64,000 nt of DNA from Selaginella moellendorffii (Eukaryota > Plantae > Lycopodiophyta), in NCBI RefSeq assembly GCF_000143415.4, contig NW_003314399.1:15798-79797 (forward strand), in the 5' to 3' direction. Made by a program: the position numbers and the translations under genes. The notes below the pieces were generated by a model. That model saw only the letters and a list, made by a program, of their open reading frames with translations. It was not told where the DNA came from and did no database searches. Each line of letters opens with the position of its first letter. The first letter of the stretch is position 1. This document shows positions 1 through 64,000 of this stretch, piece by piece.

Positions 1-3000
1 TTGTCGTCCACCACCAGGATCCATTTCCCGGTGAGGAGACTGTGGAGATTGTTGCTGCTGCCACTCCCGCTGTTGATGCTGGCGCTAGTGTCGCTGCTAC
101 TGCTGGTGGGAGTGCTTGATTCTCGTGTTCTCCTCTTGAGATCCAGCCCCAGCGCTTTCTCGAGATGATTTGCGATGTGGCTTGCTCGGAGCGGCTTCTT
201 TATCACGTTGTCCGAAAAGCCAGCGGCCTTGGCCTTGTGCTCGTCGTCGTCGAAGGCGAGGAGCACGAGCTTCGGTGCTAAAGTTGGTCCCGCCTCCTTG
301 ATCTTGCTGGGATACGAGAGCCCCGTGGAAGAACCCCACGCATCTTTGTCTATCAGAATCATATCTAAGTTCCTGTGACCGAGAAAACAAATAAGATCCG
401 ATGACCATCTATCTCAAACTACACGATCTTCTCTAAAATGGAAGGACTTACTTGGATCTTTGGTGAGCTAGAGCTGAGGAGACATCACTCGCAACGTCGA
501 CCTGGATCCCGAGCCTCCGCAAGTGATATCTCGTCACCTCCGATCGAACGGGCCGTCCATCCACGACGAGAGCTTTGAGTCCACTCAGCTGCGTCGTGAG
601 CGGCGTTGACGAGTGTGCTGCTCGCTGCTGCTTGGAGCACTCGGCGCTGTGAGCAGCCTCGAGCGCTTCTAGATCTCCCACCTTGAAGTTGACGGTGAAC
701 CAAAACGTTGTCCCAACTCCAAGGCTGCTCACGAAGCCAATCTCTCCTTTCATGAGCTCCACCAGACACTTGGAGATGCTGAGGCCGATCCCAGTCCCAC
801 CATAGTTCCGCGAGGTAGAGCTATCGGCTTGCATGAATGGCGAGAAAACTCTCTCCTGTGCGTGGACGGGGATCCCCACTCCTGTGTCTTCGACGCTAAA
901 AACTAGCTTCACTGTGTCAACCGGTTGCTTGTGAGTTGTGAGCCGGGACTTCTCCTGTTTCAGTATGAGCTTGAAAGTCTCCCAGTTGTTCCTTCGATCG
1001 GCGGCCTCGAGACCGCTCAGCGTGCTGCACGATCCCGCAGCGTCTACGGTGTTAAGTTTGTCCGAGTGATCTTGCGTCTCCGTGACTTGTTTCGAGCACG
1101 CCTCGCATTGTGCTGACATTGCGGCTTTCACGTCCTCTTCCAGGTGCACGGAGACGAAGATATGCCCGCGATCCGTGAACTGCGAGAGAAAAGAAACCGA
1201 CCATTTGAAAATGATATATCGATCCGGATCATGAGGGTGTTCAAGGAAACAGCTTGGAAGATCTACGTACCTTGATTGAGTTTCCAACCAAGTTGGTCAC
1301 GATCTGGTGGAGCCGAACGGGATCCCCAAGGACAACGTCAGGGACTCTCTCGGAAACGTATGCCGCCAGCTGCAAGCACGTAAGAAACGGGATTGGAGAT
1401 CTTATACAAGATTGGAGATCATTTTGCTATGTAGCAATCTAAATACTAGTAAACAAAAGCTTACTTCGATTCCTTTGTCCTTGTTCTCCGCAGAAAAGGG
1501 CGTGAGAATATCGTCGAGAATCGTGCGTAGCTTGAAAGGGACAGTCTCGAGCTCCATCCTGCCGGACTCGATCTTGGCCTGGTCCAAGACTTCGTTGATA
1601 AGTTTTATGAGTTGCTTCCCACTTTCGAGGGCCGTGTGAGCGTAATCCCGCTGTGTCGAATCGAGCTCCGTGTCCATGAGCATTTGCAACATGCCTGCGT
1701 AGAAGAAAAAACAGTTAAAATCGCAAGAAGGAATCTTTCAACCAGATCTTACGCACCAAGCACGCCATTCATGGGAGTCCGGATCTCGTGTGATACAGTA
1801 GCCAGGAACTACATAGTTAGAAAAATCTCGTGAGTCCACTGTAGAGGTGATCTAATCGTACCTGAGACTTCGCAACATCGGCCGACTCGGCTCGAACTTT
1901 AAGATCTTCCATCTTGCGATAATCCTCCTCAACTTTGGCGATGCGGTTGCCAGCCGCGTAGAAGATTTGAGCCACCAGCAAAACAATGACAACGATTCCA
2001 AAGGTGGTGGTGATCGCCGTCCACACAACAGACGCTTCCTTGTTAAACCTGGGAGAGAACAAATCTAAGAGTAAGCTCCTGAGAGAATTATAGACAAACT
2101 CTCGAGACTTTCTTTCGAAACTTTGATACGAGAATGGAGATTGCTTTCACCTGCATCGCATCTCGTGCTTCCGGAAGGGATCCCCAAACTCGAGCTGACA
2201 TACTTCGATCTCGTTCCCGTCGGGAATGTTTGGGCCGTACATGACAAGCGGATTGGACTTGTTCGTGACATCGTTGACATTGACAATGATGGTCTGGCTT
2301 TCGGACAGCTGCCGCAAAAGGTTCTCCACAAGCGACTCGAAGTCAAATGCTCCACCTACATAGCTGCAGCACAGCCATGGCCCTTCCCATCAGAAAAATA
2401 GAGAAACCTTCCATGATCTTCTTCATCTCTCTTTTTCTGTCTGTGCGGTATGTGCTACTGAGTGATGTTGGTGGTAGAGCAAACAGTGGTATTGAGAAGA
2501 TCTAGAGTAGTGTGAGCAGAGTTACCGACCCAGCGGTCGCTTGGATGCGTTGAGCAGGCGTTGCGTCGTCTGGAAGATCCGTCTTGTAGACTGTGAACGT
2601 AAGAACAACTCCCAAGTGATCCGACTCGAGAAGCCGGAACGGACTCGTGAGAGCTCCCTTGCCGCTTGCTCGGGAGCGTAAGATGTTCTCTCGATCCTCC
2701 TACAAAAGCCACAAAAGAAGCGCTTAAGTTGATGGAGGAAAACTTTGGAAGACAAATCGAAAACTTATAGCAAACCTCGCCAGACATCATGTCCACGGAC
2801 GCTAGATGGGCGAGAGTGTTCTGCGAGAGAACCGTAGGAGCGTACTCGTCCAGGTTCTGAGCTCGCGGAGCATTGCTTCGCATCTCTTTGATGCTCCATC
2901 CCATCTCCTCCTCGAAAGCTCGCCGTTGCCAGTGCTCCACATTGTGAGCATACGCCACCCCGGACATGAGCGGCCTCTCGAAGGACGTCCTCGCAGTGTA

Positions 3001-3760
3001 GGCCGCAAAAGTCTCCTGCAAAGCAACAAGCCACGAAAGCTGAGCTAAAGTTCCAACTCCAAAAGCTCGAAAGCTGGCCTTGTTCTTGAGAGAAAAGCTC
3101 TCAAGAACCAGGCCAACTTTCGAGCAAAAACCAGAAAAACTGCCTTGCCTGATCGAGCGCGGATGGCTGCTTCGCGAGATGGAAAGTGGTGACGAGGGCC
3201 GTCAAGGATCGGACGTGGTTCATGCTGGAATTAAACTGGTCCTGGAGCATCCACGCTCGCTCCTTGCACATATTCGCGAGCGTCTCCCTCCGGCGCTCAA
3301 TGTAGGAGTCCGTGAGCGAGTGATTGATGTAGACCGCGGCTCCAAGCCCGAGGATCAACCAAAGAACCAGCAGCTTGCCGTGATACTTCTCCCCAAAGTA
3401 TTTTACGTGGCGCTGCTTGCTCATGCTAGCACTGCTGCCACTGCTGCTGCTACTCATCGTGGTCGTCGTTTGAGTCGTGGTTTGCGTGGTTGTCTGCTGG
3501 ATCGTCTGCGTGGTGGTGGCGCTCGATGGTCCCAGCAATCGCCCCCTAGAAGAAGACGAGGAGGACGTGATCATCACCAAGTTGCTGTTAACTTGGTGCT
3601 TCCACGAAGAATTCCTAGCTCGCGCCTTGAGCTCCTCCGTGGTGGAGAGCTTCTCCTCCGGCATTGCCTCTCTGCTCTTCCTCTGGAGCTTGATCCTCAC
3701 AGCAGCTGCCGCTGCCGCTAAGAAGCTCACATCGTCCCGCGGTGGAGGAACTTGACACAT
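1..3760 (-). CDS. CRE1: CHASE-domain hybrid histidine kinase (cytokinin receptor, CRE1/AHK4-like); multi-exon, 3' end runs off the window
   Basis: Exon translations give RRRETLANMCKERAWMLQDQFNSSMNHV, ETFAAYTARTSFERPLMSGVAYA, EYAPTVLSQ (CHASE), FLATVSHEIRTPMNGVLG (H-box, ~1753-1810), VEDTGVGIP and ADSSTSRNYGGTGIGLS (HATPase), and WILVVDD (receiver) at the window edge. Start at 3760 or 3664. Confidence 0.95.
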
Positions 3761-3959
3761 CGATCGATTTCTTGGGATTTTTTTCTTCTTCACTCTTTCC
3801 CTCTCTTGCTAAGCTCCTCCACACTGCCACTCCATGGACGATCCTAAAACCCGTCGCCCAGAGGCCACATTCCACGACCCAGTACCAAAACTCGCTCCAT
3901 CGCTCCCTCGGAGAACCTCCGCCGACCCATCTATCACTCCCCTGGTAGAATGCGTGCTC

Positions 3960-4125
3960 ATCTCTCTCCCAAAATCTCTCCTCTCTCTCTCTCTCGCTCT
4001 CTCTCCTCTCTCTCACCTCGCGCGATCAATCGATTTAGCCCATCCTCTCTCCTCCTGGCGGCCTGGGCGAGAAGAGGGACTATTGCTTTCGCTGTGTGTG
4101 TGTGTGTGTGTGCTCGAGAGAGAGC
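3960..4125. repeat. (CT)n/(GA)n and (GT)n microsatellites in the kinase 5' region
   Basis: ctctctctct runs at 3960-4015 and a (tg)n run at 4094-4112. Confidence 0.85.
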
Positions 4126-5196
4126 TCACACATGGCCCAAAGCCGTGGCCACAACCCGCACGGCCGTACCCGCACCGTACAGGATTTGATTTTGGGACCG
4201 ACCGGTTGGCATGTCCATCCAAACCATAGACATATGATATGCGGGCCACAGCAAATCTTCCATACAGGCGTACCACCGGATTTGTTTTCATTTCTTTTTC
4301 GCCTCCAATGCGACTTGGAGTGGCGTGGAGCAACAAACCCTTTGCCCTAAAATTTATTGAAAGGTCTTCTTCGTTATGGTTTCTAGAATTTTTCCTTTTT
4401 AACTGTTTTTCTTATCTTTTTTATCCACTGGTGGGATATTTTTTCTCGCTTTTTATAAGAAAAGTTGTCGGACGCACATAAGAGCACGATTGACTTTGGG
4501 TAAAAATTTTGTTAGACTTTCTGGTGAAAGGGTGGATTCTCTCTTGCAAAATCATGGGTATGGGCGAATTGTTCCTTTTTTTTTTTCTTTTTACATGCTC
4601 TCTTTGTTGTGAGTGTGTCTTCTTGAAAAGTTCTGTCCAGCTTTGGGGCGAACCTTGGACTCCATGCGAAACAGTCAACAGATGGATCGAATCAGCACAA
4701 TGCAGTGTGATGATGATACATCAGCATCATCATCCAGCCGACTTCGATTCGATGGTGCAAGCAGCAGAGAGAGAGAGAGGATCGAATTGTAATCAAGCCA
4801 AAGCCCACCATTTTAGTTGGGGTCTTTTCAAGAACAAAGGGGAGCGAGCGGTGTAAAAAAAACTTCACTGTTGTCACTAAGCAAGATCTGCAAAAGAGAT
4901 GGTGAACAAGAATTCCACTGCGGAGATGATGCCAAGAAGAAGCAATCGAGAAAGTTAAAAGTAGAGCTTTCCTTGCCTCGAGAAGAACAGTGTTGCCCAC
5001 CAGCAAGTTTCTTCCTGGAATCAATCTCACGCCTTCCAACAATGATCTGTTCGAGAAGAAAGAAGGCGATATCACAAGATCGACTACCTTTTTCCTTCCA
5101 CAATGATCGAGGGGACACATACCAGCCGGGACTTGCGAACGATCTCGCAAGGCCATTTCCAGAACCATGAACGATCGCCCAACAAAGAATGGAATT

Positions 5197-5688
5197 CTAG
5201 ACTCTGCGCTTCTTTGGAGGGCGGCATCCATTGAAAGGAATGGCGGTCACGTCCCTGATCTTGAGCACTGTGAGCCCGCCCTGCTTGAATCCTCGCAGCA
5301 AGTACTTCCTCTTGCCCACCCCAAATCCTCCTTTGAGCCTCACCTCCACCGCTTTCATCCCCAGCTGCGCGGCCCCTCGCGCCGCCTGCTCCGCCACCGC
5401 ATTCGCCGCAAACTTGGAGTCGCGATGCGAACCCTTGAATCCACACATCCCCGCCGACGCCTGCGCCCTCGCGTTGCCCTCGAAATCCGTGATCGTGACA
5501 AACACATTGCCGTGCGTGAATCGCGAGTGCGCGATTCCGGTCTTGCGCGGCGGCGCCGACCCCGATCCTCCCGCTGCTGCCGTGCCGCCGCTGGGCGATG
5601 CCGCCGTCTTCACGCCGCAGAGACGCTGGCAGAAGAGAGCGCCCGATTCCGCCAGCGATCGCAAAGCCCTACGCGCAGCCAGCGCCAT
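5197..5688 (-). CDS. RPS11: Organellar (mitochondrial-type) ribosomal protein S11, intronless, with N-terminal presequence
   Basis: GIAHSRFTHGNVFVTITD, SAGMCGFKG and IRDVTAIPFNGCRPPKKRRV match bacterial/organellar uS11; Arg/Ala-rich N-terminus MALAARRALRSL. Confidence 0.93.
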   Translation of the reverse strand: MALAARRALRSLAESGALFCQRLCGVKTAASPSGGTAAAGGSGSAPPRKTGIAHSRFTHGNVFVTITDFEGNARAQASAGMCGFKGSHRDSKFAANAVAEQAARGAAQLGMKAVEVRLKGGFGVGKRKYLLRGFKQGGLTVLKIRDVTAIPFNGCRPPKKRRV

Positions 5689-5931
5689 GAGAAATTTTAG
5701 GGTTCTTGGCGTGGGCACATTTTAGGGTATCTTGCTTAGCGTAATCGCTATCTTCTACACAGTAGCTCGTTTAGTAGCGTTTGTGGATTAGGGCGCCCAT
5801 CGCCCACGCCCAGTGTGGAGGGCGGAGATGGAGACGCCAATGCTGTGAGTGAATGAATCGAGGTACGATTTAGCGGCAGCGCGAGGTCGCCGATCTAATT
5901 GCGCGCCGGATCTAGATTCTAGATCTGGGAG
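5689..5931. promoter_or_regulatory. Short divergent promoter region (RPS11 / auxilin-like) with telo-box-like motifs
   Basis: 243 bp between the divergent ATGs; ttttagggtt at ~5695-5704, tttagggta at ~5721, and GCCCA motifs at ~5795-5812. Confidence 0.55.
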
Positions 5932-8659
5932 ATGGAGGATTTCGCGAACTTGCTCCACAGGGATTATGGCATCAAGCCCCAGGGCAAGATGGCTCCCATG
6001 TCAGCTGCCAAGGCCACGGCATCCGCCGGGGGTGAGCCGGCGATGAAGGGTAAGAGCAGCAGCGGCGGCAGCAATGCTAGATCGGCCAGAGCTTCCTTCG
6101 GAGACGACGATCTCTTCTTTGGTTCCAAGCCGCGCAATGCCTCTTCTTCCTCGGAGCCGCTGGGTGGATCCTACGACGATGTTTTCGGTGGTCCGCCCAA
6201 ATTTGCTCCTCCCAAGCACACATCGTCCTCCGCCCCATCGGTGCCTGTCTACGAGGACATCTTTAGATCGCAGCCGCCGCCTCCGCCATCGTCGTCCTCT
6301 TCCAGAGATCACTCTCTCCCGGTTTTCGACGCTCCTTACGAGGATGATATCTTCGTGGGTGTGCGAGGGACTCGCTCCTCCTCGGGCGTTTCTTACGACA
6401 ATGTCTTTGGTGGTGGTGGAGGAGGAGCTAGCTCCAGTGAAAGCCCGACGGATGATCTGCTTGGGGGATATAGATCGGGACCAAAGACCAAACCTCCTCC
6501 GCCACAGTTCGACACTGGCTCCACACCTTACGATGATGACCTGATACCAGGCATGGGATCCGGGTACGTGTTCTTTGTAGTTTCGTCCTATAAGTCTGGA
6601 AACTTAAAAATGCTGTTTCCAGGTACTCTTCTTCCAAGCAGCCAGAGCCGAGCTCTTTCATCTCTGTCGACGAACCGGCCCCTGCTTCGACGGAGGTAGA
6701 CCCTTTCGCCGGTATTGAACCCGATCCATTCTCTGGCGTACCTTCTGTTTCAGATCCTTTGGATCCCTTCACCGGCTATCCAAAGTCAGTTAGACAAAGC
6801 TTTGGTTCTTCCAGGAAAGCCGACGTGGACAACGATAGTGATGATTCTTTGCCAGAAGGAAAAGAGGAAGCGGTGCAGGAAGATTATGTTCCGGCGAAGG
6901 ACTACGTCCCGAATGAAGAGTACATTCCAGCAGATAGTTATGGATCAGGGGACTTCACGGAGGAGGGAACTTCTCGTGAGTTTAAGGAACCTTGGGTGAC
7001 CGTTCACAGTGTGCGGCTCTTGACCGACCCTACAGTAGCGCCGCCTCCTTCCCGACCACCTCCTGGTCTTGGCTACCACGAGAGTCCGTATGTGAATGGT
7101 CGTCACGACTTTCAAGGGGGACTAAGTGACGATGAGGACGAGGCAGAAGCAAGATACAAGCTTGAGAAGGAAAGAGAGTTGCAGAGAAAAGCGGAAAGAG
7201 AAGAAGAGGAACGCATACAGAGAGAACGGGAGGAAAAGGAGAGGTTGAGGAGAGAACGGGAGGCTGTTGAAAGAGCTACTCAGGAAGCGAGGCAGAGAGC
7301 AGCGAAACAGGCTCGTGAGAGAGTCGAGCGAATTGCTGTGGAGAAGGCGACGGCTGAGGCTCGTGAAAGAGCAGCTGCTGACGCTAGGCAGAGGGCTGCT
7401 GAGAGAGCAGCAGCCGAGAAAGCGGCTTCGGAAAAAGCAGCGGCCGAGACTCGAGCAAGGGAACGAGCAGCAGTGGACAGAATCAATGCTCAAGTGCGCG
7501 AGAGAGCAGCAGAAGAAGCACGAATAGCAGCAGAAAAGAAGGCGGGGGAACGAGCTGCCGTGGGAAAGATCAATGCTCAAGTTCGCGAAAGAGCTGCTGA
7601 AGAAGCACGTAAAGCTGCTGCTGCGCAAAACAAAGCGAAAGAGCAAAGATCATCGTCTGACGACTTCGAAGGAGGTATCTTCGGCCGCGCAACAAGTGCT
7701 CCCAAGCAACGACCTCCAACTTCGGTAAAAACGGCGCCTTTGTTATATTTTTGGTTGACGAGCCCCTCGTATTTTTCCTACAGGATTTCTCGAAGCCGTT
7801 TCCTTCGAGTGATAAAAGAGGCTCCTCGGGCGCGCCAGTGAAGAAAGTCTCATCAGTCTCTGGCATTGATGAGTTAACGAATTTATTTGGTAAGCAGAAG
7901 GCGTCTTTAGTGCAATGGTCGGCTAACGGGCTCTATGCTTTCTCTTAGACAATCCATCTTCTCCTTTCAGAGAGATAGATGGTGAAACACCTGATAGAAG
8001 GAAGGCTCGGCTGGAACGGGATCAACGCACACAAGCACGAGCAGTGAGTGTTTTCCAAGTTTCACACTTTACGCTTGCACTTACGTGCTGTTTAATAGAG
8101 ACAAGCTCTGGACGAAAAGCATCGGAGAGATTTGGCGACCCAGAGAGAGCAAGCGGAGAAACACGTAAAACGTTTTTCAAACATTAAGATGCGTAGAACC
8201 TTAATTCGGTTGCATACTTTTGCAGAGAGCTAGCGAGACATTAGACTCGGAGATAAAGAGATGGGCTGCAGGGAAGGAAGGAAATCTTCGTGCCTTGCTT
8301 TCGACCCTGCAATATGTAAGTAGAAAACGCATTGATCGATTCATCTCAATTCTTTGGTCCATGAATTCGCAGGTATTGTGGCCGGAATGTGGGTGGCAAC
8401 CCGTTTCCCTCACGGATTTACTTACTGGAGCGGCCGTGAAGAAAGTGTATAGAAGAGCTACTCTGTGCGTGCATCCTGATAAGGTGCAGCAGAAAGGAGC
8501 GACGATCCAGCAGAAGTACATCGCAGAGAAAGTGTTTGATTTGTTGAAGGTGGGGAGATTCTCTCTCTTGTTCTTCCCATTTCTCTGGAGCTCACATCTC
8601 TTGTTCTTGGTTTTCTCCAGGAAGCTTGGAACAAATTTAACTCAGAAGAGCTTTTTTGA
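5932..8659 (+). CDS. Auxilin-related protein (C-terminal J domain, clathrin uncoating cofactor), multi-exon
   Basis: N-terminal [13 protein letters not shown], several DPF motifs, E/R/A coiled coil, [20 protein letters not shown]...[15 protein letters not shown], last exon [12 protein letters not shown] (8621-8659). Confidence 0.95.
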
Positions 8660-8756
8660 TTGGCAGGGATCGTTGTTTCGCATTTTCTTCTTCGCAGGTA
8701 TTATTGTAAATGTGGTGGTGATGCCAAATAAACAAAGATATCACATTTTGAGGCTC

Positions 8757-8774
8757 AAGGGTTTAGGGTTAGGG
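8757..8774. promoter_or_regulatory. Telomere-like telo-box repeat just upstream of PRP3
   Basis: aagggtttagggttaggg, 11 nt before the ATG at 8786. Confidence 0.65.
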
Positions 8775-8785
8775 TGGGAGGGGCG

Positions 8786-11332
8786 ATGGAGAAGGAGAGG
8801 AGGGATAGGCGCCATAGGGTGGAGGAGGACGATCGCTGGCACCATGACGAGAAGCGCGAGCGGCGTCACCACAGGGACGTGGATCGGGAGGAGGATGATC
8901 ATCGCCGGCGCCACAAATCTTCTTCTTCGAGGTATGACAAGCAGGAGGATGATAGGCGGCATCACAAATCCAAGGAGGAGAGGCACGACCGAGGTCACAA
9001 GTCTTCCAAGGAGGAGAAGGAGAAAACGAGGTCGGAGAAGCGCGGCAGGGAGCAAGATGATGATTTGAAGAAGCGTAGCAGGGATCAGGAAGATGGATCT
9101 AAGGTGGAGAAGCGGAGCAGGGATCAGGAGGATGAATCAAGGAAGGACGCGAAGCGCAAGCGCGATTTGGAGAAGGAGACGGCCGATAAGTCGGTGAGTA
9201 AGCGGAGTCGTAGCGAATTTGCTGAAGAAGAGAAAGCTTCCAATGTAGAGATGAATGGACAAACACCAGCACAACCAGTGGTGGCCTTAACTCCGGCTCC
9301 AACTCCGACACCGGCTCCATTTTCATCTCCAGCTCCAGCTCCTGTTCCTGTTCCTACCCCTGTTCCAGCTCCAGCAGCAGCTCCAGCGGCTGTTCCACAG
9401 ACTGCCCCTGTTGCTCCAGAACCGTCTCCAGCACCGGAACCAGAGGTGGCACCAGTTGCTGGTGATGCATCGGCCATAGCGAAGGCCAAGGCGAGAATGA
9501 GGCAGCTTCGCAAGGAGCTCAACGAGAAGCTGAAAAAGTTGCCACTGGTAAGTGAAGTGGAAGTTTGTTATTTCTTTCGTTTGAGTTCCTTTTTCTCTTC
9601 TCTTGTTCCTAGTTGGAGCAGCTGGCAAACGAAAATGATAGCGCGAACACTATAACCCCAGATTCTGTGGTGCCTTCCGGAACAGTGGACGTTGTTGCTA
9701 ATGCCGCAAACATAGCGAGTTACAAGCGTGCTCAGGAATGCGTAGCTCGCCTCGGCTTCCAACAGCCGCCTGGTTCCATGGCACTTCACGTACCGGGTGT
9801 TCCATCGGCTGGGCCAAAAGTTGTAAAGCACCCCGTTCTTCGCTTGGACAAGCAAGGAAGAGAGATTGACGAGCACGGTGTCGTTGTGGATAACCGGAAG
9901 TCAAACATCAGCACACTCAAGGTGAGTTGGTTGTTTTGGGGTGCGGTCTGATCTTTCTACGGTTTGTTATATGTACTTAGGTGAACATCAACAAACAAAA
10001 GAAGGATGCTTTCCAGATTTTACATCCAGAATTGGAGGAGGATCCAATAAATAATCCTCATTTTGATGCGGACATGGGAATGGACAGAACAAAGCTTGTA
10101 CGTCAAAGGAGAAACTCCTTTCAGTTCGTGGAAGAGGGAAGATGGACGAAAAAGGCGGAAATCTTTCGACTTAATGTAAGGACTCTGATTTTTTTTCTTC
10201 TACTAGTCACTCATAACTTGTGTTTAGAATCGTTTTGGGGCTGCTAAAGCCCGCGAGATAAGGTCGAAGCAGGCGGCCCTTGCAAAGGCCAAAGCAGAAG
10301 GGGACATTAACCCAAATCTTATAGAAGTTACGGAGAGGATATTCAAGGATGACAAACAGCACCAAGACCCGATTCCTCATGTGGAGTGGTGGTAAGTTTT
10401 CTTGAGTTAAGCACAAAGTAAAATCTGACATGAAGTTTTCCTACAGGGATTTCGCTGTTCTACCTCCTCAGACACAGAGTTACGACGAGGTGATCGACGG
10501 AGCTGAGGTGAAGTTCAAGAAAGAGAAGATCAATATCTACGTTGAGCACCCCGTACCGATCGAACCCCCAGCAGAGCCAGCGCCTCCACCACCACAGCCA
10601 CTCAAGCTAACGAAAAAGGAGCAGAAGAAAATGCGGACCCAGCGTCGTCTAGCCAGGGAAAAAGAAAGGCAAGAGCTGATCAGGCAGGGAAAGATCGAAC
10701 CTCCAAAAGCAAAGGTGAAGATGTCCAACCTCATGAGCGTGCTGGGAGCCGAGGCAACCCAGGACCCGACGAGGATGGAACACGAGATCAGGACTGCCGC
10801 GGCCGAGAGAGAGCGCGCTCACACGGACAGAAACCTCGCCAGGAAGCTCACTCCAGCCGAGAGACGCGAGAAGAAGGAAAAGAGGCTCTTTGACGACCAG
10901 GGGACGCTGGAAACCATAGTCGCGGTGTTCCGGGTGAGCGACATCTCCCATCCCCAGACTCGGTTTAAGGTGGACATCAACGCCCAGGAGAACAGGCTCA
11001 CAGGTTGCGCGATCATCACCGACGGCATGACGGTGGTGATCGTCGAGGGTGGCGCAAAGTCGATCAAGCGATACACCAAGCTGATGCTCCGGAGGATCAA
11101 CTGGTCCGCGAAAGAAGAAGGCAGCGGTGGAAACGAGCAAGGGGACGAGGAGGATGGAAACGAGGAGAAGGAGAACAAGTGCGTCCAGGTGTGGCAGGGA
11201 AGCGTAGCTCGGCCAGCGTTTGACAGGTTCTTCTTCCAAAAGTTCCACACCGCCGGGGCCGCGAGGAAGTACTTGTCCGACGCTGGAGTTGGGCATTACT
11301 GGGACAGCGCGCTGCATTACAAGGAGGAGTAG
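8786..11332 (+). CDS. PRP3: U4/U6 snRNP protein PRP3 (RDM16-like), 5 exons
   Basis: [111 protein letters not shown]. Confidence 0.96.
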
Positions 11333-11653
11333 ATAAAGAAGAAGATCGCGATGATCCATTGCGCTGCATTACAAGGGGGAGTAGAAAAGAAGATCGCGAG
11401 CGATGCAAAGAAGGATGATGGTCGAGTGGTGATCGAAGTTTTGCTACTGCTACGAGCAAGATGGTGAGTGGTCGAGTTTCTTGCTGAAGGATCTGGTTTT
11501 AGAATTCTTTCGTGTTTCTTCCAGCGCTCGATCGAGGTAGAAAGCTGCGAAATGCTAAAGCTTTGGTCAAATAAAAGAGGAGGGTTTGGTTTAATTGGTT
11601 TAAAAACAAGTATATGATTGGAGGATCACGGGAGGAATAGGGAGGAGAGAGCG

Positions 11654-13386
11654 ATGGCGGCGAATCACGCGCCATTGTCGCCGCTCAGCTTCCTCTATAG
11701 ATCCGCGGCAGTGTTTGGGGACAGGACATCGCTGATTCACGGCGCCTCATCCTTCACTTGGTCGCAGACTCTGGATCGATGCCGTCGTCTCGCGTCCGCA
11801 ATCTCTCTCCGGTTCGGCGTCAATCCTGGCGCTGTGGTATGCGAAATTCCAGTGCTCTCGATCGAAATTGGCCGATTGATCCATCGAAATATCGTGTTCT
11901 TGGTTGTCATTTCTTGTTCTTCCAGGTCTCCGTCGTGGCCCCCAACGTCGCCGCGATCTATGAGATGCACTTCGGCGTTCCCATGGCCGGGGCTATCCTC
12001 AACACGATCAACTTCCGGCTGGACGCGCGCACAATCGCGCTGCTGCTGGATCACGCCCAGAGCCGCGCGGTCTTTGTGGACTCGGAGTTCTTCCCTCTCG
12101 TCACGCAAGCTCTCCAGCTCCTGGCCGAATCGTCCAAGCCTCTCCCCCAGCTCGTCCTAGTCAAAGATAAGTCCTATACTTCTCAAGCAGCTCACAGCTA
12201 TGGTGGAATTCTAGAGTACGAGGAGTTGCTCGAGAATTCCAGCCCGGATTTTCCTCTCGTCCTTCCCGACGATGAAGAACAGTCCATCGCCTTGAACTAC
12301 ACGTCCGGTACCACTTCCAGGCCCAAGGGCGTTCTCTACACTCACCGTGGAGCGTATCTCAACTCCATAGCCAGCATTCTCCTGTGGGAGGTGGGACCTT
12401 TTCCAGTCTACCTCTGGACGCTCCCAATGTTTCACTGCAATGGCTGGTGCTTTACGTGGGCGATCGCGGCCCAGGGTGGAACCAACATTTGTCTACGCAA
12501 CGTCACTGCCAAAGCCACCTTTGATGCCATAGCCGAGAGCTCCGTCACTCACCTCTCTGGAGCTCCCACGGTCCTCAACATGATCGCCAGCTCCATCCCC
12601 AGCGAGAGGAGAGATCTTCCGGACAAGGTGGCGGTGATCGTCGGGGGCGCTCCTCCGCCAGCGGCGATCCTCTCGAGCATGGAGGAGCTCGGCTTCGTCG
12701 TGACACACGCTTACGGCCTCACGGAGACTTACGGGCCGGCTTTAGTCTGCGCGTGGCGGCCTCACTGGAACTCTTTTCCTCTCGAGGAGCGAGCCAAGCT
12801 CAAGAGCCGGCAAGGCGTCGTCCACCTCGGGCTCCACCAGGCGGACGTCAAGGATCCGGCAACCATGGAGTCGGTTGCCCGAGATGGCCGGACGCTGGGA
12901 GAAGTGATGGTCCGCGGAAGCACTGTGATGAAAGGCTACCACAGAGACGATGAAGCGACGAGGGCGGCGTTCCAGGGAGGATGGTTCCATACCGGTGACT
13001 TGGGAGTGATCCATCCGGATGGTTACATCCAGCTGCGCGACCGATCCAAGGATATCATCATCTCGGGTGGCGAGAACATCAGTAGCATCGAGGTGGAGTC
13101 GGTTCTCTACGGCCATCCGGAAGTTCTTGAGGCGGCTGTGGTCGCTCGGCCCGACGATTTCTGGGGGGAGACGCCCTGTGCATTCGTGACGCTCAAGGAC
13201 ATTGGTGGTGCGACCAGCGCTCGAGGGATCATCGATTACTGCCGGGCTCGGATGCCCCACTTCATGGTTCCTCGATCCGTGGTGTTTGGAGAGCTTCCAA
13301 AGACGTCCACTGGTAAGGTCCAAAAGTTCTTGCTCCGAGACAGGGCCAGAGCCATGGGAAGCCTCAAAGCTCCCAGCAAGCTTTGA
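11654..13386 (+). CDS. Peroxisomal acyl-activating enzyme (AAE clade I, short-chain/benzoate-CoA ligase-like), copy 1, 2 exons
   Basis: ANHAPLSPLSFL, AMP-binding YTSGTTSRPKG, YGLTET, GWFHTGDL, DRSKDIIISGGENISSIEVE, PTS1 SKL*; intron ~11837-11925. Confidence 0.96.
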
Positions 13387-13718
13387 TACTAATTATGTTT
13401 AGTAAGATGGTAGTAATATAAGAAAGCATTGATCAAGCAGAATTCTAATATATCACAAACTGAGTTGTTTCAAATGTGCCACAATGGCACGTACCATCAA
13501 TAACAGGTCCTTTGCAGCAATCGTGCAAAAAGCTCCTTTTAAGCACTTGTGAATAGACTAACATACTGAGATATACTTATTAGCATCTTAAATCATATGC
13601 TGCATGAATACAACAGTGAACGAATAACGTTGTTACAGGATTGAATAAGATTTCCTGCTTTCTCGTAATTCATGGTCAAGCGACAAGGTTGGTCCAAAAC
13701 TTCTCTCCTCCAGTATTT

Positions 13719-14716
13719 GTTATTGAAACTGCGAGGAGACTTTGTCGAGAAGAGGAACTCTTTTAACTGCGAGAGAGATTTTGTTAAACCAGTTATGAAA
13801 AAAAGAGAAGCTGTGATACTTACCATCACCTGTAGCAAGCCATGGTTACTGGGGTGGAAATAATCTTCTCAGCAACTTTGCCAATATCATCCAAAGTCAG
13901 CTCTCGAACGGTGTCGATAAACTCCTTTGCGGGTTTCCTGTCACCAAATAAAATGGTCACAAATAGATTCACAAACCATTTAGCTCTCTAACCTGCAACC
14001 ATAGGTGAGAATTTGCCGACCAATGTCCTCATTCACGACCACCTACAAAGAAAACATTTTGTTTATCTATGGAAAGACAAAAAGTTTTTTTTTTTTGGAA
14101 GAAAATATTGTTCTACTTCACGAACCCGAGACTCGAGATTAATCAAAACAAGTGAAACGGTTGCATTCTGTGTGCGCTCCAATTCAATCTCGTCGACTGG
14201 AATGGAAAAGAGCGATCAAAGACAAGCTAGAATTGAAAAGTTTCAAAGTAGCTCATCTCCTATGAGATCTACAAGCTCGCCTACAAACTTGTGCTCCTAG
14301 AAGAAGATCACAGGAACACGCGTTTAGCAACTAGAAACTATTGCGAGAGAGTGCTACTCACAGACGATGCGTGAATTCCAAACAAGCCGGAGTCATTGTA
14401 CACGGAAGTAAAAGCAGTAAAATTTTCCACCTTGGGATGAACAGCCAGAACGCGAGTATCTGGAAGAGTTATTGCAAAAATTAAGTAAGAAGAAAACCAA
14501 AACCACGAACGATACTTACACAATCTAGAATGGACACCCTTGCCCTGGCCTCCGGAAGAAAACGAACCACCTCCTCCAAGAAGCGACTAAAGGACGTAGA
14601 CATTCCTACAGTAAACTTGATAGAGAAGGGAAGCTTACTTGTAACACGGTCGCCGTGACAGCATCGCATTCGTTTCTCCAGCCACCAGGGATTTCAAGCG
14701 CGATGGAAACCGATGT
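13719..14716 (-). pseudogene. MPP-alpha 3'-half pseudogene
   Basis: Copy of 17658-18679 lacking the 5' exons; ~30 bp deletion at ~14250 and an extra A at ~13894. Confidence 0.9.
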
Positions 14717-15369
14717 TCTTGACTTTCTACTGCATATTTATTGAACTCAAACCTTTAGTAATTCATTGTAGGTGTCAATAAATCTGAAAAGATCACAAAA
14801 TCAGCATATGCATCTAAAAACAAAGTCCTCTGCTTAATATCTAAGCTCTACAAGCTTATTGATAAAGTGTAGAAAATCTTCATAAAAAAGTTGGTTTGGA
14901 TTGGCTGATTACCATGAAATATGGCCAAGTTTTGTCATAAAAACTCAATTTTCATTTTGTCCTCTTAAAGGTTGTGAAACAACTTTCCCAAATTACTTCC
15001 TGGTTGACATATTAATAGCCATCCCAGACACAAAATTGATTTACACCTAACCCAGGCCATAGAATATTCTTGAAAAATTCCCCTGATTTACTTGAAGTGC
15101 ATAGAAACAGGAGGTTCTCTCCCACGGTTTGATGCAAAGGATGCCCATGGGAGATTGTTATGGTGGATGATGCCAAGGTGCCACAATGACATTGTGACAT
15201 AAAGGTTTCCTCTCAATTTCAAGCAAAAACTTTAAAGTGGGTTTCTTACAGTTGGCTCAGACGCGCATGGCATACAGGACATAGATGCGGAATAGTAGAA
15301 GACACAAGATGAGAGCTTCACATTATCAGCCATGGCGACCATAAAATCCTTCTTCTTCTTCTCCCAGTG

Positions 15370-16345
15370 GCCAGCATGTTGCCTGAAATCTCCGACGGAA
15401 GTTATAAGCAGCTACTTGGGCTTTTTTTTGTCGATGGTGTTTGCTTTTGCTGGAGAAAGAGTAACGAGTGTTAGCGGATTTTTCTTTTCTTGTGGGAAAA
15501 TACCTTGATGAGCTCTTCCTGCTGTTCTGGAAATGCTGGCGCTCTTCTCGCTGGGAAGCAGACGAACGCTCTGCAAGAAATCAAACAGCAAAAGATGAAA
15601 TAACCAGAAACGAAAGTCCAAGTTTTTACCTGGAACAGAGCGATCTAAAAGTCAAGCCATTTGCTTAGCTGCAGAAAGCTCTTCAAACTTAAGACGCTAT
15701 CATCTCTTGTGGTGTCAAGGAAACTAGCCCTCGGGTTCCGAAAGCGAGTTTCTGGTTGGGCCTTCCTCTTCAACTTATCCGGCCAAGGATCATCACTAAC
15801 GTGGAGTTCTTCAGCCTCACTCGCCACCTTCCTGCCCTTTCTGGAAGAAGCATCGGAATGAGAACAGCTCCATCCTTGAAGCCACATATTTGTTGTTGTT
15901 GAGCGACTCTATATGTTGCTGCTGCTGCTGCTGCTGCTGCTTCTCTTTCTCCCTCCTCTCACCGCAAGACAATCAAGCAAACTGGGAAGAACTCGATACC
16001 CGAGTTGTGTGGAGGAACGTAGCGAAAGCTGCGAGCGACAGCAGTAGCGTTCCTGTGCTGTGCTAATCTTCTCACGGCCAAGCTGACGCTCCCACTGGCA
16101 GCACGGCACCAAGATCTTAGATCGTCGAATCTTGGTCGATCCAGTCGATGGAAGCTGCTTGAATTCCCGGGGCAATCTAAACAAGGAGTCGTGGCCATCT
16201 GGATCCAAAGTCTTCGATGTGGAGCTGCTGCCCAGGCTTACTTGCAATAGCGGTCGGCTTTCTTCCCTGGATCCCTGGATTTCTTCTTCGTCTCGACCGC
16301 TTGCCCAAGAGCCCTAAAATTTAGGGTCCTTAAACCTTGAATAAA
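15370..16345 (-). pseudogene. Internally deleted inverted copy of the FRG1-like + LETM1-like genes
   Basis: Segments match 22455-22500 (promoter palindrome), 22857-22884 (KKADRYCK*), 22942-23560 (LETM1 exon 1) and 24640-25150 (LETM1 3' exons) in reverse complement, with large deletions and frameshifts. Confidence 0.9.
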
Positions 16346-16359
16346 CCCTAGCGAGGGGG

Positions 16360-18679
16360 ATGAAGAAAGCGAGGCGGCTGGGCGAGGTGAGATCTCTCAT
16401 TGGGAGCTTGAATGCGGCGATTGAATCAGTTCTTTCAGGCCGCTCTCGATACTTGGAGATCGATCTCGACTTCCAGAGTCTCCAAGCAAGCTTTAGCAGC
16501 CAGAACAGCAGCCGCAGAGGAGCCCAAAGGAAAGGGGTTGCTCTCGTGGTTCCAGCGCAAGAAAAAGAAGGGCCTGCTATCAGATCTTCCCACGCTCTAC
16601 GAGCCTCTTCCAGGCGTCAAACTCCCTCTCGATCTGGACGATGGCTTTGCTCTGCCAGTGGAGACTAAAATCACCAAACTCGCCAATGGATTGACGGTGG
16701 CTTCCGAGAACACTATGGTGAGAAGCTCTTGCCATTCTCGATGGTTTTCTACGCTCAAAATCGTTTTTTTTTGTGAGAGTTCTTACTCTATCTCTCGTGC
16801 AGGGACCGACAGCAACCATTGGAGTTTATGTTGATTCCGGCAGCTCTCACGAGACTCCTTTCAACTCCGGCGTGAGCCATATTCTGGAACGCATGGCTTT
16901 CAAGAGCACGCGAAACCGGACGCACTTGAGGCTTGTCCGCGAAGCGGAAGCCATCGGCGGTAATGTTCTTGCGTCTGCTTCGCGAGAGCAAATGTCTTAT
17001 ACGGGTGATGTGATAAGGAGCTTTGTTCCCGAGATTGTGGAGCTTCTTGCCGATAGCATCCGGAACCCGGCTTTCCACGACTGGGAAATCAAAGAACAGG
17101 TCCCTTTCTCGCTGGTTGATTGATCATCTTTGAGAACTTTCTTTTTCTTTTGGATCCACAGGTGGATATCTTGAGAGAAGAGATTCAAGAGATGGCAAAG
17201 GATCCTCAAGCGATGCTTCTGGAGGCTCTCCATCCTGCCGGTTATAAGGGCCCTCTTGGCAAAGCACTGGTGACAAGCGAGTCCTCGTTGGATAGAATCG
17301 ACTCTCGCGCTCTTCACGAGTTTGTAGCTGTAAGTTCTTCCTCTCTTCTTTTTGTTTTCCTTGTTCTTGTGGTTTTCTAATACCATGGATCTTTCTAGGC
17401 AAACTATACAGCTTCACGGATGGTTTTCGCTGGCTCTGGCGTCGAACACGACTATTTCCTCTCGCTGGTTAAACCGTTGTTCGAGGACATGCCTCTGGTG
17501 GCTCCTCCAGAGCCTGTGAAGTCCGAGTATGTTGGTGGCGAGTGGCGGCTTCAAGGCGAAAGTGATGTAAGAGTTTTTCTTCTTCCTCTTCGTTTTTTTC
17601 TTGTTCTTTCTGTGTGGAAGTGTAGACAGATTTAATACTTTCATTCCTTAAGCAGACTACATCGGTTTCCATCGCGTTTGAAATCCCTGGTGGCTGGAGA
17701 AACGAACGCGATGCTGTCATGGCGACCGTGTTACAAGTAAGCTTCCCTTCTCTATCAAGTTTACTGTAAGAATGTCTGCGTCCTTTAGTCGCTTCTTGGA
17801 GGAGGTGGTTCGTTTTCTTCCGGAGGCCCGGGCAAGGGTGTCCATTCTAGATTGTGTAAGTACGGTTCGTGGTTTTGGTTTTTTTCTTACTTGGATTTTC
17901 CAATAACTCTTCCAGATACTCGCGTTCTGGCTGTTCATCCCAAGGTGGAAAATTTTACTGCTTTTACTTCCGTGTACAATGACACCGGCTTGTTTGGAAT
18001 TCACGCATCGTCTGTGAGTAGCACCCTCTCGCAATAGTTTCTAGTTGCTAAACGCGTGTTCCTGTGATCTTCTTCTAGGAGCACAAGTTTGTAGGCGAGC
18101 TTGTAGATCTCATAGGAGATGAGCTTATTTCTGTGGCAGAACCTGGAGAAGGTACTTTGAAACTTTTCTCTTCTCGCTTGTCTGTGATCGCTCTTTTCCA
18201 TTCCAGTCGACGAGATTGAATTGGAGCGCGCAAAGAATGCAACCGTTTCACTTGTTTTGATGAATCTCGAGTCTCGGGTTCGTGAAGTAGAACAATATTT
18301 TCTTCCAAAAATTTTTTTTTTTTGTCTTTCCATAGATAAACAAAATGTTTTTTGTAGGTGGTCGTGAATGAGGACATTGGTCGGCAAATTCTCACCTATG
18401 GTTGCAGGTTAGAGAGCTAAATGGTTTGTGAATCTATTTGTGACCATTTTATTTGGTGACAGGAAACCCGCAAAGGAGTTTATCGACACCGTTCGTGAGC
18501 TGACTTTGGATGATATTCGCAAAGTTGCTGAGAAGATTATTTCCACCCCAGTAACCATGGCTTGCTACGGCGATGGTAAGTATCACAACTTCTCTTTTTT
18601 TCATAACCTGTTTAACAAAATCTCTCTCGCAGTTAAAAGAGTTCCTCTTCTCGACAAAGTCTCCTCGCAGTTTCAATAA
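16360..18679 (+). CDS. MPPA: Mitochondrial processing peptidase alpha subunit, multi-exon
   Basis: [40 protein letters not shown], Gly-rich loop [33 protein letters not shown], ends KVSSQFQ*. Confidence 0.95.
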
Positions 18680-18916
18680 CAAATACTGGAGGAGAGAAGT
18701 TTTGAACCAACCTTGTCGCTTGACCATGAATTACGAGAAAGCAGGAAATCTTATTCAATCCTGTAACAACGTTATTCGTTCACTGTTGATTCATGCAGAA
18801 TATGCTTATAAGATGCTAATAAGCAAAGGACATGTTATTGCGTGCCATTGTGGCATATTTGAAACAATATCAGAATTCTGCTTGATGCTTTCTTATAATA
18901 CAACCATCTATTAGTA

Positions 18917-20657
18917 TCAAAGCTTGCTGGGAGCTCTGAGGCTTCCCATGGCTCTGGCCCTGTCCCGGAGCAAGAACTTTTGGACCTTACCAGTGGAAGT
19001 CTTTGGAAGCGCTCCAAACACCACAGATCGAGGATTCATGAAGTGGGGCAGCCGAGCCCGGCAGTAATCGATGATCTCTCGAGCGCTGGTCGCACCACCA
19101 CTCCTCTTGAGCGTCACGAACGCGCAGGGCGTCTCCCCCCAGAAATCGTCGGGCCGAGCGACCACGGCCGCCTCGAGAACTTCCGGATGGCCGTAGAGAA
19201 CCGACTCCACCTCGATGCTACTGATGTTCTCGCCACCCGAGATGATGATATCCTTGGATCGGTCGCGCAGCTGGATGTAACCATCCGGATGGATCACTCC
19301 CAAGTCACCGGTATGGAACCATCCTCCCTGGAACGCCGCCCTCGTCGCTTCATCGTCTCTGTGGTAGCCTTTCATCACAGTGCTTCCGCGGACCATCACT
19401 TCTCCCAGCGTCCGGCCATCTCGGGCAACCGACTCCATGGTTGCCGGATCCTTGACGTCGGCCTGGTGGAGCCCGAGGTGGACGACGCCTTGCCGGCTCT
19501 TGAGCTTGGCTCGCTCCTCGAGAGGAAAAGAGTTCCAGTGAGGCCGCCACGCGCAGAATAGCGCCGGCCCGTAAGTCTCCGTGAGGCCGTAAGAGTGTGT
19601 TACGACGAAGCCGAGCTCCTCCATGCTCGAGAGAATCGCCGGTGGCGGAGGAGCGCCCCCGACTCTCACCGCCACCTTGTCCGGAAGATCTCTCCTCTCG
19701 CTGGGGATGGAGCTGGCGATCATGTTGAGGACCGTGGGAGCTCCAGAGAGGTGAGTGACGGAGCTCTCGGCTATGGCGTCAAAGGTGGCCTTGGAAGTGA
19801 CGTTGCGTAGACAAATGTTGGTTCCACCTTGGGCCGCGATCGCCCACGTAAAACACCAGCCATTGCAGTGGAACATTGGGAGCGTCCAGAGGTAGACTGG
19901 AAAAGGTCCCATCTCCCACAGGAGAATGCTGGCTATGGAGTTGAGATACGCTCCACGGTGAGTGTAGAGAACACCCTTGGGCCTGGAGGTGGTACCGGAC
20001 GTGTAGTTCAAGGCGATGGATTGTTCTTCATCATCGGGAAAGACGAGAGGAAAATCCTGGCTGGAATTCTCGAGCAACTCCTCGTACTCTAGAATTCCAC
20101 CATAGCTGTGAGCTACTTGAGAAGTATAGGACTTATCTTTGATAAGGACGAGCTGGGGGAGAGGCTTGGACGATTCGGCCAGGAGCTGGAGAGCTTGCGT
20201 GACGAGAGGGAAGAACTCCGAGTCCACAAAGACCGCGCGGCTCTGGGCGTGATCCAGCAGCAGCGCGATTGTGCGCGCGTCCAGCCGGAAGTTGATCGTG
20301 TTGAGGATCGCCCCGACCATGGGAACGCCGAAGTGCATCTCATAGATCGCGGCGACGTTGGGCGCCACGACGGAGACCTGGAAGAACGCAAGAACAAGAA
20401 ATGACAACCAAGAACACGATATTTCGATGGATCGATCGGCCAATTTCGATCGAGAGCACTGGAATCTCGCATACCACAGCGCCAGGATTGACGCCGAGCC
20501 GGAGTGAGATTGCGGATGCGAGACGGCGGCATCGATCCAGAGTTTGCGACCAAGTGAAGCATGAGGCGCCGTGAATCAGCGATGTTTTGTCCCCAAACAC
20601 TGCCGCGGATCTATAGAGGAAGCTGAGCGGTGACAATGGCGCGTGATTTGCCGCCAT
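18917..20657 (-). CDS. Peroxisomal acyl-activating enzyme, copy 2, 2 exons
   Basis: Intact, nearly identical paralog of 11654-13386, ending RAPSKL*; intron ~20378-20474. Confidence 0.96.
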
Positions 20658-21259
20658 CGCTCTCTCCTCCATCTCCTCTCCTCCAATCATATTCACATAT
20701 GGTTGTCAATCACAAACATAAAATTGATAAATATCCCTTTACCTTTTTTATGTTTTTTGAGTTGGTCTCTCTATTTCTATCATTAAGATTTCCTCCTTTT
20801 CATCATAGTCATCATCATTAATGTCATATTTCTCAATATCCCACTCCTTTGCCATCTATTCTAATATATATCAATGAAATGAGTAAGGAGTATAACTTTA
20901 GGGCAATACTACCTAAAACATAGAGAAGGAATAATTTTATGATAGAAAGTTAAAGATTGTTTAAGAGTGCAATATTGAGAGTCTTTGCGAGTTAGAGACT
21001 AAGTTGAGCATAATTAATAATAAGCATCTACAATCAATTGAATTGATAGATAAAGCATATAAATTAGTTTTTAGAAGTGGGAAACTGGAGTATAAAAAAG
21101 TACCTACTTTTGCTTAATTTTGTTTACAATAGTGCTTAATAATTAATTATTAGCATTGCCATTCATAGCAATGTATAGTTATAAATCAAGGCTTATTGTG
21201 AGTTTGAGTTTAGTTTTTGTTTGAGTGCCTTTTATTTGTGATTTTCTCAAGATTATTCA

Positions 21260-21770
21260 AATAATCTTGAGCAGGCAAGCTCAAAAACAAGATAAAAGGT
21301 TAACTAATGAATATCATTATCATCAAAAGTATAAAATTGATGATAAAATTTTCTTTAAGCTATGTAATGTAAAATGGTCTCTAAAAGGAGGTAATAGTGT
21401 GAAGTTGTCTCTACAATATTATGGACTTTGGACAATTTTACAATATGTGGGGGATCTTACTTACACTTTGGATTTATTAGTTAGTTTGAAAATTCATCAA
21501 ACATTCATATCACCAAGTTTAAAACATATATACACTCTAGTGATGTTATGGATCAATTCATAATCCAAGTCCTAAAGATTAATGCTGAAAAGATTAGTCC
21601 AATAAGAATTTTCACTCAAAAGTTAGTAAAGGCATATAACAAAACAATTTAGGAATTTTTGGTTCAATAGAATAGTTATTCATGGATGAGGTCACATGAA
21701 ATCAAGGATGACATGAAAAAAGTGTTTCTGAGTTTCCATTATGGCTTTCCGAAGAAGGGGAAAATTAAGT
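21260..21770 (+). mobile_element. Highly decayed Ty3/gypsy chromovirus relic (integrase C-terminus + chromodomain)
   Basis: KLSLQYYGLWTILQYVGDLTYTLDL..LKIHQTF resembles the GPY/F module, followed by a chromodomain-like I*EFLVQ*NSYS...EVT* with Trp-to-stop changes. Confidence 0.75.
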
Positions 21771-22500
21771 TTTTTAACCGTATTATTATATAATTTGAGT
21801 TATTGCTTTATTCTTATTCTTTTATTTCCATAACTGTATTATCATATAAATTTTTTTTTCTTTCATTGTTGTTTGCTACAATGTTAATATTGCTATTTAC
21901 ACATCTTTTCTCTATGGCTGTATTACTTTGAACTCCCTTCATTTAAGTATTACCTTGGACTCTCTTCATCTAAAGCTAGTTTAGCTTTTCAAATACTACT
22001 ATTAATGGATGAAAGGAGAACAACACGACCAACTGAAAAATTCTAAGAATATTCTATGAGCGTTGGCCTTTGTTTGTTTCACCCACAGCCATGAAATAAG
22101 AAACTAGCAAACAACACAACAAAATCGTGTATCACACCAACATTGTCCTCTGTGGCGTGTCGGATCGATTGATTGGCCACTCATCCTACAAGGAATATCA
22201 TATTTCCAAGTATATTCTCCATGTGTGGTAGTGTTAAAGCCTGTTAAAACATCAACTTCAGTGATATTTTTGAGTAGGACAATACATTTTGGGCTATCAC
22301 ACACCAAGCCAGATAGAGGATCTGTACAAGTAGTGTATAATAGGATATTATAGAATCTTTCGTTACATATTTTATTTCAACATTTAGTTTCACATTTACG
22401 TGGTTTATAACATACAGCCACTGGCAAGTTATGCCGAAGTAGATGTCTAAAGATTCAAGGGTTAAAGAATCTAGAGCCCTAAATTTTAGGGTTCTTAGGG

Positions 22501-22884
22501 ATGGCATCGTCCGCCTACGAGAGCGTCAAGGGAGGTAAGCTCTCGCTCAAGCTCGGCGCCAATGCGGCCGACAGGCCGATCGCGAAGAAGAGGAAGAAGA
22601 AGAAATCCAAGGCGCAGGAGGAGGAAGAATCCGGCGCAGGGAAGACACTGGAGGAATCCGGGGGCTATGAGATCGACACAGGGATAGGGCATGCGCCGGA
22701 TGGGAAGAAGAGTAAGAAATACGAGGAGCTCTTCCCTGTGGAGACGAAGAGATTCGGGTATGAGATCCCGAAATCTTCTGCTGCCGCGGCCGCGGCTGTC
22801 GCGGCGTCTGCGAAGGAATCGGCATCGCGAGAGGCGGCTCTGGACGAGCGCGTGAAGAAGAAAGCCGACCGCTATTGCAAGTAA
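22501..22884 (+). CDS. Small basic nuclear protein with FRG1-like termini (127 aa, intronless)
   Basis: N-terminal YESVKGGKLSLK plus poly-K NLS; C-terminal ALDERVKKKADRYCK resembles the FRG1 C-terminus; telo-box palindrome upstream. Confidence 0.85.
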   Translation: MASSAYESVKGGKLSLKLGANAADRPIAKKRKKKKSKAQEEEESGAGKTLEESGGYEIDTGIGHAPDGKKSKKYEELFPVETKRFGYEIPKSSAAAAAAVAASAKESASREAALDERVKKKADRYCK

Positions 22885-23105
22885 GAAAATACCTTGTCAG
22901 CAGCTTAGCTAGTGTGACATGGCCGTGCCACATCGGAGACTTTGGATCCAGATGGTCACGACTCCTTGTTTAGTTTGCTCCGGGAATTCAAGCAGCCATT
23001 TGGCCTTCCATCTTCCCGGGACGGCTGGACCAAGATTTGGATTTTTACTGCTCGACGATCTAATGGGAGGCAGCTTTGCTTTGGTGCCGTGCTGCTGGAT
23101 TTCTC

Positions 23106-25118
23106 ATGGAAGCCCGTGTTGCTGGGAGCCTCAGCTTTGCCGTGAGAAGATTAGCACAGCACAGGAACGCTACTGTTGTCAGCTTTCGCTACGTCCCTCC
23201 ACACAACTCCGGATATCGAGCTCTTCCCAGTTTGCTCGATTGTCTTGTGTCTTCTAATGGTGGAAGGGATAAGCAGCAGCAGCAGCAGCAGCAGCAACAT
23301 GGATATAGAGTCGAGCTTCGTAGAGTAGACCAGGGAAGATTTCGTGTCCCTCATGGCTTCAAGGATGGAGCTGCTGCTCGGCTCCCGCCATTGTTATTTT
23401 TCTCCTCCGATGCTTCTTCCAGAAATGATAGGAAGGTGGCGAGTGAGGAAGAGAAAGAAAAGGCGAGGAAGTGGCGCAAGAGGCTTGTGGCATCAGTGGA
23501 AGAACTCCAAGTTAGTGACGATCCTTTGCCGGATAAGTTGGAGAAGAAGACCCTTCTGCAAAAGACATGGAATCTGCTTGTGAGGATCGGTTCGGGACTG
23601 AGAAACATGGCTTCGATGAGCAGGCAAGGTTTTTTGTTAGTGCTAGTTCCTTGATTTTCTTAATAGTTTGCTTACTCCAGAGAGGACTGGGCAAAGTGGC
23701 TCAAGAAAGCAAAGACGACTGTGTGGCTGGAGTTGCAACATTATTGGGTTGGAAGTAAGTTGCTATGGGCGGAGATCCGGATTTCCACCAGGCTTCTCGT
23801 CCAGCTCTCGGGTGGTAAGAAGCTAAGCCGAAGAGAACAGCTCCAACTAAGGCGGACAGCAGGAGACATTGCTCGTTTAGTCCCGTTCATAATTATCGTC
23901 ATCGTGCCCTTCATGGAGTTCTTACTGCCAGTTCTTCTCAAGGTCTTCCCCAACATGCTACCATCAACATTCCAGGACAAGTTGAAGCAGGAGGTCCGTT
24001 TTATATCTTTTGCGCCAACGTACAATCAGTCTAGTTCTGTTTTTTCAGGCGGAGTTGACAAAACGATTGGAAACACGGCTTCGCCACGCGAAAGGCTTAA
24101 AGAATGCGTTACTGGAAATGGTGGACGAGCTCAAATCCAAACGGGGAGAAGATATTCAGAAAACCGCCAAAAATCTTGACGACTTTATGACCAAGGTCCT
24201 CGCGAATAATATTTTTTGTCATCTGGTTTTATGGAACATGCTTTGTCTCTGGCAGGTCCGCACTGGACAAAACATAAAAAACGCGGACATACTGGGATTT
24301 GCAAAGCTCTTCAATGACGAACTGACTTTGGACAACATCAGCAGGTCTGAGCCGTGATTTTCCTGCACCAAAGGTTTAAACGTTTTCCTTGTAAACGCAG
24401 GCCGCGATTGATAAGCATGTGTAAATACATGGGCTTACGACCATTTGGGACGGATGCGTATCTGCGCTACACTCTTCGCAAAAAACTGGCATGGTAAGAG
24501 CTAGCAGTAGCTTCAAGCTTACGCAGTGTAGCTCCTTACTTCCAGGATCAAATCCGATGACCGGCTAATCAGAATGGAAGGAATAGACTCACTTTCGGAA
24601 CCCGAGCTTCGAGCTGCTTGCCGGGAACGAGGAATGCTTGTTTCTTTGACACCACAAGAGATGAAAGCACAGGTAAAGTCTCTATTTTTCTTAAGAAAAC
24701 TGCGTCTTAAGTTTGAAGAGAGCTTTCTGCAGCTAAGCAACTGGCTTGATTTGTCACTAGATCACTCAGTACCATCCTCGCTCCTCATCTTGTCCAGGTA
24801 AAAACTTTACCTTTCGTTTCCGGCTGTGTCATTGTTTTTTCTTGCAGGGCGTTCGTCCCGGACAAACTAAAACCGGCAGAAGCTGTCCAAGCGACACTGT
24901 CATCGCTTCCAGACGAAGTGGTGGACTCGGTCGGTGTCACAGTGCTGCCCAGCGAGGACACGCTTGAGGAGCGCCGGCGCAAACTGGAATTTCTAAAGCA
25001 GCAGGAAGAGCTCATCAAGGTATTTTCCCACAAGAACATCTCTGCAAAACCTCTACCACCGCTCGCTTTCCAGCAAGAGCAAACGCCACCAGCAAGAACG
25101 CCTGAGAAGCCCAAGTAG
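23106..25118 (+). CDS. LETM1: LETM1-like mitochondrial inner-membrane protein, multi-exon, short C-terminus
   Basis: QHYWVGSKLLWAEIRIS, LSRREQLQLRRT, RLVPFIIIVIVPFMEFLLPVLLKVFPNMLPSTF, FNDELTLDNISRPRLISMCKYM, EGIDSLSEPELRAACRERGM. Confidence 0.93.
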
Positions 25119-25327
25119 CTGATCCGTCGAGTTTTCAGGCAACTTGATGGCTATTGTTTCAAAACATCCGACTGACTTCTTACACATTTTTGCAGGAAAG
25201 TCTTACTTCAAAGCCAAGGAAGTGATTGAGGTGGTTCTCTCTGAAATTCATAAACAACAAAGAGGAAAAACTATCACGAATCTTGATATCTTACATAAAC
25301 ACCTCCAAATGTTACAGCTTGCTGCCA

Positions 25328-25897
25328 CTACCACTCGCTCTCGCGCGTCACGTATTGGAACAAGATGACGGTGCTCGTCAAAATAATGAAAGACGAGTAA
25401 GCGAGAAACATGGCGCCGATCTCTATCAACATCGCATGGCGCAAAATGGCCGGAATCGCAATGCTTCCCACGGTTGAAAATCCCGTCAGGAACTTTGCAG
25501 CATCAGCCCAGCTATAACAGTCCAGGTAAGCTCTCTAGAGAGGAAGAAAAAAAGAGAAGCTTACTCTCCAGTAGCATCGCCGACAGATAGAAGCGACTCG
25601 GACGAAGAGCTTCCGAAGAACAAGCAAGGCATTGGAACCATCACGTACATGAGAGCTGGAGAAGAAGAATCAAAGCAAAGAACTTCCAAAGTTGATCGAG
25701 GTACCTGTGAGCATTGGCCACCAATTGCTGTACAAGGCACAAGCCTGTGAAAGAAAACGAGTTTTAATCCACCAGAGAGAAATCTTCCATCTACTCACCA
25801 GGATTTGCATCATAATTCCCACAGAAAACATGAACGCCAGTCCAGCAAGCCTACAGGGGTGCAAGCACGCGAGAAAATAAGCTGAAGTGTCTGCCAT
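25328..25897 (-). CDS. VPS55: Vacuolar protein sorting 55 (VPS55/LEPROT-like), multi-exon
   Basis: GIMMQILACALYSNWWPML, MYVMVPMPCLFFG, WADAAKFLTGFSTVGSIAIPAILRH. Confidence 0.9.
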
Positions 25898-26261
25898 TGT
25901 GCCCGTGAGAACAACACTCACACTGCTCTCGGCGACGCCGAATCAATCGCCATCGCCAGTGCCACAGCGCGCAAGAATCCGTGCTATAATCTTAGCTACA
26001 TGACCAGGGATGGAATCTCAAATCGCCAAACCTTCGATCGTCATCGCCATAGCAGGAGCTCTCCAAGTAATAGTGAAAGAAACCCTAGAGAGGAAGGAGA
26101 GAGAGGGGTTTGGGATCGAACACGCGACGTCCACGTGTACGGTAGGGGTTGGAAGGGATTTGCAATATATTCCTTGCGGAGGGCGAGAGAGAGAGGAGCA
26201 AGACGCGCGGACGCCTGGCGCTGGCGTCGATCGATCGATGACGCTCACGGGAGGAGCGGCG

Positions 26262-27755
26262 ATGGAGATCGCAATGCCTGCTGTGAGGAATGCGGCTCAG
26301 GTGAACGCTCTAGGCGCTGGAGTGGGAGAAATCTCCTGCTCCACCTCCTCCTTTTGTAGAATGCAGCAGCGCAGGGAGAAATCTCCATCTCTTGCATGGC
26401 GTGGGAGGCGAGCTATAGCCTCCGCGATCGATCTAAGGTCCGATTCGGCTGTGAGCAGCAACGGCGTCGCAGCTGCGACGCTGATCCCAACGCCGACCAA
26501 GGATCTCAGCAGCGGTGCCAGCGATGATCCACCTTTCGGGATTCTCTACAGTGAGAATTTTACTATACGCTGTTACGAGGTGGGCACGAACAAGAAGGCG
26601 TCCATCCAGACCATCGCAAATCTTCTCCAGGTATGGAAATTCTTTCCTTTCTTCGCTTGTCAAGAGCTTTTTGAGAATTTTAGGAGGTGGCTTGTAACCA
26701 AGTGAGAACACTTGGATTTTCCACGGATGGATTCGCGACAACTTTATCGATGCGAAAGCATCATCTCATCTGGGTGACTGTTCGCATGCACATCGAAATG
26801 GACGATTATCCAAACTGGTTGGTAAAACTGCGTGCTTTGTTTTTCTTTTCTGTGACAGAGCTTTTGATCTTACAGGGGTGACGCCGTGCAAGCCCAAACA
26901 TGGTTCCAGGAGAATAGAAATGGGACCCGACGCGATTGGCTGTTAAAGGATGTCAATACCGGGTTGACACTCGGTCGAGCTACCAGGTTTGTCTTTTTGC
27001 AGTATCGATTCTTTGTTATAGCGAAACGGTTTTTCTTTCTTTTTTTTCCCTTTTTGTTGTTGTGCAGCACCTGGGTGATGATGAATCAAGAAACAAGGCG
27101 ATTTGCAAGAATAAATGAAGAGATCAGGGGAGAATATCACCAATACGCGTTAGATCCTCCAAGGTCGGGATTCAGCTGTTTATGTCGCAAGCGTGACGCC
27201 GTTCGTATGTTGTTTCTGCATTTTAGATTTTCGTTCCCAGAAGATCATGCCACATACAAGAAGCACCAACTGGCGAAACTGGAAAACGCAGAGCATCATA
27301 TCACCGGGCTCAAGGTAAATCGTGTCTTGTCGTGGTGCTATCTTAAACGTTGCTGCTTTGAGGCTTTAAACTCTCCATAATGCAGCCGAGACGGGCGGAT
27401 CTCGACATGAATCAACATGTGAACAACGTGGCGTACATAGGCTGGATGATGGAGGTACTAGAATCACATTTCTCGTGCTCTAGCAGATCTACTAATCCTT
27501 ACAAAATCCTAGAGCCTCCCGGCTGACATCGCAAACAGCCACGAGCTCCGCGGGATCATCCTGGAATTCAAGCAGGAGTGCAAGCACGACGACTGCGTGG
27601 AATCGATGGCAGCTAAATTCTCTCCAGCGGACCAATCCGGCGACGAAGAACACCAGTTTTTGCATCTTCTCAGACTCGATGGCAGCAGCCGAGAGATCAA
27701 CCGAGGCTGGACTCACTGGGTGAAAGCCAAAGAAAGTTCACAGCAGGGAGCTTGA
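26262..27755 (+). CDS. FATA: Plastid acyl-ACP thioesterase (FatA-like), multi-exon
   Basis: Transit peptide; ENFTIRCYEVGTNKKASIQTIANLLQE, GFSTDGFATT, TRRDW, WVMMNQETRR, PRRADLDMNQHVNNV. Start 26262 or 26238. Confidence 0.93.
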
Positions 27756-28545
27756 CAGGGAGCTTGACTTCTGTGAAGTTTTGCGAGGGTTTGGAGGTTA
27801 AAAGGTAACCTCGTTTCTAAGATTCTATAGTCACATCCTTCCTCGCTCTGTGCTCTTCCAGATCACAGGTACTTGATCGATACGTAAAAAAGACACAAAG
27901 GAACCACCAATAAAAAGTCAAACGCTACGAACGATATATACACTTCGTCCAATCAATCAACCATCCTTCACAGTTTTGAGCTAAAGTAAAGAATCTCGTA
28001 AACTCTTGACTTGATCAGCCCAGCTGAAAATCCGGGTCGATTGCGTCATGATTAGGATGGGCGCTCCAAAATGTGTGTCGTGGTTGGCTTCATTAATAAC
28101 ATCTCGGCTGGCTGCCAGCGGATCTCTCACCCGTTAACGTATAGATACCCAAGAATATCACCGGAATCTCGAGAACCTGCCCAGCACTTTGTTTATACAA
28201 TCAAGAAAAAAGGTAGCAAGCTGGTCCTTTCCCTTTCTTTTCAAACGCCCGGCGGTTTCCCGCGCTGCCAAGCGTAGGTGGCGAGATAGTATATCGTATT
28301 AATACGGACGCCTTAAAGGAGATCTCTCGCTTCCCTCTGGAGAGAACTCCCGCAGAGTGGCAGCGCAGCTATAGCTACTGTCCATCAAAACGTTGCTTTC
28401 ATCTCTCCGCCAATGTCGCCGTCGAGCTCTCACTCACTCGGTCGCCGTCGAGAGCGCGCAGAGATTTTAATGAATGCCTCCGCCATGGCTCACAGTCACA
28501 GCAGCACAGAGAAAAGAATCGAAAGGAAAAAGCATGACTTGAGTG

Positions 28546-28643
28546 AGTGCTGCGAGGGAGGCGAGTAGACACTGGGCACAAGTCCTGTGTACTATACTGT
28601 AGCGCAATAGATGAGAGTACACTCGCCTCCACTGGTCAGCAGC
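28546..28643. ncRNA. Candidate pre-miRNA-like imperfect hairpin
   Basis: tgctgcgagggaggcgagtagac pairs with gtacactcgcctccactggtcagca (10 bp perfect core, ~22 bp imperfect stem) in an ORF-poor intergenic region. Confidence 0.35.
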
Positions 28644-29433
28644 AACCAGCTTGAGAGATCACTTCACCCCCTTTTCGCTTTCACGGCTATGAATGCTCCC
28701 TCCCCGGATGGATCAAAGTGGCTGCGTGTCCAGATTCCAAAGCAACGAGACGAAACTGTCGCTGAGAGCGAGTGATCGCCACCGCTGCTGTGGTTACCCC
28801 GTTCCAGTCGAAAGAGCTGCTTCTTTGATCGGGTTGATCGATCGATCGATCTCTTCTTTGCTCGCTAGCTTTTCGTCGCAAATGGCGCACCCGAATTGAT
28901 GGAGAGCTCGCTTGGTTGGCTGCCTGCTGCTATGTGCCAGTTCCAACTTTTCCTTTCTTCTTTTCTCTTGGCCACCACGGACGGACGGACTGCGCCGCTG
29001 CTCGCTCTGGCACCATTTAAGAACGCTTCTCCACGAAACTTTTCTCCTTTTCTTCCTCTCTGTTCCCGGCCCAGGGATGGAAGAAAAGAGGTACCTTGCG
29101 TGCTTGCTTGCTTGCTAATGCCGCTCTAGCTCAGCTCGCTGCGCACTCGCCTCCTTTTTTCTCGCATCGCATCTGTCCGGTCACGAAAAGCAGAGATCAC
29201 CTGGCACACACCACAATGTTTGTGAGCAGCGATGCCACAATTAAAAACATCCAAGCACATGCCATGCCACCCACATTTGCCACGAAAAAAGAAACTATTC
29301 TCTTGAATGAATGATGCCAACGATCCGAGCCCCCATTCATGGCACACGATGCGATAAACAAAAGAAGGAAAAGGCAAGAACACAAAGAAAAAGCAAAAAA
29401 AAAAGAGCAAGAGCTACCTTTGGGGGTGGCTTT

Positions 29434-30330
29434 TCAATCCTCCTCTCCAAGACCAACTAGTCGAGCCGATGACGATCCCAGATCCTGCCAAACATCCGAA
29501 AAGGACTGCTTGATCACCTCGTGGTGCTCGGGCGAATTCAAGCTCAAGTAGCAGAACAAGAGCTCCTCGAGATCGCACCACTGCTGGAGACCCTTCTCCC
29601 GGATCATCTCCAGCATCGAGTCCCGGAAGTCCTGGTAGGGATTGTGGGAGTACTTCACCAGCGGGATGCTGTCCGCCACCACCCCCTTGATCTCCGACGG
29701 CAAGCATGCAGAGAAGCTGTTGTCGTTGTGATTCCTCCTCTTTCTCGCCCAGCCACCGCCGTGGCCGCTGCATGAGCCGGCCAGGTCGAGATCGCAATCG
29801 CCCTCTTCCTCCTCCCCATTCTCTCCCCCTGGATCGGAGCAGCAGTCGGAAGAAGAAGTGGAGCACGCCTCCACGATGTCAAATTCCGCGATATGAGGAT
29901 TCCTGAGCAAAGGGGGAAGAGCGTCGTGATCTTCCTCCTCGCCGCCCTTGTTGGATGATCGCCGCCCTGGATTATTCCCGTCGAGATCACTGCGGCAGCT
30001 AGACATTGAGGAGAAATCCTGGTCCCAGGGAGGCTCCTTCCTGCTCCTGAGATGGTTCTCTATCAGAGACCCTGCTGCTGCGCTAGAGCTACTGCTAATC
30101 TCCTTATCTTTGTCCGAGACACCCATCCTCTGGGGCAATGCTGCTCCAGATTTGGGCGCTCTAGTGGTGGCATTCTTCTCGGCGGCGACTGATCCCCTCA
30201 CCGTCAAATCGTAGCCCCCTCCGCCGCCGCCGCTGCTGCTGTTGCTAGCGCCAGCTCCATCTCTCTTGCCCGCCGCTGTCCCCCGGAGCTTTTGGTACCA
30301 GCTCGACTGCTGCTCGCTTCCTCCTCCCAT
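29434..30330 (-). CDS. OFP: OVATE family protein (transcriptional repressor), single exon
   Basis: C-terminal OVATE domain LVKYSHNPYQDFRDSMLEMI...DLEELLFCYLSLNSPEHHEVIKQSFSDVW; N-terminal SWYQKLR motif. Confidence 0.95.
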   Translation of the reverse strand: MGGGSEQQSSWYQKLRGTAAGKRDGAGASNSSSGGGGGGYDLTVRGSVAAEKNATTRAPKSGAALPQRMGVSDKDKEISSSSSAAAGSLIENHLRSRKEPPWDQDFSSMSSCRSDLDGNNPGRRSSNKGGEEEDHDALPPLLRNPHIAEFDIVEACSTSSSDCCSDPGGENGEEEEGDCDLDLAGSCSGHGGGWARKRRNHNDNSFSACLPSEIKGVVADSIPLVKYSHNPYQDFRDSMLEMIREKGLQQWCDLEELLFCYLSLNSPEHHEVIKQSFSDVWQDLGSSSARLVGLGEED

Positions 30331-31905
30331 GGCCACTGCCGCTTAACGGGAAGGAAAGAGAGAAAGACGAGAAACCCTTAAAGCGTGTGTGTGCTCTCAA
30401 TTCAAGAGCGGAAATTCTTTAAGAGAATATGCTAGAAACCTCATTTAAAATGCTAGGGTTTTCCCTCCTCTTTTAGCGCTTTTCGACTGTGGAATCGAAG
30501 CTTTGAGGATTGGAGTTGTTTGAAGCTGCGTCTCCAAGTCCTGCATACGAGGATGGCCATAGTTCTAGCAAGTTGTATGCTTGGCAGTTTCGCGAGTGAA
30601 ATAAGAATTTGGTCAGCAGGATGCTCGATCTCGGAGCAATATTGACCAGCAGCGAAGATTATGACAGGTTGTGCTTCCGCTCACGCCGTGAACAAGCTAA
30701 GGATTCCCCAGAGTCGTCCATGGTGGAGCAAGAGTTTGAGCAGTAGGTTCAACTCTTCTACAGAGCTTCATTCACCGAGTGAGCTTGTGTTTGCCAGCAT
30801 GGGCTTGCAAGTGCGATTAAGCACCAATTTTGACCACATGGTCAACGTCGGTCAAAAGGAGGCTCAAGGATATATTATAATTTACCTTAGGGCTCATAAT
30901 GAAGTTAGTGGACCAGCAATGTAGTGGAGCTTTTGAGGTAGTTCAGAGGTGGTTGAATGGTGAGGAATTTCAAGAGGTGGCATAACATAATCTAGACTGA
31001 CTAAATCTTTGTCTTTTTGCACCAAATAATAACAACTATTATCACATTGAGCAACAGTCCTCTCCATCTTGGCAAGTTCCTCTTGCTCGAGTTGCTCCTC
31101 TCCACCATGGTGCTCGGCTACATGCCTTGAGGAATCAATTGCCAGTCAACCGTCGTCCGGCAAACTATCCTCCAACGATTGAGCTGCTCCTGGTGGCATC
31201 GCCATACAGGCTCGCTGCAGAGTCCACCTCTTGCACTACTGTTTTGGAAGTCAGACTCCCCCAGAAACAAGACTCTACCACTGGCTTCCATACTTATCAC
31301 ACACACCACGTAGCCCCATGCGCGATCTTTGCCAGCTCTTGCCTCTTGCCCTAGCCTGCGATCCAAGAATTGCTCCCAGCCTACAGTCATTCACCCACTT
31401 CTTGAGAAGCGCATCAAAAGCTCTCTTGATCCAAGATAGCTGCAAAAGAAAAAAGGGCCGGATTGCCTCGTCAAGCAAATAAGCTACAAGATCCCACCGT
31501 GAAGATGCTGCAACCAACCCTCTCCCACGCGACATCATGACCCGCCAAAATTCGCCAGCTCTTGCGCCACTTGCCTCGGCCAACTCTCACCCAGGCAGGA
31601 GAAACAAAGCAAGGTGATGATTGTTGTGGCAATCTTCTCTTCTGGACATAGAACCGTGCACCCCATGCTCATTTACATGGACGGAGCCATATGAACGATT
31701 TAAACGTATTTCAAACCGATTGACCATTTTTCAAAGAACGTGTTTGGCTAAACCTAGAAACTCAACGTATTTCTATTTCAAACCGATTGACCATTTTTCA
31801 AAGCATCTAGATGCATCGCTTCATAACGTATTTCTGATGCTCGGCCTTGTTTCTTCGCGAAAGATTGTTGACTTCGGTGTGATTTAACCCTATCCAGAGT
31901 TTCTC

Positions 31906-34200
31906 ATGCAACACAATGCAAAAATGGTGCTGTTATTGCTATTGCTCCTTTTCCCTGTGATTCTCATAAGCATGAGGTATGAGCTTCCACCTGATTGGTA
32001 TTATCGACGGCAGGCAACAATTATTCGGTTTTTATGAACACCACAGAAGGCCTTGAGGCCAGGGACAAAGATATTGTCAGTGACAATGGGAATTTCTCAC
32101 TTGTATCCTTTATACTTCGGAAACTATTTTGCCCTTGGCGTAGTGTTGGAAAATGCAGCTTCCCTAGTGTTACAAAACTCTGGTGGCAATGTTTCGATTT
32201 TCCCTCATAATTTCTCCTCCCAGCCCAGATTTTCACAACAGGGATGGGCCTAATTAGGAATGACTATGAGACTCAAGCTATTGTCCAAGACGAGGGACTG
32301 TTTTGGATTTCTTCTACTAAACTTCTACAAGAAGGACACTTCCAACACCAAGCAAATCAAGCATGGTGATTTACTTCTACATGTAAGCTCTACCTCAACT
32401 TTTCTTCTGTACACTGGCAGTAATTTGACCCTCTCCAATCATTATCATTAAAATGAATCAAGTACTCAATTTCCAACCCAAGATGCATCAGGAGGGGCAA
32501 CAGGCAGGTCAGTGAAGTCCAGGGCAGGGACAGAAGGCTTGGTGGCAGAAGACCTGGAGAAGTTCAGCCAACTAATGCTTCATGAGATCATCAAAACAGT
32601 TTACTATAATCCATTGGTCTCATACCACAAGACCTTGTGAACAGTTAATGAATGAATGAATGAATTTGATTCAAATGGGAGCATCACATCTTCCAAGTAT
32701 GAAGAAATCAATGGAGAAAAAATATTCAGCTAACGGACTATACAAACTAGATCAAATCATGGCCAGGAAATCCTGCATGTAAGGATTGTTCTCCATATGA
32801 GATCTGCAATACCCACAATGGAAGCTGAAGCTGCTTGAAGGGTGATAACTTTGTCTATCTAATTTTGATTTAAGTTCTTGCTCCAATTTTGAGTTCTCCC
32901 AACACTACATTGTGATGAAACACAAGTTTCCTGGTATTGGATATTATAGAACTGAATTCATGCAACCCAACCAAAGGAATTCCTCTCTAGACAACTGCAC
33001 TAAAGCCTGCTTTTCTATGAATTGTAGCAGCTGTATGTCACTTATTTTCAATGGCGATACCAAGGACTGCTTCTTCATTGACTATGATATATATGGGAGT
33101 TTCTACAGAGATGACACTTATCATCAAAACTCTGAAGCCTCACCATCCACTGACACTTTATATTATAACTCTTACCATGAGTTGCATTTTGATAGTCCTC
33201 TGCTTTCTAGCGGTATGTGCTCTTTCGTTTCATGAGTGCAAGCTCAAGTTCAATCCGGCAAAGGAGATTGAAGCATTGCTGGCTAGTATGCAAGGCCGGT
33301 TGCCCCAGAGATTCTCATATACTGCATTGGATACTGCAACAGAAGGATATAGCACAAAGCTGGGATCTGTTACAAATAGGGGTTTTGAGCGATGGTAGAG
33401 TTGTGGCAGTCAAGAAGCTCGACTACAGTGGAACTCAAGGGGCAAAACAATTTGTGAAAACCGAGATTGCTGGAACTGGAGGCATAAACATTGTCAAACT
33501 TTGTGGCTTTTGCATCGAAGGAGCAACACAGTGGCTGCTGGTGTACGAATTTATGCCCAATGGATCACTCGACAAATGGCTTTTCGAGCAAACTTCAGAG
33601 AATTTATGGCTCAGTTGGCAGCAGAGGATCGACATTGCCCTTGGCACGGCTCAAGGACTTGCGTATCTTCACGAGGAATGCAGGGAGCCCATACTGCACT
33701 TGGACAGCCGGGAGCCCCAAAACATTCTGCTGGACACAGAGTTTGTCGCAAAGGTGGCGGACTTCGGGATGGCCAAGCTGCTTGAGAATTGCAATGAGAC
33801 GCAGGTCATGACGATAATAGGTGGCACTCCAGGCTACATGGCTCCCGAATGGCTCACACATTTCATGGCTACAAAGAGATGCGACGTTTACAGCTATGGA
33901 AAGGTGCTTTTGGAACTAATTGGGGGTCGCAGGAACATTGATCTCTCAAAGGCTGTGAACTCTGGGGACAACACTCAGCCGGAGGAGAGCCGGTTTTTTC
34001 CAACTTGGGGAACCAGGTGGAGAAGGGAAACTTTCTCGATGTGATTGATGAGAGGGTGAGAGCAAGTGCCAGTGAAAACTATCACCAGGCCAAGAAAATG
34101 GTTCCTCTTGCACTGGTGCATTCAAGACAATGTTGATGCTTAGCAGAAGTGTTGCAAGGGCATTTGGATTTGGGTTCTGCTCCTTTGATAGCAAAAGTGG
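31906..34200 (+). pseudogene. G-type lectin S-domain receptor-like kinase pseudogene
   Basis: Signal peptide, DIVSDNGNFSL (bulb-lectin-like), PAN-like CTKACFSMNCSSC, LPQRFSY, VAVKKL, LLVYEFMPNGSLDKWLF, HLDSREPQNILLD, DFG, GTPGYMAPEW; several frameshifts and stops, Gly-loop lost. Confidence 0.88.
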
Positions 34201-34512
34201 CATTTTGTTATATGTTTGAGATTATATAAACATATTATGTAATACAAAAGTTGTGGTGATGAAGACTGAAAGTCATTCTAACTATATAAATGCAGCCACA
34301 TATTTAAAGCAGAAATTACCTCCAAAACAAGTGCTTGGTCACATGGTGAATTCAAGCTTAAGGAGCTCTTCGAGATTGGACCAATTGTGGAGACCCTTCT
34401 CCCAAACACTGGACCTGTGAGATAAAAAGAGGTCCAGCCTCTGGGACAAGTGGTGCAAGTTTGTTAGCTAAAAAGTAACGAATTATCTTGTATTTATCTA
34501 TCTTCCAAATCT

Positions 34513-34578
34513 GCTTTCATAGCTCAGTTTGTTAGAGCACTTGTTTAGTAAGTGGGAGGTCTTGAGTTCAACTCTTAG
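34513..34578 (+). pseudogene. tRNA-Thr(AGT)-derived pseudogene or SINE head
   Basis: GCTTTCATAGCTCAGTTTGTTAGAGCACTTGTTTAGTAAGTGGGAGGTCTTGAGTTCAACTCT matches plant tRNA-Thr(AGT) with mostly C>T changes; 3' acceptor strand missing. Confidence 0.8.
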
Positions 34579-34629
34579 TATATTTATTTTTCCAATGGGG
34601 GTTCAGGCTTTGCTACAAAGAGCCAGTTC

Positions 34630-34703
34630 TTTTGATAGTGGCGGAGAGTGGATTCGTGGCTGCCATTTTTGATAGTGGCGGAGAGTGGATTCGTGGCTGC
34701 CAT
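34630..34703 (+). repeat. 37-bp tandem duplication
   Basis: ttttgatagtggcggagagtggattcgtggctgccat x2. Confidence 0.95.
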
Positions 34704-34710
34704 ATATGAA

Positions 34711-35806
34711 TGTCACGAATGAATGTGATTTTGGGTATCAAAAATTACTTATCGACTAGTTCTTACAACACTCTCTTCTTACTACCACGACAGGAAAAAA
34801 TTGGTATTATTAAACCTTTTATCAGTCCCTTTTGTTCAAATGTTAGTAAATTGGACTTTACATCTATATTTGGCCAAACGAACATAAGGACGGAATTCCT
34901 AAGTGTTTATTTAGCTAAGTATATTTAGCCCAGCTTATTAGTTCTCTTTTGCTCTATCTTGCATTAGTTTGACAAGAACCCTCAGGTATTGAGACTAATC
35001 CCTCAATATAACTAAATAATAGCTTATCGTATCTATCAAACACCCTCTTTATTTTATGTTAATCTTATTCTGGTCCCAAATGCTATTTATGGAAAGCATT
35101 TAGATTTGCTCATTTGGCATATCTATGGAATGTAAAGATTGAATGATGTTCGTCCCATGTCCAAATTCACAATTTAGGGACATTCTATATTTAATTTCAA
35201 GTTTGTTCCAGAGACTAACTCCTGGTACTAAAGGTGAAAACCCAAAACATATGTTCCTCAAGGAGGGGGTGGGGGTTCCAAATGTACCAACTATATAGTA
35301 AGGGTAGTGGGTAAGTCGGGTATGGCTGACCAACATGAGATATAGTCTAGCTCCCGCTTGCATGCCTGTTTTTGTTCTGCATCTGACTTGGGTCTAAGCC
35401 TAAGTTCCATACTATACTAGTTGGTGGAGCACCCATATCCTCATGTTAGGCCACCAATATGCTAAAATAGCATCAAACTCTGTCTGGCTCCGTTTTGCAT
35501 ATTGGTCTTGACATTAGGATGTTGGATACTCTATGACTGTTCTAAGTCGCTTCGTACTCTTATCCCTTCGCTCCTTGGGTTGCATGCTTGAGAGTTACTC
35601 CATGTTTTAGTATCTTCACTCCTTGGCTTCATGCTTAGGAGTTTGACACAGTTCTTTCATTTAGTGGCCTAAGGCCCTAAAACTTGGGTTCCGCACCATT
35701 GTCCTTTAGACACATGGCATGTGACATGTGGTACATGGAGGGTTTAAGTTTTGTTCCATGATGGTAAATCACTATAGGATAAAGGGTAAAAACCATGTGT
35801 GTTACA
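34711..35806 (+). mobile_element. Solo LTR, family B (copy 1)
   Basis: TGTCAC...GTTACA termini; homologous in reverse complement to 54769-55916; flanks atgaa/atagg may be a decayed TSD. Confidence 0.8.
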
Positions 35807-36719
35807 ATAGGGCATCACTGAGCCATCGAAACAATCACCTACTCATCCTCGTTTCCATCTTGCCAGCAACAGCAAAAGCTAAAGCCTAACAATGGCAATG
35901 GTGGATTTAAGAAAAATGTAGCTCTAGCCTCTCTAGCTTTGCTATGATCTTGCTGGTGGTGGTGAATTTGGAGGCTTCATCCTCATGGTGATAAAGTCAG
36001 CCTCACAACACCAGTAAGCTGGCTCAGCCCCAACAAAAAGTACATGGAGTTGTCAACTAAGGGACATGCCAAATCATCTCTCAAAGAAAAAAAAAAGAGT
36101 TTTCCATTTGCCTTGCAGGCAGGGACAAGGTTGACCACCCACTCTGAGTTCTCCAAAGGGTAAATAAAGTTACATGTTAAGTTTTCCAACATTGATCTCA
36201 TGGATCAGCACAGCAAAAGGACTCTCAATGGCAAGGATCCTTTTTCAAGTTTGTCATTCTTCGGACTAGTGGGGTTTTCATGAAAGACCAGCTTGAGTTG
36301 GAGCTGGAGAACCTCATCAACTATGGCATGTTCCAGACCATGGAGATGGAAGGCATCACTCAGGCTGATGAGACTATGAAGATCAACATTAACTTTGTTG
36401 AGAGCCTGGGAAGCAAGAAGAATAGTACAAGAAGTGGGTGAGGAAAGCTAGGAAGTGCATGCTACCGAGAAGGATCAAGCAAGAAATTTCAGGCTGGCTG
36501 TCCATCGAGTCTCGTGTCATTGCGAGAATGCTGCAGAGAATTCGAGAGAGAATGCAGAAGTGGTATCACGATATGCATGTGTTCAAGTCGTCAACTTCTT
36601 CCTTTTAGTATGCAGCACAAAATAGGGCTTATAGCATATTCTCTTAAAGAATTTCTGCTCTTGAATTTCTATTCATGGGTTTCTGTTCCAATTCTTCCTG
36701 TTGCTCTTCCTCGTAGGAG

Positions 36720-36969
36720 GAGGAAGTGAGCAACGGTCGAGCTAGTATCAGAAGCTTCGGGTGACAGCAGCAAGCAAGCAAGATGGAGCTGGCACTAGCA
36801 GCACCAGCAGTAGCAGCGGCGGAGGGGCCTACCATTTCACAATCAGGGGATAATTTGCTGCCCAAATCTGGAGCAGCATTACTGCAGAGGATGGGAGTCT
36901 TGGACAAAGATAAGGAGATTAGCACTAACTCTAGTCCAACAAGGTCTCTGATAGAGAACCATCTCAGGA
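36720..36969 (+). pseudogene. Inverted fragment of the OVATE gene 5' end
   Basis: PKSGAALLQRMGVLDKDKEIS...SLIENHLR matches 30045-30325 of the OFP gene. Confidence 0.9.
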
Positions 36970-36984
36970 CATCATTTGTATGTC

Positions 36985-38832
36985 TGTGATGTCCCTTTCC
37001 ATTACTTCATAGACTATTTCATTCATATTGGTTCTTAGTAGCTTTATGCACAGCAGCTTAGTGATAGTGATCCAAAGTGGGAATTTTGTTCCCAATACTA
37101 TATTGTGAACAAGCTTGATTTTCTTTTTTCTTTTATTCTTTTAAAATTTGTGTTGTATGTCAATTAACCCAAAAACCCTAGCTTATATACAGGAGTGAGT
37201 GGTCTGGATTGAAACCACTCCGACAGCTACCAAAATCCCACTATACTAATATTAGTATATGGCATCGTAGCTATACACTTAGACCTCACATCATCCTCTT
37301 CTCTCGGAATAATGGAAGACCATCAGGGTGGGATTTAGAGGAACATTAAGAGGAGGCATTGGTGGATATGTAAGTGGTACCAATTGTTCCTAATCACTTT
37401 GTACGAAGTGTTTCAACCACTGTATATGCATAATTTCTAGAGGATTGGCTTGCTAGATGTTATGCCGAACCTCATAAACTTGCGGTCCAACTTACTGCAA
37501 CATCCAATACGGTCCTTTCCACTGAGCAAAGAGCCTTTAGATAAACTACATACTGTAAAATGGGGAAAATAGACTAACACCAACTTATCCACTTTATACT
37601 CCATATGTGGACAATAATGGGAGTTGTAGCGGCATTGTTGTCCCACTTTTACGTGGCCCAAGTGTTCAGTAAACTCTATTTGGACAAGTGAAAGAATGCT
37701 TGTCAAATATTGATCCTACAACCTAACATCGGTAACTCGTGGTAATTGTGAAGTTAAACTCAACTCCGTTGGTAATATTAGATCATGACCATATAAGAGT
37801 TTATATGGTGAAGCACCAATAGAACTCTGCACCTTTATGACATATGCATGCCGAAGAAATAGTAAATAACCATCCCAATCCGAATGTTGAAAGTTTACAT
37901 ACTTTATGATCATCCCTTTGAATATCTGAATGAGCTGTTCCACCAAATTATATGTTTGTGGATGATAAGCACTCATGAAAGCATGGCATATCCTCAATCA
38001 AGATGTCAAAACATGAAATGCCTTAGCCATAAATGTGGGACCATTATTTGAAAGAATCTGCTCTAGATAAGAATGCTAGAACACCACACAATTAAGAAGG
38101 AAGTACCTAATAACAATTGTAAAGGCACTAGCAAGAGCATGAACTTCCACTCAGCGAGTCAAGTAGTCAAAAGTAATAATAACATACTTATTGCCAACAG
38201 TCGATCGTGGAAAAGCTCCCATAAGATCAAATACCACCAACTCAAATAAATGAGAAATTGCAATTGACTCCAACCATCTTTTTGTGGCATGAGGGGGAGT
38301 ATTATGAGCATGGCACCAAATGTAACTATGCACATACCAGATTACATCATGTTGCATTTTCGGCCAATAGAAAGACTTGTGCAGCTTCTTGGTCACACGA
38401 TGATGTCCCATATTCCCACTTAGAATAGGAGAATCATAGTAGGTATGGAGAAACCATGGAATAAATATTAAAGGCACCACTAGTTGTAAATGATCATCAT
38501 GATTTGTCCCTACAAAATAAATAAGGTCGTCTTCAAAACGATATTGAGAATGTAAATGTCGGAATGACAAGTTATTAGCAAGTGATGCAGGATTTTTAAA
38601 CCCATCTCAAACCTTCGAGTCCATGGCTCAATCTTTTGAGCCTCACGAACCTCATCAAGAGAAGGTAAATCTTGTTTTACATCTTGTGGACACTAAATGT
38701 CAAATACAATAACTTGCTAAACACTCCTTCTTTATCGTGGAGTGATTTGCCTTCGTTAGTTGTAATGTACAGTTTATATATACAATGAGATGGTGCTAAC
38801 CAAGCACAGTTTGGGGTTTTGAGAAACTTCAA
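36985..38832 (-). mobile_element. Decayed Ty3/gypsy element D: RNase H end, integrase, PPT and 3' LTR (36985-37290)
   Basis: HHCC region FYWPKMQHDV..YV, rve FDLMGAFPRSTVGNKYVIITFDYLTR, AYHPQT; PPT gagagaagaggatga followed by TGTGA...TCACA LTR. Confidence 0.85.
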
Positions 38833-40792
38833 GAGGCCGTGCTCCCAGTGGAGATCCAGGTGCCATCACTCTCACTTTCACTTTGATATGCAACAGCGAT
38901 GCAGCTTAGCGATGAGGACAAGCTTCATGCACGTGACTTGGAGGTTCTTGCCTTGGAAGAACAGCGACAATCCATGACTGAACATCTCCTTTGAGGCAAG
39001 TAGAAGATCAAGTCAGTCATCGATCACCAGCGGTCTGCCGAACCATTCGAGGATGGCGATCTCGTTCTACTCAAGGAGTTCACGCCACCTTCGAAGTTCT
39101 CCCCTCGCTGGACCGGCCCCTACTTTGTCCAGCGACACATCGGAGGTGGAGCATATATGCTAGTTGATGCTGATGGACATGAGCTCCCACACGCTCACAA
39201 TCACTCTCATCTCAAACGCTTCATCCGGTGAGGTGTTCCTCTTCTCTTCTTTTTCTTTTTCTTTCTCTTCCTTTCTTTCACTTTACTTTCGTGGCTACTT
39301 TTCTTACTTTTAGAGGATGTTTCTCCATTGGACAATGGCCCATGCCTTGGATTTCGTGCTCAGGCTACATTGCCGTTTGTATGGAGGTTCCTTGCTTGGC
39401 TTAGTCTATGTTCCAGGTTCTTTGGCCCTTCCCTTACCATTACTACACCCCACACATTCTCCTCACTCATTCCATATCATCTACACTCACAATTCCATTA
39501 CCAATCACTTCCAACAGTGTTGCCCAGACTTATCTCTAGATGCCCATCTTGCATCTTTCATTCTTTCACCATCACCTCACATCTCCATTTGAGGTCACGT
39601 TTACACCATACCACAGACACACATACGTGCACTAGCAGCAAAAGACACCACCTCATTTGGACGTGCCGTTTCTGAGATGTCCTTATGACCATTTGCCGAC
39701 GATGCACTAGCTTTTCTGGAGCGACTTTCTTCCAACTAGGTGAACCTGTTCACCTAGGTGGATCTTTAGGCGAGGCCACAGAAGCCAAAGCCACTTTCTT
39801 CTGCTCCAGCACTCAGTGGACACATGCCACCTCCCTTCACCGGCAACCCAGCGACTACGCCGTCCTTTTCAGCTGCTATCTTCTTCAGTCCGACACATCA
39901 GACTGGCCACCTTCTCAGAGTGCCACCCCATCTCAGTGCTCCGCCGTATCACTCCACCATATCGGTGCTGGAGCAAGCGCAGGAGTAGGAGCGAGAGTAG
40001 GTGGTTACCGGTTACTGATTACAAGTACTCGGCTACTGGTTACCGATTACCGGCTACTCCGAGTGGTCAGTGCTTACTCTACGGGCCAACGGTTATCAAT
40101 GGCTACCACTTCAGAGTGCCACCACCATCTCGGCGCTCCACCATATCACTCCATCTTTCATCATTTCCTCACTTACCACCCTTGGGCAACGCATCCCCTC
40201 TTCTACCTCTCTTTCTTTCTCAATTTCGGCCAATCCTTGGAGCATACCGGAAGTCATCAAGAGGCTGCATTTGCATATTACACTTTCCTGAGCCGAAATC
40301 CAGGTACGGGTTAAGTTCTTTGGGTACTCACACTCTTTTTCCCCTATTTTTCCTCCTCTTTTCACACTTTTTCTTCACTTTTTCTTCAACTTCAGGGTCC
40401 AGTTTGACTATAGGGTTTCCCACCGGGTTTTCTCCCTGTTTCCAAACTTCACACCTACCTCTTTTCTTTCTTTTCCACTTTGTTTTCTAGAGTTTCTACT
40501 ATTTCACGCAGCTACCAGCACTCGGCATCAGTAGCAGCAGTACACTCTACACTCTTCAGAGGGTTCACGTGCGTCTGGAGCCAACACGATCCACCGTGGT
40601 CGCATGTTAGGGCGTAGCCACCGAGAGAGTGAGAGAGAGAGAGGGAATATTCTGGTCCTCAGAATATTCCCCATCTTCCTTGTATAAAACCCTTGCCTCA
40701 CAAGGGCAAGGGGGGGCATTTTTGCAGAGAGCAGTGAAGCATTTCTCGTGTTTGAGCGAGCGTTGGGGGAGGCACCCCTCCTTCCCCCAACA
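38833..40792 (+). mobile_element. 3' part of the Tat-like element (integrase C-terminus, 3' region, 3' LTR 40605-40792), inverted relative to its 5' part
   Basis: EAVLPVEIQVPSL...FEDGDLVLLK...KFSPRWTGPY...HNHSHLKRF*; LTR nearly identical to 52387-52576; TSD gaac. Confidence 0.92.
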
Positions 40793-43700
40793 GAACCTCA
40801 CAAGGACCTTGTCCTTGTTTTATCCATAAGATCACCTAGTAATCTCACCATGGCAACTTAATAGATTTGCTAATAGGTACTAGGTCTTCTAGACTTTTAA
40901 GTTGTTGACCATGACCCTAGGGGCATCCCCCACACTTGGCGGTGCACCCAAGTCAACCCTTTCGGCTAAGGGTCCATAGCAATTGAAACTAGGTGTCCCC
41001 ATCTCATTCACTACGTCCTTAGTGCCACTTGCACTAAAGTGTTCAAGTTAGATATGCCGAGTTTTCACACTAAGCAATTTAACCGTGCATCACAACTCTG
41101 GAGCATCCCCTGCTTAGCGGTGTGCCCAAGCTAGTCTCCTTACTAAGAGTCTATAACCACCAAAAAATGAGTGTCCTCATATTCCAAACCGTCACTATGC
41201 CTTAGTGAGTTGGGACTCGAACCCAAGCACTAGAGGGTCGGGACTCAAACCTAACCTCCGTATATGCATCTATAGATGGCATCATCCAAGATGCTTGGCA
41301 TGATTCCTCACGCCAGTGCACCATCTTATACTTAAAGTGTGTTACAAATCACAACTTAGGAACTTAGTTCCTCCACACTGCCAAGTCCTCTCACTTGACA
41401 AATCTGTAATCATGCATAGACTCCTCTATGCTTGGCCTCATGGGCCGCCCCTTTTGAAGTTAGCACTTTCAACTAAGGTATTTGTTCCCCCAACTTGCCA
41501 ATCTCACCTAGTAAGTCATCCAACCACTGTAACATAGTTCATGCATAAGCGTGAAAGTCCTTAACCATTGACTTTCGTTCAAAGCCCTCTCTTTGAACAC
41601 TCGGGAACTACTTCCCTAATCTTGATAGCCTTGCCTCATGGCAAGTTTCAAGATCGCGCTTTTGTTGTGCCACTTTGATTTCACGTACACTATGAACCAT
41701 TTACCTTTGGCTTTCTAGGTATTTATCTACCTAGAATTGTCTTTGGGAACCTTCAAGGAACTTTTTGCTAAGGCCTCTCCTTTTTACAAGCTTTTTAATT
41801 ACCATATAGTCTAACATGGATAATTCTATATTTTAAACTCTCCATGGTATCACGGTTGCTAATAACAACTTGCTCAAGCCCCCACTTGATTTTTCACTCC
41901 TAACTTGCATAACCACCCTTGGTTATGCCCTTTGATTCCTATAGTTCAGTTCTATCCCTTTACTACTTGCTTTTTGGCCTCATATGTTTCCTTGTGATAT
42001 TCTCCTCTAGACTAAAAGGATAGCTTTGCATTTTCTACCATGTTTTAGCAAATATTCATAGGGATGAACTTACCTGATAGCCTAGGGAGTGGTTCCTCAA
42101 TCCGGGTATGCTCACCTTGTAATCTCACACATCGGGATTAATATTGCTACTTATGGGCTTTTATATGCCCATCACTAGTCTTGTCAAAATTCTTTTTTGG
42201 CTTTATCCAATTCGGGTAAATGGACTTTTCCCATCTCTGCAACCTTGGATGTTTGGATAACACCTCTTATCCATCATTGCTAGGGACTTAGTCCCTTGGG
42301 CCTTATTTAATGCCCTCATAACACCAAATACCACTTTCTGGTGTTTTAGAGTGTTTGGGTGTCCCAATAATGGCCTTCTTTGACAATGAGCATTCTCTTT
42401 CCAACATTGACTTACTATATCGCAAGCAATTTATCCCTTATAAGGGTTATGTTTAACTTCCTTATCCCAATAAGGTAGTTACCTTCTACTAGTTTAATCC
42501 ATTATTTTGCACCTTTTGCTTAGTTGTCTCATAGTTTTCAAGTTCTACAACTCATTGTTGGTGCTTCCACACCTCCATTATTATTTGGTCACCACACTTT
42601 AATTGCATATCTTCCAGCTTAAGCTATGCCATTCTCATTTCCCTTAGGATTCATTTGGGAAGGGGTTCTTATGAATCGGCCAACTTGACCTCAAGGCATC
42701 ATGCTTTGGCACATTTGGTGTCTTCACACCATTAGCTCCATAAACCTACTTTCATGACACTTCTTACTTGTGTTTAGGTCTTTGCCAAGACCAATACAAT
42801 TGTCTCTTATGCCAATTATTCATTAGTACTGCATCATAGAATTTAGACACAACTTTGTGTCAAAGTTGTTTTCTTCTGGGAACCTTTTTCCCACAACTTT
42901 AGCATGGCACATTCTGCCATCAATGAGATACCCATTATTCTCATATTTGGATCTTATGATCCTCTCCATTCTTTGTGGGCAAAATGCACCTTAGTCCAAA
43001 TGCTTCTACCAATCCCGTAGGATTATTCCTTGACTCTACTTGAGTCATTCAGCTTTTTGGACTTTGCTAATCTGATGACCTATAAGGTTCTACTTTTGAG
43101 GTGCCAGCTCGATACAACTTCTTGTATTCATGTCCTACTCATAAGGTTCATCTTTGCAAGTGTTACTCCAACACTTGATTATTTTTCGTTCTCTATGGGC
43201 TACCTTTGCATCTTAAGACTATCCATCCATATGATGAGAATACCGACTCATCCTTTGAGCACACCCCCAACTCTTTGGGTTTGTTCCAGCATTTATAAAA
43301 GGGTAGCCTATCCACCACCTCACCTACAAGTTGACACATGAACTGTAGTGGAGAGCCATGTCTTCCTGACCTTCTACTCCTAAAAGATAGACCCACTCCT
43401 AGGACCTTCCAATGCCAACACTAGTGGTGATATACTTGAGCACCAATAAAAGTCAGACTAAAGAACAGCTCTGATACCAAATTGTAAGCGACTAATTTTC
43501 CATTCTACTTTAGTCACTTAACCAAACCTCTGACCATTTAGAGGAGTCTCATTTACAACCTCCATAAGTCCCATTTAGGACTTAGGGCTTGCTAGCCCTG
43601 AGAATGGCATCCATGCCACTCAACCTTTGCACTTGGTCCAAGTGCTCCACGTATCTGATCCTATGATCAACACCCTAAGGTACCACTAACATATCAACCC

Positions 43701-45050
43701 ATTATGCTAAGGCCATGCCCATTCACCTTGGTCATACTAGTGGTCCGACATCACTTATATCATAGTCCCGTCTCTTACAGATTGGGCCATCCGTCCATGA
43801 GTGATCATCTTAAATCCACTCCTTAGCATCTTTAGGATGCCTACAGATATGGGTACAACCTTCCCCAATATCCCTGTTATAGTCCCCACCAAGTCCCTTT
43901 TCTGTCCATAGCCGTGTTCACCAATACTACCACTGGGATAAGGCCCACAAGCCCGACCACTAAGTCTCATTGTTCTCTAGGACTTCCTCACCACATGACT
44001 GTATCCTTGGTCACTATACCAGAGGACTACTATTTTTCCTTTCCACAGTCTGGGACTTTGGGACAACATTTCTGAACATTGTACCCCTACGTAAGCCTTG
44101 TGGGTACTCTCCCCGCCTTCCACCTTTGGGTGCTTTAGCCATGGGATTAGAGTGAGGTTCCATTGAGCCACGCTAAATATCCAAGTAGGTAATGCCACCC
44201 ACACTTGGACTGGGAGCATCGACCATTCGATCTCTCAGGGGAACTAGAGCTGGCTCTTGAACACTTCACCAAGCTACCCCGCTTGTCGGTCCGTATTCAC
44301 TTTAGCCTTGGACTTCCCAGTGGTTATTTCATCACCCAGCACTTAGGTATAGCCTTCCTAGGCCAAACTAGCCTTTCCTGGCCAAACTGACTCCACTAGG
44401 GTCCAACCCCCACACTCTCCCTACTATACTTTTGGAACCCCTTGCAGCTTCCCCCCTTGGGGAATGATTGCTTTGGGCTTTCACCCAACAACTTGTATTA
44501 GTATTCGGATTTGGACTTGGACTTGGACTCGGTCTTGGTCTCGGATTCGGACTTGGACTCGGTCTTGGTCTTGGTCTCGGTCTCAATTCCATCTTGGACT
44601 CCATCTCAGGTCCATCTCGGACTCCATCTCGGACTCCATCTTGGACTCCATCTCGGGTCCATCTCAGGTCCATCTCCGACTCCATCTCGGGTCCATCTCG
44701 GACTCCATCTCGGGTCCATCTCCAACTCCATCTCGAGTCCATCTCCAACTCCATCTCGGGTCCATTTCGGACTTTATCTTGGGTCCATCTTAGACTCCAT
44801 CTTGGGTCCATCTCGGACTCTTCTACATATCATGTGTTGGTCCTCTTATGTCCTTTTTCTAGAGACTCACTAATTGCTCACTGTGTGTTCGTTCCTTAAG
44901 CACTTCATTGGGAGTTTCACCCCCACTCTTGACTTTTCAAGTTGAAACTTTTAGTCCAAATGTGTTACGCTCATTTGGCTTCTACCTCAGCCACTACCAT
45001 GTGGCATCCTTTCGGCTCCCCTGTGGGGCCTAGGGATTTTGTGTCTCACA
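40793..45050 (-). mobile_element. Family A LTR element copy 1, 5' part (5' LTR 43483-45050, tRNA-iMet PBS 43468-43479, decayed internal region)
   Basis: TGTGAGAC...GCTTACA LTR followed by TGGTATCAGAGC on the minus strand; internal region matches 59915-60420 and 62190-63908. Confidence 0.9.
44505..44820. repeat. 6-mer and 11/12-mer tandem array inside the family A LTR
   Basis: (ggactt/ggtctt)n followed by (ggactccatctc/gggtccatctc)n. Confidence 0.95.
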
Positions 45051-45054
45051 ACTA

Positions 45055-45265
45055 CACCATTGCAAGCGTTGTTGAAGTCATTAACGTCATCTTTTATTTA
45101 ATCTATGAATTGTGAGCAGACATTCATGGATCTCAAAGAGCTATTGACAACTCCCTTGATTTTGGCGTATCCTAACTACACTCGACCTTTCATTTTGCAT
45201 ATAGATGCTTATGATATTGGTCTTGGAAATGTGTTTATGCAAGAGAGTTTGAGTGTGCTGATGGC
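45055..45265 (+). mobile_element. RT-connection/RNase H fragment of gypsy element D, displaced by the inversion
   Basis: PLQALLK...CEQTFMDLKELLTTPLILAYPNYTRPFILHIDAYDIGLGNVFMQE. Confidence 0.8.
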
Positions 45266-45690
45266 ATAGAATCCTTGTCTAGAAAATCCATAAATGTTGG
45301 AATAACAGACTTATCAAAAACATGAGAAGAGAGCGAAGAAGAAAGAGGAGCTCGAGAAAGGGCATCATCATCAGCCATAGAACTCTCTAAGCGATGAACA
45401 ACATATAAATAATATATTTAAAGCTTCAAAGCCCACTAAGTAGTACAACCAACCAAGTTCTTTAACTTTAATAATGAGGTAATGGCAGCATGATCACCTT
45501 CCAGTAACGTCTCAGAACCATGTAAATATGCAGTCCCATAGACAAGGGAGAATGGGGTCGCAAAGATGGATGTCTTGAAGGATGTCCAAAAGGCCCACAA
45601 CGCTGTAACCAAGTGCTCGTGCCAACGCCTTAGGTGATCCTCCACAAGCTTTGAGATGACTGTCTTCAATATCTTGTTGCTGGACTCCGC

Positions 45691-48600
45691 CTAGCCATTG
45701 CACTCAGGATAATAGCTGCTGCTCTTCACATGCTTGACCTGCAACTGCTGGAGAAGACGCTGCATCACATATCCAAGGAAGCCGCTGCCACGATCAGAAA
45801 CCAAAACTGCGAGAACTCCGAATCGGCAAATTATGTACTCGTAGACAAACTTTGCTGTAGACTGTTGATCTGCTTGTCGCAAAGGGGTGGCCTCGACCCA
45901 TTTTGTGAAATAGTCCGTCGCCACGATGATGTATCGCTGTCCTTTTGAGCTTGGTGGGTTGATCGGGCCAACGAAGTCAAGTCCCCACTGGAAAAAGGGA
46001 CCCGGAGAAGTGATGATCTGGAAAGGAAGACATGGAACATGGCTCTGGGGGTTGAACCGTTGGCACTGCTCACATGACTTTGCATAGGCCAAGCTGTCTT
46101 GGTGAATCCGAGGCCAAAAGTAGCCATGACGCAAGAGAAGCTGTGCTGTAACCTGTCCCGAGAAATGCCCCGCACAAGAGTGGAAAGCGCGAAGGAGCTC
46201 AGGGACCTCGTGTTCCCCCACACACCGCAACAAAACTTCCTGAGAAGTCCTCCTGTAAAGGTGTTCATCAAGAAGGCAAAACCCCCGTGCTCGGATCTCC
46301 AATGCCTTTTGTTGTACTGGTGAGGAATCTGCTGGGAACTGACCTGAATCCAGGTACACCACAACATCCTGTAATGCTGCTGGGACCACAAAGGAGGTAG
46401 CTTCAGCAACCAGGAACTCGCTTGGATCCATCACACGCTTCCGCCGCATGTGAAAAGTTGGTTGGAACTCTTGGATGGTCACAATCCAAGATAAAGTACG
46501 AGGACTATGAACCGGTCGCTGTAAAAGAAAGGTCAGCACATTAAAATAGACATGGAAATGGATACGGGCTCCAGCGAGAAAGTGACGGAATCGCTCCAAG
46601 GTGTAAACAACAGCCACTGCTTCTTTTTCCGCATCCACATATTTCTTTTCAGTCTCCTTGAACGAATGTGAGGCATAATATGTTGCATGTGGTGGCTTGC
46701 CAGGCTGTGAACATTGGCAAAGGCATACTCGAAAAGCCTCTGTACCCATTGTGATGTAAATGTCAAAAGGAAGTTGTCGTTCTGGTGGTTGGAGTACCGG
46801 GGCTATGCGGAGTGACTGCTGTAGTGATTCAAAGGCTTGTTGTTGGGACTCACCCCAGATAAATGGAACACTGTGTTGTAGCAAAGCTACCAGAGGCCGT
46901 GAATGTGCAGCATAGTTGTGGATGAAACGGCGAAAGAAACCCGTTTGCCCAAGGAAACTGCGAAGCTGCTTCAAGTTGGTTGGTGGGTTCCAATCCAGAA
47001 TCTCCTGAGCCTTGGCTACCTGGGGTTTGATCCCATCCTGAGAGACGTCAAAGCCCAGTAACCGGCCTTCGGTTACCCCGAATTTACACTTTGCCGGGTT
47101 CAATGAAAACCTGTGGTGTCGGCAGCGAGTGAAAACCTGTTCCAAGTGCATAAGATGATCCTCAAAGGAGTCCAAGGTCATGCACAGATCATCCATATAC
47201 ACCCTCAAGGTGCCTCCAATCAAGTCGTGAAAGGTGTGGGTCATAAAGTGCTGAAAAGTAGCTCCGGCGTTACACAAGCCGAATGGGAGGACATTGAAAG
47301 CAAAGACGCCCCAAGGTGTCCGGAAGGCCGTAAGATCTCGATGATCTGGATGAATGAAGATCTGGTTGTACCCTGAAAAGCCATCCATGAAAGAGTAGTA
47401 CCGGTGGCCAGCCATCTCATCCACAATCGCATCGATAAACGGAGTTGGAAAGTGATTTTTAGCAGTTGCCTTGTTCAAGTCTCGAAAATCAATGTAGAGG
47501 CAGAGTTTTCCATTTGCCTTGCGTGCAGGGACGAGATTGGCCACCCACTCTGAGCTCTCCAAAGGGTAAATAAAGCCGGCTGCCAGAAGTCGCTCGATCT
47601 CCAACTTCATCTCTGAGTGAGCTGCCGGGCTGAAACGCCGCATTTTTTGACGGACTGGTTTGGCTGACTCTGAAAGCATGATATTGTGCATGATTGTGTC
47701 CATGGGAACTCCTGGGAGCTGGCTGTAGTCCCAAGCAAACACGTCCTTGAAACAGTGAAGGAGATCCAAGAGCTTTGCTGCGTTTGTTGAAGCAAGCGAT
47801 GTGGCAATAAAGACCGGGTCCTTGTCATCACCTAGAAAAACGCCATGAACCCTGGAGTCTGGAGAAACCTTGGTTTCAGGAGGCTCTATCTTTAATTCTT
47901 CCCTGACCCTGGAAACCGAAGAGCAGGGAGTGCCTTTAGCTTCTCGCATCGTGGTGATTGCTTGGTGTGATAACCTGTCTGCCCAAAAGTTTTCTTCACG
48001 GGGGACACTTTGAAAAGACACCTCAGAGAACTCATCCTTCAGGTTGACCGCCCGCTGCCATAGCTCTTTCAGGTTCTCTTTGCAGACTTGGTATTCTCCA
48101 GTAAGTTGGCGTATGATGAGTTGTGCATCTCCAATGAAAGTGACTCGCCTAAACTTGAGGTTTGTGGCCAGCTTCATGGCACTGATGGCCGCCAAGTACT
48201 CTGCTTCATTAGCTGATGTTGCTGGCAAAGTGATAGAGAGGTCAGCTACTTTGTTCTCCGCAGAATCAATCATCCAAACTCCAATGCCGGCAACCTGGTT
48301 TTTGGGGTAGAAAGCACCGTCAAAATAAGCTGTAATCATAGGAGTGGCCTCTTCCTCAAATAAAGATGCTGGGGACACTACATCCGGCAAGACCGTCTCT
48401 GGTAAGTCTGGTAAGAACGTTGCTGTTGGATCCGGAGTCTTTGTTTGTGGTTCTCTTTGCTTCTGATGCTCTAAGTGCTCGATGTCCAATGCAAGGACTG
48501 CAGCCAGGTACTCTGCAAGGGAAGGAAGATCCTCCACCGAAGTCCAGTCCAAGTCTGGTGCTAAAGTTTCAGTGTAATACCCTTGGATTTGTACTGAGGG

Positions 48601-49080
48601 CTCCATGGTAGGAAATTCTGAACTCAAAGAGCTATAACTTGCATGCAGCACGTCCGATTTGCTTGATTCTTCCTGCCAATTGTGTGACTGGATGTCATCT
48701 TCCGTCTCCAAAAAAAAGCATGACAAAATACGCTCGAAGTCTTCAGCTATCGCGATTTTAGTAGGAAGATGCTGGCTGTGTAACACCTCAGGGAGTTGCT
48801 GAGGAGAATTGAGTTCAGCTGTGTCCTGTGAAAGATGGACTCGGTCTGGGGTGACTGTGTCATCAAGCTCGATAAGAGAGAGTTGGTCCCATGCAAAAAA
48901 CGAATCAAGGAGCCCTTCCTCTATCAAGAAACACTCTGAAAAGCTGGATATGTGAGCCCGTATCCTATAAGCCCTGCCCTCAAATAAAGAGGGCCTGTCT
49001 AGAGGCTCAACCTTACTCTCAAATAAAGAGAGTGAAGCTGAGAGATGTCTCGGGCTACCTGACTCACCTCCAACCGTGAG
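45691..49080 (-). CDS. pol: Pol: archaeal-type RNase H, RT (YMDD), degenerate native RNase H, integrase (premature TAG at 45691; frame resumes to ~45532)
   Basis: YFDGA...NEAEYLA...GDAQLII...VPREENFWADRLS precedes RT (FMDGFSGYNQI, PFGLCNAGATFQ, YMDD); integrase GYFWP, WGLDFVGPI, VSDRG. Confidence 0.93.
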   Translation of the reverse strand, partial: LTVGGESGSPRHLSASLSLFESKVEPLDRPSLFEGRAYRIRAHISSFSECFLIEEGLLDSFFAWDQLSLIELDDTVTPDRVHLSQDTAELNSPQQLPEVLHSQHLPTKIAIAEDFERILSCFFLETEDDIQSHNWQEESSKSDVLHASYSSLSSEFPTMEPSVQIQGYYTETLAPDLDWTSVEDLPSLAEYLAAVLALDIEHLEHQKQREPQTKTPDPTATFLPDLPETVLPDVVSPASLFEEEATPMITAYFDGAFYPKNQVAGIGVWMIDSAENKVADLSITLPATSANEAEYLAAISAMKLATNLKFRRVTFIGDAQLIIRQLTGEYQVCKENLKELWQRAVNLKDEFSEVSFQSVPREENFWADRLSHQAITTMREAKGTPCSSVSRVREELKIEPPETKVSPDSRVHGVFLGDDKDPVFIATSLASTNAAKLLDLLHCFKDVFAWDYSQLPGVPMDTIMHNIMLSESAKPVRQKMRRFSPAAHSEMKLEIERLLAAGFIYPLESSEWVANLVPARKANGKLCLYIDFRDLNKATAKNHFPTPFIDAIVDEMAGHRYYSFMDGFSGYNQIFIHPDHRDLTAFRTPWGVFAFNVLPFGLCNAGATFQHFMTHTFHDLIGGTLRVYMDDLCMTLDSFEDHLMHLEQVFTRCRHHRFSLNPAKCKFGVTEGRLLGFDVSQDGIKPQVAKAQEILDWNPPTNLKQLRSFLGQTGFFRRFIHNYAAHSRPLVALLQHSVPFIWGESQQQAFESLQQSLRIAPVLQPPERQLPFDIYITMGTEAFRVCLCQCSQPGKPPHATYYASHSFKETEKKYVDAEKEAVAVVYTLERFRHFLAGARIHFHVYFNVLTFLLQRPVHSPRTLSWIVTIQEFQPTFHMRRKRVMDPSEFLVAEATSFVVPAALQDVVVYLDSGQFPADSSPVQQKALEIRARGFCLLDEHLYRRTSQEVLLRCVGEHEVPELLRAFHSCAGHFSGQVTAQLLLRHGYFWPRIHQDSLAYAKSCEQCQRFNPQSHVPCLPFQIITSPGPFFQWGLDFVGPINPPSSKGQRYIIVATDYFTKWVEATPLRQADQQSTAKFVYEYIICRFGVLAVLVSDRGSGFLGYVMQRLLQQLQVKHVKSSSYYPECNG

Positions 49081-51058
49081 TCATGCATGAGGAAGCATCC
49101 GCCATATAGATGGTTGATGCCACTGCCAACTCAGGAAAAACCTCTGTGAGGTCGGGAGGAAAGTATGGTGTGGAGGCCATCTTAGTCCGAGCTTGCTGGG
49201 CTTGTTGAGAAAGAGCTCTGCCATGGTTGTTGAGAAAGGTGGCGCTATGGGTTCCATCGCTAATTTCTAACTTGCCTTGTGCACTATCAATGGTGCAATG
49301 GGCTGTGACTTGCCATGAGCGGCCAAGGATGTTAGAGTCCTTCAAAGAGGATGTTCCAAGACGTTGGTAGTCAACCACGAGGAAATCCACCTCAGAAATA
49401 ACACCCTGCACAGAGACCTTGACACCACAACAAATTCCCGCTGGAGGAACGATATGGTTGGCGAAGGTTTTGAGCACGATGGAGGAGCTCTCAGTGATCT
49501 GTAGCTGTGCTGAAAGGGCAGCTTCGAGAGAGATAATGTTGCTTCCAGAACTGGAGTCAACCAAAGCATCCATCCTACAAGAGGAAGTACCGATCTGCAC
49601 CGGGACGAAGAATGGACCAGGATCCCCTCCATATCTTGTCATATCGACAATGTGCACCTCTTGAGGAGTCCTCTTGAGAGTGCTCTCTATTGTTCCTGAC
49701 CGTGCAAACTCCTCCAAACGCTGGCCGAATCCTGGGACAAGACACAACATATCTCGGAGCGAAAAGGTGACGGGAGTGTCAACCAGCTGTTGAAGAACTG
49801 GCTCCAGAACAGGAGTAGCTATTGGTGAGATCTCAGAAGGAGGAGAGAGAAGTGACTTGAAAGGGAGTTTACAAGCCACCCTTTGTGTCACTGGGCCTAA
49901 TGACAACGGAGAGTCGCTCTCAACTGGCGCTGAGGGATCTATGGTAGGCTGAGTGGCTACCTTCTTCTTCGCTTGGGCTCGAGTGGCTGCGGTTTGCTGT
50001 TGTTGCCAATAAAGTTCCTCGGCTACCAAAATCATGTTGACCGATGAGACCGGTGCCTTGCCTTTGCTTGACGAAGGAGCTGTCTCAATTGCTTGTCGCT
50101 CCAACTGCTCCTGATATGTCTCTGGACCCTGAGGCTGTGTGGAGTTATCAGCAAAGGGATGTTGTTGGACACGTTGAGAAGATGGAGGCCGAAGCTCTGG
50201 GTGAAGCTTGAAGCAGCGCTGTGTGTTGTGTGTGTTCGTCTCGCAGTGAGTGCACCAACGGGACTTAAATCTGCGTTCCCAAGCTGTAGCAGCCTCTTTC
50301 CTGGACTCTACCAGCTCCTGGAGCAGTTTGTCATGGTGTGATTGCTGTTGAAGAATGATCTCCTTCAGCTGCCGCATCTCATTGGCAAAGTTCTCAAGAG
50401 CCGGGGGTGTATGCTCAATAGCGACAGGCTTTGATGTGGACAGGCGTATAACGGCACAAGGTGACTCTAACGGGATGATGGCTTGGTCAAAATCAACTCT
50501 AGCAACCCCCAAGTCGACCAGAAGCTCTCTTTCCAGCTTTGTGGCAAACGAAAATGCCTCACGGCAAGACCTGAAAGTCTTCTTAAGAAGTTTCCGCTGC
50601 AAGTTCCCACACAGACCTGCTGTGAATGCTGTGATCCCCTGTTGCTCATCTTGGACTACTCTGCGATCCCAACACTGCTTCCAGTAAGCTCGAAAGCCTG
50701 TGATGTAGTCAGGAACAGTCTCGTGAGCACCCTGTCGGAACGAAAAGAGGTCGACAAGTAGCCGATTTGTGGGTTTTTCTTCAACGAAGCGTTCTCTGAA
50801 AGAAGCAAGTAGTGTCTGGAAGTCTGTCCGGTCCTCTGGGAGGAGAGAATCTGCCCAAGTTGTTGCTTTGCCTTTGAGAGACTGCAGGAAGTCGCGGCAC
50901 ATACGATCATCGTCGACGATCATGTTTGTGGTGCAGTAGTAATCAAAGCGACTAACATGCGATGTTGGAGAGACTGTTCCAACACCTGAAAAGACCGGCA
51001 GATCACTCCCCTTCTGCAGAACATGGAGCTGAGGTCGAGCTAAGGGTGGCTGCGCCAT
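49064..51058 (-). CDS. gag: Gag-protease polyprotein of the Tat-like element
   Basis: Retrotrans_gag-like QGAHETVPDYITGF, CCHC knuckle CTHCETNTHNTQRC, protease ALVDSSS...ILGRSW. Confidence 0.9.
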   Translation of the reverse strand: MAQPPLARPQLHVLQKGSDLPVFSGVGTVSPTSHVSRFDYYCTTNMIVDDDRMCRDFLQSLKGKATTWADSLLPEDRTDFQTLLASFRERFVEEKPTNRLLVDLFSFRQGAHETVPDYITGFRAYWKQCWDRRVVQDEQQGITAFTAGLCGNLQRKLLKKTFRSCREAFSFATKLERELLVDLGVARVDFDQAIIPLESPCAVIRLSTSKPVAIEHTPPALENFANEMRQLKEIILQQQSHHDKLLQELVESRKEAATAWERRFKSRWCTHCETNTHNTQRCFKLHPELRPPSSQRVQQHPFADNSTQPQGPETYQEQLERQAIETAPSSSKGKAPVSSVNMILVAEELYWQQQQTAATRAQAKKKVATQPTIDPSAPVESDSPLSLGPVTQRVACKLPFKSLLSPPSEISPIATPVLEPVLQQLVDTPVTFSLRDMLCLVPGFGQRLEEFARSGTIESTLKRTPQEVHIVDMTRYGGDPGPFFVPVQIGTSSCRMDALVDSSSGSNIISLEAALSAQLQITESSSIVLKTFANHIVPPAGICCGVKVSVQGVISEVDFLVVDYQRLGTSSLKDSNILGRSWQVTAHCTIDSAQGKLEISDGTHSATFLNNHGRALSQQAQQARTKMASTPYFPPDLTEVFPELAVASTIYMADASSCMTHGWR

Positions 51059-53093
51059 AGCTTGTAGATCTAAGTCACTGGAATCTGTTGAGGAGGAAGA
51101 GGACTCGGCCCGAGAAGGTGCAGTGTCGTACCTAAGCTGCCTTTGGATGTTGGAAAGTTTACTCCATACTTTAGGGCCTTGAGGTATGGTGAAAGGGTGC
51201 CAATTTGTCGTATGTCTAGTTTATACCGGCATCAAATACCCTGAACACTACAAATGCTTGGTCAAGGCAACTGGGTTGATAGGAGCAAGAAGACTGTAGG
51301 CTAGTGCTCAAGTTGCTCACGTAACCATTGACCCGTAGGATAACCGCCAGAGTAGCCACTGGAGTAGCCGCTGGAGGAGCCACTGGAGTAGCTGGTAGCC
51401 GGTAACTGGGGTAGCCACTGGAGCAGCCACTGGAGTAGCCGCAGGAGTAGCCGCGGGAGTAGCCGGTAGCCGATAACTGGGACCTGAGACCTATAACCGG
51501 TAACCCCTACTCTCGCTCCTACCCTGCGCTTGCTCCAACACCAACTCCTATCCCTGTGCCTATTCCTACTGTCCCTGTTTCTACGCCAACTCTTGTTCCT
51601 GCTCCTCCTGTTCCTGTTCCTACGGTTACCTGTTCCTTGAAGATTGCTTCGTTCCCAAGGAACCCCCGACAAAGGTTAACCCAAAAGAGAAAAATGAGTC
51701 CTCTAGTCTCGATCCTTCTCCATTTTGACTGTCGGTGGGCTCTTTGGCAAGGGCTCAGCCCCGTCTACCCTCTATTGTAGGAATGTGGGAAGAAGCCGCC
51801 TCAATACCCCCTGAAATCCACGAAGAGGTAGCCTAGAACGCCAACATTGTGGAAAAACATGTGCATGTCTGTGATGTAGATTGATACTGAGGCGCCGTTG
51901 GTATTTTTGGAAAGCCTAGGACCAAGAGCACCTCTAGAACTAAACAGTAGCCAAAACAAAGCCCGGAGGAACACGAATTCCTGCTACAAAGATGACCCAA
52001 CTTGGCCGGAGAAGAAAATTCTTTTGCATGCCGTCAATTCGCCCAAATCTAGTGCCAAGAACCACCACTACTCATAGATCTAGGCCAGATCTACAAGCCC
52101 AAATGCATTACCTTGAGAAATTCGGCTAAGGATTCAGGTGAGAAAGTGAAAACCCCAAAATGCTCATCCAACCGAGCCAAGAAATGTTGTATCTCTTCAA
52201 ATACTGCACGGCTTGATGAGCGCCATACTTTGCTAGAAAGAGGAGCTCCAGACTTATCTAACACGACCAAGATCAAAGAAAACCACCGCAAGACGAACAA
52301 GGAATTCCTTCCCAAACTCTGCGGCCAAAAGAAAAGAGAGAAACGACGCTTCAGAAAGTGTTGTGCATCATGCCGGGTTCACCATTTGTTGGGGGAAGGA
52401 GGGGCGCCTCCCCCAACGCTCGCTCAAACACGAGAAATGCTTCACTGCTCTCTGCAAAAATGCCCCCCCTTGCCCTTGTGAGGCAAGGGTTTTATACAAG
52501 GAAGATGGGGAATATTCTAAGGACGAGAATATTCCCTCTCTCTCTCTCTCACTCTCTCGGTGGCTACGCCCTAACAGTTCATGAATAAAGTTCCTAGTTC
52601 AAAGTGTTGATTTGAACTATTGATGATGATGTGACTTAGTTAAAATGACCAAGTGGGAAAAACACATAAGGGAAATGAGCTGTGTCAATGCAATGGTAAT
52701 CTCTAAGAAAGACCTATGAAAGGGTCACAAAGTTGAGCTATGGATAAAGCCCATAGTAGAGAATGCTAAAAAGACTTACTAGGGGTAAATACCCTTTGGA
52801 CTTGGTAAAGTGGAGCTTTTGCCATGGAACCGAAAGAATGCCTCAAGGATGGAGGTAGTGATCCTTTGTTGCTTGGTGCAATAATCAATGGATAGAAGCA
52901 AAAGACTAATGGCCAAGTTTAGGCCATGGGATTCATTGGAAGGAATCCCAATGGCAAAGTTAGCCAAAGAACACTAATGTGTTGAATGCTAACGGATTGT
53001 GGGAAAGGAAATGTGCTTCCAAAGATGGATTCCCAAGTGCTTCAATTTGGCAAAGGTGAAAGTTCCAAGGGAAGGGGTGGCAAGGTAACCAAA

Positions 53094-53670
53094 TGTAGTG
53101 CACCTTATCTCTCTCCCATTAAGCTAACTGGAAAAGGGGCAATTGCTTAATGAGAGAGCCTTTAATGGCTATTTTATCCCCATTTATCCCCTAAGGTTCC
53201 AAGGATTCACGGTGACAATATATCTAAATCTCACTCATCCTATTTTCGCATTCAATCTACCAATCCTTCCATTGTGTAGACCAGCTATTCCATGTGAGGC
53301 AACTAGTCATCCACCCGTACCGTAATCCCACGGTGGATACCTTCGTCTATGGATACTCCACACAAGAGGAAGGACGTACCCATGGATGCCCAATACGTAC
53401 GATTTCAAATTTATGGGTAGGAATATACCTTGCTCAAGGGTATATTATATTTTTAAGTAGCCACTAATCAATGAGAATCGAACCCGTGCCATTTGCTCCG
53501 ATACCACATGTAGTGCACCTTATCTCTCTCCCCTTAAGCCAACTAGAAAAGGGGCAATTGCTTGATGAGAGAGCCTTTAGTGGCTATTTTATCCCTATTT
53601 ATCCCCCAAGGTTCCAAGGATTCACGGTGACAGTATATCCAAATCTCATGCCATGATCATATGCGCTACA
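53094..53670 (-). mobile_element. TRIM (terminal-repeat retrotransposon in miniature), 577 bp
   Basis: Direct repeats 53094-53232 and 53509-53670 (TGTAG...CTACA); tRNA-Met PBS at 53495-53506; perfect TSD CCAAA; empty site at ~59368. Confidence 0.92.
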
Positions 53671-54404
53671 CCAAATGATAAAGCTGTGGATAGCTTTAGT
53701 GCAAATTATGTAACAATAGAACTTAGTGCCTAAAGTGGCACAAATAAAGAACTTCCTAGGATGGGGAAGTAGAATTTGCACAATACGTGCAAAACAAGGT
53801 GTCGAAGACACCTAGGAAGTTGACATTGAGAAGTCAAAATTAAAAGTTTCAAAGTGTGATGGTTATATTGGTAGAAGCCAATACTACTCCTGAATGAGTA
53901 GTCCCATTAAAATAGAGAAGGTGTCTTTAGCAAGTTTAGCATGAACTAAACTAGCAAAAGAGGAAGGACCACCATAAGCGGTCTAATAAGTCTCTAAGTT
54001 GGAGAAACTATGCTCCTTAGAGCATGGACAATGCATGGTGAGCCTTCGATGTCAAACCATTAACGAATATTGCCTAGGTGCCAAGGATGGAAAGGGTAAT
54101 ACATGCTAGTGTTACTTTATAAAATAGTTTATTATTCGATGAGAACATCAAATTTTGTCTATGGGTGGTGGAGTTGTGAGACACAAAATCCCTAGGCCGC
54201 AAAGGGGAGCTGAAAGGATGCCATGTGGTAGTGGCTAAGGCAGAAGCCAAATGAGCGTAACACATTTGGACTAAAAACTCTGACTCAAAACGTAGAGAGC
54301 GGGAGTGAAACTCCCAACGAAGTGTTCAAGGAACGAGCACGCAGCAAGCAATAAGTGAGTCTCTAGAAAAGGGACACGAGAGGACTAACACATGACATGT
54401 GGAA

Positions 54405-54768
54405 GAGTCCGAGATGGGGTCCGAGATGGAGTCCGAGATGGACTCGAGATGGAGTCCGAGATGGACCCGAGATGGAGTCCGAGATGGACCCGAGATGGAG
54501 TCCAAGATGGACCCGAAATGTAATCTGAGATGGACCCGAGATGAAGTCCAAGATGGAATCCGAGATGGACCCGAAGTGGAATCCGAGATGAAGTCCAAGA
54601 TGGACTCGAGATGGAGTCTGAGATGGACCTGAGATGGAGTCCGAAATGGATCCGAGATGAAGTTTGAGATGGACCCAAGATGGAGTTTGAGATGGACCCG
54701 AGATGGACCCGAGATGGAGTCCGAGATGGAACCGAGACCGAGAGCGAGACCAAGACCAAGACCAAGAC
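54405..54768. repeat. GAGATGGAGTCC/GAGATGGACCC tandem array in the family A LTR
   Basis: Direct reading. Confidence 0.95.
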
Positions 54769-55916
54769 TATAGCGCACATGGTTTTGACCCTCTATCCTA
54801 TAGTGATTTACCATAGGATAACACCACGAAGCGGAACCTAAACGCTCTTTATGCCACATGACATATACCACATGCCATATGCCACGTGTCCAAAGGATAG
54901 TGGTGCGAAACTCGAGATTCAGGGCCTTGGGCCATTGAATGAAGGAACAGTGCCAAACTCCCAAGCATGGAGCCAAGGAGCAATGGCACTAGAGCATGGA
55001 ACGACTCTCGAGCATACAGCCCAAGGAGTAAAGGGACAGGAACACGGAGCGACTTGAAATAGTCCTAGAGTATCCAGCATCCCAATGCTAGGACCAGCAC
55101 GCAAAATGGAGCCAAACAGAGTCTGGCACTATTTCGGCATACCGGTGGCAAGGATATGGGTACTCCACCAGCTAGCATGGTGTGAAGTGTGGGCTTAGAC
55201 CCAATCCGGATGCAGAACAAGGATAGGCACGCAAGCGGGAGCTAGACTATGCCTCAGGTTGGTTGGCCATGCCCGACCTAGGTCACCCACTATCCCTACT
55301 ATACATTTGGAACCCCTCATAGTCCCCCCCCCCCCCCCCCCCCCCTTAAGGAAAACATGGTTTGGGCTTGCCTCCCTTAGTACCAGAAGTTAGTCTCTGG
55401 GAAAAACTTGAAACTTACTAAATATGGAATGTCCTTAGATTGCAAATTTGGACACGGCACGAACACCATTGTGTTCAAGACAATCTCTACATTCTGTAGA
55501 TATCCCAAATGAGCAAATCTGGACACTTTCCATAAATAGCATTTCAGACCAAAATAAGACTAACAATAAGAGCATGATAGCAAGGGTGTTTGGCAGACAC
55601 AATAAGCTATCATCTAGCGATATTGAGGGACTAATCTCAATATGCAAGGGTTCTTGTCAAGCTAGTGCAAGACAGAGCAAAAGAGAACTAACAAGCCGGG
55701 CCAAGTATGCTTGGCTAAATAGACATTTAGGGATTCCTTCCTTATGCTTGTCCGGCCAAGTACAGATGCAAAGTCCAGTTTACTAACACTTGAACAAGAG
55801 GGGCTGATAAAGGGAACCAGCAATACTGACCTCCTACTATTGTGGCAATAAGGTAAGAGTGTCTATAAGGACTAGTCGATAGGTAACTTTCGATACCCAA
55901 AGTCACATTCGCGACA
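54769..55916 (-). mobile_element. Solo LTR, family B (copy 2), inserted in the family A repeat array
   Basis: Homologous to 34711-35806; TSD aagac/gagac. Confidence 0.88.
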
Positions 55917-55944
55917 GAGACCGAGTTCGAGTCCGAATTTGAGA

Positions 55945-56351
55945 TGCAGGCTTGGCGCAGGCGATGGACGCCATGCATGGGGTCAGAGTCGACCCAGGGA
56001 GTCCAGTGGCGATGGCGCATACCCGACCGCTTCGCAGCTTCAGCACAGTATGGTGACATCCAGTTGGATCAGATACGACGGGCCAGGACTGATGCAATCC
56101 CGTTCATGCTTCTCACGGCACCACCTACCTCGCACTCGGGCGATCACAACCCTGACAGCTCCACCACACACGCAATTCGCCAGAGATTGACTGCTTCACT
56201 TGAGCACTTTGCGGGAGAGCATTTTTTCTAGAGAGTCAGCTCTCACCGCTCTTCACACCCTCGTGGGGTGGCGAAGAGTATATGTTGTAAATATTTTGCC
56301 ACACGCGGTGGTCCCTAGGGGACGATGAGGATAATAAAACACGCCCGTTAA
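55945..56351 (+). mobile_element. 5'-truncated non-LTR retroposon-like insertion (407 bp)
   Basis: 18-bp TSD tcgagtccgaatttgaga / tcgagtccaaatctgaga; ORF end at 56231; 3' stem-loop; AATAAA near the end. Confidence 0.7.
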
Positions 56352-58224
56352 TCGAGTCCAAATCTGAGACCGAGACCAAGGCTGAGTCCGAGTCTAAGTT
56401 CAAGTTTGAATACTAATACAGGCTATTGGGTGAAAGCCCAAAGGAATCGTCCCCCAGGGGGGGAGGCTGCAAGGGGTTCCAAAAGTATAGTAGAGAGAGT
56501 GTGGGGGGTTGGACCCAATAGAGCCAATTTGGCCAGGAAAGGCTAGTTTAGCCCAAGAAGGTTGTACCCAAGTGCTGGGTGATAAGATAACCACTGGGAA
56601 GTCCAAGGCTAAAGTGAATATAGACCGACAACTGGGGTAGGTTGGTGAAGTGTTCAAAAGCTGATTCTAGTTCCCCTAGGAGATCGAATGGTTGATGCTC
56701 TCAGTCCAAGTGTGGGTGGCACTACCTACTTGGATACCTGGCATGGCTCAATAGAACCTCACTTTAATCCCATGGCTAGAGCACCTAAAGGCGAAAGGTG
56801 GGGAGAGTACCCACAAGGCTTGCATAGGGTCACGGTGTTCCGAAATGTTGTCCCAAAGTCCCAGACTGTGGAAAGGAAAAGGAGCAATCCTCTGGTATAG
56901 TGACCAGGGATACAGTCATGTGGTAAGGAAGTCCTAGAGGATAGTGGGACTTAGTGGTTGGGCTTATGAGCCTTGTCCCAGTGGCAGTGTTGGTGAACAC
57001 AACCATGGACAGAAAAGAGACTTGGTGGGGACTATAATAGGGATATTGGGGAAGGTTGTACCCTATTTCTAAAGGCATCCTAAAGGTGCTAAGGAGTGGA
57101 TCTAGGATGATCACTCATGGACGGATGGCCCAATCTGTGAGAGACGGGACTATAATGTAGGTGATGTCGGATCACCAGTATAACCAAGGTGAATGGGCAT
57201 GGCCTTAGTGTAACGGGTTGATATATCAGTGGTACCTTGGGGTGTTGATCACGGGATCAAACACATGGAGCACTTGATGATACTCTTGAAAAAAAGATGG
57301 AAGGATAACTGACTTATTCACACAAAGTCCTTTCGTTATTCATGCAACTCCTCATTTCCCGAGTGCATCTTGGTGTTTAAACCTTTCACTATAGTAACAC
57401 TAACAGGATGTTGTTGACACCAAGGTCTCCACCCAAGAAATATAGGTGGCATTTCGAAACCACTGCAACCCTGATAAGTGGGCCAATTTCTTTCCCATAT
57501 TTTGCAGCGAACCCCATGGGGATAACCACATTCTCACCCTTGTCCTTGAACTCGAGCAGTAGTAGCATCAACCTTCATTAGAACAATGTAAGCGACTAAT
57601 GTTTCCATTCTACTTTGGTCACTTAACCATACCTCCGACCACTTGGAGGAGTCTCATTCACAACCTCCATAAGTTCAATTCAAGACTTGGTGCTTGCTCG
57701 CCCCGAGAATGGCATCCATGCCACTCAACCTTTGCACTTGGTCCAAGTGCTCCACGTGTCCGATCCCACAATTGACACCCCAAGGTACCACCAACATATC
57801 AACCCATTACGCTAGGCTATGCCCATTCACCTTGGTCACATCGGTAGTCCAACACCACCTGCATTGCAATCCCATCTCTCCAAAACTGGGCCATCTGTCC
57901 ATGAGTGGTCCTCCCAAATCCACTCCTTAGCATCCCTAGGATACCCGCAGATATGGGCAATAGCTTTCCCCAATATCTCCTTTCCGGTCCTCACCAAGTC
58001 CCTTACTGTCCATGGCCATGTTCACCAACACTGCCACTGGATCAAAGCCCAACCACAGTCCTCTGGGACTTCCTCACTGTGTGACTGTGTCCTTGGTCAC
58101 CACACCAGAGGGCTACTCCTCTTCCTTTCCACAACCTGGGACTTTGGGACAACATTTTGGAACACCATGGCCCTATGCGGGCCTCATGGGTACTCTCCTT
58201 ACCTTCCGCCTTTGGGTGCTCTAG

Positions 58225-58418
58225 TGTAAGCAACCAAAGGGAACGACTCGAGAGACGATCCATGGGGTTCAAATATAGAGGGAAAGGGCCCATGAATAAG
58301 AGTGCACCCCCTTTTCCAATCGGTTAAGGGTCTTGGGATAGTTGGAGTTAAGCGTCCTTGGGTTTGAATAGTACTGGGCTGGGTGACCTCCTGGGAAGTC
58401 CAAACTCAGGAGCTTACA
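58225..58418 (+). mobile_element. Cassandra-like solo LTR carrying a 5S rRNA internal promoter segment (58346-58401)
   Basis: TGTAAGC...GCTTACA termini; perfect TSD TCTAG; AGTTAAGCGTCCTTGGG..TAGTACTGGGCTGGGTGACCTCCTGGGAAGTCC matches the 5S box A-IE-box C region. Confidence 0.9.
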
Positions 58419-58707
58419 TCTAGCCAGGGGCTTAGAGCGAGGTTTCGTTGAGCCACGATTAGTATCTAAGTAGGTAGTGCCACCCACACTTGGACTGGGA
58501 GCATCGACCATTCGATCTCCCGGGGGAACTAGAGTCGGCTCTTGAACACTTCACCAAGCTACCCCGCTTATCGGTCCGTATTCACTCTAGTCTTGGACTT
58601 CCCAGTGGTCAGCTCATCACCCACCACCTGGGTACAGCCTTCCTAGGCCAAACTGGCCTTTTCTAGCCAAACTAGCTCCATTAGGCTCCAACACCCCCCC
58701 CCCCCCG

Positions 58708-58807
58708 NNNNNNNNNNNNNNNNNNNNNNNNNNNNNNNNNNNNNNNNNNNNNNNNNNNNNNNNNNNNNNNNNNNNNNNNNNNNNNNNNNNNNNNNNNNNN
58801 NNNNNNN
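58708..58807. other. Assembly gap (100 N) at the position of the LTR tandem array
   Basis: N run after poly-C. Confidence 1.
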
Positions 58808-60420
58808 CCACTTTGGGGCCTAGGGATTATATGTCTCACAACTCCACCACCCATAGACGAAGTTCGATGTCCTTATTGAACGATAAACTATTTTATAAAG
58901 TAATACCAACATGTATTACCCTTTCCATCCTTGGCACTTTGCCAATATTTGTCAATAGTTTGACACTGAAGGCTCACCATGCCTTGTTCACCCTCTAAAG
59001 AGCATAGTCTCTCCAACTTAGAAACTCATTTGACCACTTGTGATGGTTCTCTCGTTTTATTGGTTTAGTTCTCGCTAAACTTGTTAGAAACACCTTCTCT
59101 AACTCAATCCCACTACTCATTCTCGAGTAGTCTCAATTTCCATCGATATAACCCTTGCACTTTGGAACTTTTAATTCTAACTTCTCGGAGTCTATTTCCT
59201 GGATGTCTCTGACACCTTGCATTACACATATTATGCAACTCCACTTCCCCATCCTAGAAAGTTCTCTACTTAAGGGCACCGTCATCCTCTCTTCTACTTC
59301 ATGTTACCTTTAGCACTAAATTCTAGTTATCATAATTTGTGCTAAGGCTGTCCACGGCCCTATCATTTGGCTACCTTACAACTCCTTCCTTTTGAGCTTT
59401 CACTTTCGCCAAATCAAAGTAATTGGGAATCCATCCTTGGAAACACATTGCCTTCCCCACAATCCGTTAGCAACCAACACCTTCGTGTTCCTGTCCTAAC
59501 CTTGTTATTTGGATTCCTTCCCATGATTCCCATGGCTCTATTTTTTTTTTTTTTTTTTCTGGCCATTAATCTTTGCTCCTATCCTTTGATTGTTGCACCC
59601 AGCAACATAAGATTGCTACCTCCATTTCCGAGGTATCCTTTCAATTCCATAACAAGGACTTTGCTTTGCCAAGTCCGGAGGGTGTTCACCCCTAATACAT
59701 CTCTTTAGCATTTTCTGCTATGGGCTCTATCCACGGCCTAACTTTGTGACCCTCTCAGGGGTCTTTTATAGAGACTACTTTCTTCAGACATGCTATGCCA
59801 TTGCATTGACATAACTCATTTCCCTTAGGTGTTCTTCCCATTTGGTCATCTTGACCAAGCCACACCATTCTCAATAGTTCAAGTCAACACTTTGAATTAG
59901 GAACTTTATTCCTTAACTTCACAAGGACTTTGTCCTTATTTTAGCCATAAGATCACCTAGTGATCTAACCTTGGCACCTTAATAGGTTTGCCAATAGGTA
60001 TTAAGTTTTCTAGACCTTTAAATTGTTCACTATAACCCTGGGGGCATCCTCCACACTTGGCGGTGCACCCAAGCCAACCCTTCTAGCCAAGGGTGCATGG
60101 CAAGTGAGATTGGGTGTCCCCATCTCCTTCACCACGTCTTTGGTGCCACTTGCACCAAAGTGCTCAAGTTAGGTATGCCAAGCCACACTAAGCAATCTAA
60201 CCATGCATCACGACTTCGGGGCATCCCCCGCTTGGCGGTGTGCCCAAGCTAGTCTCCTTACTAAGAGTCCATGACCACCGAAATATAACTATCCTCATAT
60301 TCCAAACCATCACTATACCCTAGTGAGTTGGGACTTGAACCCAAGCACTAGAGGGTCGGGACTCGAACCCAACCTCCGTATATGCATCTACAGATGGAAT
60401 CACCCAGGATGCCTGGCGTG

Positions 60421-63400
60421 TGTGAGACACAAAATCCCTAGGCCCCAAAGTGGAGCCGAAAGGGTGCCATGTGGTAGTGGCCAAAGTGAAAGCCAAACGA
60501 GCGTAACACGTTTGGACTAAAAGCTCCGACTTGAAAAGGTCGAGAGTGGGAGTGGAACTCCCAACGAAGTGCTCGAGGAACGAGCACGAAGCGAACAATA
60601 AACGAGGCTCCAAAAAGGGACCCAAAAAGGACCAACACATGACACGTGGAAGAGTCCGAGATGAACCCGAGATGGACCCAAGTTGGGGTCCGAAGTGGAG
60701 TCCGAAGTGGAGTCCAAGATGGACCCAATTTGGGGTCCAAAATGGAGTCTAAAGTGGAGTCCAAGATGGACCCGAATTGGAGTCCGAAGTGGAGTCCGAA
60801 GTGGAGTCCGAGAAGGACTTGAGATGGAGTCTGAGATGGACCCGAGATGGACCCGAGATGGAGTCCAAGATGGAGTCCGAGATGGACCCGAGATGGAGTC
60901 CGAGATGGACCTGAGATGGAGTCCGAGATGGACCCGAGATGGAGTCCGAGATGGAGTTCGAGATGGAACCAAGATGGAGTCCGAGATGGAGCCGAGATGG
61001 AGTCCGAGATGGAGCCGAGATGGAGTCCGAGATGGACCCGAGATGGAGTTCGAGATGGACCCGAGATGGATCTGAGATGGAACCGGGATTGAGACCGAGA
61101 CCAAGTCCGAGTCCGAAACCGGGACCGAGACCGAGTCCGAGTCCGAGTCTGAGTTCGAGTCCGAGTCCGAATACTAATACAGACAATTGGGTGAAAGCCC
61201 AAAGCGATCATCCCCCCGAGGGGGGGGCTGCAGGGGGTTCCAAAAGTATAGTAGGGAGAGTATGGGGGTTGGAGCCCAGTGGAGTTAGTTTGGCCAGGAA
61301 AGGCCAGTTTGGCCCAGGAGAGGCTAGTTTGGCCCAGAAAGGCCATACCCAGTGTTGGGTGATGAGCTGACCACTGGGAAGTCCAAGAGTCCAAGACTAA
61401 AGTGAATATGGACCGACAAGTGGGGTAGCTTGGGGAAGTATTCAAGAGCCGGCTCTAGTTCCCCCGAGAGATCGAATGGTCAATGCTTCCAATCTAAGTG
61501 TGGTGGCACTACTTACTTGGATACGAGGCGTGGCTCAACGGAACCTCGCTCTAAGCCCGTGGCTAGAGCACCAAAAGGGCAAAAGGTGGGGACAGTACCC
61601 ATGAGGCGGTGAAAAGGAAGAAGAGTAATCCTCTAGTGCAGTGACCAAGGATACGATCACATGGTGAGAAGTCCTAAAGGATAGTGGGACTTAAAGGTCG
61701 GGCTTGCAAGCCTTGATCCAATGGTAGTGTTGGTGAACACAGCCATGGACGGAAAGGGACTTAGTGAGGACTAAAAAAGGGATATTGGGGAAGGCTATTC
61801 CCCATATCGGTGGGCATCCTAAGGATGTTAAGGAGTAGATCTGGGATGATCACTCACGGACGGATGGCCCAGTCTTTGAGAGACGGGACTATGATGCAGG
61901 TGGCATTAGACCACCAGTGTGACCAAGGTAAATGGGCATGGCCTTAGCATAACGGGCCGATACGTCGGTGGTACCTTGGGGTGTCGGTCATGGGATTGGA
62001 CACGTGGAGCACTTGGACCAAGTGCAAAGGTTGAGTGGCATGGATGCCATTCTCGGGGCTAGCAAGCCCCAAATCCTAACTGGGACATATGGAGGTTGTG
62101 AATGAGACTCCTCCAAGTGGTCGGAGGTGTGGTTAAGTGACTAAAGTAAAATGGAAAATTTAGTCGCTTACAACTTGGTATCGGAGCTGTCCCTTAGTCC
62201 GACTTTTATTGGTGCTCAAGTATATCACCACTAGTGTTGGCATCGGAAGGTCCGAGGAGTGGGCCTATCCTTGAGGAGTAGCAGGTTGGGAAGACATGGC
62301 TCTCCATTACAGTTCATGTGTGAACTTGTAGACAAGGTGGTGGATAGAAAAGGGCCAATAATGGAACGACTTTGGGATCTTGGGAATAGTGCAAGGTTTT
62401 CCTCATTTAGTTGAGGAGGTGATCCAGATGAGCATTTGACTCAACAAACTGGCTAATGTAGTTGTGGTAAACAACTATAGTTAGGATCATGGGGAAGATG
62501 CAGACTCCAAAAAAATAAAGGAGTCACAAGATTATCCTCATATAGTTGAGGCTAGTGCTCATAAATTTGAGACCGGAATTGATGACCATGGGAGGTCAAA
62601 TATGGAAGAGGACACAAGTCCTTGAAATGGTAGCCGGGGCTACCTCTAATAAATGCTGGAACCACCCAAGGAGTTGGGGGTGTACTTAGAGGATGAGTTG
62701 GTATTCTCATCACATGGACAAGTAGTTCTAAGGGGCAAAAGGTTGCCCCCAGAGAACGAAATTGAGTGTTGGAATAACACTCATGATGGTGGTCCTGGTG
62801 AGTAGGACATGAATACAAGAAGTTGTATTCCAATGAGCTAGCACCTCAAAGGTAAGACCTTATAGGTCAAGGGATTAGGAAAAGTCCAAAAGGCTGAATG
62901 ACTTAAGTGGAGTCAAGGAATGGTCCTAAAGGACTGATGAAAGCATTTGGACTGAGGTGTGTTGTGCCCCACGAAGGATGGGGAGGATCATGAGATCCAA
63001 GTATGAGAACGATGGGTATCTCATGGGTGGCAGAATGTGCCATACTAAAGTCGTGAGAAAGGTGTTCCCAGAAGAAGCAACTTTGGTGCAGAGTTGTGTG
63101 CGAACACTATGGTGTAGTGCTAACGGATAGTTGGCATGAGAAACGACTGGGTTGGTCTTGGCAAAGACTTAGACACAAGTGCAAAGTGTCATAAAGGCAG
63201 ACTTATGGAGCCGATGGTGTGGGGACACCAAATGGGCCAAGGTGTGATGCCTTCTGATTATGTTGATGGGTTCATGAGAACCCCTTGCCAAGGGAATCCC
63301 AATGGAAATGGGAATGGCATAGCCTAAGCTGGAAGGCATGTGGTAAAGTGTGGTGACCCGGATAATGATGGAGGTGTGCAAGCACCAGCAATGAGTTGTA

Positions 63401-63908
63401 GGATTTGACAACTATGAGGCAACTAAGAAAGAGGTGTAGGTAATTGGTTAAACAGGTATAAGGTAGCTATCCAAGACTTCTTAATGGCATAAAGAAGTTA
63501 AATATACCCTTATCGGGGATAAGTTGCTTATATTGCGATATAGTAAGTCAATGTCGTAAAAGGAAATGCTCATTGTCAAGGAGGCTATCATTGGGACACC
63601 CAAACACTCTAGAACACCAAAAGGTGGTGTTTAGTGTTGCTAAGGGCAATAGATAAGGCCCAAGGGATAAAGTCCCTAGCGAATGATGGATAGAAGGTGC
63701 TATCTAAACGTCCAAGGTTACAGAGATGGGAGAAATCTCTCTACCCGAATTGGACAAAGTCAAAAAGGGATTTTGGCAAGGCTAATGATGGGCATAGAAA
63801 GCCCCATAAGTAGCAACGGTAATCCCAGTGGGTGGGATTACAAGGTGAGCAAACCCAGATTAAGGAACCACTCCTTAGGCTGTCGGGTAGCTTCATCCCT
63901 ATGAATAC
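60421..63908 (+). mobile_element. Family A copy 3: 5' LTR (60421-62172), tRNA-iMet PBS (62176-62187), decayed gag/pol; nested in copy 2
   Basis: TGTGAGAC...GCTTACA then ACTTGGTATCGGAGC; gag-like DPDEHLTQ at ~62422. Confidence 0.92.
60650..61170. repeat. Expanded 11/12-mer and 6-mer tandem array in the family A LTR
   Basis: (gagatggagtcc)n, (gaagtggagtcc)n, (ccgagt)n. Confidence 0.95.
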
Positions 63909-64000
63909 TGTAAGCGACTAATTTTTCCATTCTACTTTAGTCACTTAACCACACCTCCGACCACTTGGAGGAGTCTCATTCACAACCTCCATAATCCAAC
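63909..64000 (-). mobile_element. Family A copy 4, LTR end, nested in copy 3
   Basis: tgtaagcgactaatttttccattctactttag interrupts the copy 3 internal region. Confidence 0.88.

Follow-up and report, generated by a model that had tools for sequence, protein, structure and literature searches.

Family A, a high-copy family of LTR elements in the lycophyte Selaginella moellendorffii, is judged with moderate confidence to be a non-coding, LARD-type element and a mosaic relative of the Cassandra TRIM of the same genome. Its Cassandra-like LTR core and Cassandra priming signals mark the two as relatives, which probably share one helper. The evidence comes from a 64,000-nucleotide stretch of contig NW_003314399.1 (positions 15,798 to 79,797), termed the window; all coordinates below are counted from its first letter.

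Architecture and coding capacity of family A

Members of family A have LTRs of 1568–1752 bp and an interior of ~3.8 kb, giving a total of ~7.3 kb, and the family's own ends read TGTGAG...GCTTACA. A 5ʹ LTR delimited by self-comparison at 60421–62172 (plus strand; 1752 bp, TGTGAGAC...CGCTTACA) is followed by the PBS, and the 5ʹ LTR of a second copy occupies 43483–45050 on the minus strand (core ~44290–44497). One 3ʹ LTR is split by a family B solo LTR (54776–55910, minus strand) into an upstream part (54175–54775, plus strand) and a downstream part (56353–57276, plus strand; core ~56420–56640) that is truncated near 57277. Another 3ʹ LTR, at 57587–58840 (minus strand), retains a partial core (58560–58707) and holds both a Cassandra solo LTR and an assembly gap of 100 N (58708–58807). 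Next to it lies the 3ʹ part of the non-coding interior (58841–60420, minus strand), whose minus-strand end is a PPT, ...ATGGGTGGTGGAGT, adjoining the LTR start; the 3ʹ part of a second interior shows the same PPT–LTR arrangement at 52577–54174 (plus strand). The end of a further A LTR (63909–64000, minus strand), 97.6% identical to 62088–62172, is nested in the interior of the element that starts at 60421 and leaves the window. In its upstream portion, the A LTR contains a minisatellite (60652–61170, plus strand; Tandem Repeats Finder) composed of 40 copies of the 12-nt unit GAGTCCGAGATG followed by 13 copies of GAGTCC.

No copy inside the window is intact, and the 5ʹ LTR with its PBS and the PPT with its 3ʹ LTR are read from separate copies. 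The A LTR copies are ~83% alike, and interior copies are 76–90% identical across 0.5–1.3 kb; in a conservation profile of the LTR copies, the core is no better conserved than the remainder. Small HMM profiles of LTR pieces (~90 and 250 nt) served for searching only, and a protein search for additional A copies with a spurious LTR open reading frame gave no matches. Almost no RNA maps to the family.

A reading made earlier from sequence alone (the sequence-only reading) had described the interior as decayed gag/pol-like sequence of a once-coding lineage, a description that does not hold up. Twenty stop-free pieces of the interior gave no Pfam match, and tblastn against it with the gypsy Gag and Pol encoded in the window returned nothing at E<1; remnants of gag, protease, RT, RNase H, and integrase were not recognisable by either method. 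The same tests readily detect a gypsy element at 45691–51058 and a decayed one at 36076–38384. Pieced together from its separate copies, family A is LTR-bounded, longer than 4 kb and free of gag, pol, and env, and its non-coding interior is conserved; on these sequence features, it is a LARD-type non-autonomous element. Since the interior bears no trace of gag or pol, A can be neither the coding parent nor the helper of Cassandra, the two roles previously suggested for it. The window's sole autonomous element, of gypsy type, was also considered as a Cassandra helper and rejected: its LTRs measure 188 bp (TGTTAGG...CAACA), its duplication is 4 bp long (GAAC), and an iMet PBS is lacking.

Cassandra-like modules in family A

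The Cassandra-type solo LTR nested in the inverted A LTR is a 194-bp sequence at 58225–58418 (plus strand) with the ends TGTAAGC...GCTTACA. It is flanked by a 5-bp target duplication, TCTAG (58220–58224 and 58419–58423), and its empty site is represented in five DNA contigs in which 58219 is joined to 58419, skipping 199 nt. Box A (58346–58357) and box C (58376–58388) each carry one mismatch and are spaced by 18 nt, and the Rfam 5S_rRNA model matches 58328–58415 with 35.1 bits (E 1e-5), slightly short of its gathering score of 38. In reads from full-length copies, the LTR is followed by a T and then by the PBS TGGTATCAGAGC, which thus begins 1 nt past the LTR. Taken together, the LTR and the read junctions display the two boxes, the ~18-nt spacing, and the PBS that define Cassandra. 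Among the variants listed for RNA reads, which are mostly host 5S, none falls at box A or box C, so the host 5S gene probably carries the same two deviations. The Cassandra copy number in this genome is very high, and reads across its LTR–PBS and PPT–LTR junctions are present in RNA. For all comparisons, the Cassandra reference consisted of one LTR plus 30-nt read consensuses of its flanks.

The core of the A LTR (61192–61412, plus strand) comprises a terminus-like start (TGAAAGCCCAAAG), a TATA-like block (61235–61260), 20-nt tandem units (61287–61345), and a block resembling the 3ʹ part of 5S (61350–61387). This ~200-bp core is colinear with the entire 194-bp Cassandra LTR, positions 1–192 of which align to 61192–61400. 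The three colinear blocks described in the sequence-only reading all lie where that reading placed them and recur in every one of the four A copies spanning this region. The GCTTACA end that the reading reported for both LTRs is likewise seen in the sequence.

The core resemblance was spotted post hoc, and no single core alignment attains a conventional E-value. With the Cassandra LTR as a blastn query against the window, the sole match in the A core is the 13-mer CTGGGAAGTCCAA (E 0.41); an A-core profile run with nhmmer has two matches in the Cassandra LTR (E 0.94 and 2.2), and nhmmer with the single Cassandra LTR as query gives no family A match. Whole-LTR local alignment yields p values from 0.013 to 0.09 depending on the scoring scheme, lying at 0.05–0.09 under some schemes, and weak similarity can also be aligned in other registers, for example by pairing the TATA-like block with the 5S IE region. 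All of this would suit a resemblance due to chance plus one short motif, with true sharing limited to the priming signals and the part of the interior next to the PBS. That account is nonetheless unlikely, because two independent best matches are colinear, because the match improves when the plant's own 5S replaces the Cassandra copy, and because sequence exchange between A and Cassandra is proven independently elsewhere, by the PPT-side 27-mer described below. In the joint test, the Cassandra LTR was cut into a non-5S half (58225–58327) and a 5S half (58328–58418). For both halves, the top local match in the window falls in the A core and on one and the same strand, with diagonal offsets of +14 and −6 nt in the two full A copies. 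Shuffled queries were colinear in 5–7 of 400 cases, and in no case with scores as high as the real ones. Similarly, of 282 real 1750-nt stretches that contain neither A nor Cassandra, none matched both halves combined; the first-half score was reached in none of them and the second-half score of 26 in 1.8%. The single-match statistics of the core are weak, and its joint test is strong.

The 5S component of family A is small. Host 5S, read from RNA, matches the A core at TGACCA-CTGGGAAGTCCAAG with 20 of 21 positions identical, closer than the Cassandra copy does; the score was reached by none of 400 shuffles for two A copies and by 3–5 of 400 for the other two. This 21-nt 3ʹ block is the only host 5S-like part of A. 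Box A (RGTTAAGYRHGY; criterion from PMC7215508) has no match in the A core at ≤1 mismatch, and the sole box A-like matches in the A LTR (GGTTAAGTGACT) lie close to the end of the LTR, ~750 nt past the box C-like block and in reversed order. Box C (RRRATRGGTRACY, 15–25 nt after box A) is absent from the A cores at ≤2 mismatches, the best register found by eye having four. Rfam 5S_rRNA gives no match at E ≤10 in two A copies, and an Rfam search of families A and B yielded no 5S; SCARNA18 matched weakly, with 22.5 bits where the gathering score is 40 and with E 0.007 for a search space of 300 nt, and these matches are attributed to chance. The 20-nt unit AGTTTGGCCCAGGAAAGGCC is repeated in tandem 3.0 times at 61287–61345 (Tandem Repeats Finder) and twice in other A copies. 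In family A, these units stand in place of the box A/IE region, and of the 5S domain the 3ʹ third is present. The earlier proposal that short tandem units replaced box A is thus borne out, while the box C-like part said to persist does so only in degenerate form. From its sequence, the 5S piece of A appears to be a fossil that would lack Pol III promoter function.

The sharing extends past the LTR, where the iMet PBS and PPT previously noted for A are both confirmed. The PBS at 62176–62187 (plus strand; TGGTATCGGAGC) has one mismatch to the iMet PBS and lies 3 nt past the LTR, and that of the second copy (43468–43479, minus strand) is exact. The first 17 nt beyond the A PBS resemble the Cassandra flank, and read-derived flanks, anchored tests, a 27-mer test, and the alignment of both A copies delimit a Cassandra-like internal domain of 158 nt (62188–62345, plus strand). 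This domain ends in GTGAACTTGTAGACAAGGTGGTGGAT, which is identical at 23 of 27 positions to the sequence preceding Cassandra 3ʹ LTRs. The Cassandra PPT-side 27-mer recurs 147–173 nt past both A 5ʹ LTRs (23/27 and 22/27 identical, the second copy's at 43310–43335); 0 and 3 of 1000 shuffles reached these scores, and the A sites are the best places in the window. Anchored tests of A against Cassandra gave p 0.005–0.02 for the PBS flank and p 0.001 for the PPT. For an unrelated control TRIM with the same PBS (53088–53648), the PPT did not match (p 0.19), and the PBS flank gave p 0.02, a score at least as good as that of one A copy.

Origin of the shared modules

The Cassandra modules were most likely acquired by A through nesting or recombination. 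Their route into A would have been nested insertion, and/or exchange at shared sequences by template switching or recombination, after which they would have been amplified as part of A, with one shared autonomous element copying both families. The young Cassandra solo LTR, with its target duplication inside an A LTR, provides a precedent for capture. Moreover, the direction from Cassandra to A is more economical than the reverse, because the 5S of A is a putative promoter-less fossil and that of Cassandra is near intact. Around the A core itself, neither a target-site duplication nor clean TG...CA ends are recognisable, so nested insertion is a putative route. In non-autonomous LTR families, including those of sugar beet (PMC13570524) and pear Cassandra (PMC4079214), the LTR, the PBS/PPT, and the interior follow partly independent evolutionary courses and recombine, and tandem and multi-LTR forms are common (PMC13570524, PMC4079214). 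Unlike the beet and pear cases, module exchange here would join a Pol III-type TRIM with a LARD and include an LTR core and a 5S remnant.

Family B bears on the same question. The alignment of B LTRs defines a 77-nt module (55285–55375, minus strand; also 35232–35311, plus strand) for which nhmmer reports similarity to the A core's first half at E 7e-8 and 1.4e-5. Family B shares just these first 77 nt, with a similarity that seemingly begins a few bases before the terminus-like TG. Descent of a promoter module from a common ancestor therefore fits as well as capture. A combined A and B profile of the first core block did not retrieve the Cassandra LTR, and B shows no significant match to 5S (p ~0.3). 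A metagenome scan with the Cassandra pattern recovered just two foreign plant Cassandras. The non-5S TATA-like block was found in neither, and the non-5S match to the A core is accordingly lineage-specific.

The sequence-only reading had instead placed the 5S capture that created Cassandra in A's LTR lineage, with A or a coding relative bearing A-type LTRs as parent or helper. The core, termini, PBS, and PPT common to A and Cassandra would agree with such an origin, as would the B LTRs, whose partial core indicates that a lineage of large LTRs around the module exists. Nothing shows that capture took place there, however, and the proposal is improbable: A has no coding remnant, its 5S part is degenerate where that of Cassandra is near intact, and Cassandra-type PPT-side sequence downstream of its PBS resembles an absorbed Cassandra unit. 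Furthermore, Cassandra is reported from ferns and angiosperms, with an estimated age of more than 250 My (PMC10886601, PMC7215508), whereas the A copies are ~83% alike, and the window's only autonomous element has other ends, another duplication length, and no iMet PBS. Least probable of all is a separate acquisition without Cassandra, in which part of a true 5S gene or of some other 5S-derived repeat entered the A LTR. In its favour, host 5S and the A block coincide at two sites where Cassandra deviates (ACCAC versus ACCTC, CCAAG versus CCAAA). Against it, the non-5S half of Cassandra aligns too, upstream at the right distance; ACCAC occurs in about one-fifth of the genomic 5S-like copies mapped to the Cassandra LTR (a set in which 5S genes and Cassandra are inseparable); and Cassandra is known to mirror changes in host 5S (PMC10853983).

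Relation to known elements and significance

The solo LTR resembles published Cassandra elements (Kalendar et al. 2008; PMC7215508; PMC10853983) in the spacing of boxes A and C and in its 5-bp duplication. A 5S-bearing TRIM is thereby documented in Selaginella; a literature search found no report of Cassandra from this genus, and a 48-genome TRIM survey that included S. moellendorffii reported 5S sequences to be confined to Cassandra among TRIM families (PMC4717578). Family A shares with Cassandra the colinear core, PBS, PPT, and ends. However, at ~7.3 kb and with LTRs of 1.6–1.75 kb, it far exceeds the miniature size of such elements (<~1 kb, with short LTRs), and since box A and an Rfam 5S match are missing and box C is degenerate, it is not Cassandra by the published definition. 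Its long LTRs, conserved multi-kilobase interior devoid of gag and pol, high copy number, and helper dependence are those of LARDs such as Sukkula (PMC7215508, PMC13570524). A literature search found no LARD with a Cassandra LTR inside its own LTR and Cassandra interior behind its PBS. The TRIMs Ajax and Helenus (TRIMp3; PMC10886601) are similar to A in that their LTRs hold just part of a small-RNA gene, and Helenus-1_SMo shows that Selaginella has small-RNA-bearing TRIMs (PMC10886601). Those elements are tiny and keep the promoter part, whereas A is large and keeps the non-promoter 3ʹ part.

Identifying the autonomous element behind Cassandra mobilisation is an acknowledged open problem, to which this locus gives no answer because A is itself non-autonomous. 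The locus does show that the lycophyte Cassandra is not isolated, its LTR core, ends, PBS region, interior, and PPT being common to a large non-coding family. These shared signals provide a concrete, searchable helper signature: an iMet PBS followed by a GGTCTCGGGTCCGAC-like flank, and a GTGGTGGA PPT. Tentatively, and with considerable doubt, Pol III-driven Cassandra, the Pol II-type LARD, and family B may be branches of one LTR lineage that has a common promoter-proximal core and is serviced by one autonomous element, for which TGT(A/G)AG...GCTTACA ends, together with the same PBS, flank, and PPT, form a candidate joint signature. If so, family A would illustrate the loss or gain of a 5S promoter within an LTR, and the signature would lead directly to the long-sought Cassandra helper.

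Family A and its neighbours in the nested stack

Self-comparison within the window resolves its right third into a stack of nested retroelements. The high-copy family A contributes LTRs at 45050 to 43483 (minus), 54175-54775 plus 56353-57276 (plus; interrupted by a solo LTR of family B, a second large LTR family, and truncated near 57277), 58840 to 57587 (minus; holding a 100-N gap), 60421-62172 (plus) and 63993 to 63909 (minus; continuing beyond the window edge). Directly after the 5ʹ LTRs stands A(C/T)T followed by TGGTATC(A/G)GAGC, and directly before the 3ʹ LTRs stands ...ATGGGTGGTGGAGT. Assembled from joined pieces, the interior measures ~3.8 kb and the whole element ~7.3 kb. In its upstream half the LTR consists of a minisatellite with a 12-nt unit (60652-61170; GAGTCCGAGATG, ~40 units), and this repeat gives rise to long spurious ORFs on either strand, such as one of 335 aa at 60438-61445 (minus).

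The sequence-only reading had called the interior decayed gag/pol-like and proposed family A as a helper of Cassandra, the TRIM with 5S boxes. Neither proposal survives. Twenty pieces without stops (45-89 aa), taken from the sense frames of all four A interior stretches, match no Pfam family at E<0.1, and tblastn with Gag and Pol of the window's gypsy element gives a best E of 1.2 in the A interior; the same queries do recover a separate decayed gypsy at 36076-38384. Judged by its sequence, family A is a non-coding, LARD-type element, and its lack of coding capacity in both searches disqualifies it as a helper.

The sole autonomous element in the window is that Ty3/gypsy (45530-52576, minus). 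Its pol ORF (45691-48927) encodes RT, RNase H and integrase, with an additional RNase H-like domain ahead of RT, and gag is a separate ORF upstream of pol (49064-51058). The element is young, inserted in the A interior, and its integrase is cut near 45530. Its 188-bp LTRs, 40606-40793 (plus) and 52389-52576 (minus), are 97.4% alike, each beside the same 4-bp duplication, GAAC; their opposite strands and the cut integrase therefore point to an inversion of ~5 kb in which the 5ʹ half of the A element was turned round as well. Gypsy was rejected as a helper of Cassandra or A, because its ends differ, its duplication is 4 bp long and it lacks an iMet PBS.

A complete small TRIM (53088-53648, minus) also sits in the A interior and is missing from the copy at 59271-59364. 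It has 146-nt LTRs 93% alike, the PBS TGGTATCGGAGC at 53495-53506, a purine-rich tract before the 3ʹ LTR and a tRNA T-arm-like GGCACGGGTTCGATTCTC in its interior, and shows no relation to Cassandra beyond its PBS and a weakly similar flank. Elsewhere in the window, an acyl-activating-enzyme ORF (11758-13386) is 96% identical to a Selaginella moellendorffii protein, the next best matches being 56-66%, which places the window in this species or one very closely related to it.

The Cassandra LTR and the family A core

Cassandra is defined by 5S boxes and an iMet PBS (PMC7215508), has been reported in ferns and angiosperms (PMC10853983) and has no known helper (PMC10886601). The window's only Cassandra LTR is a 194-bp solo LTR (58225-58418; TGTAAGC...GCTTACA) with TCTAG on either flank, and its empty site is seen in DNA contigs of the same organism as a joint skipping 199 nt (194 + 5). 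The Rfam 5S model matches 58328-58415 (35.1 bits, E 1e-5), slightly below the gathering score. Boxes A and C of the PMC7215508 definition (58346-58388) stand 18 nt apart, each one base off the published Cassandra/5S consensus. The plant's own 5S RNA was mostly recovered from RNA reads (3ʹ part ...GGGTGACCACCCGGGAAGTCCAAGTGACCCCCTC, then a T run). Because no variant at box A or C is among those listed for these reads, which are mostly host 5S, both deviations are probably present in the host gene too, in agreement with the mirroring of host 5S mutations by Cassandra elsewhere (PMC10853983). Another 34-39 RNA reads at 58349-58418 form a second class, present in a related organism too, in which the 5S-like stretch lies between different flanks (...GCATGCACTTGGG before, ACTTGTGCATGTGTGCC... 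after); this class may represent a single expressed locus containing a Cassandra-derived piece.

Three blocks said to be shared by the A and Cassandra LTRs are in place and, by alignment, recur in every A copy covering the region, and the common GCTTACA end is confirmed. Single comparisons of the two LTRs are weak on their own: blastn finds a 13-mer, nhmmer two matches (E 0.94 and 2.2), and whole-LTR local alignments give p 0.013-0.09, varying with scoring. Colinearity decides the matter: for a joint test, the Cassandra LTR was cut into a non-5S and a 5S half, each searched separately. The best match of each half is the A core, on the same strand, and the two lie nearly on one diagonal (offset +14 nt where a third 20-nt unit is present and -6 nt in the other copy). 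Dinucleotide shuffles were colinear in 5-7 of 400 cases and colinear with equally high scores in 0/400. Among 282 real windows of 1750 nt from the same DNA, A and Cassandra excluded, none reached the first half's score; the second half reached 26 in 1.8% and 28 in none, and both halves' scores occurred together in none. Under permissive scoring, the alignment spans the Cassandra LTR from its first base (TGTAAGCAACCAAAG vs TGAAAGCCCAAAG at 61192) as far as the final few. Homology of the A core (61192-61412) to the whole Cassandra LTR is thus suggested with good confidence, the four A copies compared not being independent of each other.

Two metagenome contigs hold ordinary Cassandras from other plants (L001:1240-1665, minus; L002:5935-6450), both with an iMet PBS, one with grass-type LTRs starting TGTAACACCC. 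They have the 5S sequence and PBS but lack the TATA-like block, so the non-5S similarity is specific to this genome's lineage.

The 5S remnant in family A

Within the A core, TGACCA-CTGGGAAGTCCAAG matches the plant's own 5S at 20/21; this score is attained in 0/400 shuffles for two copies and in 3-5/400 for the remaining two. The Cassandra copy, with ACCTC and CCAAA, fits the block less well than host 5S does; upstream of the block, AGTGCTGGG matches AGTACTGGG. The proposed replacement of box A by short tandem repeats stands: box A is absent from the core, and AGTTTGGCCCAGGAAAGGCC, two to three times in tandem, takes the box A/IE position. A box C-like part was also proposed; the 3ʹ 5S block does persist, but the core holds no box C within 2 mismatches. 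Rfam finds no 5S match in the two A copies tested. In an RNA run covering the Cassandra 5S region well (~12% of the run read), 1-2 reads lie on most of A LTR 57582-57991 and 0 on the A core part 58443-58707. Since boxes and Rfam match are missing and RNA on these A stretches is near zero, the 5S piece is taken to be fossil sequence that no longer serves as a Pol III promoter.

Rfam also matches the A core weakly to SCARNA18, a C/D-box scaRNA, at 61353-61421 and 44280-44341 (minus), scoring 22.5 bits where the gathering score is 40; with a C box-like GUGAUGA and no D box, these stretches were judged chance matches.

Shared signals and the origin of the core

Full-length Cassandra copies are represented by RNA reads, their flanks known as 30-nt read consensuses: LTR, T, TGGTATCAGAGC and GGTCTCGGGTCCGACTC downstream, and ...GTGAACTTGCAGGGAAGCGTGGTGGAT before the LTR upstream. 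Compared with these, A is alike in its ends, PBS flank and PPT. The LTRs start TGTGAGAC in A vs TGTAAGCA in Cassandra, and the PBS flanks read TGTCCCTTAGTCCGACT vs GGTCTCGGGTCCGACT (p 0.005-0.02). The PPTs, GGGTGGTGGAGT vs GCGTGGTGGAT, each followed by TG, give an anchored p of 0.001; the neighbouring TRIM with the same PBS, as a control, gives 0.19. The strongest evidence outside the LTR core is a Cassandra 27-mer preceding its 3ʹ LTRs, which recurs 147-173 nt downstream of each of two A 5ʹ LTRs (62320-62345, 23/27; 43335-43310, 22/27). These are the window's two best places for it, and shuffles reached their scores in 0/1000 and 3/1000 cases. The A interior thus appears to open with a Cassandra-like interior between Cassandra's PBS and PPT, a likeness tested at its two ends.

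In Cassandra's PPT-side flank (the read consensus before 58225) and at 62320-62345, the stretch GGAAGCGTGGTGG probably looks like the D-arm/anticodon-stem region of a plant initiator tRNA-Met read in the sense direction, which would make an odd partner for an iMet PBS. Behind the Cassandra-like PPT, a 290-bp stretch (62348-62637), bounded by the short direct repeats AATAATGGAAC and AATAAATGCTGGAAC, is in the 60421 copy and missing from the 45050 copy. Within it, the opening 70 nt of the Cassandra LTR have faint counterparts (p 0.04-0.07), which are not relied upon, and so does the Cassandra TATA-like block (62580-62626).

Several independent pieces establish the relationship of A and Cassandra. 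As to its origin, the favoured route is that the A core would have been captured from Cassandra, because the window offers a direct example of a Cassandra solo LTR within an A LTR (58225-58418), the core has a Cassandra terminus look-alike besides A's own Cassandra-like terminus 770 bp upstream, the A interior resembles a Cassandra unit that A has taken up, with the joint at the PBS, and 5S is decayed in A and retained in Cassandra. Two points oppose capture: no recognisable duplication surrounds the core, and family B has part of it, as common descent of a promoter module would also explain. Two ~1.1-kb solo LTRs represent B, one on the plus strand (34712-35808) and one on the minus strand within an A LTR (54776-55910). 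What they have in common with the core is confined to its first 77 nt (E 7e-8 and 1.4e-5), running from GGTGAAA... up to the TATA-like block, and B shows no significant 5S similarity. Two or more large LTR families thus have a promoter-proximal module in common, which Cassandra shares less strongly.

Module shuffling between non-autonomous LTR families is described in sugar beet (PMC13570524) and pear (PMC4079214). A TRIM survey including S. moellendorffii found 5S sequence in no TRIM family except Cassandra (PMC4717578), and the literature searched reports no LARD with a Cassandra LTR inside its own LTR. By capture or by common descent, the shared cis signals lead us to infer that A and Cassandra are replicated by the same machinery.
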